Below, piece after piece: positions 1 to 64,000 of a stretch of 64,000 nucleotides of DNA. Source of the stretch: an uncultured Muribaculaceae bacterium (GTDB lineage: Bacteria; Pseudomonadota; Alphaproteobacteria; Rs-D84). The number at the start of each line of letters is the position of its first letter. Position 1 is the stretch's first letter. The notes beneath the pieces were generated by a model that made no database searches, was not told the origin of the DNA, and saw nothing but the letters and a program-made list of their open reading frames with translations. The DNA lies in the NCBI GenBank assembly GCA_964619545.1, contig CAZUED010000003.1, forward strand, positions 163-64,162. Direction: 5' to 3'. The position numbers and the translations under genes were made by a program.

Positions 1-124
1 TTCGTTCTGGTGATTATTGAGCACCAGCCACCCTCTGATCCATTCCGAACCAGACAGGGAAACGATGTATCGCCGATGGTACTTTGGCTTAAGCCACGGA
101 AGAGTAGGTCGTCGCCAGAACGAA
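1..124 (+). rRNA. rrf: 5S ribosomal RNA; the 5' end may lie at or just before the window start
   Basis: Conserved 5S core visible by eye: ccctctgatccattccgaac...gaaacg...cgccgatggtac...agagtaggtcgtcgccag. A 5'/3' helix pairs tcgttctggtg with cgccagaacga. Confidence 0.8.
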
Positions 125-157
125 ATTCATAAAGACATGTAAAGCCGAGACAATGAA

Positions 158-190
158 ATACCGCCCCATTTTTGGGGCGTTTTTTTATCC
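158..190 (+). terminator. rho-independent terminator after the 5S rRNA
   Basis: GC hairpin ccgccccatttttggggcg followed by a T-run. Confidence 0.7.
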
Positions 191-474
191 GATGTCATTC
201 CTATCACAATAGTTATAAATTTTAGTTATAATTTTTACATGGTTCAAAATAATCCGGACTTAAATTTTCCAAATTATACGGCACAGAATATGCCGCCAAA
301 AAATCCATGTGAAACCTGTTTGTTTTGGGGAATCACATGTAATCAATTAATATGCTCGAATTTCCAAAAATATAAAGAAGATACGAAAAAATTTGCGCTG
401 AGCAATGAAATTTCTCCCTTTAACAATTTATATTGATGTGATATAATCAGATGAAAGTAGAGAAGGGGTTTTTT

Positions 475-2439
475 ATGAAAAGCCGGTTTTTAGCGTATTT
501 TGTGTTCGCATTTAGCGCTGTTTTTGTATTGCCTGGGGCGGCTGATCCAATTGCTGGATATGGCCAGACTGCGCCTGTTGCAACAACAAGCGCAACACAA
601 TCTCCGCGTGCAACAGGTCAGCGCGGCGGTCGTGCGACCCCCAGCCCCACTGCGGCAGCCAAAGTTGGCGCAACACAATCAGCGTCGCGTAGTGTGTCAT
701 CAAGAAGCGTTGGTGCGCGTGCAACCGCAACATCTGCGCAAAATATAGTTTCGCGTGGCACCAGTTCGCGTACAACAAGCAGTCGCGCGGTACGCGCTCG
801 TACAGCAAGTTCAGCAACAACGGCCAGGGTTTCGCTGACCGGTACCGCAATTCGCGGCAGCAGCACTTCGACCACAACACTTGCTAACAAGCTTTATACC
901 GGGACATATTCTAATATTATTGATCCTACAACCGGTTTAATTTCAGCAGATGCCTACAGCAACTGTCTTGAATCTTATTATGCTTGCATGGATGAAATTT
1001 GTACGGCGCGTAATCCAGGACAACGTCGTTGCGCGTGCGCCGGTCGAGTAAAAACTTTTGCTAATGTAGAAGCGCAATTGCAGACAGCACGTGAAGATTT
1101 ATTAAAAGTTTCGGGACAATTGTCATTATTAATCCTTACCAAGGGCAAGGATGTTACGTCTGCATTTACTTTGACCGAGTCAGAAAAAGTTTTGAATTGC
1201 GTTTCTTGGCGTGATGCCAAAACCGCTGGAAAGACCGATGAATGGTGCGAAAGTCATACCATGCTGTCTGGCACAACAAGTTGCACCAGCTATTCTGGGC
1301 CACCGGCGTTTGTAGCGGAATACTGCTCTAGTAACGATTTTGTTCTGGGTGGATCCGATTGGATGAATGTCTTGAATGGGGCGGATTCTGATATACTTTC
1401 CAGCTTGGAAACCTATGCCAGCACGATAAACCAAGTCAATGTTATTACCACAGATAACACAAACAGCTTGTTCAGTTCATTCATGAATGTCAGCGATATA
1501 GTTGGACAGCTGGACGGCACCGGGAATTTGTTCAGTTCAACAGAAACGGCGCCCGATACTTTGGCCCAGCTGTGGGGGTATAACTTGTTCCAGTACGCCC
1601 ATAACAATGTTTGCAATCGTGTTCTGAATTCTTGCTTTAACGGAATTTATGAAGCATGCGGAAGCAATAACGGAACAACTGGTCCATATAATTATAACAA
1701 TACAATAACTGTTAACAATGATGGATCGGACTTGAATTTTGTTGTTCCAGGATCGTCTTCTTCAACCAGCACGAATACAGCAACTTGCTTTGGTTATACA
1801 AGCAGCAGTGGCGATCCATATTCAACGTTGCGCCGGCCAGTGGCGGATTCGCGCCGCAGCATTTTGCAAAAGTATGCACTGGACGCAAATGCTGATTGCG
1901 ATACGTATGGTGAAGAGTTGAAAAAGCAAGCGACAAATATGGCATATCAAAAGATAGCCGCGACTCAGTACCTGCAGCAAAAGCGTCTTGAATTCGCAAA
2001 TGAAGATGAAACAAATACAACTGCTGAATTAGTTGCTGCCAAAGAGTCTTATCGCAGTTGCGTCAGCGAGGTTTATGATTGCTATGACCAACAGACACGG
2101 ACTAATCCAACCTGGACTGCGGCACGTGTAAAGAACTATTGCTCGCAAAGCGCGGAAGTTCCCAGCTGCTATGAAACGATGGTATGTGATCAAGAAGTTG
2201 GTCGTTTGATTGATGTCGCAGACAGCATAACATGCACAAGTACCCAAGATTGGGCAGCGAACACTTGCCGCAATGTTGTCAGATTGTCAGAAATCTTGAA
2301 TGGCACGGGCGCGGCAGCGGTTTCGACTGGTGCGAACTCGGCAGGTTTGCGCGAGTACTGCTTGCAAAGCACCCCAGGTGTATATGGCGAAGGCAGTATA
2401 CGTGATTTTGGCACCGGCTGGGGTCCAGGAAGTTTATAA
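475..2439 (+). CDS. large secreted Cys-rich protein, paralog A, function unknown
   Basis: Signal peptide MKSRFLAYFVFAFSAVFVLPGAADP. A Ser/Thr/Ala/Arg-rich low-complexity linker is followed by many Cys. Shares the motif C-x3-Y-x2-CMD-x2-C...RC-x-C-x2-R with the downstream ORF. RBS precedes the ATG at 475. Confidence 0.75.
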   Translation: MKSRFLAYFVFAFSAVFVLPGAADPIAGYGQTAPVATTSATQSPRATGQRGGRATPSPTAAAKVGATQSASRSVSSRSVGARATATSAQNIVSRGTSSRTTSSRAVRARTASSATTARVSLTGTAIRGSSTSTTTLANKLYTGTYSNIIDPTTGLISADAYSNCLESYYACMDEICTARNPGQRRCACAGRVKTFANVEAQLQTAREDLLKVSGQLSLLILTKGKDVTSAFTLTESEKVLNCVSWRDAKTAGKTDEWCESHTMLSGTTSCTSYSGPPAFVAEYCSSNDFVLGGSDWMNVLNGADSDILSSLETYASTINQVNVITTDNTNSLFSSFMNVSDIVGQLDGTGNLFSSTETAPDTLAQLWGYNLFQYAHNNVCNRVLNSCFNGIYEACGSNNGTTGPYNYNNTITVNNDGSDLNFVVPGSSSSTSTNTATCFGYTSSSGDPYSTLRRPVADSRRSILQKYALDANADCDTYGEELKKQATNMAYQKIAATQYLQQKRLEFANEDETNTTAELVAAKESYRSCVSEVYDCYDQQTRTNPTWTAARVKNYCSQSAEVPSCYETMVCDQEVGRLIDVADSITCTSTQDWAANTCRNVVRLSEILNGTGAAAVSTGANSAGLREYCLQSTPGVYGEGSIRDFGTGWGPGSL

Positions 2440-2460
2440 AGCACAAGGCGTAGATAATAA

Positions 2461-4704
2461 ATGAATAAAAATTCCAGATTTTGCAAAAAGTTTGGTGCAT
2501 GTTTATCTATGCCTTATGCTGTTTTTTTGATGTTCTGCATGGGTATAGCTGATGCAGCTGAAGTAAGTCGTGCACTTCCCGGAAAACAAGTTGCTATTTC
2601 AACGACATTCCAAAATCAGATACAATCCGAAGATGAAGTACCGGTGATAGAGCCCGGACAAGTTTCTGTACCCATATCGGTTTCACGTACGGCAGCATTG
2701 CCTGCACAAAGAAGTCAAAATGAAATAAGATCACGCACAGCGGCGACAGCTGTTCCACGCGATGCACTGAATGAAGCTGCGCGCCAAGTTGGACGCAGCG
2801 CCAAGGCCGAGGCAGCAAGTATGAATGCAACGGCACCAGTTCGTCGTGCGGGGATTTCTTTACGTCCGACAGCTGCCGAGGTTGGCGGCCGTGCAGCAGT
2901 TGTTACAGCTGGTACAACTACAGCTTCAAGTGTCAGCGCGGCAAGTCGTAGATTAACTTCACGTGCTGCAACTACAGGTCCCGATACAGCTGGGATTGAC
3001 GATACAATAGCTGTGACGGAATCATGCCAAGCGCAATATACCGACTGCATGGATCAGTTCTGCGCTGTCATTGATGCCAACCAAAAAAGATGCAGCTGCA
3101 GTAATCGTCTTTCTTCTTATTCGCGTGTAGAAACATCTGTAAAAGAAGCAAACAATCAGCTGAATGACGTCGCACAACGCATACGCTATGTGGGATTGTC
3201 TGCGGATGAAATTAGTGCGATTATGAGCGCGACCGAGGCTGAGATTGCATTACAAAATACCCGTGATACAACAGAATCACGGAATATGCTGGATGAAATT
3301 GAAAATCTTATTCGTTCGCCGGAAAATGTTGTTGCGCAAAGTTCTTCATCAACGATTGATTTGGACTTGAGTTTTGATGCAGAGGCTGATCCCATGGAGT
3401 TGTTTAATCTTTCCGGATCATCAACAGGGTCATTTTCTAATTTGCGTGGAACGGATTTGCTAAATGCCGCAAAAAAACGTTGCCAATCTGTGCTGACATC
3501 ATGCAAAGCCAAAGGTGCAAACGTCAATCAAATTACAGGTCGGTATGAAATAGAGATAGATAAAGACTGCATAACATATGAAAAAGGTCTGGAAAAGATG
3601 AATCAGACCTTGCGCACAAATGTTCGCAGTGCAACACAAATGTTGCAAAAGGCAAGACTTGCTGTGCTTGAAAATCATAACTCTTACGACGCCAAGGGTT
3701 GTGTTGGTGCTTTGGAACAATGCATGCACGACGAAATGGTTTGCGGAAGCGACTATTCTAAATGCCTTGATCCGACTAAACGCTTTATAGACGAAAGCGG
3801 AAAAGTAGTTTTGGGTCAAAATATTTCCATGATAAGAAACATTATGGCGAATTTTGATAATTCTATAATAGACGAGTCGTTTATAGGTTCAGCATGGGCA
3901 ATGTCGGGAATGTCTGGTTGTGATCAGGCACCAAATAATAATGGCAAATGCATTGTGAAGTATTTGTTGGGAAAAATCGGAATGGGCGAAGATAGCAGCT
4001 CTGGTTTGTGTCGCCCGGTTTTAGACAAGTGTCAAAAACAAACGTATGATGGCCGCGGCAAATATAATCCGAAAAACGCAATAGTCGTGGGCTATATACA
4101 GCGCGCAATGACTAATATTCGTGCTGCCCAGGAAAATATAATTTCAGATTACGCATCGACATGTATGGCGGAAATTGCAACTTGCTATTCCAAGCAGGTT
4201 ACGCAAATCAATGCATGGTCATCAAATGCCAACGTTCAGAATGTGTATTCAGTTCTGAAAGGCGCATGTCGTAATGTTGCACTGACATGCAGCTATGCGG
4301 TTTTCTCGGCCGACCAAACTGTGAATGGTTGCCCAATAACCAGCAATGATATGGCTGGAACCGATGGTGATAGGCAAAGCAAATGTATAGAAAACATTTC
4401 GGATATATTCTATCAATCAATGTTGTGTCCAGATTATTCGACATGGGTCCCGGCACAGACAGGTGCTATCGCAGGCACTATGTATCCTTATTCGCCCGAT
4501 ACACCGATCAGAGTGCATGTTAACGAGCGCTGTGTATGCCAATCAGGATATGGCGTAAATGCGGGTAGTTGTGAACAATGCCCGACCGGATACGCATTCA
4601 ATGCAAATTGCACTTATGCCAGTGCATCCCAAGGTTGTCCGATTATAGGATGCGGTTGCCCAGCGGGTACGACTTGGAATACGACTGCATCTGCGTGCCA
4701 ATAA
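2461..4704 (+). CDS. large secreted Cys-rich protein, paralog B, function unknown
   Basis: Hydrophobic N-terminus. An Ala/Thr/Ser/Arg-rich linker precedes the same CMD-containing Cys motif (ESCQAQYTDCMDQFCAVIDANQKRCSCSNR) and many further Cys. Tandem with paralog A. Confidence 0.75.
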   Translation: MNKNSRFCKKFGACLSMPYAVFLMFCMGIADAAEVSRALPGKQVAISTTFQNQIQSEDEVPVIEPGQVSVPISVSRTAALPAQRSQNEIRSRTAATAVPRDALNEAARQVGRSAKAEAASMNATAPVRRAGISLRPTAAEVGGRAAVVTAGTTTASSVSAASRRLTSRAATTGPDTAGIDDTIAVTESCQAQYTDCMDQFCAVIDANQKRCSCSNRLSSYSRVETSVKEANNQLNDVAQRIRYVGLSADEISAIMSATEAEIALQNTRDTTESRNMLDEIENLIRSPENVVAQSSSSTIDLDLSFDAEADPMELFNLSGSSTGSFSNLRGTDLLNAAKKRCQSVLTSCKAKGANVNQITGRYEIEIDKDCITYEKGLEKMNQTLRTNVRSATQMLQKARLAVLENHNSYDAKGCVGALEQCMHDEMVCGSDYSKCLDPTKRFIDESGKVVLGQNISMIRNIMANFDNSIIDESFIGSAWAMSGMSGCDQAPNNNGKCIVKYLLGKIGMGEDSSSGLCRPVLDKCQKQTYDGRGKYNPKNAIVVGYIQRAMTNIRAAQENIISDYASTCMAEIATCYSKQVTQINAWSSNANVQNVYSVLKGACRNVALTCSYAVFSADQTVNGCPITSNDMAGTDGDRQSKCIENISDIFYQSMLCPDYSTWVPAQTGAIAGTMYPYSPDTPIRVHVNERCVCQSGYGVNAGSCEQCPTGYAFNANCTYASASQGCPIIGCGCPAGTTWNTTASACQ

Positions 4705-4763
4705 AACCCTTGAAAATCGTGTGGTATTTGCTATGCTTTTCCTATTAAAAGGAAGAAAGCATA

Positions 4764-6308
4764 ATGAGTCAAGCATACGCCGTTCTGGCGCGAAAATACC
4801 GCAGTCAAGATTTTGCCAGTCTGATTGGACAGGACGTTCTTGTTAAAACCCTTACTACAGCAATCAATACAGACCGAATCGCGCATGCGTATATTTTTAC
4901 GGGCATTCGTGGAACTGGGAAAACCAGCACCGCTCGCATTCTGGCCAAGGCGCTGAATTGTTTAAGCGCAAATAAAGCAACCGCTGCCCCATGTGGTGTA
5001 TGTGAAAATTGCAAAGCGATTGCTGCCGGTCAGCATATTGATGTTTTGGAAATTGACGCAGCATCGCACACTGGTGTTGATAATATGCGCGACATTTTGG
5101 ATGCAGCCCAGTATCGTCCAACTAATGGCAGATACAAGGTTTACATTATCGACGAAGTGCATATGCTTTCAACCAGTGCATTTAATGCATTATTAAAAAC
5201 TCTGGAAGAGCCGCCCGAGCATGTTATTTTTATTCTGGCGACGACAGAAATACGAAAAGTTCCTGTAACTATTCTTTCCAGATGCCAACGATTTGATCTT
5301 GTACGTGTTTCAGTCGAAACACTTAAGAAACATTTTGCTTGGATTGCCCAGTCGGAAAAAGTGAATTTGACAGATGGTGCAAACGAATTGTTGTCGCGTG
5401 CAGCAGATGGTTCAGTTCGTGATGGTCTGTCTTTATTGGATCAAGCAATTGCGCAAACAGGCGGCAATGTGGATGAGGCTGCAGTGCTGTCCATGTTAAA
5501 ACGCGCGGACCGCGGCGTGGTCGTTGATTTTATGCAGACATTACTGTCGGGCGATGTTGCGGCCGCAATAGACAAGGCGGACTCTTTGTATGCTAATGGC
5601 GCGGATTTATCAATGTTGCTTACTGACATGATGGAATGGACGCACTGGGCGACTCGTATGCACCCCAGCTTGCATGCAGGTGATGCAGCTGCAATTCCAT
5701 ATACGGCTGATCAAAAAGAACAAATAAGAAAAATTAACGAAACGACTAGCCTGAATACTTTGTCGCGCATATGGCAAGTAATGGTTGCCAGTGTACCTGA
5801 AATGCAGACTGCTGGGAATCAAAAGCAATGCTTTGATATGCTGGTTGTTCGTTTAATGCGTGTTGCTGATATGCCGCCCATCAACGAATTAGTAAAGCAA
5901 ACAGCAACGTCTGCACCCCAAGCAAAACAGCAGATACATAAAGTTCCAGCAAAAGACAATGCATTTATAAAAATTTCAACGCCAATTGAACTTTCTGGCG
6001 CCCTTTCTGATGCCAAAGAACCTTTGTTAATGACTCATTGGGCAAATAATGTAGAGGTTGCAGAATTTTCAGATGGGCAAATTAAGTTTTTTGATCGTAA
6101 TGATGATCGTGATTTCCCTACAAAATTGCGTGATTTTTTACGTACCAAAACCGGCAAAGAATGGATTTTGGAAAAGATAGAACCAGAGCAGAAAAATCAG
6201 CCCATGCAAACCCCGACCGAGGCACAGCGCGCAGAACTTGAAGCCGATCCTGTGGTTGCAAACGCGCTGGATTTATTTGCTGGTGCCGAAATTATTTCGG
6301 TAAAATAA
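4764..6308 (+). CDS. dnaX: DNA polymerase III subunit gamma/tau
   Basis: Walker A GIRGTGKTSTARILAKALNC; a CGVCENC zinc module; clamp-loader box IIDEVHMLS; good RBS. Confidence 0.95.
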   Translation: MSQAYAVLARKYRSQDFASLIGQDVLVKTLTTAINTDRIAHAYIFTGIRGTGKTSTARILAKALNCLSANKATAAPCGVCENCKAIAAGQHIDVLEIDAASHTGVDNMRDILDAAQYRPTNGRYKVYIIDEVHMLSTSAFNALLKTLEEPPEHVIFILATTEIRKVPVTILSRCQRFDLVRVSVETLKKHFAWIAQSEKVNLTDGANELLSRAADGSVRDGLSLLDQAIAQTGGNVDEAAVLSMLKRADRGVVVDFMQTLLSGDVAAAIDKADSLYANGADLSMLLTDMMEWTHWATRMHPSLHAGDAAAIPYTADQKEQIRKINETTSLNTLSRIWQVMVASVPEMQTAGNQKQCFDMLVVRLMRVADMPPINELVKQTATSAPQAKQQIHKVPAKDNAFIKISTPIELSGALSDAKEPLLMTHWANNVEVAEFSDGQIKFFDRNDDRDFPTKLRDFLRTKTGKEWILEKIEPEQKNQPMQTPTEAQRAELEADPVVANALDLFAGAEIISVK

Positions 6309-6318
6309 GGAGAGAAAA

Positions 6319-6777
6319 ATGAGAGAGCAATGCGGACGCAGCCTGATTGAAATGCTTGGAGTGCTGGCCATCGCAGGTGTTATGACCGCTGGTGCAATTG
6401 CTATGTATAACATTGTGCGCACCCGACAGATTCGGATGGTGGCGACCCAAGATATGAAAACAATCGCAAATAATACAAAGCTGTTGTATGCCGCGCGCCG
6501 TGATTATACCGGCATATCCGCAGATTATTTGGTTAAGGCTGGCGCAATGCGCAATGAAAAATCTCCTTTGGCTGGCGCTCAGTTTTCTATTTCTGCAAGT
6601 CCAGGCCCCAAGGAATTCGCAATGGTTTTTGCAGAATTAAATTTTAATGATTGCTCTTGGCTTGCGACGCAGAATTTTGATTGGGCGGACAGAATTAGTG
6701 TGAATGGGTATTTTGAGTCCGCATCGACTTATTGTCGTCAGATGGATAAAAATGAAGTTGCGGTTTGGGTGAAATAA
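6319..6777 (+). CDS. type IV pilin / pseudopilin-like protein with a class III (prepilin) signal peptide
   Basis: N-terminus MREQCG|RSLIEMLGVLAIAGVMTAGAIAMY: a Gly, then Glu at +5 and a hydrophobic helix, typical of the prepilin peptidase cleavage and methylation motif. Size of 152 aa fits a type IVa pilin. Strong RBS. Confidence 0.65.
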   Translation: MREQCGRSLIEMLGVLAIAGVMTAGAIAMYNIVRTRQIRMVATQDMKTIANNTKLLYAARRDYTGISADYLVKAGAMRNEKSPLAGAQFSISASPGPKEFAMVFAELNFNDCSWLATQNFDWADRISVNGYFESASTYCRQMDKNEVAVWVK

Positions 6778-6826
6778 AAATTAAAGAGCAAAGAGTTCCA
6801 CGGTACATTAATATAAAAGATAAGCT

Positions 6827-7546
6827 ATGAAAGTAAAACTGAAATGTTTTTATAAAACTTCATTTGCAAATTGCTCGTTGCTCTTTTCTCTTTGCGCATT
6901 TTTAAGTGGTTGTGTCACATATCAAACGCCGCCGCGCAATGATTGGCCGATTATTTTACGTGGCGCGACCTTCTCTGAAATGACCGATACTATGAAAATT
7001 GCAAAGCGACCCGTTTTTATTGGTGGTGGTGGAAAAATAATAAACAAAGATGCCGGGCCAGAAAATATAAGTCAATATGGTAAAGAGCCCACGCCAACAG
7101 ACATTAGTCCAGCAGTATTAAAGTATATGGCTTCGCTGGAATATGAGTTATATGATTCTTTATTAAAACCGGGAATCCAGGTTCAGCGCGTGGGCACCGA
7201 TGTTGTTTTATTGCTGACACGTGATTCGTTTATGTATTTGGACGCACCAGAAGTTTCGGATGATGGTGAAGATACATTGAAAATCGTTGCAAAAATACTG
7301 AAAAAATATGATGCTACGTTTATGGAAATTTCGGGTTATACCGATGCAACAATAGACAAGAATGCGGCATCTGCACTTTCGTTGGATATGGCGCAAAGGG
7401 TTGGAATTTTTATGGCAAACCATGATATAAACCCTGCACGTATGTTTATTGTTGGTCGGGGCGCTGCACGTCCTATTGCGGCCCAAGATGATACAGGTCG
7501 GCGCATGAATCGGCGCGTTGAAATCAGATTGTCGCCAGCAAGATAG
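6827..7546 (+). CDS. OmpA-family peptidoglycan-associated lipoprotein
   Basis: Lipobox FLSGC. C-terminal OmpA-like domain (GYTDATIDKNAASALSLDMAQRVGIFMANHDINPARMFIVGRGAARPIAAQDDTGRRMNRRVEI). Confidence 0.8.
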   Translation: MKVKLKCFYKTSFANCSLLFSLCAFLSGCVTYQTPPRNDWPIILRGATFSEMTDTMKIAKRPVFIGGGGKIINKDAGPENISQYGKEPTPTDISPAVLKYMASLEYELYDSLLKPGIQVQRVGTDVVLLLTRDSFMYLDAPEVSDDGEDTLKIVAKILKKYDATFMEISGYTDATIDKNAASALSLDMAQRVGIFMANHDINPARMFIVGRGAARPIAAQDDTGRRMNRRVEIRLSPAR

Positions 7547-7613
7547 CAAATTTTCTGATTGAAATTTATTTTTTATGGATTACAATTAGCAAAGAAAACA
7601 AAAAGGAAGGAAA

Positions 7614-8273
7614 ATGAAAAACCAAAAACCGCTTCCAAAAAAAGCGAAAAACTACAAGAAAATTGGTCTTATCGCTGCTGTGGTTGTCGCCGTGGCTGCA
7701 TTGGGATTTTGGGCTGTTCGGTATTTTACCGCACCGATTTCAATTGAAAAAGCAATCGAGCATGTTTCAACTGAAGCGGTAAGCGGCAGCGACCTGCGTA
7801 TTGCGGTCGTACGTATGGATGCAATTCAGACCCAAGCAAAAGTTTTGGCCGATTTGCATAAACAACGCGAATCTTATGAGAATAAGCTGCGTGATGAATT
7901 GTCAAATCGTCAGAAAGAGCTAGAAAATGAAAAGGCAGAAATAGAAAAATCGCAAGATGTTCTTTCACGTGAAGCTTTACAAAAACGCGTTTCTGATTAT
8001 CAGCAGAAAGTTTCAAAGTTGCAGCAAGATTTGACTACTCGCGCCCAGGCAATAGATGCATCTTTCCAGAAAGCATTGGCCAAGGTACAAAGCGAACATC
8101 TGGATCCGATAATTGACGCTGTTATTACAAAAAAGAACTTGTCATTGGTTATTGATGGCCGTTTGGCTCGCACAGGCGGAGAAATCAAGAATCTGGACAT
8201 TACGGATGACATAGTGATTGCTTTGGATAAAAGAATCCCAAGCGTCAAAATGGAAACTCCAAAAGGGTTCTAA
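7614..8273 (+). CDS. skp: Skp/OmpH-family periplasmic chaperone
   Basis: N-terminal TM/signal, long coiled-coil region, and position immediately upstream of lpxD-fabZ, the conserved skp-lpxD-fabZ context. Confidence 0.7.
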   Translation: MKNQKPLPKKAKNYKKIGLIAAVVVAVAALGFWAVRYFTAPISIEKAIEHVSTEAVSGSDLRIAVVRMDAIQTQAKVLADLHKQRESYENKLRDELSNRQKELENEKAEIEKSQDVLSREALQKRVSDYQQKVSKLQQDLTTRAQAIDASFQKALAKVQSEHLDPIIDAVITKKNLSLVIDGRLARTGGEIKNLDITDDIVIALDKRIPSVKMETPKGF

Positions 8274-8285
8274 AATAGTTCTGAA

Positions 8286-8318
8286 TTAAATCGCCGCAAT
8301 CGCGGCGATTTTTTTAAT
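8286..8318 (+). terminator. rho-independent terminator
   Basis: Hairpin tcgccgcaatcgcggcga followed by a T-run. Confidence 0.7.
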
Positions 8319-8403
8319 ATAAAAATGTTTTGTAAAAAACTTTGATTTTGTTGATTTTGCCTTTCTACTTTTGCCTTTTGTTTTTTTGTGTTATAATTCA
8401 CCT

Positions 8404-9147
8404 ATGAAAAAGTTTTTTGCTTCATTGTTTGTTATTAGTTTTTCATTGCTGTTCATGGCGCCTGTGCGTGCATCAGATGCCCCGGATTTCAAGATTTACG
8501 AAGACGTTTCCATAAATAATCAGCCAAAATCCATGCCAGAAATAGAGGAATTATTTCTTAATCCCCGTGCCCAGACAGAAAATCTTTGGGCTGCCGGAAA
8601 AAATTCAATGTTAGAAATTTCTTATACTGGTTGCCCATTTCATACAATTCGTGAATGCCTGATTTGGAAGCGTAAACCAGTAATAATGGAAACAATCCCA
8701 TTGCCAACGCGGCATATTAAAAAAACTGATGATTATCAAACCGCATTGGTAAAAAGGTACGAGGCTCTGATGCAGGCAGCCAGATCTTGTTGCACTGCCG
8801 GCATGGAGAACAAGTTGATAAATTCTGGCGCATCCGCTGGTTTGATTTATAAATTTATGGTTGATGATGCAAACTTTTACGGATTTGGGGATAGATGCTT
8901 GATGATAACAGATGAAGAACTGCAAGAAAACTATTCTGGGACTGCAACCGCAAGGGCGGTGATGGGTGTTCGTGATACATGCCTGTGTCAGCGGCGGGAT
9001 TATTTTGATGCACTACTGGCGCCATTTGACGATTTTCCAGACGAAGAGTATAATTATACTTATCAAGATGGATTGAAGCGCGAGGTAAATGTTTCAATCA
9101 GCAATGATGTACGTGCAGTCAAAGAAATTTTGACACGCTGCCTATAA
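8404..9147 (+). CDS. hypothetical secreted Cys-containing protein inserted between skp and lpxD
   Basis: Signal peptide MKKFFASLFVISFSLLFMAPVRA; no recognisable family. Confidence 0.55.
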   Translation: MKKFFASLFVISFSLLFMAPVRASDAPDFKIYEDVSINNQPKSMPEIEELFLNPRAQTENLWAAGKNSMLEISYTGCPFHTIRECLIWKRKPVIMETIPLPTRHIKKTDDYQTALVKRYEALMQAARSCCTAGMENKLINSGASAGLIYKFMVDDANFYGFGDRCLMITDEELQENYSGTATARAVMGVRDTCLCQRRDYFDALLAPFDDFPDEEYNYTYQDGLKREVNVSISNDVRAVKEILTRCL

Positions 9148-9215
9148 AAAAGTTAATAATCACTACATTTCCAATAAACTTGCACTGACAATTTCTGTGT
9201 GGTATTATTTCAATC

Positions 9216-10265
9216 ATGAAAAAACTAATACAATTTTTGTTCGGCCAATGTGCTGAAAAAACTACTGCCGGTGCGCTGGCTAAGAAATTTGGCATGGAGC
9301 TGCATGGTAATGCTTCGGTTCCAGTTCGTGGTGTTGCGCCTATTGCGGATGCAAAGCCCGGTGACTTGGCATTCTATTCAACCGAGAGAAATTCCGAAGC
9401 ATTCAAGATTTTACCGATTGAAACATTAAAAAATACCAAGGCATCGGTAATATTGGTACAAAAAGAAAATGTGAAATTTGCCCCAAAATGTGCAACTTTG
9501 CTGCTGACCGACAGCCCTCGCGCAAACATTATAAAAATCATAGGTGAAATTTATAAAGAAAAACCGCGACTGGGTGTTCATTGGGCTGCTAATATAGAGC
9601 ATGGGGTATTTTTCCGTAAACGCCGAAGTGTTTATGTTAGTCAGTTTGCAACTATTGAAAAGGGTGCGGTGATAGAACAGGGGGTGAAAATTTATCCGGG
9701 GGCTTTCATCGGTCGCGGTGTGGTGCTGGGGACTGGAACAATCGTTCATACTGGTGCACATATTGAAAATGCCACCATTGGTGCGAATTGTGTAATTCAC
9801 AGCGGTGCTGTTATTGGCAAGGAAGGATTTGGATATACGCGTCAAAATGGTAAGAATGTATTTATTCCGCACGTTGGTCGCGTGGTTATCGGGGATCGCG
9901 TTTCTGTTGGTGCAAATTCTTGCATAGATCGCGGAATGATGACAGATACAACCATTGGGGCTGGAACAAAGATTGATAACTTGATTCAGATTGCGCATGG
10001 CGTTGTTATAGGTCAAGAGTGTTTTTTAGCCGCAGGCGTTGGTCTGGCCGGTGGGGTTGTAATTGGCGACAGGGCAATGATTGGCGGTCATGTTGGAATT
10101 GCCAATGGTGTTAAAGTTGGTGATGATGCTGAAATAGGCGCGCAAAGTGGTGTTTTTCGCGATATTCCAGCGGGCGAGCGTCATATGGGCTATCCCGCAG
10201 TTCCGGGGATGGAATTTATGCGCGCTCATGCATGGGTCAAGAAAAACATGAGGGATAAGAAATGA
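9216..10265 (+). CDS. lpxD: UDP-3-O-(3-hydroxyacyl)glucosamine N-acyltransferase
   Basis: Left-handed beta-helix hexapeptide repeats (GVVLGTGTIVHTGAHIENATIGANCVIHSGAVIG...). Position between skp and fabZ. Confidence 0.9.
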   Translation: MKKLIQFLFGQCAEKTTAGALAKKFGMELHGNASVPVRGVAPIADAKPGDLAFYSTERNSEAFKILPIETLKNTKASVILVQKENVKFAPKCATLLLTDSPRANIIKIIGEIYKEKPRLGVHWAANIEHGVFFRKRRSVYVSQFATIEKGAVIEQGVKIYPGAFIGRGVVLGTGTIVHTGAHIENATIGANCVIHSGAVIGKEGFGYTRQNGKNVFIPHVGRVVIGDRVSVGANSCIDRGMMTDTTIGAGTKIDNLIQIAHGVVIGQECFLAAGVGLAGGVVIGDRAMIGGHVGIANGVKVGDDAEIGAQSGVFRDIPAGERHMGYPAVPGMEFMRAHAWVKKNMRDKK

Positions 10266-10690
10266 TGGTAGATACAAAGGGTGTAGAAGCTGTAATTCCA
10301 CATCGCGGCAATATGAGATTGGTGGATGAAATTCGCGAATTTAATGAAATCAGTGGTGTTGGTATAAAACATGTCAGGGATGATGAATTTTGGTGTGCCG
10401 GACATTTTCCCGGAAATCCGATAATGCCTGGTGTTTTACAGGTCGAGGCCTTGGCGCAAACTGCATGCTTTATTGTGTTCAAGCAAATGGGTGCAACAGG
10501 TAAGGACACTTTGGGCTATTTTACCACTATGGAAAAAATCAGATTTTCGCACATGGTAAAACCTGGCGATACGCTTGAATTGCATGTAGAAATTTTGGCA
10601 AAAAAATTAAACATGTATAAATTTCATGGAATTGCAATGGTTGGCGGGAAAAAAGTTTCCGAGGCTACATTTTCCGCAATCATGAATTAA
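10262..10690 (+). CDS. fabZ: 3-hydroxyacyl-ACP dehydratase
   Basis: Hotdog-fold motif HFPGNPIMPGVLQVEALAQ; 4-nt overlap with lpxD. Confidence 0.9.
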   Translation: MMVDTKGVEAVIPHRGNMRLVDEIREFNEISGVGIKHVRDDEFWCAGHFPGNPIMPGVLQVEALAQTACFIVFKQMGATGKDTLGYFTTMEKIRFSHMVKPGDTLELHVEILAKKLNMYKFHGIAMVGGKKVSEATFSAIMN

Positions 10691-10789
10691 AATCGCTGTA
10701 CGTGCCTTTATCGGCAGTTAAATACTTGTATAAAGCATCGGGCGTCCATATAAATGGCGCCCGAATTTTTAATACGTGTTTTGCGAAAG

Positions 10790-11000
10790 AAACACAGGTT
10801 ATGTTAGAGCATAAGTTATAGGGCATAACGCATAGATATTTTTTACCTTGTGCCTTATGCTCTAAAAACACCCATCCATTTTGTTCCAGGATTTTTAGGT
10901 CGCGGGTTTGCAGCAGTATAAAGTTTATTTTCCCTGAACCGACTTGTATCATAGTGTATCTATGTCTTATGCCTTTAGCCTTATGCTCTAAAACGATTGC
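10790..11000. repeat. non-coding cluster of short direct and inverted repeats (unit ~cttatgctctaa / ttagagcataag)
   Basis: atgttagagcataag at ~10801; gccttatgctctaaaa at ~10852 and again at ~10976; surrounding partial copies (gcataacgcatagat, gtatctatgtcttatgcc). Confidence 0.6.
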
Positions 11001-11097
11001 GCAGTGTCGAAATTTTCGGCAAAAAATGCGTGGCATTATTTTCCTGGTATTATTTGTAAATCCGATAAGCATGAAAATCTCCGATTTTTATTTAATT

Positions 11098-11209
11098 TTC
11101 AAAGTGCAATTGTGGTGTCGGCTTCACCGACAACCTATAAATAATTATTTTACCTGTGAGCAACGCGAACACATTAATTGCACATTGCACTTTGCTAATT
11201 GCTCATTAG
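11098..11209. repeat. left copy of a ~110-bp repeat element, forming an inverted pair with 18612-18722
   Basis: caattgtggtgtcggcttcaccga...ataattatt...tgtgagcaacgcgaacacattaattgcac matches the reverse complement of 18620-18704 at about 80%. The copy carries caaagtgcaat / attgcactttg termini and repeated (g)caattg sub-motifs. Confidence 0.8.
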
Positions 11210-11616
11210 TTTTCCAGCCATCCTTTGATTTTTGCAGCTTGCGCGATAGTTTGCATTGCATCATTCCACAGGGCAGCTTTGGCATTTTCTGACCATTCAT
11301 GCTGATGTGGAGCGCGCCGCAAGTCTCCAAATTCTTTCAAGACTTCCAGTTGTTTGGGCGTTAGCTTGCCGGCCAGGTAAAGCCGAGTGATAAGAGTTTC
11401 AACATCAATAGCTTCACAAGGATATGGATTTCGTGCCACTGGTCTTCCGATACGCATACGCGCAATGCTGGCAGATGAAAGCGCATCCTTTTGTCGGCAA
11501 GTTAAAAACCAAAACCACATTTGATCGGCGTCTTGAAATTTTCTTTCTGGTGCGTCAAAAGCCGTAGAAGGTATATTTTTTTGTTTTAAGTTGGCGTTCA
11601 TTTTTTCTCTCTCCAT
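11206..11616 (-). CDS. hypothetical protein inside the inverted-repeat-bounded cassette
   Basis: 136-aa ORF with no recognisable motif. Its stop abuts the left inverted repeat, and it has its own upstream region. Confidence 0.45.
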   Translation of the reverse strand: MEREKMNANLKQKNIPSTAFDAPERKFQDADQMWFWFLTCRQKDALSSASIARMRIGRPVARNPYPCEAIDVETLITRLYLAGKLTPKQLEVLKEFGDLRRAPHQHEWSENAKAALWNDAMQTIAQAAKIKGWLEN

Positions 11617-11739
11617 TTTACCCCGTATAATTACTGGGTATGCATTCCTACACTAAAAATAATTGAATTATATCAAATGATACAACTACAAATAGATACT
11701 GCGGTTAGGTTTCTGACATTTTTTGTTTTTTGATAAATT

Positions 11740-11768
11740 AAAAAAATTCGCCACTTGGGCGAATCGGA
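11740..11768 (-). terminator. rho-independent terminator downstream of the Cys-rich gene
   Basis: Hairpin ttcgccacttgggcgaa with an A-run on the plus strand (T-run on the minus strand). Confidence 0.6.
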
Positions 11769-11790
11769 GAATTGTAAATACTAAATAAAA

Positions 11791-13938
11791 TTATCTATCT
11801 TGACCGATTTTGGTAGATGTTCCGGATTTCAGGTTGTCATTGGCTATACGAAGTTGTACTTGGTATGCGTTTATACAATCTGTCATACTGGAATTAGTCA
11901 TAGAATCGCCACATTTTTCAAATTGAGATTCAGATAATTTCAATGTTGTTGACATTCCTTTCAGCAAGTCAGAATCAAATTTAAGCTGCTTTCTGGCATC
12001 TGTTTTATTTGATGCGGAACGTATTACGCTCAAGTTGTTATTCAAGCAAGAAATCATATCTGATGTGCTGTAAACCTCATTACAATCACGAGCACCATTT
12101 AATCTTACATTACCTTTAGAAGATTTGCTTGCACTAGTAGAAGAATCATCAGTAGTATCGCCGCCAGCGGCCTGTAATTTTGATACCAGAATGGATTTCT
12201 CCATCTGAGTCTTTAACCGCTTCATAGTAACGTCCAAAAAGTCATACTGACGTTTCATCTGTTGAGTAATAATTGTCGTTTTCAATGCGATTGTATCCGC
12301 CATCATTTGTTTGTCAGCGGCCGAGGTTGGATTTTTTGTACTTCCAATGTTATAAGCATGGGTGCTGCACAAAGCGATGGCTGAATTGATATAATCATTT
12401 CCGCTGTCTTCTTTGCACCCGTTATCAGCTGTGCCAATGGAAAGAATTGCGTCCAGATTGTTGTTTTTGACACACAGATTGCGATCTGGCAAACGTCTTA
12501 GCTGTGCCAAATTACTTATAACAGCTAACTGATCAGAATTTGTTGCACACCATTTTATTGCGTCGGCTGCAGATTCTTCGCCGCGAATTACACTTGGTGC
12601 GTCCTGGGCAATTATTCTGCGCAAAGTTTCTATATCAATCGTCGATTGCTTTTTGCGATTTTTAAATAACACGGAATTATCAATTGCGTCAGATGCACAT
12701 GCAACGCGAATCCCGCCAGAACTGCCCGCATCCATATCCAGCCAGTTTTGTTGAATGTCCTCTTGATTATTTAACATCTTTAACAAAGTGCAATGGGGCT
12801 GTTGAGATTTTACTCGGCGGTTCCCCTGAGCATCATTTTCGTATGCTATAGGCCAGTATCCGCGGCCGGTTTTTGTATCATAATCGCAAGTTATGCTTGT
12901 CTTATCATCAATTTTTTCAGTTTGATTTTGAGAACATGTCTCGCACATATATTGCCCCCAGACATTGCAAGAGCCATTCAGCATCATGTAAATATCTGTT
13001 ATATCAACGCCCAAAGATTGCGCTAAAACCAACGCATCATACAACTCGTCCAAAACTGCATCATACGGATCAAAGAATTTATTTGCCTTATCCTTGAACG
13101 CTTTGACTCGCCGAGGACCCTGGCAATTATTTCCATTAGAATCACAACGCGCATAATCAAAAACATTTTGCATTGTGTTTTTTAAATCTTTCATCGCAAC
13201 ATCAGAATTTTCAAGCTGGGTCAGTATTTGACCACCAATTTGTTCGCGTGCCAAAACATCTGCCGATACACCCGCATTGACTGCATTAGTAATTGTTTTA
13301 TCGGGTGCTGATGCGCTTGCTGCTTGGGCCGCGGCCTGTGCTTGCTGGGCCGCCAGTTGTTTTTGCTCTTCCAATGCTTGCTGAACAGCCGCGGCGGATT
13401 GAGCAGATTGTTCTTGCATCTGTTGCTGCATCTGCATCATCTGCGCTTGCATTTGTTCTATCTGAGTGTTTGATTGCGCCGCTGCTGCATTTGCAGCCTG
13501 CGTTGTTGCAGCATTTTGCGCCTCGGTTGCTTTTGCAATAGCGGCACTTACCATCTGTGCCGCCAATGTTTGGATTAAATCGTCACCATATTGCTCGCAC
13601 GAAGGATTACTTTTCACGCAACCTTTCACAATCGGAAGCGCCAATTCCATGGTTGTGCAGCCCGCGCACTTTGGCTGGGCGCAACGCAAAATAAGTGAAT
13701 TACAATTTCCAAAATCTGCAACCGGCCTTTGTTGCCCCAGTGGATTAGGGTTTATCGCGGCATTCCACTGATTGTTGTTCAATGCGCCGGCACTGCCGGT
13801 AAATACAGTTCTGTTACCTGAAATTCCGCCAGAATTTGCAAAAGAAGGCCCTGGTCCGCCGATAGGACTGTCGCCATAGGCAGTCCCCAGTGCAAAGCAG
13901 GCGGTACAAACAGATAAAAATCTGATTAAAATCTTCAT
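11791..13938 (-). CDS. large secreted Cys-rich, Gln/Ala-rich coiled-coil protein; last gene of the VirB8/9/10-like operon
   Basis: Signal peptide MKILIRFLSVCTACFALGTAYG. Low-complexity run AQAAAQAASASAPDK with QQMQ repeats, and many Cys (CAQPKCAGC, CETCSQNQ). Starts 67 nt downstream of the VirB10-like stop. Confidence 0.7.
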   Translation of the reverse strand: MKILIRFLSVCTACFALGTAYGDSPIGGPGPSFANSGGISGNRTVFTGSAGALNNNQWNAAINPNPLGQQRPVADFGNCNSLILRCAQPKCAGCTTMELALPIVKGCVKSNPSCEQYGDDLIQTLAAQMVSAAIAKATEAQNAATTQAANAAAAQSNTQIEQMQAQMMQMQQQMQEQSAQSAAAVQQALEEQKQLAAQQAQAAAQAASASAPDKTITNAVNAGVSADVLAREQIGGQILTQLENSDVAMKDLKNTMQNVFDYARCDSNGNNCQGPRRVKAFKDKANKFFDPYDAVLDELYDALVLAQSLGVDITDIYMMLNGSCNVWGQYMCETCSQNQTEKIDDKTSITCDYDTKTGRGYWPIAYENDAQGNRRVKSQQPHCTLLKMLNNQEDIQQNWLDMDAGSSGGIRVACASDAIDNSVLFKNRKKQSTIDIETLRRIIAQDAPSVIRGEESAADAIKWCATNSDQLAVISNLAQLRRLPDRNLCVKNNNLDAILSIGTADNGCKEDSGNDYINSAIALCSTHAYNIGSTKNPTSAADKQMMADTIALKTTIITQQMKRQYDFLDVTMKRLKTQMEKSILVSKLQAAGGDTTDDSSTSASKSSKGNVRLNGARDCNEVYSTSDMISCLNNNLSVIRSASNKTDARKQLKFDSDLLKGMSTTLKLSESQFEKCGDSMTNSSMTDCINAYQVQLRIANDNLKSGTSTKIGQDR

Positions 13939-14005
13939 ATTCTCTCTTGAAGCAAGTTTATCATAAAATGCGAGGAAATGCAAGCCTCCCTTTAACAAGT
14001 GGAAG

Positions 14006-16300
14006 CTAAATTATTGGGGGAAAGCAATCACCGCCAGCTGCTGGACAGCAGTTGAATCCTTGGCTACCCATGTCTGTATAAACCTCGCCCGTGCAACAGC
14101 CGTTTAAGTCTGGCGATGTACCATCTTCGCAGGTCAGTGCCGTCGTGGTGGTGGTTGCGGGTGGTGTTTCTTTGGCAAATGGATTTTTTATTGTACCGTC
14201 CGCATTGTATTGCAGGCCCAAAACTTGCTCGTTATATTCTTTTGTTCCCTTAGTTAATTGCTGGCCATTGGTTCCGACAATACCGGTTTGCTGCTGGTTA
14301 TTCCAAATAGCCTGCTGTTGGGCATTATTTATCGCTTGATACTGAATTGCTTTACAATATGCAACAACGGTACGATAGTCATAGCCAGCCTCGGAAATAG
14401 TTTGTGCTGTTACACCCGCACTCAGCTGTCCATTAGTGCCGCAGTATTTCTGTATATCAAATCCGCGAACTTGTCCAACCCATGATGCATCATCATAATT
14501 TGGTATGGCTTCGGACGCTTTATGAGAAACATATTGCGAAGGAGTCAAATTGCAATTTTCAAGCCCATTCACCTTGTCGCAGAAGTTCACAATTAAATCC
14601 TTTGGCGAATAAACCGTTATGCGCGTACCAGCGGCAATAGAAAATGGAGGAACCGTGTTGTCCAGCATATCAACCATTAATTTTTGCGCAACTCTGTTCC
14701 ATGTTGAAATAATTTCATTTTTTGCCAGCTCGGACGAGCGAACTTGACCACTTTGTGTAACCGTATTGTTATCCAGATCAATTTGATTTACGAACTTGTC
14801 TGAAATTGGCGCAATCAAATTAACAGCGGCAGGCACAACTGCCGTTATCATCGGCATTATGAATTGCTCCATATAATCTGTGCTGCCGTGACCTGGAACG
14901 CCAACGCGACCTTGGCTGTCGCCAGCAAAGGGCTCGTCCCCGGCAAAGCTGAATTCAACTCCGTCCGGTCTAACAAAGCGATACCATTTGATTTGCATAC
15001 GACCGATGGCTTTATACGGACCCGGCATTTCACCAGTCAAATAACCCAACATCAATGTTCCGGTCGGAATTATTATAGTGCGTCCGTTATCAGAATAGAC
15101 ATGTCTATCAACTGTTGCCTGAACTGGCAACATGGATTGACGCTCTATCTTTGCATCTGCACGTATTTCATTTACGATTGTCGCAGGAATAGGCTTGTAC
15201 TGGCGCAGAACAAAAGTGCGGTCATAGGGCTCGGTCGATATAAATGCATCGCCCGCAGATGAAGGTACCAGGTTACTTTCTGGTTTATATGCAAATGCTG
15301 GATTTATCTCTGACAAACGTTTTGCACCACCCGCAGCTCTGGGTAATTCTGCCGCTGCTGCATTTACTTGTCTTGCTCGATTTTGTACGCGTGCGTTCGC
15401 CGGATTGGACAATACAGGAACATTCGCGCTTGATGCAATAAATCCGATTCGATCAAAGTCAGAGCCTATTTTTCTGCTGGGATTTTTAAGATCGGTAATA
15501 AATCCGGTATCCAAATTATATTCACCCAGTGGGCTGGTGCAGTCCAAGTCAGAAAAAGGATGAAAAAGATAATGTCCACCTTGGGGACGTATCCATCCGA
15601 TTTGCTTTCCATATGCGTCATAGCCGCCGAATGCAAATTCATAGCAGCGCTCGGTATTTAATGCTGCTGTAGTTACTGGCGCAGGCAAATTTTCTGTTGC
15701 AAATTTTGGCGCAAGGGTTTCGACCGCCTCGGCCACAGGATTAATTTCAGGGGCAGTCAAAACAGGTTCTGGTTCTGGCAATTGCACTGGTTTTTGTGGT
15801 TCTACTTTTTTTGTAGATAAAGCAACAGGAATTTCAGCAGTTTGTGCCATTTTGGCCTCGGCACTGGCGGGGTAATACTCAATAAGTACTTTAATGCCGG
15901 TTGGTTCCAAGTCTGCAGCAGGCGTCCAAGTTAATTCTGCACTGCAAGGAATGCCAAGTGTAATTTCGCCCATATTTGTACAGGTGGTATCTATGCTTAA
16001 TCCATCAATTTTTTGGGATAGTTTTACGCTGGGAATCATTGCGACTGCATTCGAAGAAATTTTAATAGTCTGTGTCTGTTTTTCGCCAACTGGAATGTTT
16101 TGCCATGCGATCTCAGATGGATCCATGGTCAGCTCCAGAACTGGTTTTGATTCGGACTTTGGTTTATCCTTGGAATCGCGACCCATCAGAATAACCAGCA
16201 AAACAACGACTACCAAAAAAGCAGCGAACATCACGATCCACAGCACATGCCGTGGCATGGACTTTTTTACATCGCTGATAGTGGTTGTTATCATCGCCAA
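14006..16300 (-). CDS. VirB10/TrbI/TraB-like T4SS core protein with an extended Gln-rich, Cys-rich C-terminal tail
   Basis: N-terminal TM (HVLWIVMFAAFLVVVVLLVILMG), a Pro-rich linker (PEPEPVLTAPEINPV), then a VirB10-like barrel region (GRTIIIPTGTLMLGYLTGEMPGPYKAIGRMQIKWYRFVRPDGVEF...AAGTRITVY). About 250 extra residues follow, ending CEDGTSPDLNGCCTG...NCCPAAGGDCF. Confidence 0.75.
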   Translation of the reverse strand: MAMITTTISDVKKSMPRHVLWIVMFAAFLVVVVLLVILMGRDSKDKPKSESKPVLELTMDPSEIAWQNIPVGEKQTQTIKISSNAVAMIPSVKLSQKIDGLSIDTTCTNMGEITLGIPCSAELTWTPAADLEPTGIKVLIEYYPASAEAKMAQTAEIPVALSTKKVEPQKPVQLPEPEPVLTAPEINPVAEAVETLAPKFATENLPAPVTTAALNTERCYEFAFGGYDAYGKQIGWIRPQGGHYLFHPFSDLDCTSPLGEYNLDTGFITDLKNPSRKIGSDFDRIGFIASSANVPVLSNPANARVQNRARQVNAAAAELPRAAGGAKRLSEINPAFAYKPESNLVPSSAGDAFISTEPYDRTFVLRQYKPIPATIVNEIRADAKIERQSMLPVQATVDRHVYSDNGRTIIIPTGTLMLGYLTGEMPGPYKAIGRMQIKWYRFVRPDGVEFSFAGDEPFAGDSQGRVGVPGHGSTDYMEQFIMPMITAVVPAAVNLIAPISDKFVNQIDLDNNTVTQSGQVRSSELAKNEIISTWNRVAQKLMVDMLDNTVPPFSIAAGTRITVYSPKDLIVNFCDKVNGLENCNLTPSQYVSHKASEAIPNYDDASWVGQVRGFDIQKYCGTNGQLSAGVTAQTISEAGYDYRTVVAYCKAIQYQAINNAQQQAIWNNQQQTGIVGTNGQQLTKGTKEYNEQVLGLQYNADGTIKNPFAKETPPATTTTTALTCEDGTSPDLNGCCTGEVYTDMGSQGFNCCPAAGGDCFPPII

Positions 16301-16321
16301 CGCAGACTCCTGAGCCTTTTA

Positions 16322-17797
16322 TTATTGAACTCTTACTACATTGCAAGCGGTCCCTTGGAACTTTGTCATTTTATCACAAAGCTTTTGTGCGCTTTCAATG
16401 TCCGACATGGGCCCAATACGCAGGCGATAAAGCCGCGCGGTTGCAGCGCCCGTACCCAGATCTCCAACTCCAGACTCGTCAACTGCGAAATAAACCATAT
16501 TACGATAAGGATTCAGCAGTCCTTGTCCATCATCACCACTGAATTTCGCCAGCAGCTTTGTCCAATAATCATTCAGTGCTTTGACAGAAGTATCGGATTT
16601 CAGCTCAACAGCGACACCTGCTTGATTAGAGGTTATAATTGGAATGTCGCTTTGCGGCAGGAACGAGCCCGCAGTATTGCGAACACTTGGCAGCATATTA
16701 ACGCCAGTCGCACCAGTTGATGCGCCATTTGTCGGCATTACCATCGGCGGTTGAAATCCATTAACCTGTTGGTCAGTGATTGGCTGCAACATTGCACCAG
16801 AATCAACCGGCATATTTCCATAACCAACATTTTGCAAGGATTGTGATGATTGCATGCTTTGCATAACGTTAGATTCAGCCAGTGCCATGACGCTGGAAGT
16901 GTCAGCAATCAAGAAGGGTTTTGCGCGACGCTTGATACAAACAATTCGCTGACCACTGCGCAATACCATATCCCCAACTGCTTCTACAATCAACAGGCGT
17001 CCGTTTTCACCATCAGTACGAAAACCGACTGGCGATTCACCACCTTCGACCAAGATAGAAACAACTGGTCTTTGAGTCATTGCGATAACCTTGTCGCCAA
17101 AATCAATATAGGTAAAGATTCTGTCGCGCCATACGCGTTCAGGCGCAATTACAAAGTCATCAGGATTCGGGACAAAAATGTCTAAATCAAAGCGGAACTC
17201 TGACGGATCAATTTTCATTGTTTTTATCCAGCCGTAATCTTCGCCGTCAACGCCCAAGGTAGAAGTTGAATTTTTCTTTGGGAAAATAGAGTTCATACCA
17301 GAAGTTTGACCAGCAGAAGAGCTGGTTGCATTTGGTATGCTAGAACGCCCATCCAGAACAACATCAACCTGGGAATAAGAAATTTCGCTGGAATTAGCAG
17401 GTTCGGAACGCAGATAGAATAAATATTTATTTCCTGATTTGCCAGTAATAATCAAATTTGTGTCGCTGCCCTGATTTGTTGCAACCGGTGTCATATAAAT
17501 TGTTCTGCCACCTTTTTGCGGATCCATTTGGAACAAACCTTCGTTACCAATGACGCCATCTTCGATAATTTCGCCTTCGGGCAAATTTATCATGGTTACC
17601 ATTCCATTACGCAAACGAATCGGAAGAACTGCGCCTGGCGCCCATGTCAGTTGGGCAAAGCCAGGTTTAGAACTGCCTGTGGCCATATTTGCCTCTGGGT
17701 TATCCCACGCATCCTGGACACCATAATCTTCGGCACTTGCCCCGCCAATACAAAAGGCAAAAATCAAAGGGCAAAGAGCAAATAATTTTATATTCAT
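16322..17797 (-). CDS. VirB9/TraK/CagX-like T4SS outer-membrane core protein, about twice the usual VirB9 size
   Basis: Signal peptide MNIKLFALCPLIFAFCIGGASA. N-terminal VirB9 signature GMVTMINLPEGEIIEDGVIGNEGLFQMDPQKGGRTIYMTPVATNQGSDTNLIITGKSGNKYLFYLRSEP (TNL...T...Y.F.L pattern). Confidence 0.75.
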   Translation of the reverse strand: MNIKLFALCPLIFAFCIGGASAEDYGVQDAWDNPEANMATGSSKPGFAQLTWAPGAVLPIRLRNGMVTMINLPEGEIIEDGVIGNEGLFQMDPQKGGRTIYMTPVATNQGSDTNLIITGKSGNKYLFYLRSEPANSSEISYSQVDVVLDGRSSIPNATSSSAGQTSGMNSIFPKKNSTSTLGVDGEDYGWIKTMKIDPSEFRFDLDIFVPNPDDFVIAPERVWRDRIFTYIDFGDKVIAMTQRPVVSILVEGGESPVGFRTDGENGRLLIVEAVGDMVLRSGQRIVCIKRRAKPFLIADTSSVMALAESNVMQSMQSSQSLQNVGYGNMPVDSGAMLQPITDQQVNGFQPPMVMPTNGASTGATGVNMLPSVRNTAGSFLPQSDIPIITSNQAGVAVELKSDTSVKALNDYWTKLLAKFSGDDGQGLLNPYRNMVYFAVDESGVGDLGTGAATARLYRLRIGPMSDIESAQKLCDKMTKFQGTACNVVRVQ

Positions 17798-17876
17798 TTC
17801 ACATCCTTCCTAATTTTTTTCTCAAGCGAATTCAGCTGTGACATTTGCCACTTGCCGTTTGCTATTTAAGTTTATG

Positions 17877-18530
17877 CTATTGCATAAAATCGAGCGGATC
17901 ACTTCCCCCTGATTCCACCCGGTATTCCGAGACTTGCAGCCCCAGCGGATTTTCCTGTCTGTTGCCCCATTTCAATTCTGGCGTGTAGGTCAATCCTATT
18001 ACAATAGTAAAATCTTTTGGCGGGGTATGTCCAGCGCTTTCTGATGTGCAAAACCATCTGAATTTTACAGCGAATTTATCACTTCCGCGTGGCTCAATTG
18101 CGGGCGATTGAAACTCTACAGGGCACGAAAACTGAACGTTCGGAGAATCCTGCATGAAAGCAGACCATAACTGAGTTGTTGCAAATCTGGCATAAACCTC
18201 TCTAGATGACCAGATATAAACTGGGCCGTCTGGGCTGCGCCACTTGTACCGCATGGTATTTACATTGGGTGTTATTTCGTTGCGCGCGCGAATATATTCC
18301 TTGATGAAGCTTTCCTTGTAATCGATCATAGTTTTGTTATTTACTGGCAGTTGTTGAATTTCGATTATTTGACCCTCGACACGGCGCGCATTCAGCAAGA
18401 AAACCTGGGTCCTATTCAATGGGAACATGTTAGAGACTGCGAAAATCATGGCCAAAGCAGTTGCAATTGCTGCGGCCAGCACGAAAGACATCATGCGCGC
18501 GGTAAAAGCATTGGGTGTGACAACTGCCAT
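17877..18530 (-). CDS. VirB8/TraE-like bitopic inner-membrane T4SS protein
   Basis: Single N-terminal TM (MMSFVLAAAIATALAMIFAVSNMF), a ~180-aa periplasmic domain, and the near-C-terminal motif NPLGLQVSEYRVE, matching the conserved VirB8 NPxG(F/L)xV...Y signature. Confidence 0.75.
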   Translation of the reverse strand: MAVVTPNAFTARMMSFVLAAAIATALAMIFAVSNMFPLNRTQVFLLNARRVEGQIIEIQQLPVNNKTMIDYKESFIKEYIRARNEITPNVNTMRYKWRSPDGPVYIWSSREVYARFATTQLWSAFMQDSPNVQFSCPVEFQSPAIEPRGSDKFAVKFRWFCTSESAGHTPPKDFTIVIGLTYTPELKWGNRQENPLGLQVSEYRVESGGSDPLDFMQ

Positions 18531-18611
18531 TTTCTTCAGAATTCTCCCTTCTTTGCGCGATTGTAGTAAATTTCCAGATTACTATGCAAGGGAAAAGTTC
18601 AATTTTCAATT

Positions 18612-18722
18612 ATCAAAGTGCAATTAACGTGTTCGCTGCGCTCACAATTAAATAATTATAAAAGCATCGGTGAATGCCGACACCACAATTGCTAATTGAA
18701 TTTTGTACATTGCACATTAAAC
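18612..18722. repeat. right copy of the ~110-bp repeat element, in inverted orientation relative to 11098-11209
   Basis: Reverse complement reads caattgtggtgtcggcattcaccga...ataattatt...tgtgagcgcagcgaacacgttaattgcactttga, aligning with the left copy. Confidence 0.8.
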
Positions 18723-18873
18723 TTTTCCCTTGCCTTAAAAAAACTAATAGGGTAGAATACTTTTCGCTTGATTTTGGTAATAAATGTGTTATTGTGCGCG
18801 AACGAAAATAAGATAAACTGGGGTGGAGTTCGCACGATTCCTGCGGTGCAGGCGCGTGGCAGACAAGAGTTTT

Positions 18874-18947
18874 AGGGGCATAGTTCAACGGTAGAATAGA
18901 GGTCTCCAAAACCTTTGGTGTGGGTTCGATTCCTACTGCCCCTGCCA
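18874..18947 (+). tRNA. trnW: tRNA-Trp (CCA)
   Basis: aggggcatagttcaacggtagaatagaggtctCCAaaacc...ggttcgattcctactgcccctgcca; cloverleaf with anticodon CCA; canonical position before secE. Confidence 0.9.
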
Positions 18948-19018
18948 AAAAGCTTTTGTGATGGGTATAAAAATGTCCACCAAAAGCCAAGCGACCAGTT
19001 AAAAAGTTTGGAACACGT

Positions 19019-19198
19019 ATGAAGAAATTTCTTGATTACATCAAAGCAGTTCGCCAGGAATGGTTTAAAATTGTGTGGCCATCACGCGATGCGGTTATTC
19101 GCGCGACCATAATGATTTTGGTGTTTTCAGGACTTGCAGCGCTGTTCTTTTTTATCACCGATAGTGCATTGAATGCGCTGGTGGAGTGGATTTTTTAG
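19019..19198 (+). CDS. secE: preprotein translocase subunit SecE
   Basis: 59-aa single-TM protein MKKFLDYIKAVRQEWFKIVWPSRDAVIRATIMILVF..., upstream of nusG. Confidence 0.85.
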   Translation: MKKFLDYIKAVRQEWFKIVWPSRDAVIRATIMILVFSGLAALFFFITDSALNALVEWIF

Positions 19199-19241
19199 AA
19201 AATGTGCAATCTGCACATAAAACGAATTGAGTGGAGCAATT

Positions 19242-19763
19242 ATGAATTGGTATGTCGTGAATGTTCATACAGGATGCGAGGATAAAGTAGCGCGTGAATT
19301 GCGTGAGCAAATCAATACGCGAAAATTAAATCCTTTATTCGGCGAGATACTGGTACCAACTCGCGAAGTATCCGAGGTAAAGGGCGGCAAACGCGTAAAA
19401 ACGGAAAGAAAATTTTTCCCTGGATATATCGTTGTTCAAATGCAAATGACTAACGAGACTTTTTCGTTGGTAAAGTTGCACCCTCAGGTTGTTATGTTCT
19501 TGGGACAAAAGCAAAAACCTGTAGCGATAACAGAGGATGAAGCCCGCCGTCTGATGAAACAGATGGAAGAGGGTTCGGCAAGTTTGGACGAGTCTGAATA
19601 CGAAGTCGGTCAAGAAATTCACATTATTGATGGTCCATTCATGAACTTTAACGGAATTGCCGCCGAGGTTGATAATTTGAAACAGAAAATGGTTGTGAAC
19701 GTTTTAGTGTTCGGCCGTGAAACCAGCGTCAGCTTAGACTTTAACCAGGTGGAAAAAGTTTAG
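19242..19763 (+). CDS. nusG: transcription termination/antitermination factor NusG
   Basis: MNWYVVNVHTGCEDKV NGN domain and a KOW-containing C-terminus. RBS before the ATG at 19242. Confidence 0.9.
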   Translation: MNWYVVNVHTGCEDKVARELREQINTRKLNPLFGEILVPTREVSEVKGGKRVKTERKFFPGYIVVQMQMTNETFSLVKLHPQVVMFLGQKQKPVAITEDEARRLMKQMEEGSASLDESEYEVGQEIHIIDGPFMNFNGIAAEVDNLKQKMVVNVLVFGRETSVSLDFNQVEKV

Positions 19764-19896
19764 TTAAATCGAGTGGTTTAATTATAGGGATTTTTATGGT
19801 TTAGGAATGTTCTGAAAACCATATCCTGGAAACGGGAAATAAACGCGGAAGCAGTAGCCACTGCGCACCGCAAACTCTAAAACAACGGAGAAAAAA

Positions 19897-20328
19897 ATGG
19901 CAAAGAAAGAGTTCAAGGGGCTGGTAAAGCTTGTTGCCCCTGCAAAACAGGCGAACCCATCGCCTCCGATTGGCCCAATTTTGGGCGCTAACGGCGTTAA
20001 CATCGCCGAATTCTGCAAACAATTTAATGATGCAACCAAGGACATGGAAGCAGGTATGCCTGTTCCAGTCATTATTACTGTTTATACTGACCGCAGTTTC
20101 GAATTTATTATGAAATTGCCACCAGTGTCGTACTTTATTAAAAAGGCGTTGAAATTGAAATCTGGTTCTAAAAAGCCAGGTCGTGATTTTGTCGGAACTT
20201 TATCAATGGCCGAAGTTCGCAAAATTGCCGAAGGTAAAATGCCAGACTTGAATTGCTCTACCATTGATGCGGCCGCAAAAATCGTTGCCGGACAATGCCG
20301 TTCTATGGGCGTAAAGGTGGAGGAATAA
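19897..20328 (+). CDS. rplK: 50S ribosomal protein L11
   Basis: MAKKEFKGLVKLVAPAKQANPSPPIGPILG and conserved order. Confidence 0.95.
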   Translation: MAKKEFKGLVKLVAPAKQANPSPPIGPILGANGVNIAEFCKQFNDATKDMEAGMPVPVIITVYTDRSFEFIMKLPPVSYFIKKALKLKSGSKKPGRDFVGTLSMAEVRKIAEGKMPDLNCSTIDAAAKIVAGQCRSMGVKVEE

Positions 20329-20331
20329 GAT

Positions 20332-21003
20332 ATGAAAACGACAAAAAGAATGAAAGCTTGGGAAGCATTGGATACAAAAAAAATATATGGTCTGAACGAA
20401 GCTATCGAAGTTTTGCGCGGCTATGCCAGCAAAAAATTCGATGAAAGTCTGGAAGTTGCGGTTCGCTTGGGTATTGATGTTACCAAGGCTGACCAAAACA
20501 TTCGCTTGATGTTGGCATTGCCAAATGGCACCGGGAAAAAAGTTCGTGTCGCGGTTATCACCAATGACAAACAAGATGAAGCCAAAAAAGCAGGTGCAGA
20601 TTTGGTTGGTGCAGACGACTTGATTGATAAAATCGCAGCTGGCGAAATGAATTTTGATCGAGTAATTGCATCCCCAGACATGATGCCAAAAATGTCAAAG
20701 GTTGCCCGTGTATTGGGCCCCAAGGGTTTAATGCCGAATCCAAAATTGGGTACAGTTACAAATAATGTTGCCGAAGCAATTAAAACGGCTAAGGCCGGTC
20801 AGGTTGAGCTGCGCGCCGAAAAGAAAGGCATAATTCACGCAGGCTGTGGCAAAATGTCGTTCAAGAATGAAGAATTATCCCAGAACGTTTTGGCGATAAT
20901 TGATACATTGAAAAAGGCAAAGCCAGCCAGCAGCAAAGGCCAGTATATTATTGGTGTTTGTGTGTCCACGACACAGGGGCCTGGGTTAAAGGTAAATATA
21001 TAA
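20332..21003 (+). CDS. rplA: 50S ribosomal protein L1
   Basis: FDESLEVAVRLGIDVTKADQNIR and conserved order. Confidence 0.95.
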   Translation: MKTTKRMKAWEALDTKKIYGLNEAIEVLRGYASKKFDESLEVAVRLGIDVTKADQNIRLMLALPNGTGKKVRVAVITNDKQDEAKKAGADLVGADDLIDKIAAGEMNFDRVIASPDMMPKMSKVARVLGPKGLMPNPKLGTVTNNVAEAIKTAKAGQVELRAEKKGIIHAGCGKMSFKNEELSQNVLAIIDTLKKAKPASSKGQYIIGVCVSTTQGPGLKVNI

Positions 21004-21174
21004 AGAATTCTTGTCCAAGACTGATGGGGGAGAAATCCTTAAAAAAATAACCCCTCAATAGACAAAAGAGATGAATACTCTTTTGGGACAGAATGAAAGG
21101 GTGGAAAAATCCACCCTCCAAAAGAGCCCCAATCGAAAGATTGGAAAAAAGAAACGAAAGCAAAAGGATAAAGC

Positions 21175-21651
21175 GTGAAAAGAGATGAAAAATCCGCGCT
21201 GGTATCGTCTTTGCAGGAAAACATCAAATCCGCGAATGGTATTTTCGTTATAGAAAACCATGGAACAAGCGTGAAAGATTTCGAGGCTTTGCGTCGCGAA
21301 CTTGCGCCTGTTACTTCGGTATTCAAGGTCGTGAAAAATCGTTTGTTCAAGTTGGCATTGAAAGATTCCGGCTTTGTTGATGTTGAAAAGCTGATGAAGC
21401 GTCCAACGGCGGTTGCTATTGCAACTGACGGCTTGGCTGTGACCAAAGTTTTGGCAAAATTTGCTGAAACTCACCCAACAATAACAATTGTTGGTGGCCA
21501 AATGGATGCTGGTTTGCTGGATGCAAAAGCGGTAGAGCAATTGTCCAAACTTCCGTCATTGCTTGAAATTCGTGGCACGATTGCACGCATACTGATAGAG
21601 CCTGCGTCTCGTATCGCCCGTGTTTCTGCAGAATACGGAAAAAAGAATTAA
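21175..21651 (+). CDS. rplJ: 50S ribosomal protein L10 (GTG start)
   Basis: Position between rplA and rplL; family-typical length and composition. Confidence 0.85.
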   Translation: MKRDEKSALVSSLQENIKSANGIFVIENHGTSVKDFEALRRELAPVTSVFKVVKNRLFKLALKDSGFVDVEKLMKRPTAVAIATDGLAVTKVLAKFAETHPTITIVGGQMDAGLLDAKAVEQLSKLPSLLEIRGTIARILIEPASRIARVSAEYGKKN

Positions 21652-21669
21652 AATCAAAAGGAAACTAAA

Positions 21670-22032
21670 ATGGCAGATATTCAGAAAATTGTAGAAGACT
21701 TGTCAAAATTGAGTGTTTTAGAAGCAGTTGAATTGTCCAAAGCTTTGGAAGAAGCTTGGGGCGTTTCTGCGGCAGCGGCAGTTGCAGTTGCAGCTGGTCC
21801 AGCAGCCGTAGCAGAAGAAAAAACCGAATTTGATGTTGTGTTGGCAGATGCTGGCAGCAATAAATTGGGTGTTATTAAAGCTGTGAAAGACGCAACTGGT
21901 TTGGGTTTGGGCGATGCAAAAGCGTTCGTCGAATCCGCACCAAAAGTTGTGAAAGAAGGATTGTCCAAGGACGATGCTGAAAAATTGAAAGCAACACTGG
22001 AAGCCGCAGGCGCTAAGGTGGAGCTGAAATAA
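21670..22032 (+). CDS. rplL: 50S ribosomal protein L7/L12
   Basis: Ala-rich hinge [21 protein letters not shown] and C-terminal domain [43 protein letters not shown]. Confidence 0.95.
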
Positions 22033-22039
22033 AAAAAAG

Positions 22040-22085
22040 TAAACAGCAAAGTGCAAAGTGCAAGTACGCGCTTTGCCTTTGCTTT
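22040..22085 (+). promoter_or_regulatory. rplL-rpoB intergenic hairpin (attenuator/terminator)
   Basis: gcaaagtgcaaagtgcaagtacgcgctttgcctttgcttttgc forms an extended inverted repeat in the classic attenuator position. Confidence 0.5.
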
Positions 22086-22208
22086 TGCGGATAATTCTGA
22101 GATTGCTTTGCAATTTTTGAGTTATTCAATTGCATCTTGCACCCTGCAAAATGCAAATTTTGCAAAAATCGACAGGCGATTTTTGATATGCGACTAAGGA
22201 GCGAACAT

Positions 22209-25200
22209 ATGGCTGTTATCCAAAAATTCAGAAAGTATTTCGGAAAAAGTTTCTTGAAAACACCCCTGCGTGATTTAGTGGAAATTCAATATGATTCTTA
22301 TAGAGATTTTCTGCAAGAAAATGTTGCACCAAATGCGCGTCGCAATGTCGGCTTGCAAAATGTTTTCAAGTCTGCATTCCCGATAAAGGATTATGCGGGT
22401 ATTGCTGATTTAGAGTTTGTTGAATATACTTTGGACAAGCCTTTGTATAATGTCAAAGAATGCATGCTGCGTAATATGACATATAGCGCGCGTTTAAAAT
22501 TAAAGTTGAAACTTATAATTTGGGATGTTGCGGAAAATGGAAAGAAAACACTTCGCGACATCAAAGATCAAGAAATTTTTATGGGCGAAGTTCCATTGAT
22601 GACCGAACGCGGAACCTTTGTTTCGTCTGGTGTTGAACGTGTTATCGTTTCGCAAATGCATCGTGCACAGGGTGTGGTTTTTGGTCTGACCAAGGAAGCG
22701 AAAACTGCTGATGCGACAAACGCAACATATACTGCCCGTATTATTCCAGAACGCGGATCTTGGATTGATTTCGAAGAAGCCAAGGGCGTTATCTATGTTC
22801 GCATAGATCGCAAACGCAAAATCCCTGCATCTGTTTTGTTGCGCGCATTACCAGCTGCAAGTGATGAAAAAAAGTTTGAATCTGATCCCCGTCGCGCAGC
22901 TGTTTCCGGCATGACTGATGTGGAAATTTTGTCAGAATTTTATAAAAAGATTTCTTTATCGTTTGATGGAAAATTCTGGATTGGCGAAACAGCCGATTTT
23001 ATCGAACTTGGAAATTATCGTCTGAATTACGATCTTTTGGACGTTAAATCTAAAAAGCCGATTGCTGAAAAAGGCGAGCGTATTACCGCAAAAAAATGGG
23101 AAAAGCTGGTCGCGGCTAACAAAGAATTTGCAATAACAAAAGAAAGTGTAATCGGAGAATATTTATTTGATCCACTGGCCAATGGCGGCGAAACATTGTT
23201 CCCATCAGCCACAGAAATCACAGAAGAAATACTGGCGGATTTTGAAAAGCTGGATGTTAAAAATATATCAATTATCTCTATAGATAATATGTTTTATGGC
23301 GCACACATGCGTAATACTTTGGCAGCAAGCAAAACCACAACGCGCGACGAAGCATTAATTGAAATTTACAATGTAATTCGTCCGGGAGAGCGCCCAACAC
23401 CAGAAGCCGCTGCAGCATTGTTCGCGCATCAGGGATTTGATTCTTCTTATTATGATTTGTCAGCAGTTGGTCGATTCAAGATGAACAAGCGCTTGAAAAT
23501 TGATTCTGGCAAAAAACCAGAAGATGAAAGATTGTTAAGCAAACAAGATTTTCTGGCGACATTAAAAACTTTGGCAAACATTATTGATCGCAAAGATGTT
23601 ATTGATGACATTGATAACCTGTCGAACCGCCGTGTGCGTACGGTTGGAGAATTGCTGGAACAGCAATTCCGTATTGGTATGGCGCGTATCGAAAGATTAG
23701 TTCGCGAGCATTTGGCATCACCAAACATTTCAAACATGAAGCCCCAGGATGTTATCAATGTAAAGCCTTTGACGGCTTTGGTTGCTGAATTCTTTGGCAC
23801 ATCACAATTGTCGCAGTTTATGGATGCGTATAATCCATTGGCGGAATTAGAACATAAACGTTTGATTTCTGCAATGGGTCCTGGCGGCCTTAATCGCGAC
23901 CGCGCAGGCATTGATGTCCGTGACGTACATCCGACTCACTATGGTCGCTTGTGCCCGATACACACGCCCGAAGGCGCAAACATTGGTTTGATTAACCATC
24001 TTGCATCATATGCCCGTGTTAATCCGTATGGATTTATTGAAACTCCTTACTACATCGTTAAAAACGGAAAAATTACGGAAGAAATTGTCTATTTGACAGC
24101 TGACGAAGAAACTGGTCATCGTATTGCCCAGGGTAATACTGCGACAAACTCGGATGGAAAAATTTCCGAAGAAGTTGTGACTGCACGTGTTGATGGCGAA
24201 TTCGTAAAAATCCCGCGTGAAGAAATTGACCTTATCGACGTTGCACCGCGTCAGGTTGTGTCTATTGCGCCAGGACTGATACCATTTATTGAAAATGACG
24301 ACGCAAACCGCGCACTGATGGGATCAAACATGCAGCGCCAGGCAATTCCGTTAATGCGCGTTGATGCGCCAACAATCGGAACAGGTATTGAACGCGAAGT
24401 TGCACGTGATTCCAGAACTGGCAAAGTTGCAAAGCACAGCGGTGTTGTTGAATCTGTTGATGCAAATCGTATTGTGGTGAAGTGTATGAACAGCCGCAAT
24501 GTTGTAACCGGTGTTGACATCTATAATTTGGAAAAATTCCAGAAATCAAATTCAGAAACAATGATACACCAAAAACCATTGGTAAAGGTTGGCGATCGTA
24601 TTTCTGCCGGTGACATTATTGCCGATGGTGCCAGTATGAATTATGGCGAACTTGCACTGGGTAAGAATGTGTTGGTTGCCTTTGTGCCTTGGCGTGGTTA
24701 TAACTTTGAAGACTCTATAGTTATTTCTGAAAAGATTTCACGCGATGACGTATTTACTAGCATCAAGATTGTTGAAAAAGAGTTCAAGGCTCGTGATACT
24801 CAACTGGGCCCAGAAAGCTTTACACGCGATATTCCAAACGTTGGCGAAGAAGCACTGAAAAATCTGGACGAGTCTGGAATTATCTATATCGGCAGCCATG
24901 TGAAGCAAGGCGACATCTTGGTTGGTCGTGTATCACCTAAATCTGAAAGCTTGCTGACCCCAGAGGAAGCATTGCTACGCAGCATCTTTGGTGAAAAGGC
25001 TTTATCTGTAAAAGATACATCAATGCGCGTTGGTCCGAACGAGGAAGGCGTTGTTATTGGTGTGAACATCTTGACCCGTCATGGTGTGAAGAAAGACGAA
25101 CGCACGCAGATGATAGAGCTGCAAAAGATCGAACAGATAAACAAAAACCGCGAAGAAGAGATTGCAATTTTGGAGCGTGGATTTGCAGCCCAAGCATTCC

Positions 25201-26348
25201 AGATCGCTGAAGGCCTGACAATCGAAGGCGGTATTGGCAGCGTAAAGCCATTTATTGGTAAAAAGCTGACAGCCGAAGTTTTTGAAGGTATCCGCCCATC
25301 TGATATGAAAAAGATTCAGGTCAAAAGCAAAGAAGCCGCAGAAAAATTGGAAGAGTTGCGTGAACAAAATGCAATAACTTTGAAAAACTTGAACGAAAAG
25401 GCCGACGGGGAAGTTGCGCGCGTGACCGAAAGCAACTCGCTTAATGCAGGTGTATTGAAAGAAGTCAAAGTTTATATCGCGCATAAAATGAAACTGCAAC
25501 CCGGCGATAAAATGGCTGGCCGTCACGGAAACAAGGGTATCGTTTCCAAGGTTGTGCCGATTGAAGATATGCCACACATGGAAGATGGAACGCCGGTTGA
25601 TATAGTTTTGAATCCATTGGGTGTGCCCAGCCGTATGAACATTGGTCAGGTATTAGAAGTTCACTTGGGTATGGCCGCACGTGAATTAGGTAAACAAATC
25701 GGCGAAGTGCTGGATGAAGTAAAGGCAAAGCGCGCCGTGACCGATGACTTGCGCACAATGATTGGCAAAATCTATGGCAAGGATGTTACTCAGCAACTTG
25801 AAAAGATGACTGACACTGATGTTCGCGCCCAGGCTGCATTATTGCGCAGTGGTGTATCAATGGCAACACCGACATTTGACGGGGCTATGCCGGAAGACAT
25901 CAAAAAAATGTTAAAGATGGCAAAGCTTCCAGAGAGCGGACAATTCACTTTGTATGATGGAATGACCGGTGAAAAATTTGCACGACCAGTAACAGTTGGT
26001 GTTATGCATATGTTAAAGCTGCATCACTTGGTGGATGAAAAAATCCATGCGCGTTCAGTAGGCAGCTATTCTTTGGTTACACAACAGCCTTTGTCCGGTA
26101 AAGCGCACAATGGTGGACAGCGTTTGGGTGAAATGGAAGTCTGGGCGCTGGAAGCGCACGGCGCGGCCCACCTGATTAAAGAAATGCTGACCGTTAAATC
26201 GGACGACATTGCGGGCAAAAACAAGATGTATGAAACCATAATCAGCGGAAGCTATGACATTCAAACAGGCACGCCCGAGGCATTTAATGTCTTGACCCGT
26301 GAACTGCGCGGACTGGGCTTGGCTATGACACCGCGAAAGCTAGATTAA
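22209..26348 (+). CDS. rpoB: DNA-directed RNA polymerase subunit beta
   Basis: RBS aggagcgaacatATG. Start MAVIQKFRKYFGK. Conserved blocks (GEMEVWALEAHGAAH etc.). Confidence 0.97.
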   Translation: MAVIQKFRKYFGKSFLKTPLRDLVEIQYDSYRDFLQENVAPNARRNVGLQNVFKSAFPIKDYAGIADLEFVEYTLDKPLYNVKECMLRNMTYSARLKLKLKLIIWDVAENGKKTLRDIKDQEIFMGEVPLMTERGTFVSSGVERVIVSQMHRAQGVVFGLTKEAKTADATNATYTARIIPERGSWIDFEEAKGVIYVRIDRKRKIPASVLLRALPAASDEKKFESDPRRAAVSGMTDVEILSEFYKKISLSFDGKFWIGETADFIELGNYRLNYDLLDVKSKKPIAEKGERITAKKWEKLVAANKEFAITKESVIGEYLFDPLANGGETLFPSATEITEEILADFEKLDVKNISIISIDNMFYGAHMRNTLAASKTTTRDEALIEIYNVIRPGERPTPEAAAALFAHQGFDSSYYDLSAVGRFKMNKRLKIDSGKKPEDERLLSKQDFLATLKTLANIIDRKDVIDDIDNLSNRRVRTVGELLEQQFRIGMARIERLVREHLASPNISNMKPQDVINVKPLTALVAEFFGTSQLSQFMDAYNPLAELEHKRLISAMGPGGLNRDRAGIDVRDVHPTHYGRLCPIHTPEGANIGLINHLASYARVNPYGFIETPYYIVKNGKITEEIVYLTADEETGHRIAQGNTATNSDGKISEEVVTARVDGEFVKIPREEIDLIDVAPRQVVSIAPGLIPFIENDDANRALMGSNMQRQAIPLMRVDAPTIGTGIEREVARDSRTGKVAKHSGVVESVDANRIVVKCMNSRNVVTGVDIYNLEKFQKSNSETMIHQKPLVKVGDRISAGDIIADGASMNYGELALGKNVLVAFVPWRGYNFEDSIVISEKISRDDVFTSIKIVEKEFKARDTQLGPESFTRDIPNVGEEALKNLDESGIIYIGSHVKQGDILVGRVSPKSESLLTPEEALLRSIFGEKALSVKDTSMRVGPNEEGVVIGVNILTRHGVKKDERTQMIELQKIEQINKNREEEIAILERGFAAQAFQIAEGLTIEGGIGSVKPFIGKKLTAEVFEGIRPSDMKKIQVKSKEAAEKLEELREQNAITLKNLNEKADGEVARVTESNSLNAGVLKEVKVYIAHKMKLQPGDKMAGRHGNKGIVSKVVPIEDMPHMEDGTPVDIVLNPLGVPSRMNIGQVLEVHLGMAARELGKQIGEVLDEVKAKRAVTDDLRTMIGKIYGKDVTQQLEKMTDTDVRAQAALLRSGVSMATPTFDGAMPEDIKKMLKMAKLPESGQFTLYDGMTGEKFARPVTVGVMHMLKLHHLVDEKIHARSVGSYSLVTQQPLSGKAHNGGQRLGEMEVWALEAHGAAHLIKEMLTVKSDDIAGKNKMYETIISGSYDIQTGTPEAFNVLTRELRGLGLAMTPRKLD

Positions 26349-26426
26349 ATGATAAATGGCGAAAGATGAGTGTTTGCATTCATCTTTCATCACATATCAT
26401 TCATCATTATTCAAGGAGCAAAATAA

Positions 26427-29400
26427 ATGACTAACATGCTGCAAAAGATTTTTGGCCAGATTGAAACGAAGGAGCAGTTTGATGCGCTGCAAATAAAAAT
26501 TGCGTCACCAGAAGAAATTCTGTCTTGGTCTCATGGCGAAGTTAAAAAGCCTGAAACCATCAACTATCATTCGTTAAAGCCGGAATCAGATGGATTGTTT
26601 TGCCAGCAGATTTTTGGCCCCAGCAAAGATTACGAATGCGCATGTGGAAAATACAAACGTGTTAAGTTCCGCGGTGTAGTATGCGAGCGTTGTGGTGTCG
26701 AAGTCGGATCAAGCAGTGTTCGTCGTGAGCGTATGGGACATATTAAATTGGCGACACCCGTATCTCACTTTTGGTTCATGCGCGAAGGAAAAATTGCTAC
26801 TCTTTTGAACAATATGCCGCAAAAAAAGTTAGAGCAGGTTATTTATTATGACGCTTATATTGTGACCGAGCCAGGTCTGACCAAGCTGAAACTTTATGAT
26901 GTTATTTCCGAAGATGAATACCAAGAAGCACTGACTGAATTCGGCGATGGAGCATTCCATGTTGGAATTGGTGCAGACGGCGTACGCAGTGTTATTGCAA
27001 ATTTGGATATGGGGGATGAGCGGACTCGTTTGCGTCAAGAGTTGTCGGAAACAAAATCCGAAGCAAAACGCAAAGGAATTATCAAACATCTGAAATTAGT
27101 TGAAGCATTCATGGATTCTAAAACAGAACCTGCATGGATGTTGCCGGATGTTTTGCCGGTTATTCCACCAGATATGCGTCCTTTGGTTACGCTCGAGGCT
27201 GGACATGTCGCTTCATCTGACTTGAACGATTTGTATCGCCGCGTAATTATTCGCAACAATCGTCTGAAAAAATTGATAGACTTGCGTGCACCAGAAATCA
27301 TCGTGCGCAACGAAAAACGTATGTTACAGGAAGCGGTTGATGCCTTGTTCGATAACGGACACAAAAGCCGCCCATTGGTTTCGCAAAATCGTCAAAAGTT
27401 AAAGTCTTTGTCAGATTCATTGTTGGGGAAGCAGGGTCGCTTCCGTATGAATATGTTAGGTAAACGTGTGGATTATTCTGGACGCAGTGTTATCGTGTCG
27501 GGCCCCAGCTTGAAATTACACCAGGTTGGTTTGCCGAAATCCATGGCACTGGAGCTGTTTAAACCTTTTGTTTATGCACGTTTATTGGCTGGCGACTATG
27601 CTAATACATTAAAGACCGCAAGAAAGATGGTCGAAGCCGGTGAAGACATTGTGTGGGAAATGTTGGAAAAGGTTATTTATCAGCATCCGGTCTTGTTAAA
27701 CCGCGCGCCATCTTTGCATCGTCTTTCAATGCTTGCGTTCGAGCCCATCTTAATCGAAGGTAAAGCAATTCGTCTACATCCGTTGGTTACCAAGGGATTT
27801 AATGCTGACTTTGACGGCGACCAAATGTCTGTCTATGTCCCTATTTCATTGGAAGCACAATTAGAAGCGCGTACATTAATGTTGTCTTCTAATAACGTGT
27901 TGTTACCTGCGAACGGCGAACCGGTTATAGTTCCATCACAAGACATGGTTTTAGGTGTTTATTATTTATCATTGGTAAATGGTGAACATAACGAAAAATC
28001 ACCACGTTTTGCATCAATGGATGAAATTTATATGGCATTGAATGCAAAGACAATTACTTTGCACACTCCAATCATTGCGCGTTATCACGCGGCCGAGGGG
28101 ACTCAAACCGTAAAGACGACTGCTGGTCGTATGATTTTGGGCGAATTGCTGCCGAAAAAACCTGGCATGCCATTTGACTTGGTAAATCAGGAAATGCCAG
28201 TCGGAAAGATAAAATCATTGTTGGCAACTACTTACGAACGTTGTGGCGACAAGGATATGATTGCTTTGGCGGATAATCTGAAAAATACAGGTTTCGAGCA
28301 AGCTGCACGCAGCGGAATTTCCATTGGCTTTGACGATATAAAAATTCCAGAAGAAAAACAGGAAATTATCGCCAATGCAACAACTCAGACAGAAGAAATT
28401 GAAACCCAGTATCAAAATGGATTGATTTCACGCAAAGAAAAATATAACAAAATTGTCGATATGTGGCATGGGGTTACAAACAGACTGGCGGATTTGGCTT
28501 TCTCGAACTTGCGTAAGTCCGAAGGCGATAACTGGAACAGCATCTCGATGATGCAGGCATCTGGTGCCCGTGGATCTAAAACCCAAATTCAGCAGCTGGC
28601 AGGTATGCGTGGAATGATGATGAAGCCGGACGGATCTATTATCGAGGTTCCGATTATCTCGAACTTTAAAGAAGGTCTGTCAATGGCGGAATACTTTACC
28701 AGTACGCACGGCGCGCGCAAAGGTATGTCCGATACAGCATTAAAGACTGCGAACGCGGGTTATCTGACACGCAGAATGGTTATCTTGGCTCAGAATACAT
28801 TTATTACCGAACATGATTGCGGTACAGATGAATCCATAACTGCAAAACCAGTATTTGATGGCTCTATGTTGTCTATTTCACTGGGCGATGTAGTTTTGGG
28901 CAGAACCGCAGCGCAAGATGTTGTGAATCCTGGAACTGGTGAATTAATCGTTAAAAGGGGCGACTTGATTACAAAGGCGGATTCAAAGAAAATTAATGAT
29001 TCCGGTTTGGGCAGTATTGAAATTCGCAGTGGTTTGACATGCAAATCTAATGGTTTGTGCGCAAAATGTTATGGTATGGATTTGTCGCGCGGTACTTTGG
29101 TGCATGTTGGTGAAGCAGTTGGTGTTATCGCTGGACAATCTATTGGTGAGCCCGGAACTCAGTTGACCCTTAGAACCTTCCACGTTGGTGGAATTGCGTC
29201 CTCTGGCAGCGGCAGCAACTTTATCGAAGCGCCAATGAATGGTCGCCTGGAACTGATTGATGCCGACTTGGTCACAAACAGCGCAGGCAAAAACATAGTT
29301 GTATCGCGCAACTCGAAAATAGCGGTCACCGATAACAAAGGTAATCATTTATTTACCGCAAAATTGCCGTATGCTTCGTGGCTGATTGTAAAAGATGGGG

Positions 29401-30551
29401 CAATGGTTGAAAAGGGAACAAAGATTGCAGAATGGGATGCGTACGCTAATCTGATTATTGCTGAAAAAGATGGAAAAGTTCAGTTGTCAGATATGATTGA
29501 GAATATTTCATTCTCGGAAAGTATTGATCCTATGACTGGAATAACCAGTCGCAAAATCTTGAACTGGAAAAACCAGACCAAGAAAGCATTGCAGCCGAAA
29601 GTATCGCTTTTGGGTGCAAATGGCGCAGTGGTTTCTTTGGGTGGTAAGAAATTGGCAGAATATATGTTGCCGATATACTCGGTTCTGAACGTTGCCGAAG
29701 GTGCATCCGTTCGTGCTGGCGATGTCTTGGCGCGTATTCCAATTGAAAGCAAAAAAGTTCATGACATTACCGGCGGATTGCCACGAATCAATGAACTGCT
29801 GGAAGTTCGTCATCCAAAGAATCCAGCGATACTGGCCGAAATTGATGGCGAGATTGAAATCGAAGACAGCGGAAAGAATAAAGTTGTTGTCCGTATTGTT
29901 CCTACCGAGGGAACGCCAGTGGAATATATGATTCCAAAGGGCGAACCACTATTAGTTCGCAGCGGTGACATTGTGAAAAAAGCCGATATGTTGGTCAGTG
30001 GTGATCCAGTCGCACAAGACATCTTGCGCATATTGGGTCAAAAAGCATTGGCGACATTTATGGTGAATCAAATCCAACAAGTTTATCGCTTGCAGGGCGT
30101 GGTTATCAACAATAAGCACATCGAAATCTTGATACGTGAAATGACCAGACGTGTAGAGGTCTCGGAACCGGGCGACACCCAGTTCTTGATGGGACAGGTT
30201 GTTGATCGTGTTGATTTCGAAGAAGAAAACGAACGCGTAGCACGTGAAAATGGGCGCCAAGCCGAAGCCAGCCAAATTTTGGTTGGATTGACCCGTGCCA
30301 GCTTGACCAGCCGTTCATTTATATCTAACGCGGCTTTCCAACAGACAACAAAGATCTTGGTGGATGCAGCGATAAATGGTGCAACCGATAAATTGGCAGG
30401 TATAAACGAAAACCTTATTGTTGGTCGCTTGATACCAGTTGGTACGGGCTCTTATGTTCGTCGAGTTCGCGAAATTGCCAAAGAGGAAGAGCGTCAGGAA
30501 AAACTGGCCAGCGAAAACTCTGGTGGTGAACAGCAAATGTTGGGAATATAA
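26427..30551 (+). CDS. rpoC: DNA-directed RNA polymerase subunit beta'
   Basis: Catalytic NADFDGDQM motif; zinc-binding Cys near the N-terminus; 1374 aa. Confidence 0.97.
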   Translation: MTNMLQKIFGQIETKEQFDALQIKIASPEEILSWSHGEVKKPETINYHSLKPESDGLFCQQIFGPSKDYECACGKYKRVKFRGVVCERCGVEVGSSSVRRERMGHIKLATPVSHFWFMREGKIATLLNNMPQKKLEQVIYYDAYIVTEPGLTKLKLYDVISEDEYQEALTEFGDGAFHVGIGADGVRSVIANLDMGDERTRLRQELSETKSEAKRKGIIKHLKLVEAFMDSKTEPAWMLPDVLPVIPPDMRPLVTLEAGHVASSDLNDLYRRVIIRNNRLKKLIDLRAPEIIVRNEKRMLQEAVDALFDNGHKSRPLVSQNRQKLKSLSDSLLGKQGRFRMNMLGKRVDYSGRSVIVSGPSLKLHQVGLPKSMALELFKPFVYARLLAGDYANTLKTARKMVEAGEDIVWEMLEKVIYQHPVLLNRAPSLHRLSMLAFEPILIEGKAIRLHPLVTKGFNADFDGDQMSVYVPISLEAQLEARTLMLSSNNVLLPANGEPVIVPSQDMVLGVYYLSLVNGEHNEKSPRFASMDEIYMALNAKTITLHTPIIARYHAAEGTQTVKTTAGRMILGELLPKKPGMPFDLVNQEMPVGKIKSLLATTYERCGDKDMIALADNLKNTGFEQAARSGISIGFDDIKIPEEKQEIIANATTQTEEIETQYQNGLISRKEKYNKIVDMWHGVTNRLADLAFSNLRKSEGDNWNSISMMQASGARGSKTQIQQLAGMRGMMMKPDGSIIEVPIISNFKEGLSMAEYFTSTHGARKGMSDTALKTANAGYLTRRMVILAQNTFITEHDCGTDESITAKPVFDGSMLSISLGDVVLGRTAAQDVVNPGTGELIVKRGDLITKADSKKINDSGLGSIEIRSGLTCKSNGLCAKCYGMDLSRGTLVHVGEAVGVIAGQSIGEPGTQLTLRTFHVGGIASSGSGSNFIEAPMNGRLELIDADLVTNSAGKNIVVSRNSKIAVTDNKGNHLFTAKLPYASWLIVKDGAMVEKGTKIAEWDAYANLIIAEKDGKVQLSDMIENISFSESIDPMTGITSRKILNWKNQTKKALQPKVSLLGANGAVVSLGGKKLAEYMLPIYSVLNVAEGASVRAGDVLARIPIESKKVHDITGGLPRINELLEVRHPKNPAILAEIDGEIEIEDSGKNKVVVRIVPTEGTPVEYMIPKGEPLLVRSGDIVKKADMLVSGDPVAQDILRILGQKALATFMVNQIQQVYRLQGVVINNKHIEILIREMTRRVEVSEPGDTQFLMGQVVDRVDFEEENERVARENGRQAEASQILVGLTRASLTSRSFISNAAFQQTTKILVDAAINGATDKLAGINENLIVGRLIPVGTGSYVRRVREIAKEEERQEKLASENSGGEQQMLGI

Positions 30552-30571
30552 AACCCCAAGGGTAAATAAAA

Positions 30572-30600
30572 AGGGCGCGAAATGCGCCTTTTTATTTTTT
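30572..30600 (+). terminator. rho-independent terminator after rpoC
   Basis: Hairpin ggcgcgaaatgcgcc followed by a T-run. Confidence 0.75.
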
Positions 30601-30881
30601 TAATTATTATTTAATTAGTATGTAAAAATTATACATCCGAATCAAACCGCGCCTGTGCGCGGTTTTTGTATAGGCCTTTGTATGTAAAAAAATTGAACAA
30701 AAAATAAAAAAATTACAAAAAAAGGTCGTGCCGATTCGAAAAATAGGCAGATTTCTGGTAAAAATAAAGTTTCTTAAAAATCCTCTTGACGGGCGATTCG
30801 TTTTTGTTCTATGATTCGTGTGTAGACAAGAGTATAGGCGATAAAAACCGCAGAAAATAGGGAAAAACAAAGGAGGGCGAT

Positions 30882-31211
30882 GTGCCGAAAAACATTAAAG
30901 AAATAATGATTGCGCTGGACAGCGTTCTCACCACAAGTGTTTGGGTAAATGGCGATCGCCAAATAGTTTCATTGGCTGACGAATTGCACATTGGGGTAGG
31001 AACAGCGCCACGTAGTATCGAGGATTTGCCTCGTGCGTCATTGGTGGGTGCATATGTATCTTTGCAAATTCGCACAGATAATTTTGACATTGCAGCAGAA
31101 AGTCTGGAAACAGAGGTTTTGGCATGCAAGGTCAAAGAAATGGTATTTGCGGAAGCAAAAAAGATAATGGACGCATCCGAGACAGAAGAAAAAATTGCCA
31201 AGGCTGCATAA
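30882..31211 (+). CDS. hypothetical protein (GTG start)
   Basis: RBS aaggaggg; 109-aa ORF with no recognisable motif; followed by a strong terminator. Confidence 0.4.
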   Translation: MPKNIKEIMIALDSVLTTSVWVNGDRQIVSLADELHIGVGTAPRSIEDLPRASLVGAYVSLQIRTDNFDIAAESLETEVLACKVKEMVFAEAKKIMDASETEEKIAKAA

Positions 31212-31262
31212 GTAAAAAGCGCCAAAGCGAATAAAGTTTCCGGTATCCGGAAGGAAGGGAGA

Positions 31263-31292
31263 GGCCGCGGGCAATTTGCCCGCGGTTTTTTG
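31263..31292 (+). terminator. rho-independent terminator
   Basis: Hairpin ccgcgggcaatttgcccgcgg followed by a T-run. Confidence 0.75.
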
Positions 31293-31344
31293 TTTAATTA
31301 CTGATTAATAAAAATAAATAGGCGGTAAGAATTTTTTAGAATTT

Positions 31345-31920
31345 TTAATGTTCAAAGCCAAGTGCGTGTGCCAGCTCTTTTGCAAATAAAGTTCGATAAT
31401 TTACATAAAATGCAAGATTGTCTGCACTATCTTCGCGCGTGTAATCTGGTGAATACCAGTGACCCACTATTTTTACAATGCCATACCATTTACCGCGAAC
31501 TTTCATAAAGCCGTATGCATGACGGCTGTTTTTACTATCTTTCTCTTGAAAATAAAATTTTGATATATCTACGTCTCGCATACATTTCATTTTATTCCAA
31601 AGCGTTCGAACAGCAGAAAAATTTTTATCGTGATTAGTAACAGCAATAGATTCAATTTCCTTTGGATTCACACCAATCATGTTTGCCATTATTTTCTGAA
31701 AGTTTTTCCAACAAGCAGCATCATAGCAAATAGTTGTTTGTTTGCGCGCTTTGCCATGATACTTATATTCCCAAGCCCAACCATTCGCAATGGCTTTTTC
31801 AACAAGTTCGGTCATTTCATGTTGAGATATATTGGTAACGGCCATGGGATTTTGTATATTATATTCGCATTGATGTTTTTTTTGATTTTTTAACACAGGA
31901 ATAGTTATAGACTCACTCAT
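31345..31920 (-). CDS. hypothetical protein
   Basis: 191-aa ORF with Trp/Tyr/Lys-rich composition and a C-terminal HALGFEH. No confident family. Confidence 0.45.
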   Translation of the reverse strand: MSESITIPVLKNQKKHQCEYNIQNPMAVTNISQHEMTELVEKAIANGWAWEYKYHGKARKQTTICYDAACWKNFQKIMANMIGVNPKEIESIAVTNHDKNFSAVRTLWNKMKCMRDVDISKFYFQEKDSKNSRHAYGFMKVRGKWYGIVKIVGHWYSPDYTREDSADNLAFYVNYRTLFAKELAHALGFEH

Positions 31921-32053
31921 AATACTCAGTCCTTATTTATTTTGGTCAAGATTATAGTCGTATATTATATTTCGTCAAGAGTTTTATAAATTGTTGCAAT
32001 ATGTAAATGTTAAAAAAATCGCCGCGTTTGCGGCGATTTTTTTCTTTTACAAT

Positions 32054-32308
32054 TTATTCAGCAACAACTGAAACTGTTTTACGATCGCGAACGCCACGTT
32101 TGAATTCTACGTGTCCGTTAACTTTCGCAAACAATGTGTGATCTTTGCCCATGCCGACATTTAATCCCGGATGAACAGTTGTTCCACGTTGTCTGACAAT
32201 AATGTTGCCAGCAATTACTTTCTGACCGCCGCCTTTTTTGACGCCCAACCGACGTCCGGCCGAGTCGCGTCCATTCGTAGATGCTGAACCTGCTTTCTTA
32301 TGTGCCAT
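32054..32308 (-). CDS. rpmA: 50S ribosomal protein L27
   Basis: [29 protein letters not shown], canonical. Confidence 0.95.
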
Positions 32309-32342
32309 AATTTGCTCCTTTCAGTCGCAAATAGTCTATAGA

Positions 32343-32645
32343 CTATCCCTTGATTTCTGTTATCTTCAAGACCGTGATGTTTTGGCGGTGGCCTTTGGTT
32401 CTGCGATAGTTGTGACGACGTTTTTTCTTGAAAACCAAGATTTTGTCCGCACGTTCTTGCGCAATAACCTGGGCGGATACTTTCGCGCCTGAAACCAACG
32501 GATTTCCAATTTTATCGCCGACCATCAAAACCTGGTCAAAGTCAATTTTTTCATCAGCTTTCAGCTTTTCTACCTTTATGGTATCACCGGTTTTAACACG
32601 GTATTGCTTTCCACCGGTCTGAAATATTGCATAAATTTCTGCCAT
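32343..32645 (-). CDS. rplU: 50S ribosomal protein L21
   Basis: [28 protein letters not shown], canonical; pairs with rpmA. Confidence 0.95.
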
Positions 32646-33076
32646 ATTTTTACCCTTTTTTGCTCAGTTTGTAAAAAACTTTATGCAATAATAGCGTTTT
32701 TATAGCAAAAGTCAAGCTAAAATTCGTCGACTATAAAATTGTAAATATATTTTTTATTTATAGGTTTTAAGACAAAAATACCAATAATTTCGGTTATAAC
32801 AGATGGTCAAGGGCCATCGTATGTTTACTTATACATTTTTTGTGCAAAAAACTAACGAATCGCCAAAGGAAAAAATGCCCGAAAACGAGGCTATTCATAA
32901 AATCAAGCACCAAATACACATAATTGTAAAAAAAATTATCGCCCGGTACGCTAAAATACTATATCTTGTGTCTTAGAGGCTGGTTTGGCCACTACCTGTT
33001 GATTTTTTGTGATTCTGGGGAGGGCGCAAAAACAATAGTAAATATGTTTAAAAAGTAATATAAAGGGCCGATAATA

Positions 33077-34948
33077 ATGAACGAATCATTGAAACTTTTA
33101 TCCGATTTGGTTTATTACATGAAATACAGCCGGTATTTGCCAGATTTAAAGCGCCGTGAAACATGGAAAGAAACAGTTTTGCGTAATAAAGAAATGATGA
33201 TGGCTAAATATGCCCATATCCCCAATGTTTTTCCATATATTGATAAAGCTTTTGATCTTGTGTTGGAAAAAAAGATTTTGCCATCTGGCCGTTCTTTGCA
33301 ATTTGGTGGCGAAGGCATTCTGAAAAACAACAATAAAATTTATAATTGTTCTGCCATAGGGATTGATTCCATCAAGGCTTTTACTGATTTGATGTTTTTG
33401 TTGCTTTGTGGGTGTGGTGCTGGAATTTCTGTGCGTCATGTTTTCATAGATAAACTGCCATTATTGATACCAAAGTCTGGTAAAAAAGTAAAATTTAAAC
33501 CGGACGATTCTATCGAAGGTTGGGCGGATTGTTTGAACGAACTTTTGCATGCTTCGTTTGAAACCGGTGCGGATGTAGAGTTTGATTTTTCAGCTGTTCG
33601 GCCAAAGGGTGCATTAATTAGATCTTCGTTGTGCAGCGCACCAGGACCAGAGCCGTTGGCAGAAATGTTGAAAAACATCAAAACATTTATAGATAAAAAA
33701 ATTGCGGCCGAAGATTACAAAATGACATCGCTTGATTGCTTTGACATTTGTTGTTTGGCGGCCGATGCAGTTTTGTCTGGTGGAATTCGCCGTAGCGCAT
33801 TGATTACCCTGTTTGACAAGGATGATGAATTAATGCTGCATGCGAAAGAAGGTAAGTGGTGGGAAACTGCTCCTTGGCGTGGAAATTCTAATAACTCGGT
33901 TCAATTTGATCGTGCGACCACGACCAAGGAAGAGTTTGATAAGATTTTTGAACAATGCAAAAAATCCGAATGTGGCGAACCTGGATTCGTTTGGACCAAT
34001 AATCCAGAGTGGTGTGTGAATCCGTGCTGTGAAATTTCAATGCCCAGCCATGGTTTTTGCAATCTTTCATCTATAAATTTGGGCAGTGTTGAATCCCAGG
34101 AAGATTTTAATGATCGTGCTTATTGGTGTTCGGTCCTTGGGACTTTGCAGGCTGGATTTACAGATCTGAAATACATTGATTCTAAATGGAAAGAAACTGC
34201 CGAAGACATGTCTTTAATTGGCGTTTCCATAACTGGTATTGCATCTCATCCTGACATTACGCAACTCAGCTTTGAAGAAGCAGTATCGCATGTAAAAAAG
34301 GCAAATGAAGAAGTTGCAAAAATTTTGGGCATAAAACCGGCTGACAGATTAACCAATGTAAAGCCTGATGGAACTGGTGCACCAGTATTGGGAACCAGCA
34401 GCGGAATTCACAGCTGGCATGCAAAGCATTACTATCGTCGTATTCGCGTGAACAAGCTGGAGCCGATATATGAATACATGGTCAAAAATTTCCCAGACTT
34501 GGTAGAAGATGACAAGCGTAAATCCACAGACGGGGTTATAACTTTGGTTATTCGTGCACCCGAGGGAGCAGTTACTCGTCGTAATGAAACAGCCATAGAA
34601 TTTTTGGAACGTGTGAAGTATATTTTTGAACATTGGGTAAAGCCTGGACACATCCGCGGCGACAATTACAACAATGTTTCATGCACATGCAATGTAAAGA
34701 ATCACGAATGGGACGAGGTTCGCGAATGGATGTGGGAAAATCGTGAAAACTATACTGGAATTTCTTTATTGCCTTATTCGGATGCCAGTTATGAACAAGC
34801 CCCATTCGAAGATACTAATGAAGATGTATACAGAGAGTTTGCTGCAAAAAATTATAATTTCGAATTTGATAAGATAAAAGAAGAAAAAAATTGGGTGAAC
34901 TTTGGCGCAGCGATGGCATGTTCGGGCGGCGGATGCGAGGTTTTCTGA
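33077..34948 (+). CDS. nrdJ: adenosylcobalamin-dependent (class II, monomeric-type) ribonucleotide reductase
   Basis: Active-site loop NPCCEISMPSHGFCNLSSINL. N-terminal LVYYMKYSRYLPDLKRRETWKETVLR block typical of monomeric class II and phage RNRs. C-terminal redox Cys tail CSGGGCEVF. Confidence 0.75.
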   Translation: MNESLKLLSDLVYYMKYSRYLPDLKRRETWKETVLRNKEMMMAKYAHIPNVFPYIDKAFDLVLEKKILPSGRSLQFGGEGILKNNNKIYNCSAIGIDSIKAFTDLMFLLLCGCGAGISVRHVFIDKLPLLIPKSGKKVKFKPDDSIEGWADCLNELLHASFETGADVEFDFSAVRPKGALIRSSLCSAPGPEPLAEMLKNIKTFIDKKIAAEDYKMTSLDCFDICCLAADAVLSGGIRRSALITLFDKDDELMLHAKEGKWWETAPWRGNSNNSVQFDRATTTKEEFDKIFEQCKKSECGEPGFVWTNNPEWCVNPCCEISMPSHGFCNLSSINLGSVESQEDFNDRAYWCSVLGTLQAGFTDLKYIDSKWKETAEDMSLIGVSITGIASHPDITQLSFEEAVSHVKKANEEVAKILGIKPADRLTNVKPDGTGAPVLGTSSGIHSWHAKHYYRRIRVNKLEPIYEYMVKNFPDLVEDDKRKSTDGVITLVIRAPEGAVTRRNETAIEFLERVKYIFEHWVKPGHIRGDNYNNVSCTCNVKNHEWDEVREWMWENRENYTGISLLPYSDASYEQAPFEDTNEDVYREFAAKNYNFEFDKIKEEKNWVNFGAAMACSGGGCEVF

Positions 34949-34949
34949 T

Positions 34950-35405
34950 ATGAAGCTGAAAATCGTATTTGAATCTGAAAAAATCCGCGATGCATATCTG
35001 AATGGTCAGAAAAAATTCGCTTGGGCTAATGGGGATTCAGGAATTGATTTGCGCAGCGCAGAAGATGCATTTGATTTGCAGCCAGGGGAAAGAAAGTTGG
35101 TCAGTTCGGGGGTTCGAACTCAACTGATTGCGGAAAATGATTTGTGGGAGATTCAGCTTCGCCCAAGATCAGGAATGAATGCCAATGGTATTTATGTGGC
35201 ATTTGGAACGATAGATTATTCTTATACTGGTGTTATCGGGGCTGTGATGACGAATCAAACTTTACAGCCAGTCAGGGTCGAGTTTGGTGATCGTATCGCG
35301 CAAATCGTGGTATGTCCAATAGCAAAGCCAGAAATAGAATTTGTTGAAAACTTGAATAAAACAGACAGAAGCGGCAATGGATTTGGGTCAACAGGGATAA
35401 AATGA
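34950..35405 (+). CDS. dut: dUTP diphosphatase
   Basis: GDSGIDLRS..., GTIDYSYTGVIGAVMTNQT, GDRIAQIVV, and C-terminal RSGNGFGSTG motifs. Starts 2 nt after the nrdJ stop. Confidence 0.85.
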   Translation: MKLKIVFESEKIRDAYLNGQKKFAWANGDSGIDLRSAEDAFDLQPGERKLVSSGVRTQLIAENDLWEIQLRPRSGMNANGIYVAFGTIDYSYTGVIGAVMTNQTLQPVRVEFGDRIAQIVVCPIAKPEIEFVENLNKTDRSGNGFGSTGIK

Positions 35406-35432
35406 ACCATTAAAAAAATTAAAGGGTTTGTC

Positions 35433-35975
35433 ATGGCACAAATTACAACCAAGAAAGGTGATTACGGAATGACTCAGCTGAATCCAGACAGGATTGCCAG
35501 CAAGACTCATCCTGTGATTGAAATTATGGGGTCCGTGGACGAGCTTTCATGCGCCCTGGGATTGTGTGATGACAAGTATGATGGTATACAGACCTTTTTG
35601 TCGGAAATGATGGGATACCTGTATTATAAAACGATTGATGAAAGACGTGTTGCGCAACAGATTTGGCAACTGGAAGATTATATTACGACTCACAATAATT
35701 CTATACCTCCGTTTTTTGTAAATCCACGTGGCTATGTCAGCTTGGCGCGCGCAATATGCCGTCGCGCAGAAAGACGTGTTGTGGAATTTATGGAGGCCGA
35801 GCGTAATGCATCCCTGGAAGAAAGATATGGATTGAATTTGCAGCCTATCCAGCAATACCTGAACAGATTGAGTGATTATCTGTTTGTAAAAAGCTTTGAA
35901 CGTGTCGTTGCTGAACCCAGCCTGTTCCAAGATGAGCTGGCGACAAATCCACAAGTATTTGCAGCTGTTGCATAA
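35433..35975 (+). CDS. PduO-type ATP:cob(I)alamin adenosyltransferase
   Basis: ITTKKGDYGMTQL...IEIMGSVDELSCALGL matches the PduO-family N-terminal signature (TxxGDxGxTxL...GxxDElns). Confidence 0.7.
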   Translation: MAQITTKKGDYGMTQLNPDRIASKTHPVIEIMGSVDELSCALGLCDDKYDGIQTFLSEMMGYLYYKTIDERRVAQQIWQLEDYITTHNNSIPPFFVNPRGYVSLARAICRRAERRVVEFMEAERNASLEERYGLNLQPIQQYLNRLSDYLFVKSFERVVAEPSLFQDELATNPQVFAAVA

Positions 35976-36000
35976 AAAATCCGCCAATTTGGCGGATTTT

Positions 36001-36117
36001 TTATTCTGTTGGATAATTTCGTGGGAACTGGTCACCACCTGGGTGTTTCAGGTTGGATTTTACACCACAACCACCCAGCACAATAACCAGCATTAAAAAT
36101 AAAATTACTTTCTTCAT
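36001..36117 (-). CDS. candidate small lipoprotein (38 aa)
   Basis: MKKVILFLMLVIVLGGCGVKSNLKHPGGDQFPRNYPTE, lipobox LGGC. Below the ORF-track cut-off, so read manually. Confidence 0.35.
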   Translation of the reverse strand: MKKVILFLMLVIVLGGCGVKSNLKHPGGDQFPRNYPTE

Positions 36118-36237
36118 ATCCCGATTATACATTAGAAAAGTGAAAAATAAACAAAAAATGTCACTTGCACGGCATTCGCAATTAAGTTATTATTCGCATG
36201 CTATAACAGATTATCAAATTATAAAAAAGGAAGGAAA

Positions 36238-36744
36238 ATGAGATTTGGAAAAGTTCTTATTGGATTGGGCTTTGCGGTTATTACTCAGGGCGCAATCGCC
36301 GGACAAAATATTGAAATTTATTATTCGCCATCATGCCCCCATTGTCACCATGCAATGGAGTTTATTGATAAAACTTTGAGCGTGCAGTACAAAGATTTGC
36401 AGGTCAACAAGGTAAATGTTGTCGAACAAAAAAATCGTGATGCATTCATGAATGTTTTGAAAAAATGTGAATACAAATCTGGTGGTGTTCCAGTGATGGT
36501 CGTAAATGGTAAATGCTTCCAAGGTTATGCCGAATTCATGAATACAGAAATAATGCAGGCAATGGGCCCGGCCGATGTTGCTAGTGATAAAGCTGTCGCA
36601 ACAGAAAAATCTGAATCTGTTGCCCAGCTTCCGCCCGAACAAATACAGCCGGCAGACAAGGGAACATCAACAATGCTTTATGTTTTGCTGGGTTTGTTGG
36701 TAGCAGCGCTGGGCGTAGTATTGTTCGTTAAGAAGAAAAAATAA
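36238..36744 (+). CDS. DsbA-like thiol:disulfide oxidoreductase (CPHC) with a C-terminal membrane anchor
   Basis: Signal peptide; CPHC active site identical to DsbA; C-terminal TM MLYVLLGLLVAALGVVLFVKKKK. Confidence 0.6.
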   Translation: MRFGKVLIGLGFAVITQGAIAGQNIEIYYSPSCPHCHHAMEFIDKTLSVQYKDLQVNKVNVVEQKNRDAFMNVLKKCEYKSGGVPVMVVNGKCFQGYAEFMNTEIMQAMGPADVASDKAVATEKSESVAQLPPEQIQPADKGTSTMLYVLLGLLVAALGVVLFVKKKK

Positions 36745-36806
36745 ATAAATAGGGGATAGGATTAGAATGCAGAAATTTTTCTGTTTATTAACTATTACTT
36801 ACAAAA

Positions 36807-37562
36807 ATGTTTGACTTAACTACTCTTGATTATATTTACATAGGATTGTTGTTGGTATCGACAATTTGGGCGTCGATTCGCGGTGGTGTGTATGAAACTG
36901 TGGCGACGATTTCTTGGATTGTTGCGGCATTGGCGGCGCGTTTTATATCACCCTTACTGGATGGATTGCTGCAAGGCTGGTTCAATCTGAATGAATCTAC
37001 GATTGGAACATTGGTTACTTCGTATTTTATCGTCTTTTTTGTAATTTTGGTCATATTTGGGCTGTTTAATCAAAAGCTGCGTGACCGCGTGCAAGATAGT
37101 ATGCTGAATGTAACCGACCATGCATTTGGAATTATTTTCGGCATTATTCGCGGTATAGCGGTAATGGGTTTGGTTTATTGGGTTTTACTTTGGTATTATT
37201 CAGACACAAAATTGCCTTCTTATATTACGACTTCGCGGACGCGACCAGTTATGCAGCTGACTACAAAGAAAATACATGACTGGTTTATCCCGGGTGACAA
37301 TAAATTATTAGAACGTGATATACAGGGCGAGCAAGAGGCACAAAAGATATATGAAAATCTGATAAATCCAGCAGTAAGCCCAAAAACCACATCACAACAA
37401 AATGCACAAACATCCAATGAAAAACCTGTGAAAGCTGAACCAGTTGCCAATACCACGAATGCTTCTGCTGAAATAAATTTGGATAAACCTGCCGAGGTTG
37501 GATATAAGGATTCCGAGCGCCAAGCCCTGGATAACCAGTTAATCCAAATTGAATCAAAGTAA
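36807..37562 (+). CDS. cvpA: CvpA-family membrane protein
   Basis: Multi-TM N-terminal half with CvpA-like spacing; hydrophilic C-terminal tail. Confidence 0.5.
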   Translation: MFDLTTLDYIYIGLLLVSTIWASIRGGVYETVATISWIVAALAARFISPLLDGLLQGWFNLNESTIGTLVTSYFIVFFVILVIFGLFNQKLRDRVQDSMLNVTDHAFGIIFGIIRGIAVMGLVYWVLLWYYSDTKLPSYITTSRTRPVMQLTTKKIHDWFIPGDNKLLERDIQGEQEAQKIYENLINPAVSPKTTSQQNAQTSNEKPVKAEPVANTTNASAEINLDKPAEVGYKDSERQALDNQLIQIESK

Positions 37563-37601
37563 TAATAAATAAAAAAAAATCGCGCTGTTTAGCGCGATTT
37601 T

Positions 37602-38162
37602 TTATACACTCATTATATCTTGTTCTTTTTGTTTGGCCAGTTTATCTACTTCGGCCGCGCGCGCATCAAAAACTTTTTGTAAATCTTCTTCGTATCTGTG
37701 CTGATCGTCTTCGGAAATGTCTTTATCGTCTTTGGCGCGTTTTATTTTACCCATAGCATCCTGGCGGATGTTTCGCATAGAAATTTTTGCATCCTCGGCA
37801 TATTTTCCAGCAACTTTCACCAGTTCTTTGCGGCGTTCTTCTGTCAAAGGCGGCAGATTCAGGCGAATTACTCCGCCGGCGGTCATTGGGTTCAGTCCCA
37901 GGCCAGATTCACGAATTGCCTTTTCAACAGCAGCAGCGTTTGATAAATCCCACACGGAAATGGATAAAACCTGGGATTCGGGTGCGGAAACGGTTGCCAG
38001 CTGATCAACAGGCATTTCAGTTCCATATACGGGTACGCGAATACCATCCAGTAAATGTACGGACGCACGGCCTGTGCGCAGTCCTGCGAATTCTGTTTTT
38101 AATACTTCTATAGTTTGCAGCGTTTTTACCTCTGCTTCGGATTTTAAATTATCGTAATCCAT
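37602..38162 (-). CDS. frr: ribosome recycling factor
   Basis: VKTLQTIEVLKTEFAGLRTGRASVHLLDGIRVPVYG, canonical RRF. Confidence 0.95.
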   Translation of the reverse strand: MDYDNLKSEAEVKTLQTIEVLKTEFAGLRTGRASVHLLDGIRVPVYGTEMPVDQLATVSAPESQVLSISVWDLSNAAAVEKAIRESGLGLNPMTAGGVIRLNLPPLTEERRKELVKVAGKYAEDAKISMRNIRQDAMGKIKRAKDDKDISEDDQHRYEEDLQKVFDARAAEVDKLAKQKEQDIMSV

Positions 38163-38240
38163 TAAAGCTCCTTTTGGACTATAATCTTAGCAAAATCGTT
38201 TGACTTTTGGCAAGTGTAAATATAGAATGCGCAGATGTTC

Positions 38241-38316
38241 GGGGTTGTAGCTCAGTTGGTAGAGCACTTGCATGGCATGCAAGGGGTCGTCGGTTCGAGT
38301 CCGATCAGCTCCACCA
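38241..38316 (+). tRNA. tRNA-Ala (GGC)
   Basis: ggggttgtagctcagttggtagagcacttgcatGGCatgcaag...ggttcgagtccgatcagctccacca; G3:U70-compatible acceptor; anticodon GGC. Confidence 0.85.
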
Positions 38317-38355
38317 TGTTTTTTGAAAGACAAAAAATAATAAAAAGGTTCAGCT

Positions 38356-39048
38356 ATGAAAATAACGTCTTTATTTGATGTTCTTTCGCAGATTGGTAAA
38401 CCTGATTCAGGAAATCAAGATTATTTTTTTGCAAAACAAAGCTTTAATAGTTTCGACAGTTTTATAGTCGTAGGTGTTGGTCATAAATCAAGAATTTCCA
38501 ACATAGATAATTTCCGTACTTTTGATAATTATGTTTTAGATCATTTATATAAGTTTAACTTGGATTCATACGAATTAGTCGAAGAAATAGAAAAACATAA
38601 AATACATAAAAGAAGCATTTGTAAATCGCCAGAGAAAGAAGATACGTATTTCATGGGTGCGATAGAGGTTAAGGCTTTTAAGCAGCATCTTGAGATGGGA
38701 AATGGATTGTTAAGAAAATTCCCACAGATAGATAAAAAAATCATTCCTAATGGAATTGGTAAAAAATTTCATTTTTTTACGGATTTCCCAACTGATGATT
38801 ATTTAAGCGAAATGCCGTTCTTCCCAGGAATTGGGAAGGGTACTTTTGCATATTTTCAACCAGAAAACAAAGAAGAGTTACTTAATCAAATGCGCAATCT
38901 GGATGAATGGGTAGGGCGAAAGAAATCCATAACAGAAGAAGAGTTTGCATACGTAAAAAATTATAAAGAGTATTTGAATAAACGTGGCAAGAATTTACAA
39001 CAAAATGTAAATATGCCGGGAATGTTGGATGGACGTAGGGAAAAGTAA
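38356..39048 (+). CDS. hypothetical protein, AT-rich gene in a tRNA-flanked islet
   Basis: 230-aa Lys/Asn/Phe-rich ORF with no motif; lower GC than neighbours by eye. Confidence 0.5.
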   Translation: MKITSLFDVLSQIGKPDSGNQDYFFAKQSFNSFDSFIVVGVGHKSRISNIDNFRTFDNYVLDHLYKFNLDSYELVEEIEKHKIHKRSICKSPEKEDTYFMGAIEVKAFKQHLEMGNGLLRKFPQIDKKIIPNGIGKKFHFFTDFPTDDYLSEMPFFPGIGKGTFAYFQPENKEELLNQMRNLDEWVGRKKSITEEEFAYVKNYKEYLNKRGKNLQQNVNMPGMLDGRREK

Positions 39049-39114
39049 GATTGGACTTTTATATATTTTCCTTGAAAATCTAAATTTTGGATGCTAGGCT
39101 TGCAAAGCTTCGAC

Positions 39115-39191
39115 GGCGGATGTAGCTCAGTTGGTAGAGCGCCGGTTTGTGGTACCGGTTGTCGCGGGTTCGAACCCCGTCATTCGCCCCA
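39115..39191 (+). tRNA. tRNA-His (GTG) with G-1
   Basis: g-gcggatgtagctcagttggtagagcgccggtttGTGgtaccgg...ggttcgaaccccgtcattcgcccca. Confidence 0.85.
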
Positions 39192-39198
39192 TTATTAA

Positions 39199-39236
39199 AA
39201 AAAACCGCCGCAATTCGCGGCGGTTTTTATTTTTTA
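39199..39236 (+). terminator. rho-independent terminator
   Basis: aaaaaaccgccgcaattcgcggcggttttt; near-identical copy at 39603. Confidence 0.75.
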
Positions 39237-39311
39237 CTAGATTTATCATATTTCAAGGGTTAATATGCTCGACCCAATAATTATAAGAAATAAAAAATAA
39301 AAGAGATAGAA

Positions 39312-39587
39312 ATGGCAAAAAATAAAAAAATAGATGGTTTTCGTATGCTTGTGTTAAAGAATGGACTTATAGATTTTAGTTCTACAATGAGTTTTATTTG
39401 TTTAAATTGTTCAAAGGGACAATGCGCAGGTGAATGTGAAAAAATAAAAGAGATTAAAAAAATTGAAGATATTAAAATTCAAGAAAATGATGAATTGAGT
39501 AAGGGCGATATTATATTTGATAATAGTGGTCGACTTATGAGTGTTATGAATAAGCTTTTAAATGAAAAATTACAAAATCAAAAGTAA
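39312..39587 (+). CDS. small hypothetical protein (91 aa) with a CxxC...CxxxC cluster
   Basis: ORF with RBS, AT-rich; flanked by two near-identical terminators. Confidence 0.4.
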   Translation: MAKNKKIDGFRMLVLKNGLIDFSSTMSFICLNCSKGQCAGECEKIKEIKKIEDIKIQENDELSKGDIIFDNSGRLMSVMNKLLNEKLQNQK

Positions 39588-39602
39588 TAAATAACAGCTA
39601 TT

Positions 39603-39636
39603 AAAAAACCGCCGCAATCCGCGGCGGTTTTTATTT
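39603..39636. terminator. bidirectional rho-independent terminator between the small ORF and ispA
   Basis: aaaaaccgccgcaatccgcggcggttttt. Confidence 0.75.
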
Positions 39637-40519
39637 ATGACTCTCGGGTAATCATATAATCCATCAACTCTCGCAAATCGTCTGCGCGGTTATCAAAAAT
39701 GCTTAAGGCTGACTTTGCATCAACCGCAAATTGCCGGGCGTACTTTCTTGCGCCGTCCAATCCGTACAGCGAAATGTATGTTGCTTTGCCCGCCGCATCA
39801 TCTTTGCGCAAAGTTTTACCCACCTTTGATTCGTCGCCAATTGCGTCCAGAATGTCATCGGTAATCTGAAAGCACAATCCCATTGCGTCGGTGAATTTCT
39901 TTAATGCTGCGCGCTGCACATCACTTGCATTTCCCAATGTTGCACCAAACATGGTGCAAGCGTTAAAGATACAACCTGTTTTCAATGATTGAATTTCATT
40001 TACTTCTTCCAATGTTTGAAAGCTTCCCGTTTCAGCCTGAACATCCATCCATTCACCTAACAGCATTCCTTCGGTCATTTGCGAAAGTATACGGGCAAGT
40101 TCCATCCGAGTTTTAAAATTATCAGAAATCTTTTCATCAGTTGCCAGGATAAAGTAAGGACGATTTAACAAATAATCGCCGCCCAGCATTCCATCACACT
40201 CTCCGAATTTAGCCCAAGCAGATGCGCGCCCACGGCGCAGCCGGTCATTATCAATGCAAGGCATATCATCGTGTATTAATGAAAAGTTATGCACCATTTC
40301 AATGCATGCACCAGCCCGCAATGCAGGTTCATAATCAACACCAAACAATTTTGCAGATTGAATACACAAGAAAGTACGCAAACGTTTACCAGCGTCCAAT
40401 GCGGAATAGCGCGCGACATTAGCGGGCGCACCAGTCCAATCGGCACGAGAACTTGGAATCATTTCATCCAATACTTTATCAACATCATTTGCTATGCGTG
40501 AAAGTTCGGTTTTAAGCAT
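39635..40519 (-). CDS. ispA: polyprenyl (farnesyl/geranyl) diphosphate synthase
   Basis: First Asp-rich motif LIHDDMPCIDNDRLRRG; second motif FQITDDILD. Confidence 0.9.
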   Translation of the reverse strand: MLKTELSRIANDVDKVLDEMIPSSRADWTGAPANVARYSALDAGKRLRTFLCIQSAKLFGVDYEPALRAGACIEMVHNFSLIHDDMPCIDNDRLRRGRASAWAKFGECDGMLGGDYLLNRPYFILATDEKISDNFKTRMELARILSQMTEGMLLGEWMDVQAETGSFQTLEEVNEIQSLKTGCIFNACTMFGATLGNASDVQRAALKKFTDAMGLCFQITDDILDAIGDESKVGKTLRKDDAAGKATYISLYGLDGARKYARQFAVDAKSALSIFDNRADDLRELMDYMITRES

Positions 40520-40536
40520 TTGCCCCCCCTATAATT

Positions 40537-41595
40537 TTAATTCCATCCAAATACTCGTGCAAAATCATTCCACATCGTGAATGCGAACAAAGCCATTATT
40601 AAAATCCAGCCAAATAAAATCACAAAGTCCATACCGCGACCTTGCAATTTTTTACGAATCACACCCTCGACCCCCAGAATTAAAAGATAGCCACCATCCA
40701 AAACCGGCAAAGGCAACAGATTGATGATTGCCAAGTTAACCGACAAAAGTCCGATTATTGACAGCAATGCGAAAATGCCAGAGCTCATGGCTTTGCCGCT
40801 GACCTCGGCAATAGTAATAAAGCTGCCCAATTGTTTGGAAGAACGTTCGCCAGTTATTATTTGCTTTAATACACGGACAAGGGTTTTGCTTTGCACCCAT
40901 GTTTCGCGTGCGCCGCTGTATGCGGCCTGGAAAATGTTTTTCTTTTGTAATTCAGATCTTGTTCCATCCGCGACCAAACCCCATCTGTCACCCGGTGCAA
41001 TTTTAACCTGGACCAGTGATTCGCCGCGAATCAAGACTACATCCGCATCGCGTTTACCAGCCAGTTCTTTACCTAAAATAATTTCACCCCAGTTGGTAAT
41101 TTTCGCACCATCAATTCTTGCAATAGTATCACCTGCACGCACGCCTGCAATAAATGCAGGGCTGCCCTGGATAACCTGACCAACAACTGGCAATTGTACC
41201 ATACGTGGTTTTGCTGCAAACATTGCCGTATAAATTCCCCATGCCAGAAGGAAATTCATGATAACGCCGGCCGCAACAATCAATGCTTGTTTCCAAGCTG
41301 GGACAGAAAGGTAATGACCTTTCTTTTTTGCGGCGGAAAGTTTGGCGTATTTTTTACGATCAAACATATCTTCTTGGCCATATGCCGCGCAATACCCACC
41401 AAGTGGCAAAACAGAAATTTTCCACAATGTGCCATGCTTGTCATGCCATTTAATCAGTGCAGGTCCGAATCCGATAGAAAAAGTATTAACACGAACACCC
41501 GCCCAGCGCGCGGCCAGAAAGTGTCCCAGCTCGTGAATAAATACCACGACACCCAGAACAATCAATAAAGCAATAATCATTAAAAAAATATTCAT
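40537..41595 (-). CDS. rseP: RIP site-2 zinc metalloprotease
   Basis: HELGHFLAAR HExxH in TM1; PDZ region; C-terminal TM segments. Confidence 0.9.
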   Translation of the reverse strand: MNIFLMIIALLIVLGVVVFIHELGHFLAARWAGVRVNTFSIGFGPALIKWHDKHGTLWKISVLPLGGYCAAYGQEDMFDRKKYAKLSAAKKKGHYLSVPAWKQALIVAAGVIMNFLLAWGIYTAMFAAKPRMVQLPVVGQVIQGSPAFIAGVRAGDTIARIDGAKITNWGEIILGKELAGKRDADVVLIRGESLVQVKIAPGDRWGLVADGTRSELQKKNIFQAAYSGARETWVQSKTLVRVLKQIITGERSSKQLGSFITIAEVSGKAMSSGIFALLSIIGLLSVNLAIINLLPLPVLDGGYLLILGVEGVIRKKLQGRGMDFVILFGWILIMALFAFTMWNDFARVFGWN

Positions 41596-41617
41596 TAAAT
41601 TTTTCCTTACTTATTAT

Positions 41618-42247
41618 TTACAGCATAACCAACCAGACCAATGGCAAAACCAAAATCCAGCCATCAAAGCGATCTATAAATCCACCATGTCCCGGCAGAG
41701 ATTTTCCAAAATCATCAATGCCAATTTTACGTTTCAAAGTACTGGCAATCATTCCTCCGTATTGTGACAGCAAGGAAATTGAAATTCCAATCCACATCAG
41801 CTGGGGCATAAAAGTATCTGTTCCCAGCAAACCATAAAGTACTGCAGCGGCTGTTCCGCATGCGATACCTGCGATTTGTCCGGACCATGTTTTGTTCGGA
41901 GAAACTTTTGGCCACATTTTATCACCGCCTATTTTGCGTCCAAAAAACCAAGCACCTATGTCAGCTGCAGATATAATCAACAACAGCAGTAAAATTATCC
42001 AAGGCCGAGTACCCACAAAATAAGCACTGACACCAACCAAAATCAGCCAAGCGCCAAATGCTACGCGCAATGTGCACAACTTTTTATCCTTTATCTTCAG
42101 CATCATGGTTTCAAGAATCATAATTGCAACAACCAATGGCGCCAAATAACGTACAACAGGAATTCCATAGTGTTCGGCAATCCCCGCGCCCAATGCAGCC
42201 AAGAACATTGCACCGCCGGTTAAAATTCTTTTCAAGGTATTAGTCAT
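41618..42247 (-). CDS. cdsA: phosphatidate cytidylyltransferase
   Basis: Multi-TM protein with the C-terminal CdsA signature SxLKRxxGxKDxGxxxPGHGGxxDRxD (STLKRKIGIDDFGKSLPGHGGFIDRFD). Confidence 0.9.
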   Translation of the reverse strand: MTNTLKRILTGGAMFLAALGAGIAEHYGIPVVRYLAPLVVAIMILETMMLKIKDKKLCTLRVAFGAWLILVGVSAYFVGTRPWIILLLLLIISAADIGAWFFGRKIGGDKMWPKVSPNKTWSGQIAGIACGTAAAVLYGLLGTDTFMPQLMWIGISISLLSQYGGMIASTLKRKIGIDDFGKSLPGHGGFIDRFDGWILVLPLVWLVML

Positions 42248-42259
42248 TATATTTTCTCC

Positions 42260-42958
42260 TTATTTTCCAAATCTTCTTTGTCTGTCAGAGTATTCATCCA
42301 GCATTTTCTGAAAATCGCGTTTACCCAGTGCAGGCCAGTATTTTGGATAAAACATCAGCTCGGCATATGCCAGCTTCCACAGCATGAAATTAGAAATGCG
42401 TTGTTCATGACTGGTTCGGACAACCAAATCAATTGGCAATAATTCGCCCGAATCCATAAAACACTCCAAGTCATCTATATTAACAGAATTTCCATCAGCA
42501 ATCGCAGCATTCACAGCGCGTAAAATTTCGTCTTGGCCACCATAATCCAGTGCCATTACGATTGTGCCTGCTGTATTTTCAGATGTTTGTTTTTCTATTT
42601 TCTCAAAAATTTTGATGACTTTCGCAGAAAACCTGTCACGACGCCCTATAATTTTGACACGAATGTTTTTTTTATCAGCGCGGTCCGCATGCTGCTGCAA
42701 TTCTGCCGCTAGTAAATTCATCAAGTATTCTACTTCATTTTTTGGGCGCAGCCAATTTTCCGTAGAAAATAAAAAATAGCTGACCGTTGAAACGCCGCAT
42801 CCAATAAAAAACTCGGCCGACTTATCAACAATGTCAGCGCCCACTTTATATCCTGCAACAGCTGGTATTCCGCGATGCTTTGCCCAGCGGCGATTACCAT
42901 CGCATATAAACGCGATATGCTGTGGTATTTTGAGTTTTTTCTTTTTTATAAAAAACAT
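42260..42958 (-). CDS. uppS: undecaprenyl diphosphate synthase
   Basis: HIAFICDGNRRWA signature. Confidence 0.9.
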   Translation of the reverse strand: MFFIKKKKLKIPQHIAFICDGNRRWAKHRGIPAVAGYKVGADIVDKSAEFFIGCGVSTVSYFLFSTENWLRPKNEVEYLMNLLAAELQQHADRADKKNIRVKIIGRRDRFSAKVIKIFEKIEKQTSENTAGTIVMALDYGGQDEILRAVNAAIADGNSVNIDDLECFMDSGELLPIDLVVRTSHEQRISNFMLWKLAYAELMFYPKYWPALGKRDFQKMLDEYSDRQRRFGK

Positions 42959-43057
42959 GAACTTTCCTTACTCCGGCAATTTTATATTGTCAAATGGCAA
43001 AAAACAAGTTCTTTTAATCCTTGAAAAGCAAACTATAAATTGCTAGATTGCACAGCG

Positions 43058-45364
43058 ATGAAAAAACCATTATTTGTTATTCTGGGTATATTATCCTTTA
43101 TACCTGTATCTCACGCTGAAATAATTTCGCGGGTGGATGTCGTCGGCAATCGCCGAATGGACGCAGAATCCGTGCGATTACTTGCCGATGTCAAGACTGG
43201 TCAGAACTTGACCACCGAGGGCGTAAATCAGGCTGTAAAGCGTCTGCAGCAGTCTGGCTATTTTTCCAGTGTTCGTGCGCAAATAGATAATGGAGTTCTT
43301 AAAATAAATGTATCGGAATCACCAACTATAGACAAAGTAACAATCGAGGGTAATGACGATATTTCAACAGATGATTTACGAAAAGAACTGCGATTGAAAG
43401 AGCGTGGCACATTCGATGAATCGGTAATTGGCGCAGATGTTCAACGGATTTTGATGGTCTATCAACGTAAGGGATTTTTCGGAACACGTGTAAATCCACA
43501 AAAAATAGAGCAGGCTGATGGCCGCGTAAATGTTGTCTATGAAATTACCGAGGGGCATCCGACTTATGTGAAAGAAATTGATTTTAATGGGAATAAAAAG
43601 TTTTCATCAAGAACACTAAGGGGTGAGTTGCTATCGCGTGAGCATGCTTGGTGGCGCTTTATGTCACAATTTGATGTGTATGACGAAGATCGGATTCAAT
43701 ACGATGCCCAGTTGTTGCGGCAGTTTTACATGCGTAATGGATTTGCCGATGTTCAAGTTAAAATAGCAAGGGGGGCATTTACACCAGATCGTCAGTATTA
43801 TTCTGTTGTTTTCCAAGTAGAAGAGGGTGCGCGTTACAAGGTTGGAACACTGAAAATAGAAAATCCGTTCAAAGATGTTGATAACGAAGATTTGTATGAT
43901 GCATTGAAAATTGGCAAAGGTGACATTTATAATGTTGATCAGGTCGAGGCAACTATCGCTGCATTACGTGGTGTTGTTGCGGGCAGTGGATACTCTTTCA
44001 TAAACGTTGATGTTGTGCCAGAAAAAGATGATTTTGCGCGGACAATTTCTATGACTTTCAAGATTCAGAAAACGAATCGAATTTATTTGGACAGCATAAA
44101 CATACTGGGAAATGTCCGAACATTTGACAGCGTCATAGATCAACAGCTGGGTATTCGTGCAGGCGACCCGTTTTCATTACAGGAAATAGAGGCTGGTCGC
44201 CAAAGAATGATGCGTTCTCGTTATTATAAAGACGTCCAGATGATTCCATCACGCGTTGCAGATGCAAACTTGATGAATTTGGATGTTCAGATTGAAGAAC
44301 AGCCGACCGGTGAATTATCCGGCGGAGTTGGTTGGTCCAGCATCAATGGCTTTATGGTTGATGCAGGAATTACTGAAACTAACTTTATGGGTCGTGGTCA
44401 GATAGTTCAGTTAAAGGGAAGTCTTGCGCAATATACAAAACAAGCCACTTTTAGCTTTACCGAGCCATATCTATTTGGGCGTGAACTTTCCGCCGGATTT
44501 GATGTAAATTACACGGTTTATAATTATGGTAAATTGGGCAGCTATGGATACGATCGGGACAGCATCAGTGTAGCTGGAAGACTGGGGTGGAAACTGACAG
44601 ATCACTGGACCCAGGGATTGCGTTTGTCTGCAATGTATGATCAGAACTATGATTTGCATGCAACCAATGGTTGGCAACAAGCAAATCTGTATACTTTGGG
44701 GACAAATTTCAAGTATCAAAATTTGGATACGGATTTTACGCAAAATACTCATACTGGTGTGGTTGCAAATTTGGGAGTTGCTTATACTGGATTTGGTATC
44801 AGTACAGAACCATTTATGCGATATAACGGCGACATTACTGGTCTGTTGAATTTCTTTGATAACAGGTGGCAGTTAAAATCAAGTTTGGAATTTGGATATG
44901 TTCAACCACTGGATGGCGATTATATCAGTCGCGTGTATCGTTATTTCTTGGGCGGTGAATCTTTACGTGGTTTCCAAATTGCCGGGATGGGTTCCAGAAA
45001 TTGGGCTTATCAGAATTATGCGCTGGGTGGATTATGGAAGGCAAATGGCAGTACCCAATTAAATTTCCCGGTATTTATTCCTGATGAATACCAGGTTAAG
45101 GGTTTTGTCTTTGCGGACTATGGTATGGTTGGCAAGCCACCAAAAGATGAGTATAAATACCGTCCAACAATAGGGTATTCCTGTCCAGCATCAAACCCAG
45201 GATGTGATAACTTTATCGATCAGGATTTACGCACTAGCGTTGGTGTTGGCGTGTATTGGAATACACCGATGGGGCCGATGAATTTTTCATGGGGTTGGCC
45301 GCTGAAGCTGAATGAATACGACCGAGAACAAAGATTTTTGCTATCATTTGAAACTCAGTTTTAA
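43058..45364 (+). CDS. bamA: outer membrane protein assembly factor BamA
   Basis: Signal peptide, POTRA repeats and a C-terminal Omp85 barrel; position after uppS-cdsA-rseP. Confidence 0.9.
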   Translation: MKKPLFVILGILSFIPVSHAEIISRVDVVGNRRMDAESVRLLADVKTGQNLTTEGVNQAVKRLQQSGYFSSVRAQIDNGVLKINVSESPTIDKVTIEGNDDISTDDLRKELRLKERGTFDESVIGADVQRILMVYQRKGFFGTRVNPQKIEQADGRVNVVYEITEGHPTYVKEIDFNGNKKFSSRTLRGELLSREHAWWRFMSQFDVYDEDRIQYDAQLLRQFYMRNGFADVQVKIARGAFTPDRQYYSVVFQVEEGARYKVGTLKIENPFKDVDNEDLYDALKIGKGDIYNVDQVEATIAALRGVVAGSGYSFINVDVVPEKDDFARTISMTFKIQKTNRIYLDSINILGNVRTFDSVIDQQLGIRAGDPFSLQEIEAGRQRMMRSRYYKDVQMIPSRVADANLMNLDVQIEEQPTGELSGGVGWSSINGFMVDAGITETNFMGRGQIVQLKGSLAQYTKQATFSFTEPYLFGRELSAGFDVNYTVYNYGKLGSYGYDRDSISVAGRLGWKLTDHWTQGLRLSAMYDQNYDLHATNGWQQANLYTLGTNFKYQNLDTDFTQNTHTGVVANLGVAYTGFGISTEPFMRYNGDITGLLNFFDNRWQLKSSLEFGYVQPLDGDYISRVYRYFLGGESLRGFQIAGMGSRNWAYQNYALGGLWKANGSTQLNFPVFIPDEYQVKGFVFADYGMVGKPPKDEYKYRPTIGYSCPASNPGCDNFIDQDLRTSVGVGVYWNTPMGPMNFSWGWPLKLNEYDREQRFLLSFETQF

Positions 45365-45423
45365 GCTTGACTATCCGCGTTAAAATTCTTTATAATTTTT
45401 GATGAAAAGATAAAGGTGGGAAG

Positions 45424-45570
45424 ATGAAAAAAATTCTTTTGGGTTTGTTGGTTGTTTTCGCATTGGCTGGATGCGGGCAAGTTTATGATCGTGAACCAGT
45501 TGGTGTCGGATTTGACAATAATGAATTAAAATTATCTCCTTGCGCATGCATGCAGGTCTATCGCGCATAA
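45424..45570 (+). CDS. small lipoprotein (48 aa), candidate VirB7-like
   Basis: MKKILLGLLVVFALAGCGQ..., lipobox LAGC. First gene of a four-gene membrane/secreted operon. Read manually; overlaps a spurious minus-strand ORF in the track. Confidence 0.4.
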   Translation: MKKILLGLLVVFALAGCGQVYDREPVGVGFDNNELKLSPCACMQVYRA

Positions 45571-45582
45571 AGGCGCGAACTG

Positions 45583-46275
45583 GTGAGCGTCATGGATTTT
45601 CCGGCAGATTATGATACAAAGATGTTTCCGGAAACACGCTACCTTGGGATGGCGCGGGCTTTTGCGATTTGGTCCGCGATTTTGTTTTTATTAATTGCTG
45701 GACTTTCTTGGGCATTGGTTTGGACGATGCGTGCCAGCAGGGTAGAACCTGTTTTGGTTTCAATTTCTGCCGATGGTGCAACTTGGACGGCAGTATTGGA
45801 CGGAACAGGTCGCTTAAATTATTCTGTATCGCGCGCAATGCAAGAGGCAACAGTCGGAAAATTCACAAAACTTTGGTTCAGTATTTCGCGTGATGCAAAA
45901 GAAAATGAATCTAACTGGTGTCAATGCGAACAAACAAAATGTTGGGATGACGATGCGGCTGCGCCGCAGTGCAAAGTTTGTTGCGCTTCGGGCACCAGTT
46001 TATTTTCTAATTTCTTACAAGTTGTGAATGGTGACTTTCGTGAGCGGGCCGCGGCCGGCGAAGAATGGTCGATTGTTTCTGATTCGATTCGTGCAACACC
46101 TGTGGGTGAAATCTCTGACAATGGTGGATTATGGCGTGTTACTGCCAGTGTGAAAATGGGCGCGGGTCGGACGCAAAAGATAGAGGCGTTTGCACGTATC
46201 ATCAAAGCATCCGAAGGCTATCCATCAACAATGGGTTATTATGTCGCAGATTTTCATGCATATCCCGGGGAATAA
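45583..46275 (+). CDS. bitopic membrane protein with a Cys-cluster periplasmic domain (VirB8-like topology)
   Basis: Short cytoplasmic N-terminus, one TM (AFAIWSAILFLLIAGLSWALVW), a ~180-aa C-terminal domain and a CQCEQTKCWDD...CKVCC cluster. Confidence 0.5.
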   Translation: MSVMDFPADYDTKMFPETRYLGMARAFAIWSAILFLLIAGLSWALVWTMRASRVEPVLVSISADGATWTAVLDGTGRLNYSVSRAMQEATVGKFTKLWFSISRDAKENESNWCQCEQTKCWDDDAAAPQCKVCCASGTSLFSNFLQVVNGDFRERAAAGEEWSIVSDSIRATPVGEISDNGGLWRVTASVKMGAGRTQKIEAFARIIKASEGYPSTMGYYVADFHAYPGE

Positions 46276-46283
46276 AAAATTAA

Positions 46284-46934
46284 ATGAAAACACTAGTATC
46301 ATTTTTTTTCGGAATTATTTTGATGGCTTTGGTCTTGGCTATTGCACTAACGGGCGGCAAGTCATTTGATGCCAGTCGAAATTTTTCTATAAATTCTGTA
46401 ATTTTTCAGCCTGCGGATTTATCGCGAGATCGGATTGAAAAGCCAATACCACTGGATGTTTTATCAGACGAGTTTGTGCGCGACAGCCTGATAAAAAAAT
46501 TTGTGAACGAGTATTTTTACATAGCGCCAGATAGCTTTGATATGGCGCGTCGTAGAAGAACAGACAGCACACTTGCAAGAATGTCCGATCCCGCAGTATT
46601 TGATCAATGGAATGAAAAGTTTGCCGAAGATATGGAAAATCTGGCAGATCAAAATGTAATGCGTCGGGTTATTGTAAATAGCATTAATCTGCCAGCTAAC
46701 AGCGAGTATTTCCAAGTGTCATATGACTTGCTGACATGGGATGTTGCGAACGACATCACTCGTCAGCCATTAATCCAAAAAAACAAATCAATGTCTGTTC
46801 GATTGGATTTCGAAAAAGGGGTTCGGCAACAGCAAACAAACGGCGCACGTTTTGATGTAAAAAAATATTTGGTTGATGGTGGTGATCCTGCTACAATTTT
46901 CAGATTCCGAGTGTTGGAAGTAGTTGTGAAATAA
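46284..46934 (+). CDS. bitopic membrane protein (VirB8/DotI-like size and topology)
   Basis: N-terminal TM (LVSFFFGIILMALVLAIALTG) and a ~190-aa periplasmic domain; 216 aa. Confidence 0.5.
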   Translation: MKTLVSFFFGIILMALVLAIALTGGKSFDASRNFSINSVIFQPADLSRDRIEKPIPLDVLSDEFVRDSLIKKFVNEYFYIAPDSFDMARRRRTDSTLARMSDPAVFDQWNEKFAEDMENLADQNVMRRVIVNSINLPANSEYFQVSYDLLTWDVANDITRQPLIQKNKSMSVRLDFEKGVRQQQTNGARFDVKKYLVDGGDPATIFRFRVLEVVVK

Positions 46935-46944
46935 GGGATAAATA

Positions 46945-47805
46945 ATGATGGTTGAAGTAAAAATACTTTTTAGAAAATTAATTAAATCGCTGGTGATAAT
47001 TGGTGTTGCCTTCATCCTTAATCCCTCATCCTTCATCCTTTCTGCGCAAGCTGCGGAAGAGGCGGATCCATTCATAATAAATGCGGCGCTGGGCGAAGAT
47101 GCGAAATTGCCAGATGCAAAAATTTCCGCACCCGAGCCAGTTCAGTTTGATACAGCGCCATTACCACTTAATGATGGCGCAGGCTTTTATGATGTTTCTG
47201 ACTTTGACATTTCGGGCATATATTTGGGTATGCCTTTCGAGGATGTTCAAACTTTGTTTTTCAAAAGCCATTCTCTTTATACGCCACTGAAAAATAATTC
47301 TATAATTTATACATTGGCAGGTGATTGGCGTATTAATTTGGACTATGAATGTCGCCAGCAAGGTATAGTTGTTCCAGCTGGTTTGGAAAATTGCATTTTG
47401 TCTGCGGCGCGAAAACGCGGATTGTTGTACCCGGCCCAGCTTCGTCTGATACGTGAATCCACTGGTGAAACGATAGACATTTATTTTACTAGCAATGCTA
47501 CAGATAACGTGGTTTGGCGGGTAGTATATAAAAATGATGTAAATGATTTAGAAGGCGCGGCAGAAAAGTTTTCGCGTCAACGGGATAATAAAATTTTGTC
47601 TTTTTGGCAGGATGTTGTCGATAAATACGGCCAGCCAAACAGCGGAAATGATAAATGGGCATCCAGTGATAATTCTTTTGATCCGATGCTGACGGCATAC
47701 TATGGCATGCTGGATTTGACCGACCAAGGCTTGATGGCGTCTGATGCAGCAAAGAATGTATCCGATGCGCGTGAAAATTTCCGGGCAAAACCTTATGCGT
47801 TCTAA
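46945..47805 (+). CDS. hypothetical secreted protein
   Basis: Signal peptide ...VIIGVAFILNPSSFILSAQA; no motif. Confidence 0.5.
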   Translation: MMVEVKILFRKLIKSLVIIGVAFILNPSSFILSAQAAEEADPFIINAALGEDAKLPDAKISAPEPVQFDTAPLPLNDGAGFYDVSDFDISGIYLGMPFEDVQTLFFKSHSLYTPLKNNSIIYTLAGDWRINLDYECRQQGIVVPAGLENCILSAARKRGLLYPAQLRLIRESTGETIDIYFTSNATDNVVWRVVYKNDVNDLEGAAEKFSRQRDNKILSFWQDVVDKYGQPNSGNDKWASSDNSFDPMLTAYYGMLDLTDQGLMASDAAKNVSDARENFRAKPYAF

Positions 47806-48145
47806 AAACACTTATCGCGCGGGACTTTTTGCTGAGTTTTTGGCACGAGTTTATTTGCGTATTCATGGATTCAGTATTGTAAAATCCAGATACATAACGG
47901 GTCAACATACCAAACGTGCAGAAATTGATATAATTGCAATACGCGGAAATTTAATTGCGTTTATAGAGGTTAAAAATCGACCAAATGTCCGCACTGCATT
48001 TGATGCGATCGGTCATACCCAGGCGTTAAGGTTGCGACGTGCCGCCGAAACATGGATTGCAAAAAATCGTTGGCATGGTGATGCCAGATTTGATGTAATA
48101 GTTGTAACCCGTTTACATATTCGGTGGTTTAAAAACGCTTTGTAA
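47795..48145 (+). CDS. yraN: YraN/UPF0102-family endonuclease
   Basis: GLFAEFLARVYLRIHGFSIV...RAEIDIIAIRGNLIAFIEVKNR, typical YraN; overlaps the previous stop. Confidence 0.8.
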   Translation: MRSKNTYRAGLFAEFLARVYLRIHGFSIVKSRYITGQHTKRAEIDIIAIRGNLIAFIEVKNRPNVRTAFDAIGHTQALRLRRAAETWIAKNRWHGDARFDVIVVTRLHIRWFKNAL

Positions 48146-48228
48146 AATAAAATTTACATAATGGGTTTTTTAGTTTATAATTGCCCTGTTCTGCCAAGGC
48201 AGTTCTAAACCAATAAAGGAGAAAATAA

Positions 48229-48378
48229 ATGAAAAAAGCATTATTGTTGGGATTTGCAGTTTTAACATTGGCTGCTTGCACAGGTTCTTATAAATCTGGA
48301 AATTGCGAATATGATTTCTTGCTGCACAAAGACATCTCGATTTCCAAAGTAATTGGCAACGCAACAGGCGGCTGCTAA
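48229..48378 (+). CDS. small lipoprotein (49 aa)
   Basis: RBS aaggagaaaataaATG; MKKALLLGFAVLTLAACTG..., lipobox LAAC; followed by a terminator. Confidence 0.45.
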   Translation: MKKALLLGFAVLTLAACTGSYKSGNCEYDFLLHKDISISKVIGNATGGC

Positions 48379-48391
48379 AAATTAGAATAAA

Positions 48392-48422
48392 TAAAACGCG
48401 GCGGTTGCCGCGTTTTATTTTA
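48392..48422. terminator. bidirectional rho-independent terminator
   Basis: aaaacgcggcggttgccgcgttttatttt. Confidence 0.75.
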
Positions 48423-48519
48423 TCACTGCTGATTTTATCAAGGATAAGTCTTCTTTAATTCCGTCTATTTTTAATTGCAGCTGACCAATACCCGATTCCA
48501 GAATTGTTGTTCTGTTTTC

Positions 48520-48745
48520 CAGCGTGGTTATGCGGGCATCAGATTTTTTATTTTTTCCATCTCTTCGTTTGACAGCATAGATTGCATATCAAATGCAGCT
48601 GCAATAAAAGATTGTTCTTGAATATCGTATGGGTTGGAAGTTTTTTTGTCAGCCAATTTCTTTTCAACAACTGCTATCAATTCTTTTTTATGTTTTTCAA
48701 ACATCCGAGTGGCATTTATAGATTCTGCAACTTTTTTTCAATCAT
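48520..48745 (-). pseudogene. small minus-strand ORF interrupted at an A7/T7 homopolymer
   Basis: MPLVLTDD then a stop at tgattgaaaaaaag. The downstream frame continues KKVAESINATRMFEKHKKELIAVVEKKLADKK...NLMPA, so a 1-nt indel would fuse them. Confidence 0.3.
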
Positions 48746-48819
48746 CTGTAAGCACTAATGGCATAATTCATCCTTTGTAGTACAGGTCAATTATACTTTT
48801 AAATAATGAGTTTTCAATA

Positions 48820-49656
48820 TTAAATCCTAAACTCGGTTTTTGCCTGGACGGGACGCAAAGTTTGACCAAGTGGACGAACCGGGGCTGCGTTCAGGTCCAG
48901 CGCCCCAGCAATCGCGTCCAGACCGTCATCGTGCCCCGAATCGCCCATCGGCGTCCAACCCAGCATTTCAGACAGCAATGGAGTCGCCTGAATTCTTTGG
49001 TGGGCCCAAATACGACCCGTCGTCAGTAGTGGCTCTACCGCGTTCAGAATCCGAGATTCCTTGCGCGTGTGATTTATGATTTTTTGGATAACAACAGATT
49101 GGTCGTGTTTTTTTGCGACTTCGCGCAAAATCTCGGGCAAGGCGTTTCCCAGCCCATTTACTTCTATCCCGATTATATGCGCGCCATGTATTTTCATAAA
49201 TCCCAAAACTTTCTCGCACTGAGTCGCCAGTGGATGCAAATCATTGTCATCCACAATCAAGTACCGAACATCATGAATAAATGCGCGCCGATTTTTATCG
49301 TCTCGGTAAAGCAAGACACATACACTGGAATCGGCCCCTTTACGCCCGCCTGATGGATCCCAATAGCACGATACGCCCGTTATCAAAAATTCTTTATCAA
49401 TTCCCAGTTTCGCTGTGCGAGCATCAAACTCTCCGTCATAAAAATAAAGCGCGCCTGGATCCAGCCGCGCTTTATCTTCCGAAATATATTCCAGCATCAT
49501 TTGACTGGAAAAATGACGTGGTCCGACCGTTTCCCTTAATTCTTCTATTTTTTCCAGTGGAAAAATATCTGGCCATGCAGGTATGCCGCCAGAATCAATT
49601 ATCGGTAGGCGGAATAATTGGTATCCGCGTAAAAATGGCAAGGTCTGTTCATTCAT
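48820..49656 (-). CDS. phage terminase large subunit, C-terminal nuclease domain fragment
   Basis: RNase-H-like terminase nuclease pattern VSCYWDPSGGRKGADSSVCVLLYRDD...IHDVRYLIVDD...HIIGIEVNGLGNALPEILRE. Only 278 aa and no ATPase domain. Confidence 0.65.
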   Translation of the reverse strand: MNEQTLPFLRGYQLFRLPIIDSGGIPAWPDIFPLEKIEELRETVGPRHFSSQMMLEYISEDKARLDPGALYFYDGEFDARTAKLGIDKEFLITGVSCYWDPSGGRKGADSSVCVLLYRDDKNRRAFIHDVRYLIVDDNDLHPLATQCEKVLGFMKIHGAHIIGIEVNGLGNALPEILREVAKKHDQSVVIQKIINHTRKESRILNAVEPLLTTGRIWAHQRIQATPLLSEMLGWTPMGDSGHDDGLDAIAGALDLNAAPVRPLGQTLRPVQAKTEFRI

Positions 49657-49726
49657 GGGAAAATAAAAAAAACGCGCTATGCGCGTCTGTTTGATGCCTC
49701 AATTATATCAAATTTTTCATAAAAAA

Positions 49727-51268
49727 TCAATCTAAAAATGGAACGTCAGCCATATCAGGCACTTCGGCATTACCATTGCTTGCGCTAGCAGGTGCAGAAT
49801 AAGATGGTTCTTCCGATTGATAACCTTCATCCAAATCATCAAACAAAGAATATTCCCCACTGAATTTCAGTTTAATCGTTTCTGGTTTTCCATGACGATT
49901 TTTACCGATAATCAATTCGGCCTTACCGCGTGATGCGTCCAGACGCTTGCGCCAATTGTCTGCCTTGTTGGTTGTAAATTTTTCGGAATGGTCACCGACA
50001 ACATCAGATGGATCGCGACCCTGCAAGTAATACTCTTCACGATAAGTGAACATAACAATGTCGGCATCTTGTTCAATAGACCCAGATTCGCGCAAGTCCG
50101 ACAGCAATGGTCGTTTGTCATCGCGTGATTCGACTGCGCGGGAAAGCTGAGACAGCGCGATAACCGGCGCATCCAATTCCTTGGCCAACATTTTCAGACC
50201 CCGGGTGATTTCTGATAATTCATTAACACGGCTGTCGTTTTTACGAAGAGTTGGTGACTGCATCAACTGCAAATAATCGATAACGATAAGTGCAATACCG
50301 CCATGCTTACGGGCAATACGGCGTGCGCGTGCGCGCATCATAGGGACACTCATCCCCGGGGTATCATCAACCAGCAAAGGAACATTAGATAGTGCATCAG
50401 AATACTGCGACATCCGCAGAAACTCTTGATCATTCAGGCTGCCGTTACGCATAGAACTGGATGGAATTTTCGCCTGGGACGACAGAACGCGAGCCGCCAG
50501 TTGAGATGCTGACATTTCAAGGCTGAAAAACACGACCGCGCCACGATACTTTTTATTTGCGCGATTTGCCATAATTGCGCTGGCCGCGTTAAAGGCAATA
50601 TTCATCGCAACCGTGGTCTTTCCCATAGCAGGACGACCAGCAATTATTACCAAATCAGACTTGTGCAATCCGCTGATAGATTTATCCAAATCACGCAGAC
50701 CTGTGGTCAGACCCGATAATTTTCCATCGGCCTTATAAGCAATTTCGGCTTCTTCTAATGCAACGCGAAGTGCCGCCCCCAGTGGAGATGCCCCGCGGTC
50801 GGACGATCCGGTGGTGGATAAATCAAACAGTTTTTGTTCGGCTATTTCTATTTGTCTGTCTACCGGATTGTCTAAATCTTCGACAAATGCCGAATCGGTA
50901 ATGTTTTGACCTATATTAATCAGGTGACGCCGCAAAGCATTATCATAAACTATTTTGGCATAGCTTTCTATATTTACAACAGATGCGCCGGCACTCGCCA
51001 GTTCTGACAAATACTCGACCCCGCCGACAGAATCAAGAACACCTTGTTGTGTCAGATAGTTTTTTGCCGTAATGATGTCAAATGGGATTCCGGCGGCGAA
51101 TTGCTTTTCGGCAAGTTTAAAAATCTCTTGGTGGGCGGGATGAGTAAAATGTTCAGAGTGTAAAAAATCGCTGACTTTTTCCAGTGCGCGGTTGTTCATC
51201 AAGACTGCTGCCAGCACGGCTTGCTCAGCTTCCAAATTAGTCGGTAAAGACTTGGGAGTAAAATCCAT
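49727..51268 (-). CDS. dnaB: replicative DNA helicase DnaB
   Basis: N-terminal DnaB domain (EAEQAVLAAVLMNNRALEKV); Walker A GRPAMGKTTVAMN; RecA-like core; acidic C-terminal tail. Confidence 0.9.
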   Translation of the reverse strand: MDFTPKSLPTNLEAEQAVLAAVLMNNRALEKVSDFLHSEHFTHPAHQEIFKLAEKQFAAGIPFDIITAKNYLTQQGVLDSVGGVEYLSELASAGASVVNIESYAKIVYDNALRRHLINIGQNITDSAFVEDLDNPVDRQIEIAEQKLFDLSTTGSSDRGASPLGAALRVALEEAEIAYKADGKLSGLTTGLRDLDKSISGLHKSDLVIIAGRPAMGKTTVAMNIAFNAASAIMANRANKKYRGAVVFFSLEMSASQLAARVLSSQAKIPSSSMRNGSLNDQEFLRMSQYSDALSNVPLLVDDTPGMSVPMMRARARRIARKHGGIALIVIDYLQLMQSPTLRKNDSRVNELSEITRGLKMLAKELDAPVIALSQLSRAVESRDDKRPLLSDLRESGSIEQDADIVMFTYREEYYLQGRDPSDVVGDHSEKFTTNKADNWRKRLDASRGKAELIIGKNRHGKPETIKLKFSGEYSLFDDLDEGYQSEEPSYSAPASASNGNAEVPDMADVPFLD

Positions 51269-51371
51269 GTCTCAAACCATACAACACGAATTTTAATTTG
51301 CAATGATTTTTCTTGCTTTGTTATAAAAAAAAAACTACTCTGTTTGTCAATAAGAACAAGAGGATTCAGTC

Positions 51372-52388
51372 ATGGCATGGGAAGAAATCTGTTTTCCAAA
51401 TAACCTTAGAAATATAAGGTTGTCGCGCGGAATGCGTATGACCGAAGTCGCCAAAAAATCCGGCCTTTCGCTGTCAGCAATGTCCAAGGTTGAAAAGGGG
51501 GTGCGCCGGTTAAAACAAAGTCAACTGATGCAGCTTTGCACAATTCTGGACTGCAAGTTGGCCGACATCTTTATAAAGGCTGACGATGAAAAGGCTACCA
51601 AATGGCAATCTGAAATGCAACGTCGCTTGACTGAAAATGAAACCGCTGGTTTGAAGGTATTTGGTGCGGGGATACGGGTTTTACGCCGTGAAGTTGGTAA
51701 GACTATCGCCCAGGCGGCCCATGATGCTAAGATGACGCTAAGCGTATATCACAAGATAGAAACTGGCCAGCGAGAGGTTTATGAAAACGAAATAGAAAAT
51801 TTGGCAAAGGCAATGGGTAAATCGATTGATGAAATGTTCAAGGCAATCGCAGGACTTTATAATTCTGGTGCGCTGAACAGACAAATCGACAAGGCCGAAG
51901 AACGTGTTCGCGAAGCGCTGAAAGTTGGTAAGTCCGAATCTAATTTAGATATGGGCAGCGCGATTTATGGCGCAACGGTTTATGATTCTGTGCGGAAAAA
52001 TTTGGTTCCGGTATATGGAACCGCGAATGGAAAAAATATAGTATTTATGAAATCTGATGACAATATGCTGCCACCATTGCCAAAGATAAAAAGCGGCAGT
52101 GGGATATATGCTGTTCAGGCACCTGCTGGTCGGTTGGGACCGCTGTTTCCGCACAAATCACATTTGCTTGCAAATCCTGGTATAATGCCTGTGGCTGGTG
52201 ATTTAGCGGTTTTGTTTGATGATGATTACGAAAATATCGAGCCTCGTACCCAGGCGACCGCACGGATTGTCATGCTGAAAGAGGATAAAAATGGCACGCT
52301 AATCGGTGTTCAGTCTTATCCAGAAGAGAAAATACAGATAAAGAACGGCAAAAAGCGACTGCATAAAATTGTGCAGATTGTCTGTTAA
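51372..52388 (+). CDS. XRE-family transcriptional regulator with two HTH domains and a LexA/CI-like S24 peptidase C-terminus
   Basis: Two HTH_XRE blocks (LRNIRLSRGMRMTEVAKKSGLSLSAMSKVEKG; LRREVGKTIAQAAHDAKMTLSVYHKIETG). The C-terminal region FMKSDDNMLP...AGDLAVLFDD...IVMLKEDKNGTLIGV resembles the LexA Ser/Lys autoprotease fold. Confidence 0.6.
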   Translation: MAWEEICFPNNLRNIRLSRGMRMTEVAKKSGLSLSAMSKVEKGVRRLKQSQLMQLCTILDCKLADIFIKADDEKATKWQSEMQRRLTENETAGLKVFGAGIRVLRREVGKTIAQAAHDAKMTLSVYHKIETGQREVYENEIENLAKAMGKSIDEMFKAIAGLYNSGALNRQIDKAEERVREALKVGKSESNLDMGSAIYGATVYDSVRKNLVPVYGTANGKNIVFMKSDDNMLPPLPKIKSGSGIYAVQAPAGRLGPLFPHKSHLLANPGIMPVAGDLAVLFDDDYENIEPRTQATARIVMLKEDKNGTLIGVQSYPEEKIQIKNGKKRLHKIVQIVC

Positions 52389-52411
52389 TAATTTGTAAAA
52401 TAGAGAGAGAA

Positions 52412-53047
52412 ATGAGAGAACTGACTTCCATAATAGCGCAGCGCTTGTTGAACTTGTATCGCCAGGCTCATGTGATTGATGGCGGCTGGGCAGCTGTTAA
52501 TAAGGCATTGTTGGCCGAGGCAGATAATGAAGTTCTGGCCGATTTGCAAAAATTGCCGAACGGGGGAAAGTTGGTTCAGCATATAAAAAATTTGCAATCT
52601 GGAAAAACGGAAGTCAGCGGAATAGAACGCGAAGTTATACCATATGGTGGTAAGATGGACAGCGCGGTAAAGGCAACGCAAATTTCCAACAAGGATTTGA
52701 AAGAGTTAGAATCTGCGCTGGCAGAATTTCAATCAGACGAAGAACATATTGAAAAAATTAAAAATTTATCATTTGTTCAATCTTTTGGTGAAAAGTGGAT
52801 TTCCGGGGTTCGGTCATCATTATCTGGCAAGCCAGAGTTAGAGAAAAAATGGCTTGAAGTTTCCAGATCCGCACGGGCATATGATTTATGGAATAAAGCC
52901 TATGCCGTTTTAATTCCGCCAGTTTCGGACAGAGCACGTGCCGAGATTCAGGCAGAATTATCTGAATATGAAACTTATCTGCCGATGTTTGGCGAAGACG
53001 GAACGCAACTTTTATCGCGACTCCGCTCATTTGTAAGCAGTTTGTAA
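52412..53047 (+). CDS. hypothetical protein
   Basis: 211-aa ORF with no motif; followed by terminator aaaaaaacgcggtggttccccgcgtttttt. Confidence 0.45.
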   Translation: MRELTSIIAQRLLNLYRQAHVIDGGWAAVNKALLAEADNEVLADLQKLPNGGKLVQHIKNLQSGKTEVSGIEREVIPYGGKMDSAVKATQISNKDLKELESALAEFQSDEEHIEKIKNLSFVQSFGEKWISGVRSSLSGKPELEKKWLEVSRSARAYDLWNKAYAVLIPPVSDRARAEIQAELSEYETYLPMFGEDGTQLLSRLRSFVSSL

Positions 53048-53074
53048 AAAAAACGCGGTGGTTCCCCGCGTTTT

Positions 53075-53731
53075 TTAATTTTCAACCTTATAAATTGTGT
53101 CAACTGCATGTGGTGTGCCGATATAAATCATGGTGCCGCTAGGGGAAAGAATAAAGTCCAGTTCCCGCAGACGCATGCGTAACATTTCTCGTTTTTGAGA
53201 AGTATTGCTGGTGTTGGGAACTTCCACGTCATCGCAGATAATCATATCGGCGCGCTGACCTGTTATATTTCCATGAATACCTTGGCAGACTACAGAAGGT
53301 TCCCGAATTCCAACTTGGCGCGAGATTGTAATTTTATGCATTCCCCATTCTTTTTTAACGTTTGGCAATAAATCTCGGCATTCTGGATGATTTTCCAGAA
53401 TATGTTTTATATGTGACACCATTCTTGATGCCAGATTGGATTCTGCAGAAAGAATAAGTATACGTGTTTGTGGTCTTATAGAAAGTACCCATGCGGCGAA
53501 AATGCCAACAACTGATGATTTTCCTGAATGTCTAAATGCCAATAAAAGCGCCCGACGGGGCGGATTTTCAAGGCTGTTTACCAGAAATCTCAAAATGTTT
53601 TTATGATGTGTTGGTGTTTCCATTCCCAGTATCTGGTTCCATGCATCTAAAAAATTTTTCGCGGATTCATAAAGTTCCATAATCATCAATACTTTCACTG
53701 GGGCCTGTATCTGCCGGGGTTCCATAATCAT
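53075..53731 (-). CDS. phage terminase large subunit, N-terminal ATPase domain fragment
   Basis: Walker A-like RHSGKSSVVG; Walker B/catalytic ADMIICDDVE; coupling motif IYIGTPH. Only 218 aa and no nuclease domain. Confidence 0.65.
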   Translation of the reverse strand: MIMEPRQIQAPVKVLMIMELYESAKNFLDAWNQILGMETPTHHKNILRFLVNSLENPPRRALLLAFRHSGKSSVVGIFAAWVLSIRPQTRILILSAESNLASRMVSHIKHILENHPECRDLLPNVKKEWGMHKITISRQVGIREPSVVCQGIHGNITGQRADMIICDDVEVPNTSNTSQKREMLRMRLRELDFILSPSGTMIYIGTPHAVDTIYKVEN

Positions 53732-54215
53732 TTATCATTCGCGGCATGGCAGTACTCAGCACTGATAAAAGATTATTATAAAGCCCCAGTGCAGCGCCTC
53801 CACCAGTTTTATCTTCTATTAATTCTTTAATGACATCCATCTGATGCACGACATTGTCATGAATATTTTGCCACTGGGCAATACTGATTTCAACTGAGTT
53901 TAAATCTCGGAAAGCCTCTAGTATAAAATTAAAATCTGCGTTCAGGTTTTCGGGATCAATTTTTGCAGCTGGCTGATAATCGATAAAGCGGGATAGACTT
54001 ATCTTGCGAAATATATCTATACGAGAATTTTGCACGGGTGGATTTGCAAAAGAAATTATTCCACCAATCATATTCTCATCATATTGCAAATTATATTCAG
54101 TAGAATCCAAAATAACTTCATTGATTGCCACATGAACGTCTAATGGCTGAAAAAAAGGAAAAGCAAAGGCAAAGCAATATGCTTCGCCGTCACCGACATA
54201 AGAAATCTTGTACAT
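53667..54215 (-). CDS. T7 gp17-like tail-fibre N-terminal (tail-attachment) domain only
   Basis: KISYVGDGEAYCFAFAFPF...VHVAINEV...YNLQYDE...ISLSRFIDYQPAAKI...LNADFNFILEAFRD parallels T7 gp17 residues ~10-150 (YQLDGSNRDFNIPFEY...VVVTLIG...DYRF...LRRVTSTTDRLVDFTDGSIL...LNVAQIQTMHVAEEARD). No distal fibre. Confidence 0.5.
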   Translation of the reverse strand: MYKISYVGDGEAYCFAFAFPFFQPLDVHVAINEVILDSTEYNLQYDENMIGGIISFANPPVQNSRIDIFRKISLSRFIDYQPAAKIDPENLNADFNFILEAFRDLNSVEISIAQWQNIHDNVVHQMDVIKELIEDKTGGGAALGLYNNLLSVLSTAMPRMINDYGTPADTGPSESIDDYGTL

Positions 54216-54232
54216 TTTATAACCTTTGTTTG

Positions 54233-54580
54233 TCAGGCAATCAATCCATCCAGTCTGGAAATGAATGATTTCAACAGATTGGATTTTGGTGTTTTTATTT
54301 TATAAAGCTTGTCCAGATTGGATTTCTTTTTTTCATCAAATGGTTCTTCGGTTTCTTCACGCAGTCTTTTCAGAACAGCCTCTTCGGTCATTCCTTTATT
54401 TGTCATTCCTGCGCTGCCGTATTTTGCACGTTGTGCGGCTAATGTTTTTTTTACCAGATTGATTTTTGCTTTTTCATCCGCCGCAATTTTTTCTAAAATT
54501 CTTTTTCGTTCTGACACGTTTTCTTTTTTGTCTTGTTTTTGATTTAAGATGTCTGTGACATCTGATACAAGTTGTCCCAT
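54233..54580 (-). CDS. hypothetical Lys/Glu-rich protein in the phage module
   Basis: 115-aa charged ORF; no motif. Confidence 0.4.
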   Translation of the reverse strand: MGQLVSDVTDILNQKQDKKENVSERKRILEKIAADEKAKINLVKKTLAAQRAKYGSAGMTNKGMTEEAVLKRLREETEEPFDEKKKSNLDKLYKIKTPKSNLLKSFISRLDGLIA

Positions 54581-54590
54581 TTTTTTCTCC

Positions 54591-56315
54591 TTAGATTAAA
54601 TACCAGCCTTCTACTGATATGCCCAGTATGCTTACAGGTAATGGTTCGCTACCCGATATAGTCCAAAGAGGACAGGTAGTATCGTCAATTGTTCCCAATG
54701 AACCTACAGAAACATCTCCGCAGTATCCAGGCGAGTCTACACCAAGTGCATCATTTGGAAGTTGTGCACGAACTGCATTTATAAATAAAGATTTGGTATT
54801 CAGGCATCGTGCGGAAATTTTATGCACTCGAATTTTTTTCGGAGCTCGTCCACTGGCGAATAAAGGCATCGCAGCAGCCGTATGTGAAAATCCGAATTGA
54901 CCAGAATCAAGAGTTTCTGCTGCTGAAAATTTTTCTATGAATACGCCTGATTCGCGCGCGACTATTACAAATGTTTCACCATTCAGCACAGCGACAGATT
55001 TGAATGATCCCAGTGTTTTGTAGATGCCCCAGGCAGAAATTTCCAATGCCGAGTTTTTATTCAGTACTGCCATGGAACCATCTGTCATCACCACAAACAA
55101 CTGGCGTGTTTTATCATTATATGCCAGATCCACGGGATGCTTCATCAAGTGACCGGAAATCGCGCACAAGTTTGGTGCATTGTAGTTTTCACCTAACTCA
55201 TCCATAATCATTTCTCTGATTTCGTTGCCACCTTTGGAAACAAAAATAGTGCTGCGGTCTATCTTTTGTGGCTGCAGATAAATCGAAGAAATACTTCCTG
55301 CATTGGTATGTTGTCTGATGTCCATGGATGATGGAGTTAATGGTTTTGCGCTGATTGCCCATTCGCCTGCTGTGGTTAAAATTTGTAAATTATCGCTGGA
55401 TACAACCGTGCAAATTTGTTGGCGTGCAGATGAAAGCAGTGTCAGAAAAATGGCTTGGTCATCCAATCCTGTTTCAGCATTAAAGTTTTGATGATCACCA
55501 ACGCATGACATCCAAACCCCACATGGCCACGCGCGCGAACCCCCAAATACCAATCGGTCCTGATGAAAAGTGATGCTGCGTGGCCATCCGCGGCGGACAC
55601 CAAATGCGGCTTCGCGCCAATCAGAAATTGCCGCACTGGGCAGCGAGTAAGTTCCATTAGTGTATGCAACGATAGTGGTAGAATTTACATACTCGTAAAT
55701 GACCCATTGCTTACCCATCAAGTAAAGTCTGCCATTGAGATTTTCAGGTGTCCAAAAAGCGGCACTGGCAGTAAAAGTAGCATAGTTATTCCCATTCGCA
55801 TTACTTGATACAGAAATTTTTATACCAGCTGCATCGTCAAATTTCATAAATGGCATATTTCGTGACATATCATCGTTTGTTGAAAAATCAAATGTGGACA
55901 GATAAAACGCGCCACCTGTTTTTTTCAGAACTCGTGGCTGAAAATCCTGATGCACGAAAATCATGGTATCAAAACGTTGCGCATATTGCATGTTACACAA
56001 TGCATCCGCGCCCCAAGGCGAGATCAAGGCCTGGACCATATTCTGACCATCATAAATTTTCATCTGACCATCAGAAATAGCCAGCATATAATTTTCTGAA
56101 TCGGAAATAGAAAAAGGAATCAAAATTGCACCATTTTTTGTCGCAGCAATCCGAATTGTTCCATTCCGCCGTGAAATAGCCCCCGATGCCAAGACATCCA
56201 TATTTTCCATACGCGACAAGCCGCGGGATGAAACATCCAAATCACCACGCGCAAAAAATTCTGGCGATACTTCCCCCAATGCGAAAGAGTTCTGATTGTG
56301 AATAAATTTTCCCAT
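54591..56315 (-). CDS. T7 gp12-like tail tubular protein B (nozzle), shorter than T7 gp12
   Basis: N-terminus MGKFIHNQNSFALGEVSPEFFARGDLDVSSRGLSRMENM parallels T7 gp12 MALISQSIKNLKGGISQQPDILRYPDQGSRQVNGWSSETEGL. Position immediately after the gp11-like gene. Confidence 0.5.
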   Translation of the reverse strand: MGKFIHNQNSFALGEVSPEFFARGDLDVSSRGLSRMENMDVLASGAISRRNGTIRIAATKNGAILIPFSISDSENYMLAISDGQMKIYDGQNMVQALISPWGADALCNMQYAQRFDTMIFVHQDFQPRVLKKTGGAFYLSTFDFSTNDDMSRNMPFMKFDDAAGIKISVSSNANGNNYATFTASAAFWTPENLNGRLYLMGKQWVIYEYVNSTTIVAYTNGTYSLPSAAISDWREAAFGVRRGWPRSITFHQDRLVFGGSRAWPCGVWMSCVGDHQNFNAETGLDDQAIFLTLLSSARQQICTVVSSDNLQILTTAGEWAISAKPLTPSSMDIRQHTNAGSISSIYLQPQKIDRSTIFVSKGGNEIREMIMDELGENYNAPNLCAISGHLMKHPVDLAYNDKTRQLFVVMTDGSMAVLNKNSALEISAWGIYKTLGSFKSVAVLNGETFVIVARESGVFIEKFSAAETLDSGQFGFSHTAAAMPLFASGRAPKKIRVHKISARCLNTKSLFINAVRAQLPNDALGVDSPGYCGDVSVGSLGTIDDTTCPLWTISGSEPLPVSILGISVEGWYLI

Positions 56316-56842
56316 TAGAACCTCGTTGATATAAGTGAAAAGTCAGGTATGTCATTGCTGGGTGACACAGTGCTGTCTATGAATTTTGCCGCGCGCAGCT
56401 CGGATTCAAACAATGCTGCAATGGTGCGTAATAAATTCTGGTCGCCGGTCAATGGCATACAGAATTCCCGTGCAAGTTGCAATGCAGCGACATTTGAAAA
56501 ATATGAAGGATAATTTTCTGGTCCCATTCGCACAACAGCAGTGATTGAAATTTTATCGGCCGGTGCAGAAATTCTGTTCCCGCTAGTTTGATAAAGCAAG
56601 CAATCACAATCCAAAACACGAAGAATTTCTACTGGCAAAAGAAAATCACCATCTGTGGTCTTGCTTAAATTGAATTTTTTCTGGGCAAATTTCCACGGAT
56701 GCGACGCCAGCAAAGAATCAATCGTAGTATCAAATAGGGTCTTTGCGACTTTGGCTGCAGCACTATCGTCGTTAAAAGACTGAATGGGATTTTCACCAAT
56801 TTTCAATAAAGCAATAGAACACAGATCAATTTTAGTAAGCAT
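56315..56842 (-). CDS. T7 gp11-like tail tubular protein A (gatekeeper/adaptor)
   Basis: DLCSIALLKIGENPIQSFNDDSAAAKVAKTLFDTTIDSLLASHPWKFA parallels T7 gp11 [50 protein letters not shown]. Confidence 0.6.
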   Translation of the reverse strand: MLTKIDLCSIALLKIGENPIQSFNDDSAAAKVAKTLFDTTIDSLLASHPWKFAQKKFNLSKTTDGDFLLPVEILRVLDCDCLLYQTSGNRISAPADKISITAVVRMGPENYPSYFSNVAALQLAREFCMPLTGDQNLLRTIAALFESELRAAKFIDSTVSPSNDIPDFSLISTRF

Positions 56843-56865
56843 GGGGAACTCCTGACTTTTAACTT

Positions 56866-57150
56866 TTATGCCAAAGCACTGGTTGTTACATTCTGGGATG
56901 TGATGTTAATTTTTTTGATTACGGTGTTGTCGGAAGCATTGATAATTACAATGTCGCCAATATTCATCAAAGTGCGGACCGGATTAAAAAAACCAGTAGT
57001 ACTGATGGTCGCAATACTTTCTTGGGCGGCATAGTGCCACAGAGTAAATCCATTTGCATACGCAATAACGGACAAGTTTTTGTTTTGGAAATACATGAAA
57101 AACTCCATTGTTTGAGGGATGAAGGAGGAAGTTTGAGGTAAAAAAATCAA
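56866..57150 (-). CDS. hypothetical small protein between the capsid and tail-tube genes
   Basis: 94-aa ORF; no motif. Confidence 0.35.
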   Translation of the reverse strand: MIFLPQTSSFIPQTMEFFMYFQNKNLSVIAYANGFTLWHYAAQESIATISTTGFFNPVRTLMNIGDIVIINASDNTVIKKINITSQNVTTSALA

Positions 57151-57188
57151 TAAAACTAAAACCTAATCCTTCATCCCTCATTCTTTAA

Positions 57189-58004
57189 TTATTCGGCGCA
57201 ATTGATTTTGACGATCCCGTCCTGATCAATCAGCACGCTGCCCTGGGACATGCTGTTGCTGATAAAGTGCGCAGCGCGTTCGCCATTCCAAAAGATGTCA
57301 GATTTGACTTCTTGGCCACATGCATGACCGATAGCGGACGAGTGATACATAAAGCACTTACGCATATTGGTACCGGTTGGCAGGCCGTTATGCATAATCC
57401 AATTGATGCCCAACCACTTACGCAGTTCGAATCCACCAATCAAAGGTGTTTCGTTGCCGACGTATTCAGCCGAAACGAATTCATCCATAGACAAAAGCTC
57501 ATTCCACTGATGAACACCGACGACGCAGAATCTGCGACCATCGTCAGGAACGTCTTTAGAGTTCAATGCTTCGACCGCGGACAAAATAATTTCTTTGGTC
57601 AAAGCGGCAGTTCCATCTCCGACAGCGGTTGTTGCATTGGCCATAGATGTTATAATCAGCTCGTCAGTCTTGCGACCCAATGCATATGCACCTGCGCTTG
57701 CGACAACCCGACGTTCATCAATGTTGATTTTTAATTCATCCAAAGCATCAACCCAATCGCCCGCATAATAGTCCTGCAATACGCATTCAACAGGCTCGTG
57801 GTCCAAGTTCATGACAGGAACTAATCCGTGGCGAGATTTGGTAGTGGCAGTACCACGACCAACTTTTTGGAAAGTTGTACTGCTGCCTATAACGCCGGAT
57901 TTACTGCGTATTGTGTTGCGAAGCTTTGTCCCCATTTGTTGATAAGCAAGATGAACATCGGCCTCGAATTGTTTTACGAATATCTGGTCTATTGATTCAG
58001 ACAT
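57189..58004 (-). CDS. T7 gp10-like major capsid protein, short form
   Basis: FVKQFEADVHLAYQQ...FQKVGRGTA parallels T7 gp10 FLKVFGGEVLTAFAR...FPVLGRTQA. RKCFMYHSSAIGHA parallels IGLFMHRSAVGTV. Position after the scaffold-like gene. Confidence 0.55.
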   Translation of the reverse strand: MSESIDQIFVKQFEADVHLAYQQMGTKLRNTIRSKSGVIGSSTTFQKVGRGTATTKSRHGLVPVMNLDHEPVECVLQDYYAGDWVDALDELKINIDERRVVASAGAYALGRKTDELIITSMANATTAVGDGTAALTKEIILSAVEALNSKDVPDDGRRFCVVGVHQWNELLSMDEFVSAEYVGNETPLIGGFELRKWLGINWIMHNGLPTGTNMRKCFMYHSSAIGHACGQEVKSDIFWNGERAAHFISNSMSQGSVLIDQDGIVKINCAE

Positions 58005-58311
58005 AGTTTCTCCTTTTTGATTGAAAAAAACCGGACATTATTGTCCGGTCATAAATAATTTGTTTTTCAGGTTCCGCGCAAAAGCGCGCCGTAAAAACAA
58101 ATATGCGGGTTCGTCAGAATTGTATGTCTTTTTCTGATGCTATGTTTTGCCTTATTATATACCAATTGTCCTTAAATCCGTTTTAGTGGTAGTTGCGAGA
58201 AAACAGCACATTACAGCACTTCATAGGTTGTAATGGGGCATTTTAGCACTAGAAAAGCGGTAATAAAAAATCCCGCTTTGCGGGATTTTTTATTTCAATA
58301 ATGTAATTACA

Positions 58312-58764
58312 TTATTTCTTTTTAGCAACTGGCTTTTTCGCCGGGGCTTTCTTAGCAACAGGCTTTTTAGCAGCTGGTTTTTTCGCAGCTGGCTTTTTCG
58401 CCGGGGCTTTCTTAGCGACAGGCTTTTTGGCAACCGGCTTTTTAACCGCAACTTTCTTAGCAGCAGGTTTTTTAGCAGCAGGTTTTTTAGCAGCAGGTTT
58501 CTTTGCCATTGGCTTTTTAGCAACAGGTGCTTTTACTGCCAATTTCATAACTTTTTTTGCAGCTGGTTTTTTTGCTGGAGCTTTCTTAGCAACAGGCTTT
58601 TTAGCGGCAACTTTTTTTACAGCTGGTTTTTTTGCAACTGCTTTTTTCACAGCTGGTTTTTTAGCAGCAGGTTTTTTAGCAGCTGGTTTTTTTACAACGG
58701 GCTTTTTAGCAGCTGGTTTTGCAGTTGCTTTCTTTGCCGCTGGTTTCAAGAATGAAAATGCCAT
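58312..58764 (-). CDS. histone H1-like Lys/Ala/Pro-repeat DNA-binding protein (AKKPAAKK repeats)
   Basis: About 20 tandem KKPAAKK-type repeats across the whole protein, with a tandem DNA repeat underneath. Strong terminator downstream at ~58266-58292. Confidence 0.65.
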   Translation of the reverse strand: MAFSFLKPAAKKATAKPAAKKPVVKKPAAKKPAAKKPAVKKAVAKKPAVKKVAAKKPVAKKAPAKKPAAKKVMKLAVKAPVAKKPMAKKPAAKKPAAKKPAAKKVAVKKPVAKKPVAKKAPAKKPAAKKPAAKKPVAKKAPAKKPVAKKK

Positions 58765-58876
58765 TCTCTTCTCCTTCCTTTTTTTGTTTTTATAGAACAA
58801 AAAATTTTTGTTCTTGATTACATTTTATCTGAAACAAAAAAATTAGTAAAGCGAAAAGAAAAAAATTACATAAAAT

Positions 58877-59530
58877 TTATGAATATAATTTTTTGAAACC
58901 AGTTTCTATTTTACGAATATATTCTGAATCATGATCACGCCAATATTTTGGATCTTTCATCATGTTGCGTAATTCATTATCAGATAGTTTTTCTGATGCA
59001 TGATTTCCAGTTGCAACATCTGGTTCCATTGATTGCATCATTTTATAAATGCTTTGGATTCCCTGGGGTGTAGAGCACAATGACTCAAATGCATCAGATG
59101 GTAAAAACTTTTCACCGAATGCATTGATAGCCTGCATGGCATCTTTCATCTTTTCTTCGCTACCGAAAAAATTTTGTAATGTGGCGATTGATTCTGACTG
59201 GGCGCGCAAAGAGAAAATTTCTGACAATGCTGGGGATAAAAATTCTTCAGCTATCGAATAAATTTTTTCAACTTGCTTTGGAGTCAATCCTGCATCAAAA
59301 AATTTTTTGCGAATCGTTTCATCATCAAACATCGGATTTGATGGATATTCGTCAGCAGTCTTTGGAACCCCCAATGTGCGCATAAATTTTTCACGTGAAT
59401 TTTCGTCGGCATCTTCGCCTGGGATGGATACCATGGTCCCGATTTTCTTTTCCAGTTCGGAATAAGACTTAATCAAAGCATCGCTGTTTAATGTTCCATC
59501 ATCGTTTTGGAATTTTTCTGGAATTTGCAT
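58877..59530 (-). CDS. T7 gp9-like capsid scaffolding protein
   Basis: Acidic helical protein. C-terminus NELRNMMKDPKYWRDHDSEYIRKIETGF parallels the T7 gp9 C-terminus EMIKAMSDPRYRTDANYRRQVEQKV. Confidence 0.55.
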   Translation of the reverse strand: MQIPEKFQNDDGTLNSDALIKSYSELEKKIGTMVSIPGEDADENSREKFMRTLGVPKTADEYPSNPMFDDETIRKKFFDAGLTPKQVEKIYSIAEEFLSPALSEIFSLRAQSESIATLQNFFGSEEKMKDAMQAINAFGEKFLPSDAFESLCSTPQGIQSIYKMMQSMEPDVATGNHASEKLSDNELRNMMKDPKYWRDHDSEYIRKIETGFKKLYS

Positions 59531-59720
59531 TCTTTCCCCTTTGAGTTGATTTGCGTAAGAAATATATCCCCGCAAGAGTAAAAATTGAATTCATAGTCGT
59601 AAAAACATTTTCATCACCAACAAGATATGCCGTGATTGCGGATAAAATTCCAACGCCGGAAATTATGTAAGTCCGTTGTCCTGCAAAGAATCCGCCACTT
59701 AAAATTTTTGACATTCGCAT
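59499..59720 (-). CDS. small membrane protein, candidate holin
   Basis: 73 aa; two hydrophobic segments (GGFFAGQRTYIISGVGILSAITAYLV; IFTLAGIYFL) and a basic C-terminus. Immediately downstream of the lysin gene. Confidence 0.4.
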   Translation of the reverse strand: MRMSKILSGGFFAGQRTYIISGVGILSAITAYLVGDENVFTTMNSIFTLAGIYFLRKSTQRGKNANSRKIPKR

Positions 59721-59737
59721 AAAAAACTCCGTTCAGG

Positions 59738-60190
59738 TTATTTATAGAAAAGCAGCCCATCAATATCTGCAATACTTCCTTTATCTGTTGCCCAATCTGG
59801 CAAAATGTCTTCGCGATGAAATCGAACTGCGCTACGAACAGAATCAGGCAGTTTCCCATTAATCATTCTTTTTAAGACACGCAAACACATTTGGAATTTT
59901 GGGTCATCTTCGGAAATTAAAAGATCGCTGTGGCGGGAAGATTCTTTTTGCAAACATTCAAATAAAGATTCGTCCGCTGCAATACAAGAAAAAGGCTGCA
60001 TAGATTGTTGATAAATATTTCCAATCATAGACGCCATGGCTTCAACCGCTGGCAAACTTGACGTGCGCGTTTCGGCATAAATAATTTTTCCCAGTTGGAC
60101 AAGTATTGTTTTTTCATCCTGAAACTCATTACGAGGCATTGTTTGCATTCGGACTTCCTTTGTATAAGAAAGACCCGCGCAGCAATGCAC
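59738..60190 (-). CDS. SleB/CwlJ-family cell-wall hydrolase (phage-type lysin)
   Basis: LGKIIYAETRTSSLPAVEAMASMIGNI matches the Hydrolase_2 (SleB) signature. Confidence 0.55.
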   Translation of the reverse strand: MHCCAGLSYTKEVRMQTMPRNEFQDEKTILVQLGKIIYAETRTSSLPAVEAMASMIGNIYQQSMQPFSCIAADESLFECLQKESSRHSDLLISEDDPKFQMCLRVLKRMINGKLPDSVRSAVRFHREDILPDWATDKGSIADIDGLLFYK

Positions 60191-60292
60191 GGGTCAAAAT
60201 AACATAAAAAAAACGCGCATGGGCGCGATTAAATTTTTATTGTTTGATAGATTAATCATATCACAAAATCACAAAAAAAGCAACAAGAAAAA

Positions 60293-60976
60293 TTAAATGC
60301 TGATCTCGTCCCCATATGCCATTATGTATTCTTGTCCAGCGCGCAGCACCAATGCGCCATCATCATTCAGTCCGCATAAAACTGCCTGGCGTCCACGATA
60401 GGTAATAGTTTCGTTCAGATTTGCTGCCAAATCCATCCATCTATTTTTAACAATGACGAAGCCGCGAGATAACCAAATATCCATCTGTTTTGCCAAGGTT
60501 GCCAATAATTCGTCGCGAGAAATCTGGTTTGTATAATCTGAAACTTTAGTTGTTTGGTAATCAGCTCTTACACTGGGATTTGATTTAATGTTTATTCCAA
60601 TTCCGATTATTACAAATTCTTTGGCATATTCGATTAAAATCCCACTAATTTTTTTGCCATCTATTAAAATGTCATTAGGCCATTTTATTTGTGGCTGTAT
60701 ACCGAAAGAAATTAAAGTTTCTGCAACAGCAACGGCAACAGCGTATGAAAGTCTGGGCTCGCGATTTTCGATTTTATAAATAAAGCTGGCATACAGATTG
60801 CCATGATGAGAAACCCAAGTGCGACGATAGCGTCCGCGACCATTACTTTGTGAATCAGCTAAAATAATGGTGCGATCGGTTGCGTTTCCCAAACGAATCA
60901 AGTCCTGGGCATACGATTGAGTGCTGGGAATTTTATCAAAAGAGATAAGTTTATAATTTATATTTTCCACCTTCAT
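60293..60976 (-). CDS. birA: biotin--[acetyl-CoA-carboxylase] ligase, catalytic and C-terminal domains only
   Basis: GRGRYRRTWVSHHG and KWPNDILIDGKKISGILIE motifs. Confidence 0.85.
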   Translation of the reverse strand: MKVENINYKLISFDKIPSTQSYAQDLIRLGNATDRTIILADSQSNGRGRYRRTWVSHHGNLYASFIYKIENREPRLSYAVAVAVAETLISFGIQPQIKWPNDILIDGKKISGILIEYAKEFVIIGIGINIKSNPSVRADYQTTKVSDYTNQISRDELLATLAKQMDIWLSRGFVIVKNRWMDLAANLNETITYRGRQAVLCGLNDDGALVLRAGQEYIMAYGDEISI

Positions 60977-61358
60977 TTTTTATAAATTCTTTTCCAAAGA
61001 TTTTACGCAGCTGATAGATTGTCGTGCCCACCGCGTTTGTTGCGGCGCCTGGTGCATAGCCTAACTGCTGTTGCAGTTCACCGGCGTTTGCACCAAATGC
61101 GCCCGCGTGGTGCAGTGCAATAATTATTTTTTTCTGCGAACCTGAAAGAGTTGTAACACCGCAGATTTTTTTAATAATTGATACTTCGCGTGCATCACGC
61201 AGACGCAAAATTTCGGCTTTTAATTCAGCGGGAGAAAGTTTTTTATTTGCGGAAAAAATTACATCAGCAGATTCGCGTGCAGCAAACCCCGCGCCCAGGT
61301 CGGTCAGAATCCCGCGCCAAACCATATCATCAGTCCAAATCGTAATTCCATTAAACAC
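60951..61358 (-). CDS. hypothetical protein with a C-terminal winged-helix-like segment, overlapping the birA start
   Basis: 135-aa ORF; no confident family. Confidence 0.4.
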   Translation of the reverse strand: MFNGITIWTDDMVWRGILTDLGAGFAARESADVIFSANKKLSPAELKAEILRLRDAREVSIIKKICGVTTLSGSQKKIIIALHHAGAFGANAGELQQQLGYAPGAATNAVGTTIYQLRKIFGKEFIKNEGGKYKL

Positions 61359-61382
61359 TGATTAGATTATAGACTAAAAAAT

Positions 61383-61420
61383 CCCGCTGCCGCAAATAAA
61401 AATCGCCCATACGGGCGACT
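61383..61420. terminator. bidirectional terminator, two hairpins
   Basis: tcccgctgccgcaaataaaaatcgcccatacgggcgacttttatttttt. Confidence 0.6.
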
Positions 61421-61421
61421 T

Positions 61422-64000
61422 TTATTTTTTGCCATATTTGACAGCTGCTTGGGCAGCGGCCAGTCTTGCAATTGGCACTCGGAATGGACTGCAAGAAACA
61501 TAGTCCAAACCAGCTTTGTGGAAGAATTCCACAGATTCTGGGTCTCCGCCGTGTTCTCCGCAAACGCCCAAGTGTATTTCATGACCTTTGGCTTCACGTG
61601 CCATTTTAACTGCGCCTGCAACCAGTTGTCCAACACCTGCTTGATCAATGCTGGCAAATGGGTCTGCAACATAGACTCCACGAGCGCGATACTCGTCCAA
61701 GATTGCGCCAGTGTCATCACGAGACATTCCAAGAGTTGTTTGAGTTAAATCGTTTGTTCCAAAACCGAAAAACTCTGCGCTTTGGGCAATTTCATTTGCC
61801 AATAAAGCAGCGCGTGGCAATTCAATCATGCATCCGACCTTGTATTTAACCCTTTCACCGGATTCAGCAAAAATCTGTGCAGCGGTTGAATCAATAATGG
61901 CCTTTACAATGTCTTGTTCTTTTTTCGAGCCTATCAAAGGAACTTCGATTTCAGGCAAAACTTTTACGCCAGATTTTACGCACTCGATAGCTGCGCCCAA
62001 GATAGCGCGGGTCTGCATTTCGCAAATTTCTGGATAAGTGATCGCCAAGCGGCAACCACGATGTCCCAGCATTGGATTTTGTTCATGCAACGCTGCGGTG
62101 CGCTCTTTAACGAACGACGCAGGCTTTCCAATATGATCGGCCAACAATTTGATGTCTTCTTCTGTATGTGGCAAGAATTCATGAAGTGGTGGATCGATCA
62201 AGCGGATAACGACAGGCAATCCATCCATAATTTTGAACAATTCAACAAAGTCCGCACGTTGATAAGGTAACAACTTGTTTAGTGCATTACGGCGACCTTC
62301 GGTTGTTTCTGCCAAAATCATTTCGCGCATATCCATAATACGTGAAGGATCAAAGAACATGTGCTCGGTACGAGCCAAACCAATTCCTTCGGCGCCGAAT
62401 TCCAATGCTTGTTTTGCATCACGTGGAGTTTCAGCGTTTGCACGAACTTCCAAAGTTTTGATTGAATCAACCCACTCCATCAACTTACCAAAGTTTCCAG
62501 TCATTTCGACAGAAACTGTTGGAACCTGACCCAAGATGATTTCACCCTTTGCGCCATCAATAGAAATCCAATCACCTTCGTTGATAACGTCGCCCTTGGT
62601 GGTTTTCATAGTTTTTGAAGCATAGTCAATTTTGATGTCTGCGCTACCTGAAACGCAAGGAGTCCCCATACCGCGTGCAACGACAGCAGCGTGAGAAGTC
62701 ATTCCACCACGAGCAGTGATAACGCCCTGGGCTGCGTCCATTCCAGCAATGTCTTCAGGGGAAGTTTCAATACGGACAAGGATAACTTTTTCACCACGAC
62801 CTGCCCATTCAACAGCGTCTTCGGCATTGAAAACTGCGCGTCCAACAGCCGCACCAGGGGATGCAGGCAAACCAGTTGCAATTACATTCTTGTTTGCTTT
62901 TGGATCAAGCATAGGATGCAACAAGTGATTTAATTGATCTGCACCAACGCGCAGTATTGCTTCTTCTTTATTCAGCAATCCTTCGCTAACCATTTCAACA
63001 GCGATACGAACTGCGGCGGCGGCGGTACGCTTTCCATTACGAGTTTGCAGCATCCACAATTTTCCATGCTCGATAGTAAATTCCATATCTTGCATGTCTT
63101 TGTAATGCTGTTCCAGTTTGTTGCGAGCAGCAACCAGTTCGGTATAAACAGCAGGCATAGCTTCTTCCAAAGACAAGCGTCCGCTGTCATCTTTCGCCAT
63201 AGGCTGTGGAGTGCGAATTCCAGCAACAACGTCTTCACCTTGGGCATTGATTAAGTATTCTCCGTAAAAGCGATTTTCGCCGGTCGCCGGATCGCGCGAA
63301 AAACATACGCCAGTTGCGCAATCATCACCGGCGTTTCCAAAGACCATCGCTTGAACATTGACGGCAGTTCCCCAATCGCCCGGAATGTTGTTTAATTTAC
63401 GATAAGTGATTGCTTTCTTTGACATCCAAGAACCGAACACTGCGCCAATACCGGCTTTTAATTGAGCCCATGGATCTTGTGGAAATTCTTTACCAATGTT
63501 TTTTCCAATTTCTTTGAATTTTTCAACCAACTCTTTCAAGTCATTGGCGGTCAGTTCGTTATCAAATTTGTATCCTTTGGATTCTTTCATGTGTTCCAAG
63601 GCATGCTCGAACAAGTCAATGTCTGCGCCCAAAACTACGTCAGAAAACATCATGATAAAACGACGATAAGAATCATAAGCAAAACGTTCATCGTTTGCAG
63701 CAGCGGCCAAAGCCTGTACCGTTTCGTCATTCAAACCCAAATTCAAAACCGTATCCATCATGCCCGGCATAGAAACGCGAGCTCCACTGCGAACAGAAAC
63801 TAACAAAGGATTAGTTTTATCAGCGAATTTTTTACCCATAACTTTTTCAATGTGGGAAATGCCCTCGCGAACTTGGTCATCTAAATCAGCAGGGTAAGAA
63901 TTGTTGTTTTCGTAATAGTACGTGCAAACTTCAGTAGTAACTGAAAAACCGGCAGGGACAGGCAGTCCAACAAGATTCATCTCGGCCAGGTTAGCGCCTT
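61422..64000 (-). CDS. ppdK: pyruvate, phosphate dikinase; N-terminus lies beyond the window end
   Basis: Phospho-His domain GGMTSHAAVVARGMGTPCVSG. The reading frame stays open upstream of the in-window Met (GANLAEM). Confidence 0.9.
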   Translation of the reverse strand, partial: GANLAEMNLVGLPVPAGFSVTTEVCTYYYENNNSYPADLDDQVREGISHIEKVMGKKFADKTNPLLVSVRSGARVSMPGMMDTVLNLGLNDETVQALAAAANDERFAYDSYRRFIMMFSDVVLGADIDLFEHALEHMKESKGYKFDNELTANDLKELVEKFKEIGKNIGKEFPQDPWAQLKAGIGAVFGSWMSKKAITYRKLNNIPGDWGTAVNVQAMVFGNAGDDCATGVCFSRDPATGENRFYGEYLINAQGEDVVAGIRTPQPMAKDDSGRLSLEEAMPAVYTELVAARNKLEQHYKDMQDMEFTIEHGKLWMLQTRNGKRTAAAAVRIAVEMVSEGLLNKEEAILRVGADQLNHLLHPMLDPKANKNVIATGLPASPGAAVGRAVFNAEDAVEWAGRGEKVILVRIETSPEDIAGMDAAQGVITARGGMTSHAAVVARGMGTPCVSGSADIKIDYASKTMKTTKGDVINEGDWISIDGAKGEIILGQVPTVSVEMTGNFGKLMEWVDSIKTLEVRANAETPRDAKQALEFGAEGIGLARTEHMFFDPSRIMDMREMILAETTEGRRNALNKLLPYQRADFVELFKIMDGLPVVIRLIDPPLHEFLPHTEEDIKLLADHIGKPASFVKERTAALHEQNPMLGHRGCRLAITYPEICEMQTRAILGAAIECVKSGVKVLPEIEVPLIGSKKEQDIVKAIIDSTAAQIFAESGERVKYKVGCMIELPRAALLANEIAQSAEFFGFGTNDLTQTTLGMSRDDTGAILDEYRARGVYVADPFASIDQAGVGQLVAGAVKMAREAKGHEIHLGVCGEHGGDPESVEFFHKAGLDYVSCSPFRVPIARLAAAQAAVKYGKK

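Follow-up and report, generated by a model that had tools for sequence, protein, structure and literature searches.

A phage-type large terminase gene split by a host dnaB operon in a conserved podovirus-type structural gene cluster of gut Alphaproteobacteria

The locus analysed here belongs to gut alphaproteobacteria of the order Rs-D84 (Ca. Enterousia and relatives), whose genomes are smaller than 1 Mb. The window, a stretch of 64,000 nucleotides, carries between the host genes lipB and yraN a cluster of about 11–12 kb comprising structural, lysis, and packaging genes, and the same two host genes border the cluster in about 65 related genomes. The upstream structural block (53667–60190) was recognised by Pfam and PHROG matches, and its order is kept in about 65 loci. 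It includes, all on the minus strand, genes for a hydrolase (59738–60190, followed in the gene list by p74), a T7-type scaffold (58877–59575), a K/A-rich protein (58312–58800), the major capsid protein (MCP, 57189–58004, Phage_capsid_2, followed by p94), tubular protein A (56315–56842), tubular protein B (54591–56315, followed by p115), and the fibre-like p182 (53667–54215). The MCP shares 46% identity with the capsid protein of Pelagibacter phage EXVC031P. The order conserved across the loci is lipB-hydrolase-scaffold-MCP-p94-tubA-tubB-p115-p182-TerN / p211-HTH-dnaB / TerC-portal-Bbp19-p78-yraN. The cluster yielded no recognisable small terminase, no internal core proteins, and no clear candidate for a receptor-binding protein, and Pfam and PHROG annotation revealed no integrase, polymerase, or primase there.

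Downstream of this block, the five ORFs listed in the preliminary description are all present at the coordinates and on the strands given there, and two of them encode parts of a large terminase (TerL). TerL-N (53075–53731, minus strand, 218 aa) is the N-terminal piece of a T7-type TerL, with Walker A (SGKS), Walker B (ICDDVE), and the coupling motif GTPH. TerL-C (48820–49656, minus strand, 278 aa) contains the end of the ATPase domain (residues 1 to about 95, comprising a strand and the lid) and continues into an RNase-H-like nuclease that bears the motifs WDPS, EVNG, and DDGLDA; all catalytic motifs are intact. In PHROG 38 ('terminase large subunit'), TerL-N matched positions 270–458 (E 1e-40) and TerL-C positions 481–710 (E 5e-39). 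Against the NCBIfam model NF033889 (termin_lrg_T7, cut-off 150 bits), TerL-N passed with 226 bits (model positions 3–189), TerL-C alone scored 97.7 bits, below the cut-off, with an alignment reaching model position 500, and an in silico fusion of the two scored 328 bits, its residues 25–283 aligning with model positions 3–275 unbroken over the junction. In unsplit relatives of 481–505 aa, residues 27–214 of TerL-N correspond to positions 9–196 and residues 3–275 of TerL-C to positions 205–487. TerL-N also aligned with residues 11–211 of T7 gp19 (8dgc_E), and TerL-C matched PF22530 with 32.3 bits (cut-off 27). The combined 218 + 278 aa make up a normal TerL length.

TerL-N and TerL-C are thus exactly complementary pieces of one T7-type TerL, without loss or duplication; the preliminary description had proposed this, and alignment to full-length terminases bears it out. 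Its designation of the pieces as 'ATPase' and 'nuclease' halves needs correction: the break lies about 10–11 residues past GTPH, in a variable loop within the ATPase domain and not at the ATPase/nuclease hinge, and therefore the last ~90 residues of the ATPase domain reside in TerL-C together with the nuclease. In TerL-N taken alone, the ATPase fold is missing its final strand and its lid. Since the TerL-N ORF overlaps p182 by 65 nt, translation may in fact begin at an internal ATG. Both halves possess start and stop codons of their own, the stop of TerL-N and the ATG of TerL-C, with a Shine-Dalgarno-like GGAG, being conserved; the single polypeptide described by termin_lrg_T7 is encoded as two ORFs 3.4 kb apart here and in all relatives within the clade. 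No group I or group II intron was detected at the break, the Rfam search of the window returning only tRNAs and 5S rRNA, and a domain search found no intein/Hint or other extra domain at this position.

The segment between the halves contains three genes. The first, dnaB (49727–51268, minus strand), encodes a replicative DNA helicase with the domains DnaB and DnaB_C and is the only dnaB copy within the 64-kb window. Its product scored 607 bits against the alphaproteobacterial replicative-helicase equivalog NF006606 (cut-off 540) and 501 bits against TIGR00665 (cut-off 385), while with 411 bits it fell short of the cut-off of the phage_DnaB model (498.65); by these profile scores, the DnaB of the locus is host-type and not phage-type. 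The second gene (51372–52388, plus strand) encodes a regulator that combines two XRE-type HTH domains with a C-terminal domain of the lambda-CI/LexA (S24) fold, for which no Pfam Peptidase_S24 match was obtained. The Ser/Lys dyad is not conserved in this domain: the Ser site is occupied by S, T, A, or V (Ala in the window) and the Lys site by K or R, according to a mapping of residues by eye that deserves moderate confidence. RecA-stimulated self-cleavage of the regulator is therefore unlikely. The third gene, p211 (52412–53047, plus strand), is real and conserved; it codes for an all-helical protein of 211 aa and closes the nested operon. The regulator and p211 are confined to this clade.

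Terminator-like hairpins of bidirectional type were found at both junctions, as the preliminary description had noted. One, read directly, lies between the convergent stops of TerL-N and p211 (53048–53074, AAAAAAAACGCGG..CCGCGTTTTTT); similar hairpins occur at this junction in basal relatives, and in most Enterousia loci the two stop codons overlap by 4 nt. At the dnaB/TerL-C junction (49670–49730, minus strand), a promoter-like TTGATT-17-TATAAT (49730–49702) is followed by the other hairpin (49688–49670), located 13 nt ahead of the TerL-C ATG. The spacer of 70 nt between these genes is specific to the window's subclade, the corresponding distance in relatives being -2 to +25 nt. The promoter-like element of dnaB itself (51276–51303, minus strand; TTGCAA-16 nt-TATGGT) lies 7 nt upstream of the dnaB ATG, which implies a leaderless or nearly leaderless mRNA. 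The geometry TTGAAA/TTGAAT-16-TAnnnT-7-ATG recurs in 44 of 62 relatives, where the element falls inside TerL-C codons 1–15 and synonymous variation is near zero; normalised codon entropy is 0.00–0.06 over TerL-C codons 1–20 versus a gene mean of 0.76. The dnaB and TerL-C starts overlap as CATG, with TerL-C open in frame, at 59 of 62 loci. In most species, the nested operon lies antisense to the terminase and is fitted into it to the nucleotide, by the 4-nt stop overlap, the CATG start overlap, and the promoter-like element within TerL-C. No conserved TerL-C promoter was detected inside dnaB, where synonymous variation is flat. Neither direct repeats nor target-site duplications flank the insert, and Pfam/PHROG annotation revealed no recombinase in or beside it.

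The split at the same residue, with the same three intervening genes, was found in about 65 related gut alphaproteobacterial genomes, all loci long enough to judge having the identical break and the identical genes within it. Stand-alone TerL-N homologs of about 200 aa with 70–92% identity occur in hundreds of clusters, and in the species-level genome collection TerL-N turned up in 267 stretches; the homologs are all 185–224 aa long and end at a common position. In about 60 species, the portal gene lies directly behind TerL-C; the termite and cockroach gut lineages L009, L011, L012, L029, and L042 have TerL-N without TerL-C or portal within 4–10 kb. The dN/dS values relative to the closest relative were 0.069 for TerL-N, 0.105 for TerL-C, 0.066 for MCP, 0.052 for dnaB, and 0.16 for yraN, within a range of 0.04–0.19 across the genes compared. 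Judged by these ratios, both terminase halves are under strong purifying selection, and throughout the clade their conservation matches that of housekeeping genes. The cluster genes co-diverge with host genes: Spearman's rho between cluster genes and dnaB was 0.63–0.77, equal to that between lipB and dnaB (0.635); the MCP is better conserved than DnaB. Altogether, the cluster in the window is a head-and-short-tail gene set of phage origin, inherited vertically and equipped with a T7/pelagiphage-like structural module, and its TerL gene was split long ago by the host operon of dnaB, the two-HTH regulator, and p211. The split layout is an old fixed feature of the whole bacterial group and not recent damage. 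The genomes of the host clade are below 1 Mb, are not decaying, and show no pseudogene accumulation (PMC12306168), and the retention of about 12 kb of phage genes in such genomes argues for a function.

The lineage of the window has undergone changes of its own. In the window, dnaB is on the same strand as the terminase, while in most relatives it is antisense; its orientation differs between lineages, and at one locus (L008) dnaB lies outside the cluster, adjoining a host peptidase gene. The inversion in the window's lineage involved dnaB with its promoter, not the whole operon, and gave rise to a new N-terminus of TerL-C (MNEQTLPFL) and the new 70-nt leader. A deletion scar (48418–48809, minus strand) contains 255 nt without a homolog (48555–48809) in place of about 3.3 kb. 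In the closest relative, the corresponding segment holds the portal gene, a lysin-like gene of 395 aa, an ORF of 176 aa, Bbp19, and the 5' part of p78; of p78, only the final 46 codons remain in the window (48418–48554), and Logan contig SRR8925824 has the same deleted arrangement. Compared with the closest relative, TerL-C and the dnaB 3' end show unusual divergence, and the structural ORFs of the window other than the deleted ones are all full length. The machine of the window strain is probably incomplete, unless a portal gene is located elsewhere in its genome.

The nearest unsplit terminases are only 45–53% identical and belong to clusters with the order portal-Bbp19-scaffold-MCP-tubA-tubB-TerL-hydrolase. 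T7-like and HTVC010P-type podophages have the same TerL motifs in the same order and homologous capsid, scaffold, tubular A/B, portal, and Bbp19 proteins. Unlike in these phages, TerL is here encoded by two ORFs 3.4 kb apart, portal and Bbp19 follow TerL and the hydrolase precedes it, replication, transcription, internal-core, and integration genes are missing, and the cluster has become a fixed part of the host chromosome, diverging along with it. With gene transfer agents (GTAs) in general, it shares the small chromosomal phage-derived gene set without replication or integration functions, vertical inheritance, and purifying selection. Alphaproteobacterial GTAs (RcGTA-like, BaGTA) likewise have a structural cluster below phage size that is interleaved with host genes. 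As in the present cluster, growth-essential genes and a link to a replication function are found at the BaGTA loci (PMC6899734). In contrast to both RcGTA and BaGTA, a housekeeping dnaB operon is nested here in a split terminase. The ancestry is podoviral (T7-like), while that of RcGTA is an HK97-type siphovirus cluster; an RcGTA-like element (Rhodogtaviriformidae, HK97-type, with g1–g15 homologs) is ruled out by the T7-like tubular A/B, scaffold, Phage_capsid_2, and TerL.

Single-chain phage enzymes split by inserted DNA are known from T4 topoisomerase genes 39/60 and the split nrd genes of T4-like phages. In those cases, two polypeptides reassemble, as would be the case here, although the inserts are mobile endonuclease genes or short sequences in phage genomes, and not, as here, a chromosomal operon that the bacterial host needs to live. 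An interrupted terminase also exists in herpesviruses, where the boundary between exons I and II of HSV-1 UL15 lies between Walker A and B, while the break described here is past motif III and encloses housekeeping genes of the host. UL15 consists of two exons around a 3.5-kb intron with opposite-strand genes, an interruption of similar length and content that is conserved through a viral order (PMC3079670). Spliceosomal splicing yields one protein there, whereas the Rs-D84 locus has no intron signature and each half is a complete ORF; the two splits are clearly independent. No description of a split terminase with a nested dnaB was found in the literature searched.

The preliminary description regarded the cluster as a domesticated phage remnant, which the data support, and the split as a sign of disruption or decay that leaves the module unable to package. 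On the latter account, the terminase was recently broken by insertion or rearrangement, its halves survive as mere pseudogene remnants, and the particle module is defunct. The deletion of portal, Bbp19, and the 5' part of p78 and the divergence of TerL-C and the dnaB 3' end agree with it, while the intact catalytic motifs, the full-length remaining structural ORFs, the dN/dS of 0.07–0.10 for the halves, and a host clade without pseudogene accumulation (PMC12306168) do not. No target-site duplications or repeats were found at the junctions, and related strains, proposed as a comparison, show the same split in every genome examined, so that a naturally two-gene terminase, the observation set against disruption from the outset, is what the hundreds of TerL-N homologs present. 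As the source of the split itself, recent disruption is refuted, and overall we consider this account very improbable. Decay could apply to this one strain if its genome has no portal gene elsewhere; what survives of the non-packaging claim is that the strain may be defective through its deletion, not owing to the split. Another suggestion was that DnaB belongs to a phage-derived replication module. DnaB-like helicases and CI-like repressors are common in temperate phages, the regulator is of CI/LexA architecture, and both it and p211 are confined to the clade, so that dnaB-HTH-p211 might be the replication/immunity module of the old phage, its DnaB having replaced the host helicase. However, the DnaB exceeds the cut-off of NF006606 and not that of phage_DnaB, none of 86 related unsplit terminase loci has dnaB or the two-HTH regulator within 10 kb, and in L008 dnaB lies beside a host gene, which makes such an origin improbable.

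Less easily dismissed, though still unlikely, is a separate exaptation of the halves, in which TerL-N and TerL-C no longer act together as a packaging motor but have taken on other tasks for the host, the capsid and tail genes producing DNA-free particles or something else. The lineages having TerL-N without TerL-C or portal nearby, the lack of an identified small terminase, and the retention of both intact halves in the window strain after loss of the portal favour it; the incomplete ATPase fold of TerL-N alone, the position of the portal behind TerL-C in about 60 species, and the co-divergence of the two halves with the capsid speak against it. A gene rejoined on demand, by programmed DNA excision or inversion, RNA splicing, or protein trans-splicing, would give one TerL in particle-producing cells. 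Developmentally excised elements exist in bacteria and provide an analogue, and the orientation of dnaB varies between lineages. UL15 is a formal parallel (PMC3079670). But the junctions have no repeats, Pfam/PHROG annotation shows no recombinase in or beside the insert, Rfam indicates no group I/II intron, two pieces adding up to a normal TerL leave neither room nor a domain for a split intein, TerL-N has a conserved stop of its own and TerL-C a conserved ATG with the GGAG, and excision would remove an essential gene; rejoining is the least credible of these accounts, with hardly any probability.

We consider it reasonably probable that the locus is a domesticated, GTA-like podovirus-type particle cluster with a two-polypeptide terminase, its function being deduced from the genes. 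In such a system, TerL-N and TerL-C would reassemble non-covalently into a working ATPase-nuclease packaging motor, and the cluster would make GTA-like particles instead of infectious phage. Transcription into TerL-C and portal would run head-on through the dnaB promoter, and expression of the helicase and of the packaging genes would therefore interfere mutually. A bolder version, possible but doubtful at present, is that all Rs-D84 gut symbionts carry an unrecognised podovirus-type GTA whose motor is a heteromer of TerL fragments and whose late genes are interlocked with the dnaB promoter, so that particle production requires or causes dnaB shut-down.

Genes are seldom interlocked in the way seen here, where an essential host operon is nested to the nucleotide in a phage gene, starts overlap, and a promoter-like element lies in coding sequence; a regulatory coupling of replication and packaging thereby becomes directly testable. 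If a TerL made of two polypeptides and broken within its ATPase fold does work, nature has carried out a split-protein experiment on a molecular motor that has been studied in depth. If the T7-like cluster is indeed a domesticated particle system across an order of bacteria with genomes below 1 Mb, it would extend the short list of GTAs by a new lineage and suggest a route of DNA exchange among obligate gut symbionts; and if particle production is tied to dnaB shut-down, these bacteria would possess a hard-wired switch from replicating the chromosome to terminal packaging of DNA and vice versa.

All five ORFs named in the preliminary description of this locus were recovered at the same coordinates and on the same strands: the N-terminal piece of the large terminase, TerL-N (53075–53731, minus strand, 218 aa); p211 (52412–53047, plus strand, 211 aa); a CI/LexA-like regulator with two HTH domains (51372–52388, plus strand, 338 aa); dnaB (49727–51268, minus strand, 513 aa); and the C-terminal piece, TerL-C (48820–49656, minus strand, 278 aa). 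The window is chromosomal DNA, with 5S rRNA, tRNAs, rpoB/rpoC-sized ORFs, and BamA. A podovirus structural module lies upstream of TerL-N on the same strand and comprises genes for a cell-wall hydrolase, a T7-type scaffold, a lysine/alanine-rich protein, a Phage_capsid_2 major capsid protein (MCP), and tubular proteins A and B (tubA, tubB), as well as two small ORFs; it is flanked by lipB and a pyruvate phosphate dikinase gene on one side and by yraN (UPF0102) on the other. The lysine/alanine-rich ORF (58312–58800, minus strand, 162 aa), which separates the scaffold gene from the capsid gene, has a match to the low-complexity, histone-H1-like model HC2 and could encode a DNA-condensing or internal protein, or else be a compositional artefact. 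Between BamA and yraN, three ORFs of 230, 216, and 286 aa follow in succession (45583–47805, plus strand) and are syntenic in many relatives; the one tested gave no family matches.

TerL-N and TerL-C are exactly complementary pieces of one T7-type terminase, as the approximate complementarity noted earlier had indicated. TerL-N matches positions 270–458 and TerL-C positions 481–710 of PHROG 38, and on the NCBIfam model termin_lrg_T7 TerL-N covers positions 3–189 while TerL-C reaches position 500. BLASTP and MAFFT comparisons with four unsplit relatives of 481–505 aa placed TerL-N residues 27–214 on positions 9–196 and TerL-C residues 3–275 on positions 205–487; when the two pieces were fused in silico, the HMM alignment crossed the junction as a single stretch. 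TerL-N residues 15–215 align with T7 gp19 (PDB 8dgc), and a PDB sequence search using TerL-C alone gave no match. The pieces had been described as ATPase and nuclease halves, a division that has to be revised. The break lies about 10 residues past the coupling motif GTPH, in a stretch of variable length among unsplit relatives, and TerL-C starts with a conserved PFL..L.IP strand followed by the W.E.F...SQMMLE helix region. Since about 90 residues separate these elements from the first nuclease motif (WDP) downstream, the split is inside the ATPase domain rather than between ATPase and nuclease; TerL-N by itself is an incomplete fold. An Rfam gathering scan of the window for an intron yielded only three tRNAs and the 5S rRNA, and no intein signature was present at the terminase break. 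As for the repeats or target-site duplications envisaged at the junctions, nothing beyond chance matches was detected.

The preliminary description considered that DnaB might be part of a phage-derived replication module and that the terminase had been disrupted, leaving a non-packaging particle module, domesticated or decaying. The protein itself speaks against a phage origin of DnaB, scoring above the cut-off of the alphaproteobacterial replicative-helicase equivalog and below that of the phage DnaB model, as does the absence of dnaB, the HTH regulator, and p211 from all 86 loci with related unsplit terminases. The expected catalytic Ser and Lys positions of the regulator are not conserved, with Ala at the Ser position in the window, suggesting that it is CI-like in architecture and probably not self-cleaving. 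The p211 protein is helical and restricted to the clade, with no informative structural neighbour.

The split itself, in turn, is not damage; it recurs throughout the clade. More than 800 TerL-N homologs were found, and the best 120 of these are all 185–224 aa long, 69–100% identical, and share the same end point; beyond them, a library clustered at 50% identity yielded unsplit terminases as the next relatives, about 450–510 aa long and 45–53% identical. Scanning one genome per species revealed 267 matching stretches, nearly all in MAGs from animal, termite, or cockroach guts and labelled Ca. Enterousia, Alphaproteobacteria, or Rickettsiales; one sits on a closed chromosome of 958,618 bp. Enterousia, a member of the order Rs-D84, has genomes of less than 1 Mb with normal coding density and no pseudogene accumulation (PMC12306168). 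Comparison of the locus among relatives, proposed earlier as a check, showed that about 65 of 84 loci onto which the window proteins were mapped keep the split and the three intervening genes in one common layout: lipB, hydrolase, scaffold, MCP, p94, tubA, tubB, p115, p182, and TerL-N on the left; p211, HTH, and dnaB in the middle; and TerL-C, portal, Bbp19, p78, and then yraN on the right (p with a number denotes an ORF by its protein length). In comparison with the closest relative, which is 86% identical in nucleotide sequence, dN/dS was 0.052 for dnaB, 0.066 for MCP, 0.069 for TerL-N, 0.105 for TerL-C, and 0.16 for yraN, values indicating purifying selection. For the cluster genes, pairwise protein distances track those of dnaB (rho of 0.63–0.77) as closely as do the distances of the host gene lipB (0.635), and conservation is higher in the capsid protein than in DnaB. 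Therefore, considering the order-wide conservation of the layout, the dN/dS values, and the co-divergence, the cluster and its split have been transmitted vertically and maintained by selection.

The terminase is also interlocked with the dnaB operon at the nucleotide level. In the majority arrangement, dnaB, HTH, and p211 form an operon antisense to the terminase. A 4-nt overlap joins the stop codons of TerL-N and p211 in 36 of 62 loci, and in most others they are only a few nucleotides apart; at the other end, the dnaB ATG and an open, in-frame ATG of TerL-C overlap as CATG in 59 of 62. Unsplit terminases lack an equivalent of the first 13–20 TerL-C codons, whose synonymous variation is about zero (normalised codon entropy of 0.00–0.06 versus 0.76 for the gene). 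On the opposite strand of this start, TTGAAA or TTGAAT is followed by 16 nt, TAnnnT, 7 nt, and the ATG of dnaB, a spacing shared exactly by 44 of 62 loci and by two subfamilies of diverged sequence. This element is a putative dnaB promoter inside TerL-C codons, and the dnaB mRNA would be leaderless or almost so. A GGAG/GGGG Shine–Dalgarno-like element for TerL-C sits in dnaB codons 4–5; no conserved element or TerL-C promoter was detected in the dnaB 5' coding region, where synonymous variation shows no dip. Transcripts entering TerL-C and portal would have to meet the dnaB promoter head-on, a layout in which expression of dnaB and of TerL-C/portal could interfere mutually.

Related clusters with intact TerL have the order portal, Bbp19, scaffold, MCP, p94, tubA, tubB, fibre-like gene, TerL, and hydrolase. 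The closest cultured-phage capsid is that of a pelagiphage with the same head–tail order, whose terminase is of a different type and uninformative on the break. Several rearrangements are therefore required to reach the Rs-D84 layout: portal and Bbp19 would have been relocated behind TerL and the hydrolase to the front of the cluster, the middle and early genes lost, and the dnaB operon inserted into TerL. No repeats or recombinase marking the route were found. In some termite and cockroach gut lineages (L008; L009, L011, L012, L029, L042), TerL-N has been separated from dnaB or from the entire right half (dnaB, TerL-C, portal), yet persists as an intact ORF of about 200 aa; the region recorded for this displacement of dnaB is 101–1720 of L008.

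The closest unsplit terminases also have ordinary host genes as neighbours: the L087 TerL is the last gene of a capsid–tube cluster beside topA and argG, and the L089 TerL stands alone among host genes. In L091, the scaffold and capsid genes are separated by an inserted metallo-beta-lactamase-fold gene. Further domesticated T7-like clusters may exist in other bacteria. Some Enterousia genomes encode, just past yraN, a 158-aa protein with an Mtd_N domain (about 20314–20630 in L001–L003; 17637–18113 in L002); the Mtd_N family includes the receptor-binding protein of Bordetella phage BPP-1, which diversity-generating retroelements target. Either assembly errors or pseudogenes at the strain level account for two irregular genes: dnaB of L004, called as two ORFs of 337 and 157 aa (12447–13997), and the regulator of L045 (11323–12330), interrupted by an in-frame stop. 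The TerL-N locus occurs on two contigs, L045 and L072, binned in the same MAG (JAFTTY01), which suggests that the bin mixes strains or that the locus is duplicated. The MAG records L005, L006, L008, L014, and L055, which contain this alphaproteobacterial locus, are titled 'uncultured Muribaculaceae bacterium', and a 5-kb 'Bacteriophage sp.' record from human faeces (MT838907.1) encodes a capsid 64% identical to that of the window; all are probably mislabelled Rs-D84 chromosomal DNA.

In the window and three relatives (L004–L006), dnaB alone has been inverted and is co-directional with the terminase. The promoter-like element moved along with dnaB (now 51276–51303, TTGCAA-16-TATGGT-7-ATG), and TerL-C acquired a new N-terminus, MNEQTLPFL, and a 70-nt leader containing both a promoter-like site and a terminator-like hairpin. 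A bidirectional hairpin is located between TerL-N and p211 in the window, as in basal lineages. Portal, Bbp19, a lysin-like gene, a small ORF, and the 5' portion of p78, together about 3.3 kb in the closest relative, L005, are missing from the window, which has 255 nt of homolog-free sequence in their place (scar region 48418–48809). The same deletion junction is present in an independent assembly of a public run, and no portal gene was found anywhere within the 64-kb window; the strain is probably portal-deficient. A 58-aa ORF (48528–48704) spans the scar. From the dnaB 3' end through TerL-C (about 49100–50000), nucleotide identity between the window and L005 is 0.75–0.81, down from about 0.87, which suggests a recombination tract adjoining the deletion; the TerL-C protein is 80.6% identical to that of L005, versus about 92% for neighbouring genes.

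The nearest formal analogue of the split TerL is herpesvirus UL15, which is split at a different place from the Rs-D84 terminase. The UL15 TerL gene has two exons, with opposite-strand genes in the 3.5-kb intron between them (PMC3079670). UL15 is spliced, whereas the Rs-D84 TerL has no intron signature and consists of two complete ORFs. A literature search on split terminases, on phages or GTAs of Enterousia, and on T7-like GTAs found nothing relevant, and we know of no GTA in which the terminase is split or a housekeeping operon is nested. In function the Rs-D84 cluster would resemble alphaproteobacterial GTAs, although it is not RcGTA-like in ancestry. On wholly computational evidence, we propose that TerL-N and TerL-C associate, completing the ATPase, and that together they would act as the packaging motor of a domesticated GTA-like particle.

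Follow-up and report, generated by a model that had tools for sequence, protein, structure and literature searches.

Co-directional genes of T7-like podovirus type lie next to birA in the window, as we call the whole 64,000-nucleotide stretch analysed, and raise the question of whether they are debris of a decaying prophage or a module that its hosts have retained. The preliminary description had left both options open, naming for the second a GTA- or tailocin-like function. The answer depends on the level considered: across the family the module is retained and under selection, which is GTA-like, and an ordinary decaying prophage remnant is ruled out, whereas decay is confined to the copy of the window's species. 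The reading that we favour, and hold to be rather probable, is that of a vertically inherited, domesticated, GTA-like T7-type podovirus element that was recently inactivated in this species. No published description of the element was found in the literature.

Gene content of the locus

On the minus strand, profile searches identified genes for a T7-type scaffold, capsid, gp11, gp12, fibre anchor and terminase and for lysis, and the element reaches about position 48415, past the low end of the range 53075-60190 originally assigned to it. The features are:

60951..61358, minus: 135-aa ORF overlapping the birA start, conserved to its left wherever a locus has upstream sequence
60293..60976, minus: birA (biotin-protein ligase), host gene and conserved left border (TIGR00121, 154 bits, cut-off 83)
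59738..60190, minus: cell-wall hydrolase (Hydrolase_2/SleB-like), putative endolysin (PF07486; phrog_938 endolysin, E 4e-6; blastp)
59499..59720, minus: 73-aa holin-like membrane protein with two hydrophobic stretches and a basic C-terminus
58877..59575, minus: scaffolding protein, T7 gp9-like (PF05396 Phage_T7_Capsid, E 5e-9; phrog_3742, E 8e-15)
58312..58800, minus: Lys/Ala/Pro-rich (KAP-rich), histone H1-like basic protein (PF07382 HC2, E 2e-21)
57189..58004, minus: major capsid protein, HK97 fold, T7/LME-1 type (PF19821, E 5e-69; phrog_3437, E 9e-73)
56866..57150, minus: small conserved head/tail-module protein (phrog_18004, E 8e-10; 137 loci)
56315..56842, minus: tail adaptor, tail tubular protein A, T7 gp11-like (PF17212 Tube, E 7.6e-5; phrog_394, E 5e-33; 8ck1 adaptor, E 1.7e-8)
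54591..56315, minus: tail nozzle, tail tubular protein B, T7 gp12-like (phrog_376, E 9e-83; 8ck1 tail nozzle, E 6.5e-31)
54233..54580, minus: 115-aa charged helical protein in the T7 gp13 position (kept in 131 loci)
53667..54215, minus: tail-fibre/tailspike N-terminal anchor domain lacking the receptor-binding part (PDB profile match 28lx, 8ck1, E 3.8e-8)
53075..53731, minus: large terminase, ATPase half, TerL-N (NF033889 termin_lrg_T7; phrog_38 positions 270-458)
52412..53047, plus: 211-aa conserved protein, between the terminase halves
51372..52388, plus: 338-aa regulator with two XRE-type helix-turn-helix domains (HTH_3, E 2e-16; HTH_31, E 7e-16, two stretches)
49727..51268, minus: dnaB, host replicative helicase, between the terminase halves (NF006606)
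48820..49656, minus: large terminase, nuclease half, TerL-C (PF22530 Terminase-T7_RNaseH-like, E 1.3e-7; phrog_38 positions 481-710, E 5e-39)
48553..48764, minus: small-ORF remnant (120 aa in locus L174, preceding the portal in relatives), by comparison of translations
48545..48552, no strand: deletion junction
48415..48549, minus: 3' remnant (C-terminal 44 aa) of an 81-aa protein, by coordinates and translation

The searches support every assignment of the preliminary description: gp9-like scaffold, gp10-like capsid, gp11- and gp12-like tail proteins, and a 182-aa protein related to gp17 by its N-domain only, the orthologue profile matching solely the particle-binding N-terminus of podoviral tailspikes. 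The proposed lysis pair is likewise upheld, on one side by the two hydrophobic stretches of the holin-like protein and on the other by the hydrolase, whose Pfam match is weak (E 0.0025) and which is a clear homologue (blastp 6e-21) of the Hydrolase_2 lysis gene ending a Roseomonas element. The T7 order scaffold-capsid-gp11-gp12-...-fibre-terminase is retained as well. Two of the names proposed are not borne out. Only the structural module is T7-like and there is no RNA polymerase; therefore the element is not of Autographivirus type in the strict sense. The tailocin-like reading is unsupported because capsid, scaffold and terminase are all present.

The virion genes are kept at full length across related loci. 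The capsid protein, which among solved structures comes nearest to that of the T=7 capsid of Legionella phage LME-1 (9eg4, E 3e-26), is complete in 137 of 137 loci with a median identity of 77.6%, the scaffold in 82 of 84, the adaptor in 136 of 136, and the nozzle in 131 of 136, four of the remaining five being cut at contig ends. The nozzle, with 574 aa, is shorter than the matched nozzle chains of ~800 aa (818-830 aa), and orthologues of the small protein at 56866..57150 are called as ~76 aa in other loci. The 115-aa protein may be a small internal virion protein; hhalign against the phrog_418 'internal virion protein' family (146 aa in Acetobacteraceae elements) gave a probability of 38% (E 3e-4). 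The fibre anchor stub, whose homologue in locus L150 is the N-terminus of a 783-aa fibre, occurs in only 82 loci as against the 131 that have the neighbouring 115-aa gene. The holin-like protein (~59% identity across 82 loci) had no family match in PHROG and NCBIfam profile searches. BirA adjoins the module in 75 loci; whether the 135-aa ORF beyond it (73 loci, ~40% identity; no match in Pfam, PHROG or NCBIfam) belongs to the element is uncertain.

The KAP-rich gene is built of 15-nt tandem repeats (period 15, ~27 copies), and its product begins with MAF[STL]F. Wherever both scaffold and capsid genes are present, in 84 loci, an ORF fills the gap between them; the longest one is 83-95% K+A+P+V in 81 of these loci, and in the other three the scan took an ORF in a different frame. 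For one of the three, L166, a KAP-rich gene is annotated in the gap. The gene is absent from the Acetobacteraceae and L137 relatives; it is clade-specific.

Split terminase and loss of the portal

A T7-like large terminase had been placed at the end of the module. Its type is borne out (NF033889, 226 bits against a cut-off of 150), its completeness is not: because 53075-53731 covers only positions 3-189 of the 500 of the model, it is the ATPase half alone, and the nuclease half, matching positions 323-500, follows 3.4 kb further on, beyond dnaB. Thus, the terminase is split into two genes, whose products match complementary parts of one T7 terminase model. Catalytic motifs are conserved in both, namely Walker A (AFRHSGKS), Walker B (IICDDVE) and GTPH in TerL-N, and YWDPS, IEVNG and HDDGLDA in TerL-C. 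To our knowledge, a split large terminase has never been shown to work.

Three genes separate the halves. The 211-aa protein is found in 123 loci at ~47% identity with many invariant residues; searches of Pfam, PHROGs, NCBIfam and the PDB gave no match, and a single-sequence AF2 model had a pLDDT of 53, too low for use. The 338-aa double-HTH protein, kept in 121 loci, is a candidate regulator of the element. The third gene encodes a bona fide replicative helicase, with 607 bits in NF006606 against a cut-off of 540 and a phage_DnaB score below the cut-off of that model; dnaB lies here in 115 loci, and the window's clade alone has it in inverted orientation.

Profile searches of the 64-kb window found no portal, gp14-16-sized core proteins, complete fibre, small terminase or polymerases, as the preliminary description had stated. 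A design without portal, however, is not what the family has. In relatives, a 410-aa portal of T7 gp8 type lies directly 3' of TerL-C (101 loci; PF12236; 75-91% identity among the best matches listed; T7 gp8, 6r21, E 4e-8), and the window has lost it by a lineage-specific deletion. In the blastn alignment, L174 5-1103 corresponds to window 49638-48540 and L174 3274-3576 to window 48554-48253; hence ~2.17 kb are missing, with the join in an A-rich microhomology. The lost segment comprises the portal, Bbp19, a gene of 145 aa and the 5' part of the 81-aa gene. Alignments to L164 and L165 show this gap too, and L001, assembled independently, is built like the window. Of the genes at the edges of the deletion, the small ORF has a stop at codon 9 and has lost its 3' end, while the 81-aa protein, which when intact has a membrane anchor and a coiled coil and lies 3' of Bbp19, has orthologues in 77 loci, 42 of them at at least 90% coverage. 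A strain 99.7% identical to the window carries a 1-nt gap and a further deletion of 3.3 kb, by which gp11, gp12 and the fibre stub were lost too.

These lesions are what would be expected if a T7-like prophage had integrated once and eroded neutrally, leaving functionless genes, and of the five differences seen within the species in module genes, four are non-synonymous, although the sample is tiny. They are all, however, lesions of one species: the portal loss is recent and restricted to it, and the family keeps the portal. Comparison of the window with L004 revealed no relaxed selection (dN/dS) in the remaining genes, which fits a very recent loss of the portal and fits a portal-independent role of these genes too. 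The element has been broken recently in the window's species and appears to be at the start of decay; since the portal is deleted, this copy can make portal-less shells at most.

Conservation and vertical descent

The same gene order next to birA is found in more than 130 loci of uncultured gut Alphaproteobacteria (Ca. Enterousia, order Rs-D84), whose genomes are below 1 Mb (PMC12306168); the window itself is placed in Rs-D84 by its similarity to named MAGs. All 106 loci that cover the region from capsid to portal have this order unchanged, and all ten core genes are full length (at least 85% coverage) in 100 of these; in four of the other six a contig end cuts the portal, so that two exceptions remain. 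Over nine species pairs, with dS values reaching saturation, every module gene had a dN/dS of 0.00-0.18, the same range as for DnaB, BirA and PPDK, and the capsid one of 0.00-0.08. Mean pairwise identities were 0.85 for the capsid, 0.80 for the portal, 0.80 for DnaB and 0.66 for BirA; the capsid is more conserved than DnaB, and the identities of the two proteins are correlated (rho 0.72).

Neutral erosion does not account for more than 100 species keeping the same genes, at full length and in the same order, under such constraint, and genomes of this size would not be expected to retain 12-15 kb of neutral DNA. At the level of the family the ordinary prophage remnant is therefore refuted, decay is species-specific and does not explain the element, and we regard that reading as improbable.

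Another reading is a very small temperate podophage or satellite, packaging itself and spreading horizontally among these bacteria. Many copies are classed as viral contigs by IMG/VR, a related capsid gene occurs in the unrelated phage-like contig L147, and the Acetobacteraceae relatives carry an S24 repressor and have flanking genes that differ by genus. In Rs-D84, by contrast, (i) the locus is always beside birA; (ii) neither it nor its flanks contain integrase or replication genes; (iii) the essential dnaB sits between the terminase halves, and (iv) the element diverges in step with DnaB and BirA at synonymous distances that are saturated. An active mobile element is thus very improbable; in Ca. 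Enterousia and relatives, an order-level lineage of reduced-genome gut Alphaproteobacteria, the element has a fixed place beside birA.

Relatives and mode of action

The complete element consists of hydrolase, holin-like protein, scaffold, KAP-rich protein, capsid and small protein; adaptor gp11, nozzle gp12, the gp13-position protein and, in some loci, the fibre anchor stub; the terminase halves flanking the 211-aa protein, the double-HTH regulator and host dnaB; and the gp8-type portal, a variable second lysin, Bbp19 and the membrane-anchored coiled-coil protein. It contains no integrase, replication module, small terminase, receptor-binding fibre or gp14-16 ejection proteins.

With T7-type podoviruses it shares the gp8-type portal, the gp9-type scaffold, the HK97-fold PF19821 capsid, adaptor, nozzle, fibre anchor domain and T7-type large terminase. 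Among isolated phages, 34-35-kb Pelagibacter podophages such as EXVC031P 'Hodr' (46% identity in the capsid, 31% in the nozzle) come closest, and among solved particles that of LME-1. In contrast to these phages, the element lacks RNA and DNA polymerases and the gp14-16 core, has its portal after the terminase and not before the scaffold as in T7, has a terminase of two genes around host dnaB, has added the KAP-rich protein, and is chromosomally fixed.

Compact T7-like clusters of ~12.5 kb, apparently undescribed, occur in Acetobacteraceae (Roseomonas, Siccirubricoccus, Humitalea and others), with capsids 75-85% identical between genera. They share with the element the capsid (55-56% identity), the portal (~45%), the scaffold, gp11, gp12, terminase and Hydrolase_2 families and the lack of integrase and replication genes. 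They differ in that they begin with the portal and carry one intact TerL, preceded by a gene of ~100 aa, as well as a full-length fibre of 760-787 aa, an internal virion protein of 146 aa and an S24 repressor resembling LexA, and in lacking the embedded dnaB.

The RcGTA-like Rhodogtaviriformidae and BaGTA likewise are phage-derived head, tail, packaging and lysis clusters without replication or integration genes, inherited vertically in Alphaproteobacteria under purifying selection, with capsids that evolve more slowly than those of phages; highly reduced endosymbiont genomes, too, retain RcGTA-like clusters, as stated in PMC9254644. The ancestry of the present element, known here from its genes, is independent and of T7-type podovirus, not siphovirus-like, origin, and among NCBIfam families the module proteins matched only the T7-type terminase model. 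By its description, FpGTA of Faecalibacterium prausnitzii (PMC12946183) is a comparable gut-bacterial, probably podovirus-like GTA-type element; it belongs to Firmicutes, has two loci and has been shown experimentally to package DNA, whereas the present one is alphaproteobacterial, with one locus and a split terminase.

Without a receptor-binding fibre and a gp14-16 ejectosome, DNA entry into a recipient is hard to place, which counts against a GTA. Moreover, if the head is T=7, it would hold ~30-40 kb, more than the locus, whereas a GTA is classically defined by a head that cannot take all of its own genes; this may set the element apart from RcGTA and BaGTA. The particle could instead serve programmed lysis with release of DNA or contents, form a KAP-rich protein or nucleoprotein shell, or protect against related phages. 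The missing fibre and ejection proteins, the absence of even the fibre stub in a third of the species, the clade-specific histone-like protein inserted in the head module and the two sets of lysis genes would suit such functions. Nevertheless, portal, adaptor, nozzle and the two terminase halves, whose ATPase and nuclease motifs are intact, are all strongly conserved, which is hard to explain without DNA packaging and tail building, and we consider a function other than transfer unlikely, though worth keeping in mind.

Conservation, synteny, intact catalytic motifs and purifying selection, all read from the genes, support the domesticated GTA-like element. In the model, a subpopulation of cells would express the cluster. 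Scaffold, capsid and portal would assemble a procapsid, for which the analogy to LME-1 makes T=7 probable; the products of the two terminase genes would associate and package DNA without sequence-specific recognition, and gp11 and gp12 would close the particle, to be released through lysis. Judged from its architecture and the selection acting on it, a GTA-like mode of action is the most likely one for the element in these bacteria.

Gene content and extent of the module

The region from 53075 to 60190 contains 11 co-directional ORFs, all on the minus strand, in which the preliminary description had seen a T7-like head and tail module, and profile searches agree with that reading gene by gene. 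The gp9-type scaffold matches PF05396 (E 5e-9) and the gp10-like capsid matches PF19821 (E 5e-69), an HK97-fold family of the T7 group. The closest solved capsid is that of Legionella phage LME-1 (9eg4, E 3e-26), which has T=7 geometry (PMC12407071); no T7-named capsid chain appears among the PDB matches of the window capsid at E < 0.01. The gp11-like protein is recognized by PF17212, phrog_394 and the adaptor of the podophage tail complex 8ck1 (E 1.7e-8), and the gp12-like protein by phrog_376 (E 9e-83) and the 8ck1 nozzle (E 6.5e-31). The SleB-like hydrolase, proposed as a lysis gene, is homologous to the Hydrolase_2 gene that ends the related cluster of Roseomonas. Within the head module, and in this clade only, lies a gene for a basic Lys/Ala/Pro-rich (KAP-rich) protein (58312-58800, minus strand) built on a 15-nt tandem repeat of about 27 copies. 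Depending on the species, its product measures between 68 and 204 aa; the N-terminus, MAF[STL]F, is conserved.

The absences reported from the sequence also hold. The 182-aa protein, said to correspond to the N-domain of gp17 only, matches the podoviral tailspike N-terminal anchor alone (E 3.8e-8); this anchor is the sole part of a fibre present, the receptor-binding domain being missing. This fibre stub is detected in 82 homologous loci versus 131 for the neighbouring 115-aa ORF. The latter is the single ORF between nozzle and fibre stub, and neither the window nor the complete relatives contain large ORFs for internal core or ejection proteins (gp14, gp15 and gp16). The 115-aa protein shows a weak profile-profile match to a 146-aa internal virion protein family (probability 38%). 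PDB profile searches with it and with a conserved 211-aa protein of the locus returned no match, and single-sequence AlphaFold models of the 211-aa protein (pLDDT 53) and of the fibre stub (pLDDT 48) were too poor for a fold search. Scans that covered window ORFs of 130 aa or more, and the sequence flanking the locus in relatives, turned up neither a phage-type single-subunit RNA polymerase nor a T7-type replication module. On this account the element does not belong to the Autographiviridae (T7 sensu stricto). Promoter-like sites show no excess over shuffles, and terminator-like sites occur at about twice the expected frequency.

The large terminase had been placed at the end of the module. 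It is indeed of T7 type (NF033889, termin_lrg_T7), but the 218-aa gene found there (53075-53731) is the ATPase half alone, TerL-N, covering model positions 3-189 of 500 with 226 bits. The nuclease half, TerL-C, is a separate 278-aa gene at 48820-49656 that covers positions 323-500 and matches PF22530. The two halves are 3.4 kb apart and hence the element is larger than 53075-60190. They are separated by the 211-aa protein, a 338-aa regulator with two XRE-type HTH domains, and dnaB, whose product passes the curated threshold of the bacterial replicative helicase model but not that of the phage DnaB model. In alignment with the intact terminases of relatives the split point falls just past the GTPH motif, and the two halves between them retain both Walker motifs (A and B) and all three acidic nuclease motifs. 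An outgroup locus, L137, is intermediate: its TerL consists of two adjacent ORFs and the dnaB block is absent. In the window's clade alone, the dnaB gene (49727-51268) has the opposite orientation with respect to the module: it is turned around in 5 loci (L004, L005 and L168-L170) and not in the other 110.

The window is of chromosomal origin and, besides the element, includes genes for 5S rRNA, three tRNAs, BamA and pyruvate phosphate dikinase (PPDK), type IV secretion genes, and ORFs of 1403 and 1374 aa that, by size and position, we take to be rpoB and rpoC. The type IV secretion genes and three further large ORFs are located as follows:

14006-17797, minus strand, and 45583-46275, plus strand: type IV secretion genes (VirB10/TrbI, VirB9/CagX and a weak VirB8-like match)
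451-2439: large ORF of 662 aa
2461-4704: large ORF of 747 aa
11791-13998: large ORF of 735 aa

Pfam and PHROG searches with the three large ORFs were without meaningful result (a single marginal PHROG hit, E 0.009), and these ORFs may encode lineage-specific surface or secretion proteins.

Distribution and constraint in Rs-D84

Close capsid homologues number in the thousands, with 71-92% identity among the best 120, and come from metagenome-assembled genomes (MAGs) titled Alphaproteobacteria bacterium, Rickettsiales bacterium or Ca. Enterousia. The last belongs to the GTDB order Rs-D84, gut bacteria with genomes below 1 Mb, and its description does not mention phage genes (PMC12306168). The locus is also carried by the MAGs L004, L005 and L072 (CAYJAG01, CAZPLT01 and CAYJKO01), labelled 'uncultured Muribaculaceae bacterium'. 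In at least two of them dnaB is 87-94% identical to the replicative helicase gene of the window, and these bins are probably mislabelled.

In more than 130 fetched loci the gene order is constant: a 135-aa ORF, birA, the hydrolase, a holin-like gene, scaffold, the KAP-rich gene, capsid, a small ORF, gp11, gp12, the 115-aa ORF, the fibre stub where present, TerL-N, the block of 211-aa, HTH and dnaB genes, and TerL-C. Loci that extend from capsid to portal have the same order in 106 of 106 cases, and in 100 of these all ten core genes are full length, four of the six exceptions being portals cut at contig ends. The locus adjoins birA in every case, and the host dnaB lies within it. The 135-aa ORF (60951-61358, minus strand) overlaps birA and is conserved in all loci with upstream sequence; it matches no family, and inspection by eye suggests a C-terminal resemblance to OmpR-type winged helices.

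The preliminary description had left a choice between a decaying prophage remnant and a retained GTA- or tailocin-like module. For the family, decay is contradicted by the gene order, by the full-length genes and by dN/dS. In nine species pairs all module genes have values between 0.00 and 0.18, often at saturation of the synonymous sites. The same range is found for DnaB, BirA and PPDK. Mean pairwise identity is 0.85 for the capsid, 0.80 for the portal, 0.80 for DnaB and 0.66 for BirA, and capsid and DnaB identities are correlated (rho 0.72). Pairwise identities and dN/dS thus indicate vertical inheritance with the host under purifying selection. Considering together the order, the intactness of the genes, the dN/dS values and the co-divergence of capsid and DnaB, a neutral remnant and recent horizontal spread are both excluded.

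The IMG/VR database contains 384 capsid relatives, and of the 80 kept most are about 10-12 kb long and most carry the host locus including dnaB. Many of these contigs (L084-L135) start exactly at the capsid gene.

Loss of the portal in the window's species

The reported lack of a portal gene is correct for this DNA. A tblastn search found none in the 64-kb window at E up to 10, and PHROG and Pfam scans found none in its large unannotated ORFs. In the Acetobacteraceae relatives the portal, of 466-580 aa, is encoded upstream of the scaffold; with one such portal as query, a portal gene that directly follows TerL-C was identified in 101 Rs-D84-type loci. It encodes a 410-aa protein of family PF12236 (Head-tail_con) that matches T7 gp8 (6r21) with E 4e-8, and identities are 75-91% among the best matches listed. 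On its 3' side relatives have a variable lysozyme, then Bbp19, and then a protein of 81-86 aa. In locus L168 the latter has an N-terminal hydrophobic segment, and the remainder, read by eye, would be a coiled coil.

Alignment with the related locus L174 locates the loss. The window matches up to 48540 and resumes at 48554. About 2.17 kb of L174 has no counterpart there, and with it went the portal gene, a gene of 145 aa, Bbp19 and the 5′ end of the 81-aa gene; the junction falls within an A-rich microhomology. The small ORF that preceded the lost portal has a stop at codon 9 in the window, and a second, independent assembly of the same species has the same structure. A small DUF4223-type lipoprotein gene (48230-48380, plus strand, lipobox LAAC) is convergent with the remnant of the 81-aa gene; in relatives the lipoprotein and the 81-aa membrane protein are adjacent and could form a spanin-like pair.

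Among Rs-D84-type loci with enough sequence past TerL-C, the portal is missing only in the window's species; the outgroup L137 likewise has none after TerL-C. A relative-rate check against L004 gave no sign of relaxed selection in the remaining genes of the window lineage. Since the loss is confined to one species and the remaining genes show no such relaxation, it looks recent. The proposal of a decaying prophage, which fails for the family, therefore applies in part to this species: its portal is deleted, a small ORF carries a nonsense codon, and one strain has lost still more of the locus. That strain, L003 (ERR15663783), is 99.7% identical to the window and joins 57012 to 53696. The additional 3.3-kb deletion takes gp11, gp12, the 115-aa gene and the fibre stub, and TerL-N also has a 1-nt gap, which suggests that decay continued after portal loss. 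The window copy is a recently broken allele.

TerL-C, next to the deletion, differs from its neighbours when window and L004 are compared: its dS is 1.26 versus about 0.6, and synonymous and non-synonymous divergence are both about doubled. This suggests a recombination event beside the deleted portal.

Related clusters and nature of the element

Compact clusters of about 12.5 kb occur in several genera of Acetobacteraceae, Roseomonas, Siccirubricoccus and Humitalea among them. They begin with an S24 repressor and three small genes, continue with portal, scaffold, capsid, gp11, gp12, the 146-aa internal virion protein, a full fibre, a gene of about 100 aa and an intact TerL, and end with small genes, to which the Roseomonas locus adds its Hydrolase_2 gene; integrase and replication genes are absent. 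From one genus to another the capsids share 75-85% identity, and the genes on either side of the cluster are not the same. Three of the clusters are from cultured Acetobacteraceae (L171, Roseomonas sp. OT10, CP087719.1; L172; L173). At the TerL position of Siccirubricoccus the only ORF called has 307 aa, where the other two clusters have 482 and 471 aa, and so this TerL looks truncated. These clusters may represent a second GTA-like lineage, in hosts that are experimentally tractable. Among isolated phages, Pelagibacter podophages of 34-35 kb come closest (capsid identity 46%). A stand-alone capsid homologue with 62% identity (2744-3604 of the 37.5-kb IMG/VR contig L147) is surrounded by genes for NinG, an endolysin and tail fibres that belong to another type of phage, as if genes had passed between phages and the element family.

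The element sits at a fixed chromosomal position, diverges together with host genes and includes genes for lysis but none for mobility or replication. Strong constraint acts on its capsid, portal, tail and both terminase halves, and the catalytic motifs are intact. With GTAs it shares a chromosomally fixed set of phage-derived genes for structure, packaging and lysis that lacks integration and replication functions, as well as inheritance with the host under purifying selection. A tailocin, the other retained module proposed at the outset, is not supported, as capsid, scaffold and terminase are present and conserved. The family is best explained as a domesticated podovirus particle system of GTA type.

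It differs from RcGTA and BaGTA. All Pfam, PHROG and NCBIfam matches of the module proteins are T7-type or podoviral and none is to a GTA-named family, which separates it from RcGTA-like elements. BaGTA is reported to be of independent origin, and particles with long non-contractile tails are reported for Bartonella grahamii (PMC9662315); by that description BaGTA is not T7-like. RcGTA and BaGTA have other phage ancestries (PMC9662315). In the literature we found no description of a T7-like or podovirus GTA in Alphaproteobacteria, nor of the present element among phage elements of Enterousia, Rs-D84, Roseomonas or Acetobacteraceae.

In a working model, the products of the locus would assemble into particles and the two terminase polypeptides would associate. 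Packaging may be non-specific, as hinted at by the lack of a small terminase, and the clade-specific KAP-rich protein would condense the DNA. A GTA head is classically too small for the locus that encodes it; a T=7 head as in LME-1, if the element had one, would have room for more than the 12-15 kb locus. Tentatively, and with rather more doubt than confidence, we propose that the Rs-D84 element, possibly together with the Acetobacteraceae clusters, is an unrecognized, independently domesticated T7-type 'podo-GTA' family, with a two-polypeptide terminase flanking dnaB, a polycationic DNA-condensing head protein and neither fibres nor ejectosome. On this proposal the family would be kept in genomes below 1 Mb as a means of exchanging DNA through particles, which would compensate for the cost of genome reduction.

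To our knowledge, phage particles have been domesticated independently only a few times; examples are RcGTA, BaGTA, the Brachyspira GTA and the recently described FpGTA. With the element this list would gain a T7-type origin, found throughout an order of gut bacteria that are abundant yet uncultured. Virus-prediction pipelines count these chromosomal loci as viral contigs, and gut virome catalogues are thereby inflated. A cluster of 12-15 kb, more than 1% of the genome, is retained by these bacteria, with a capsid more conserved than the replicative helicase. Two testable questions follow: whether a large terminase can function as two separate polypeptides, and whether gut symbionts with reduced genomes exchange DNA via virus-like particles. 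The window, with its portal deletion in one species, is a natural knockout, and its comparison with intact sister species could reveal the function of the element.
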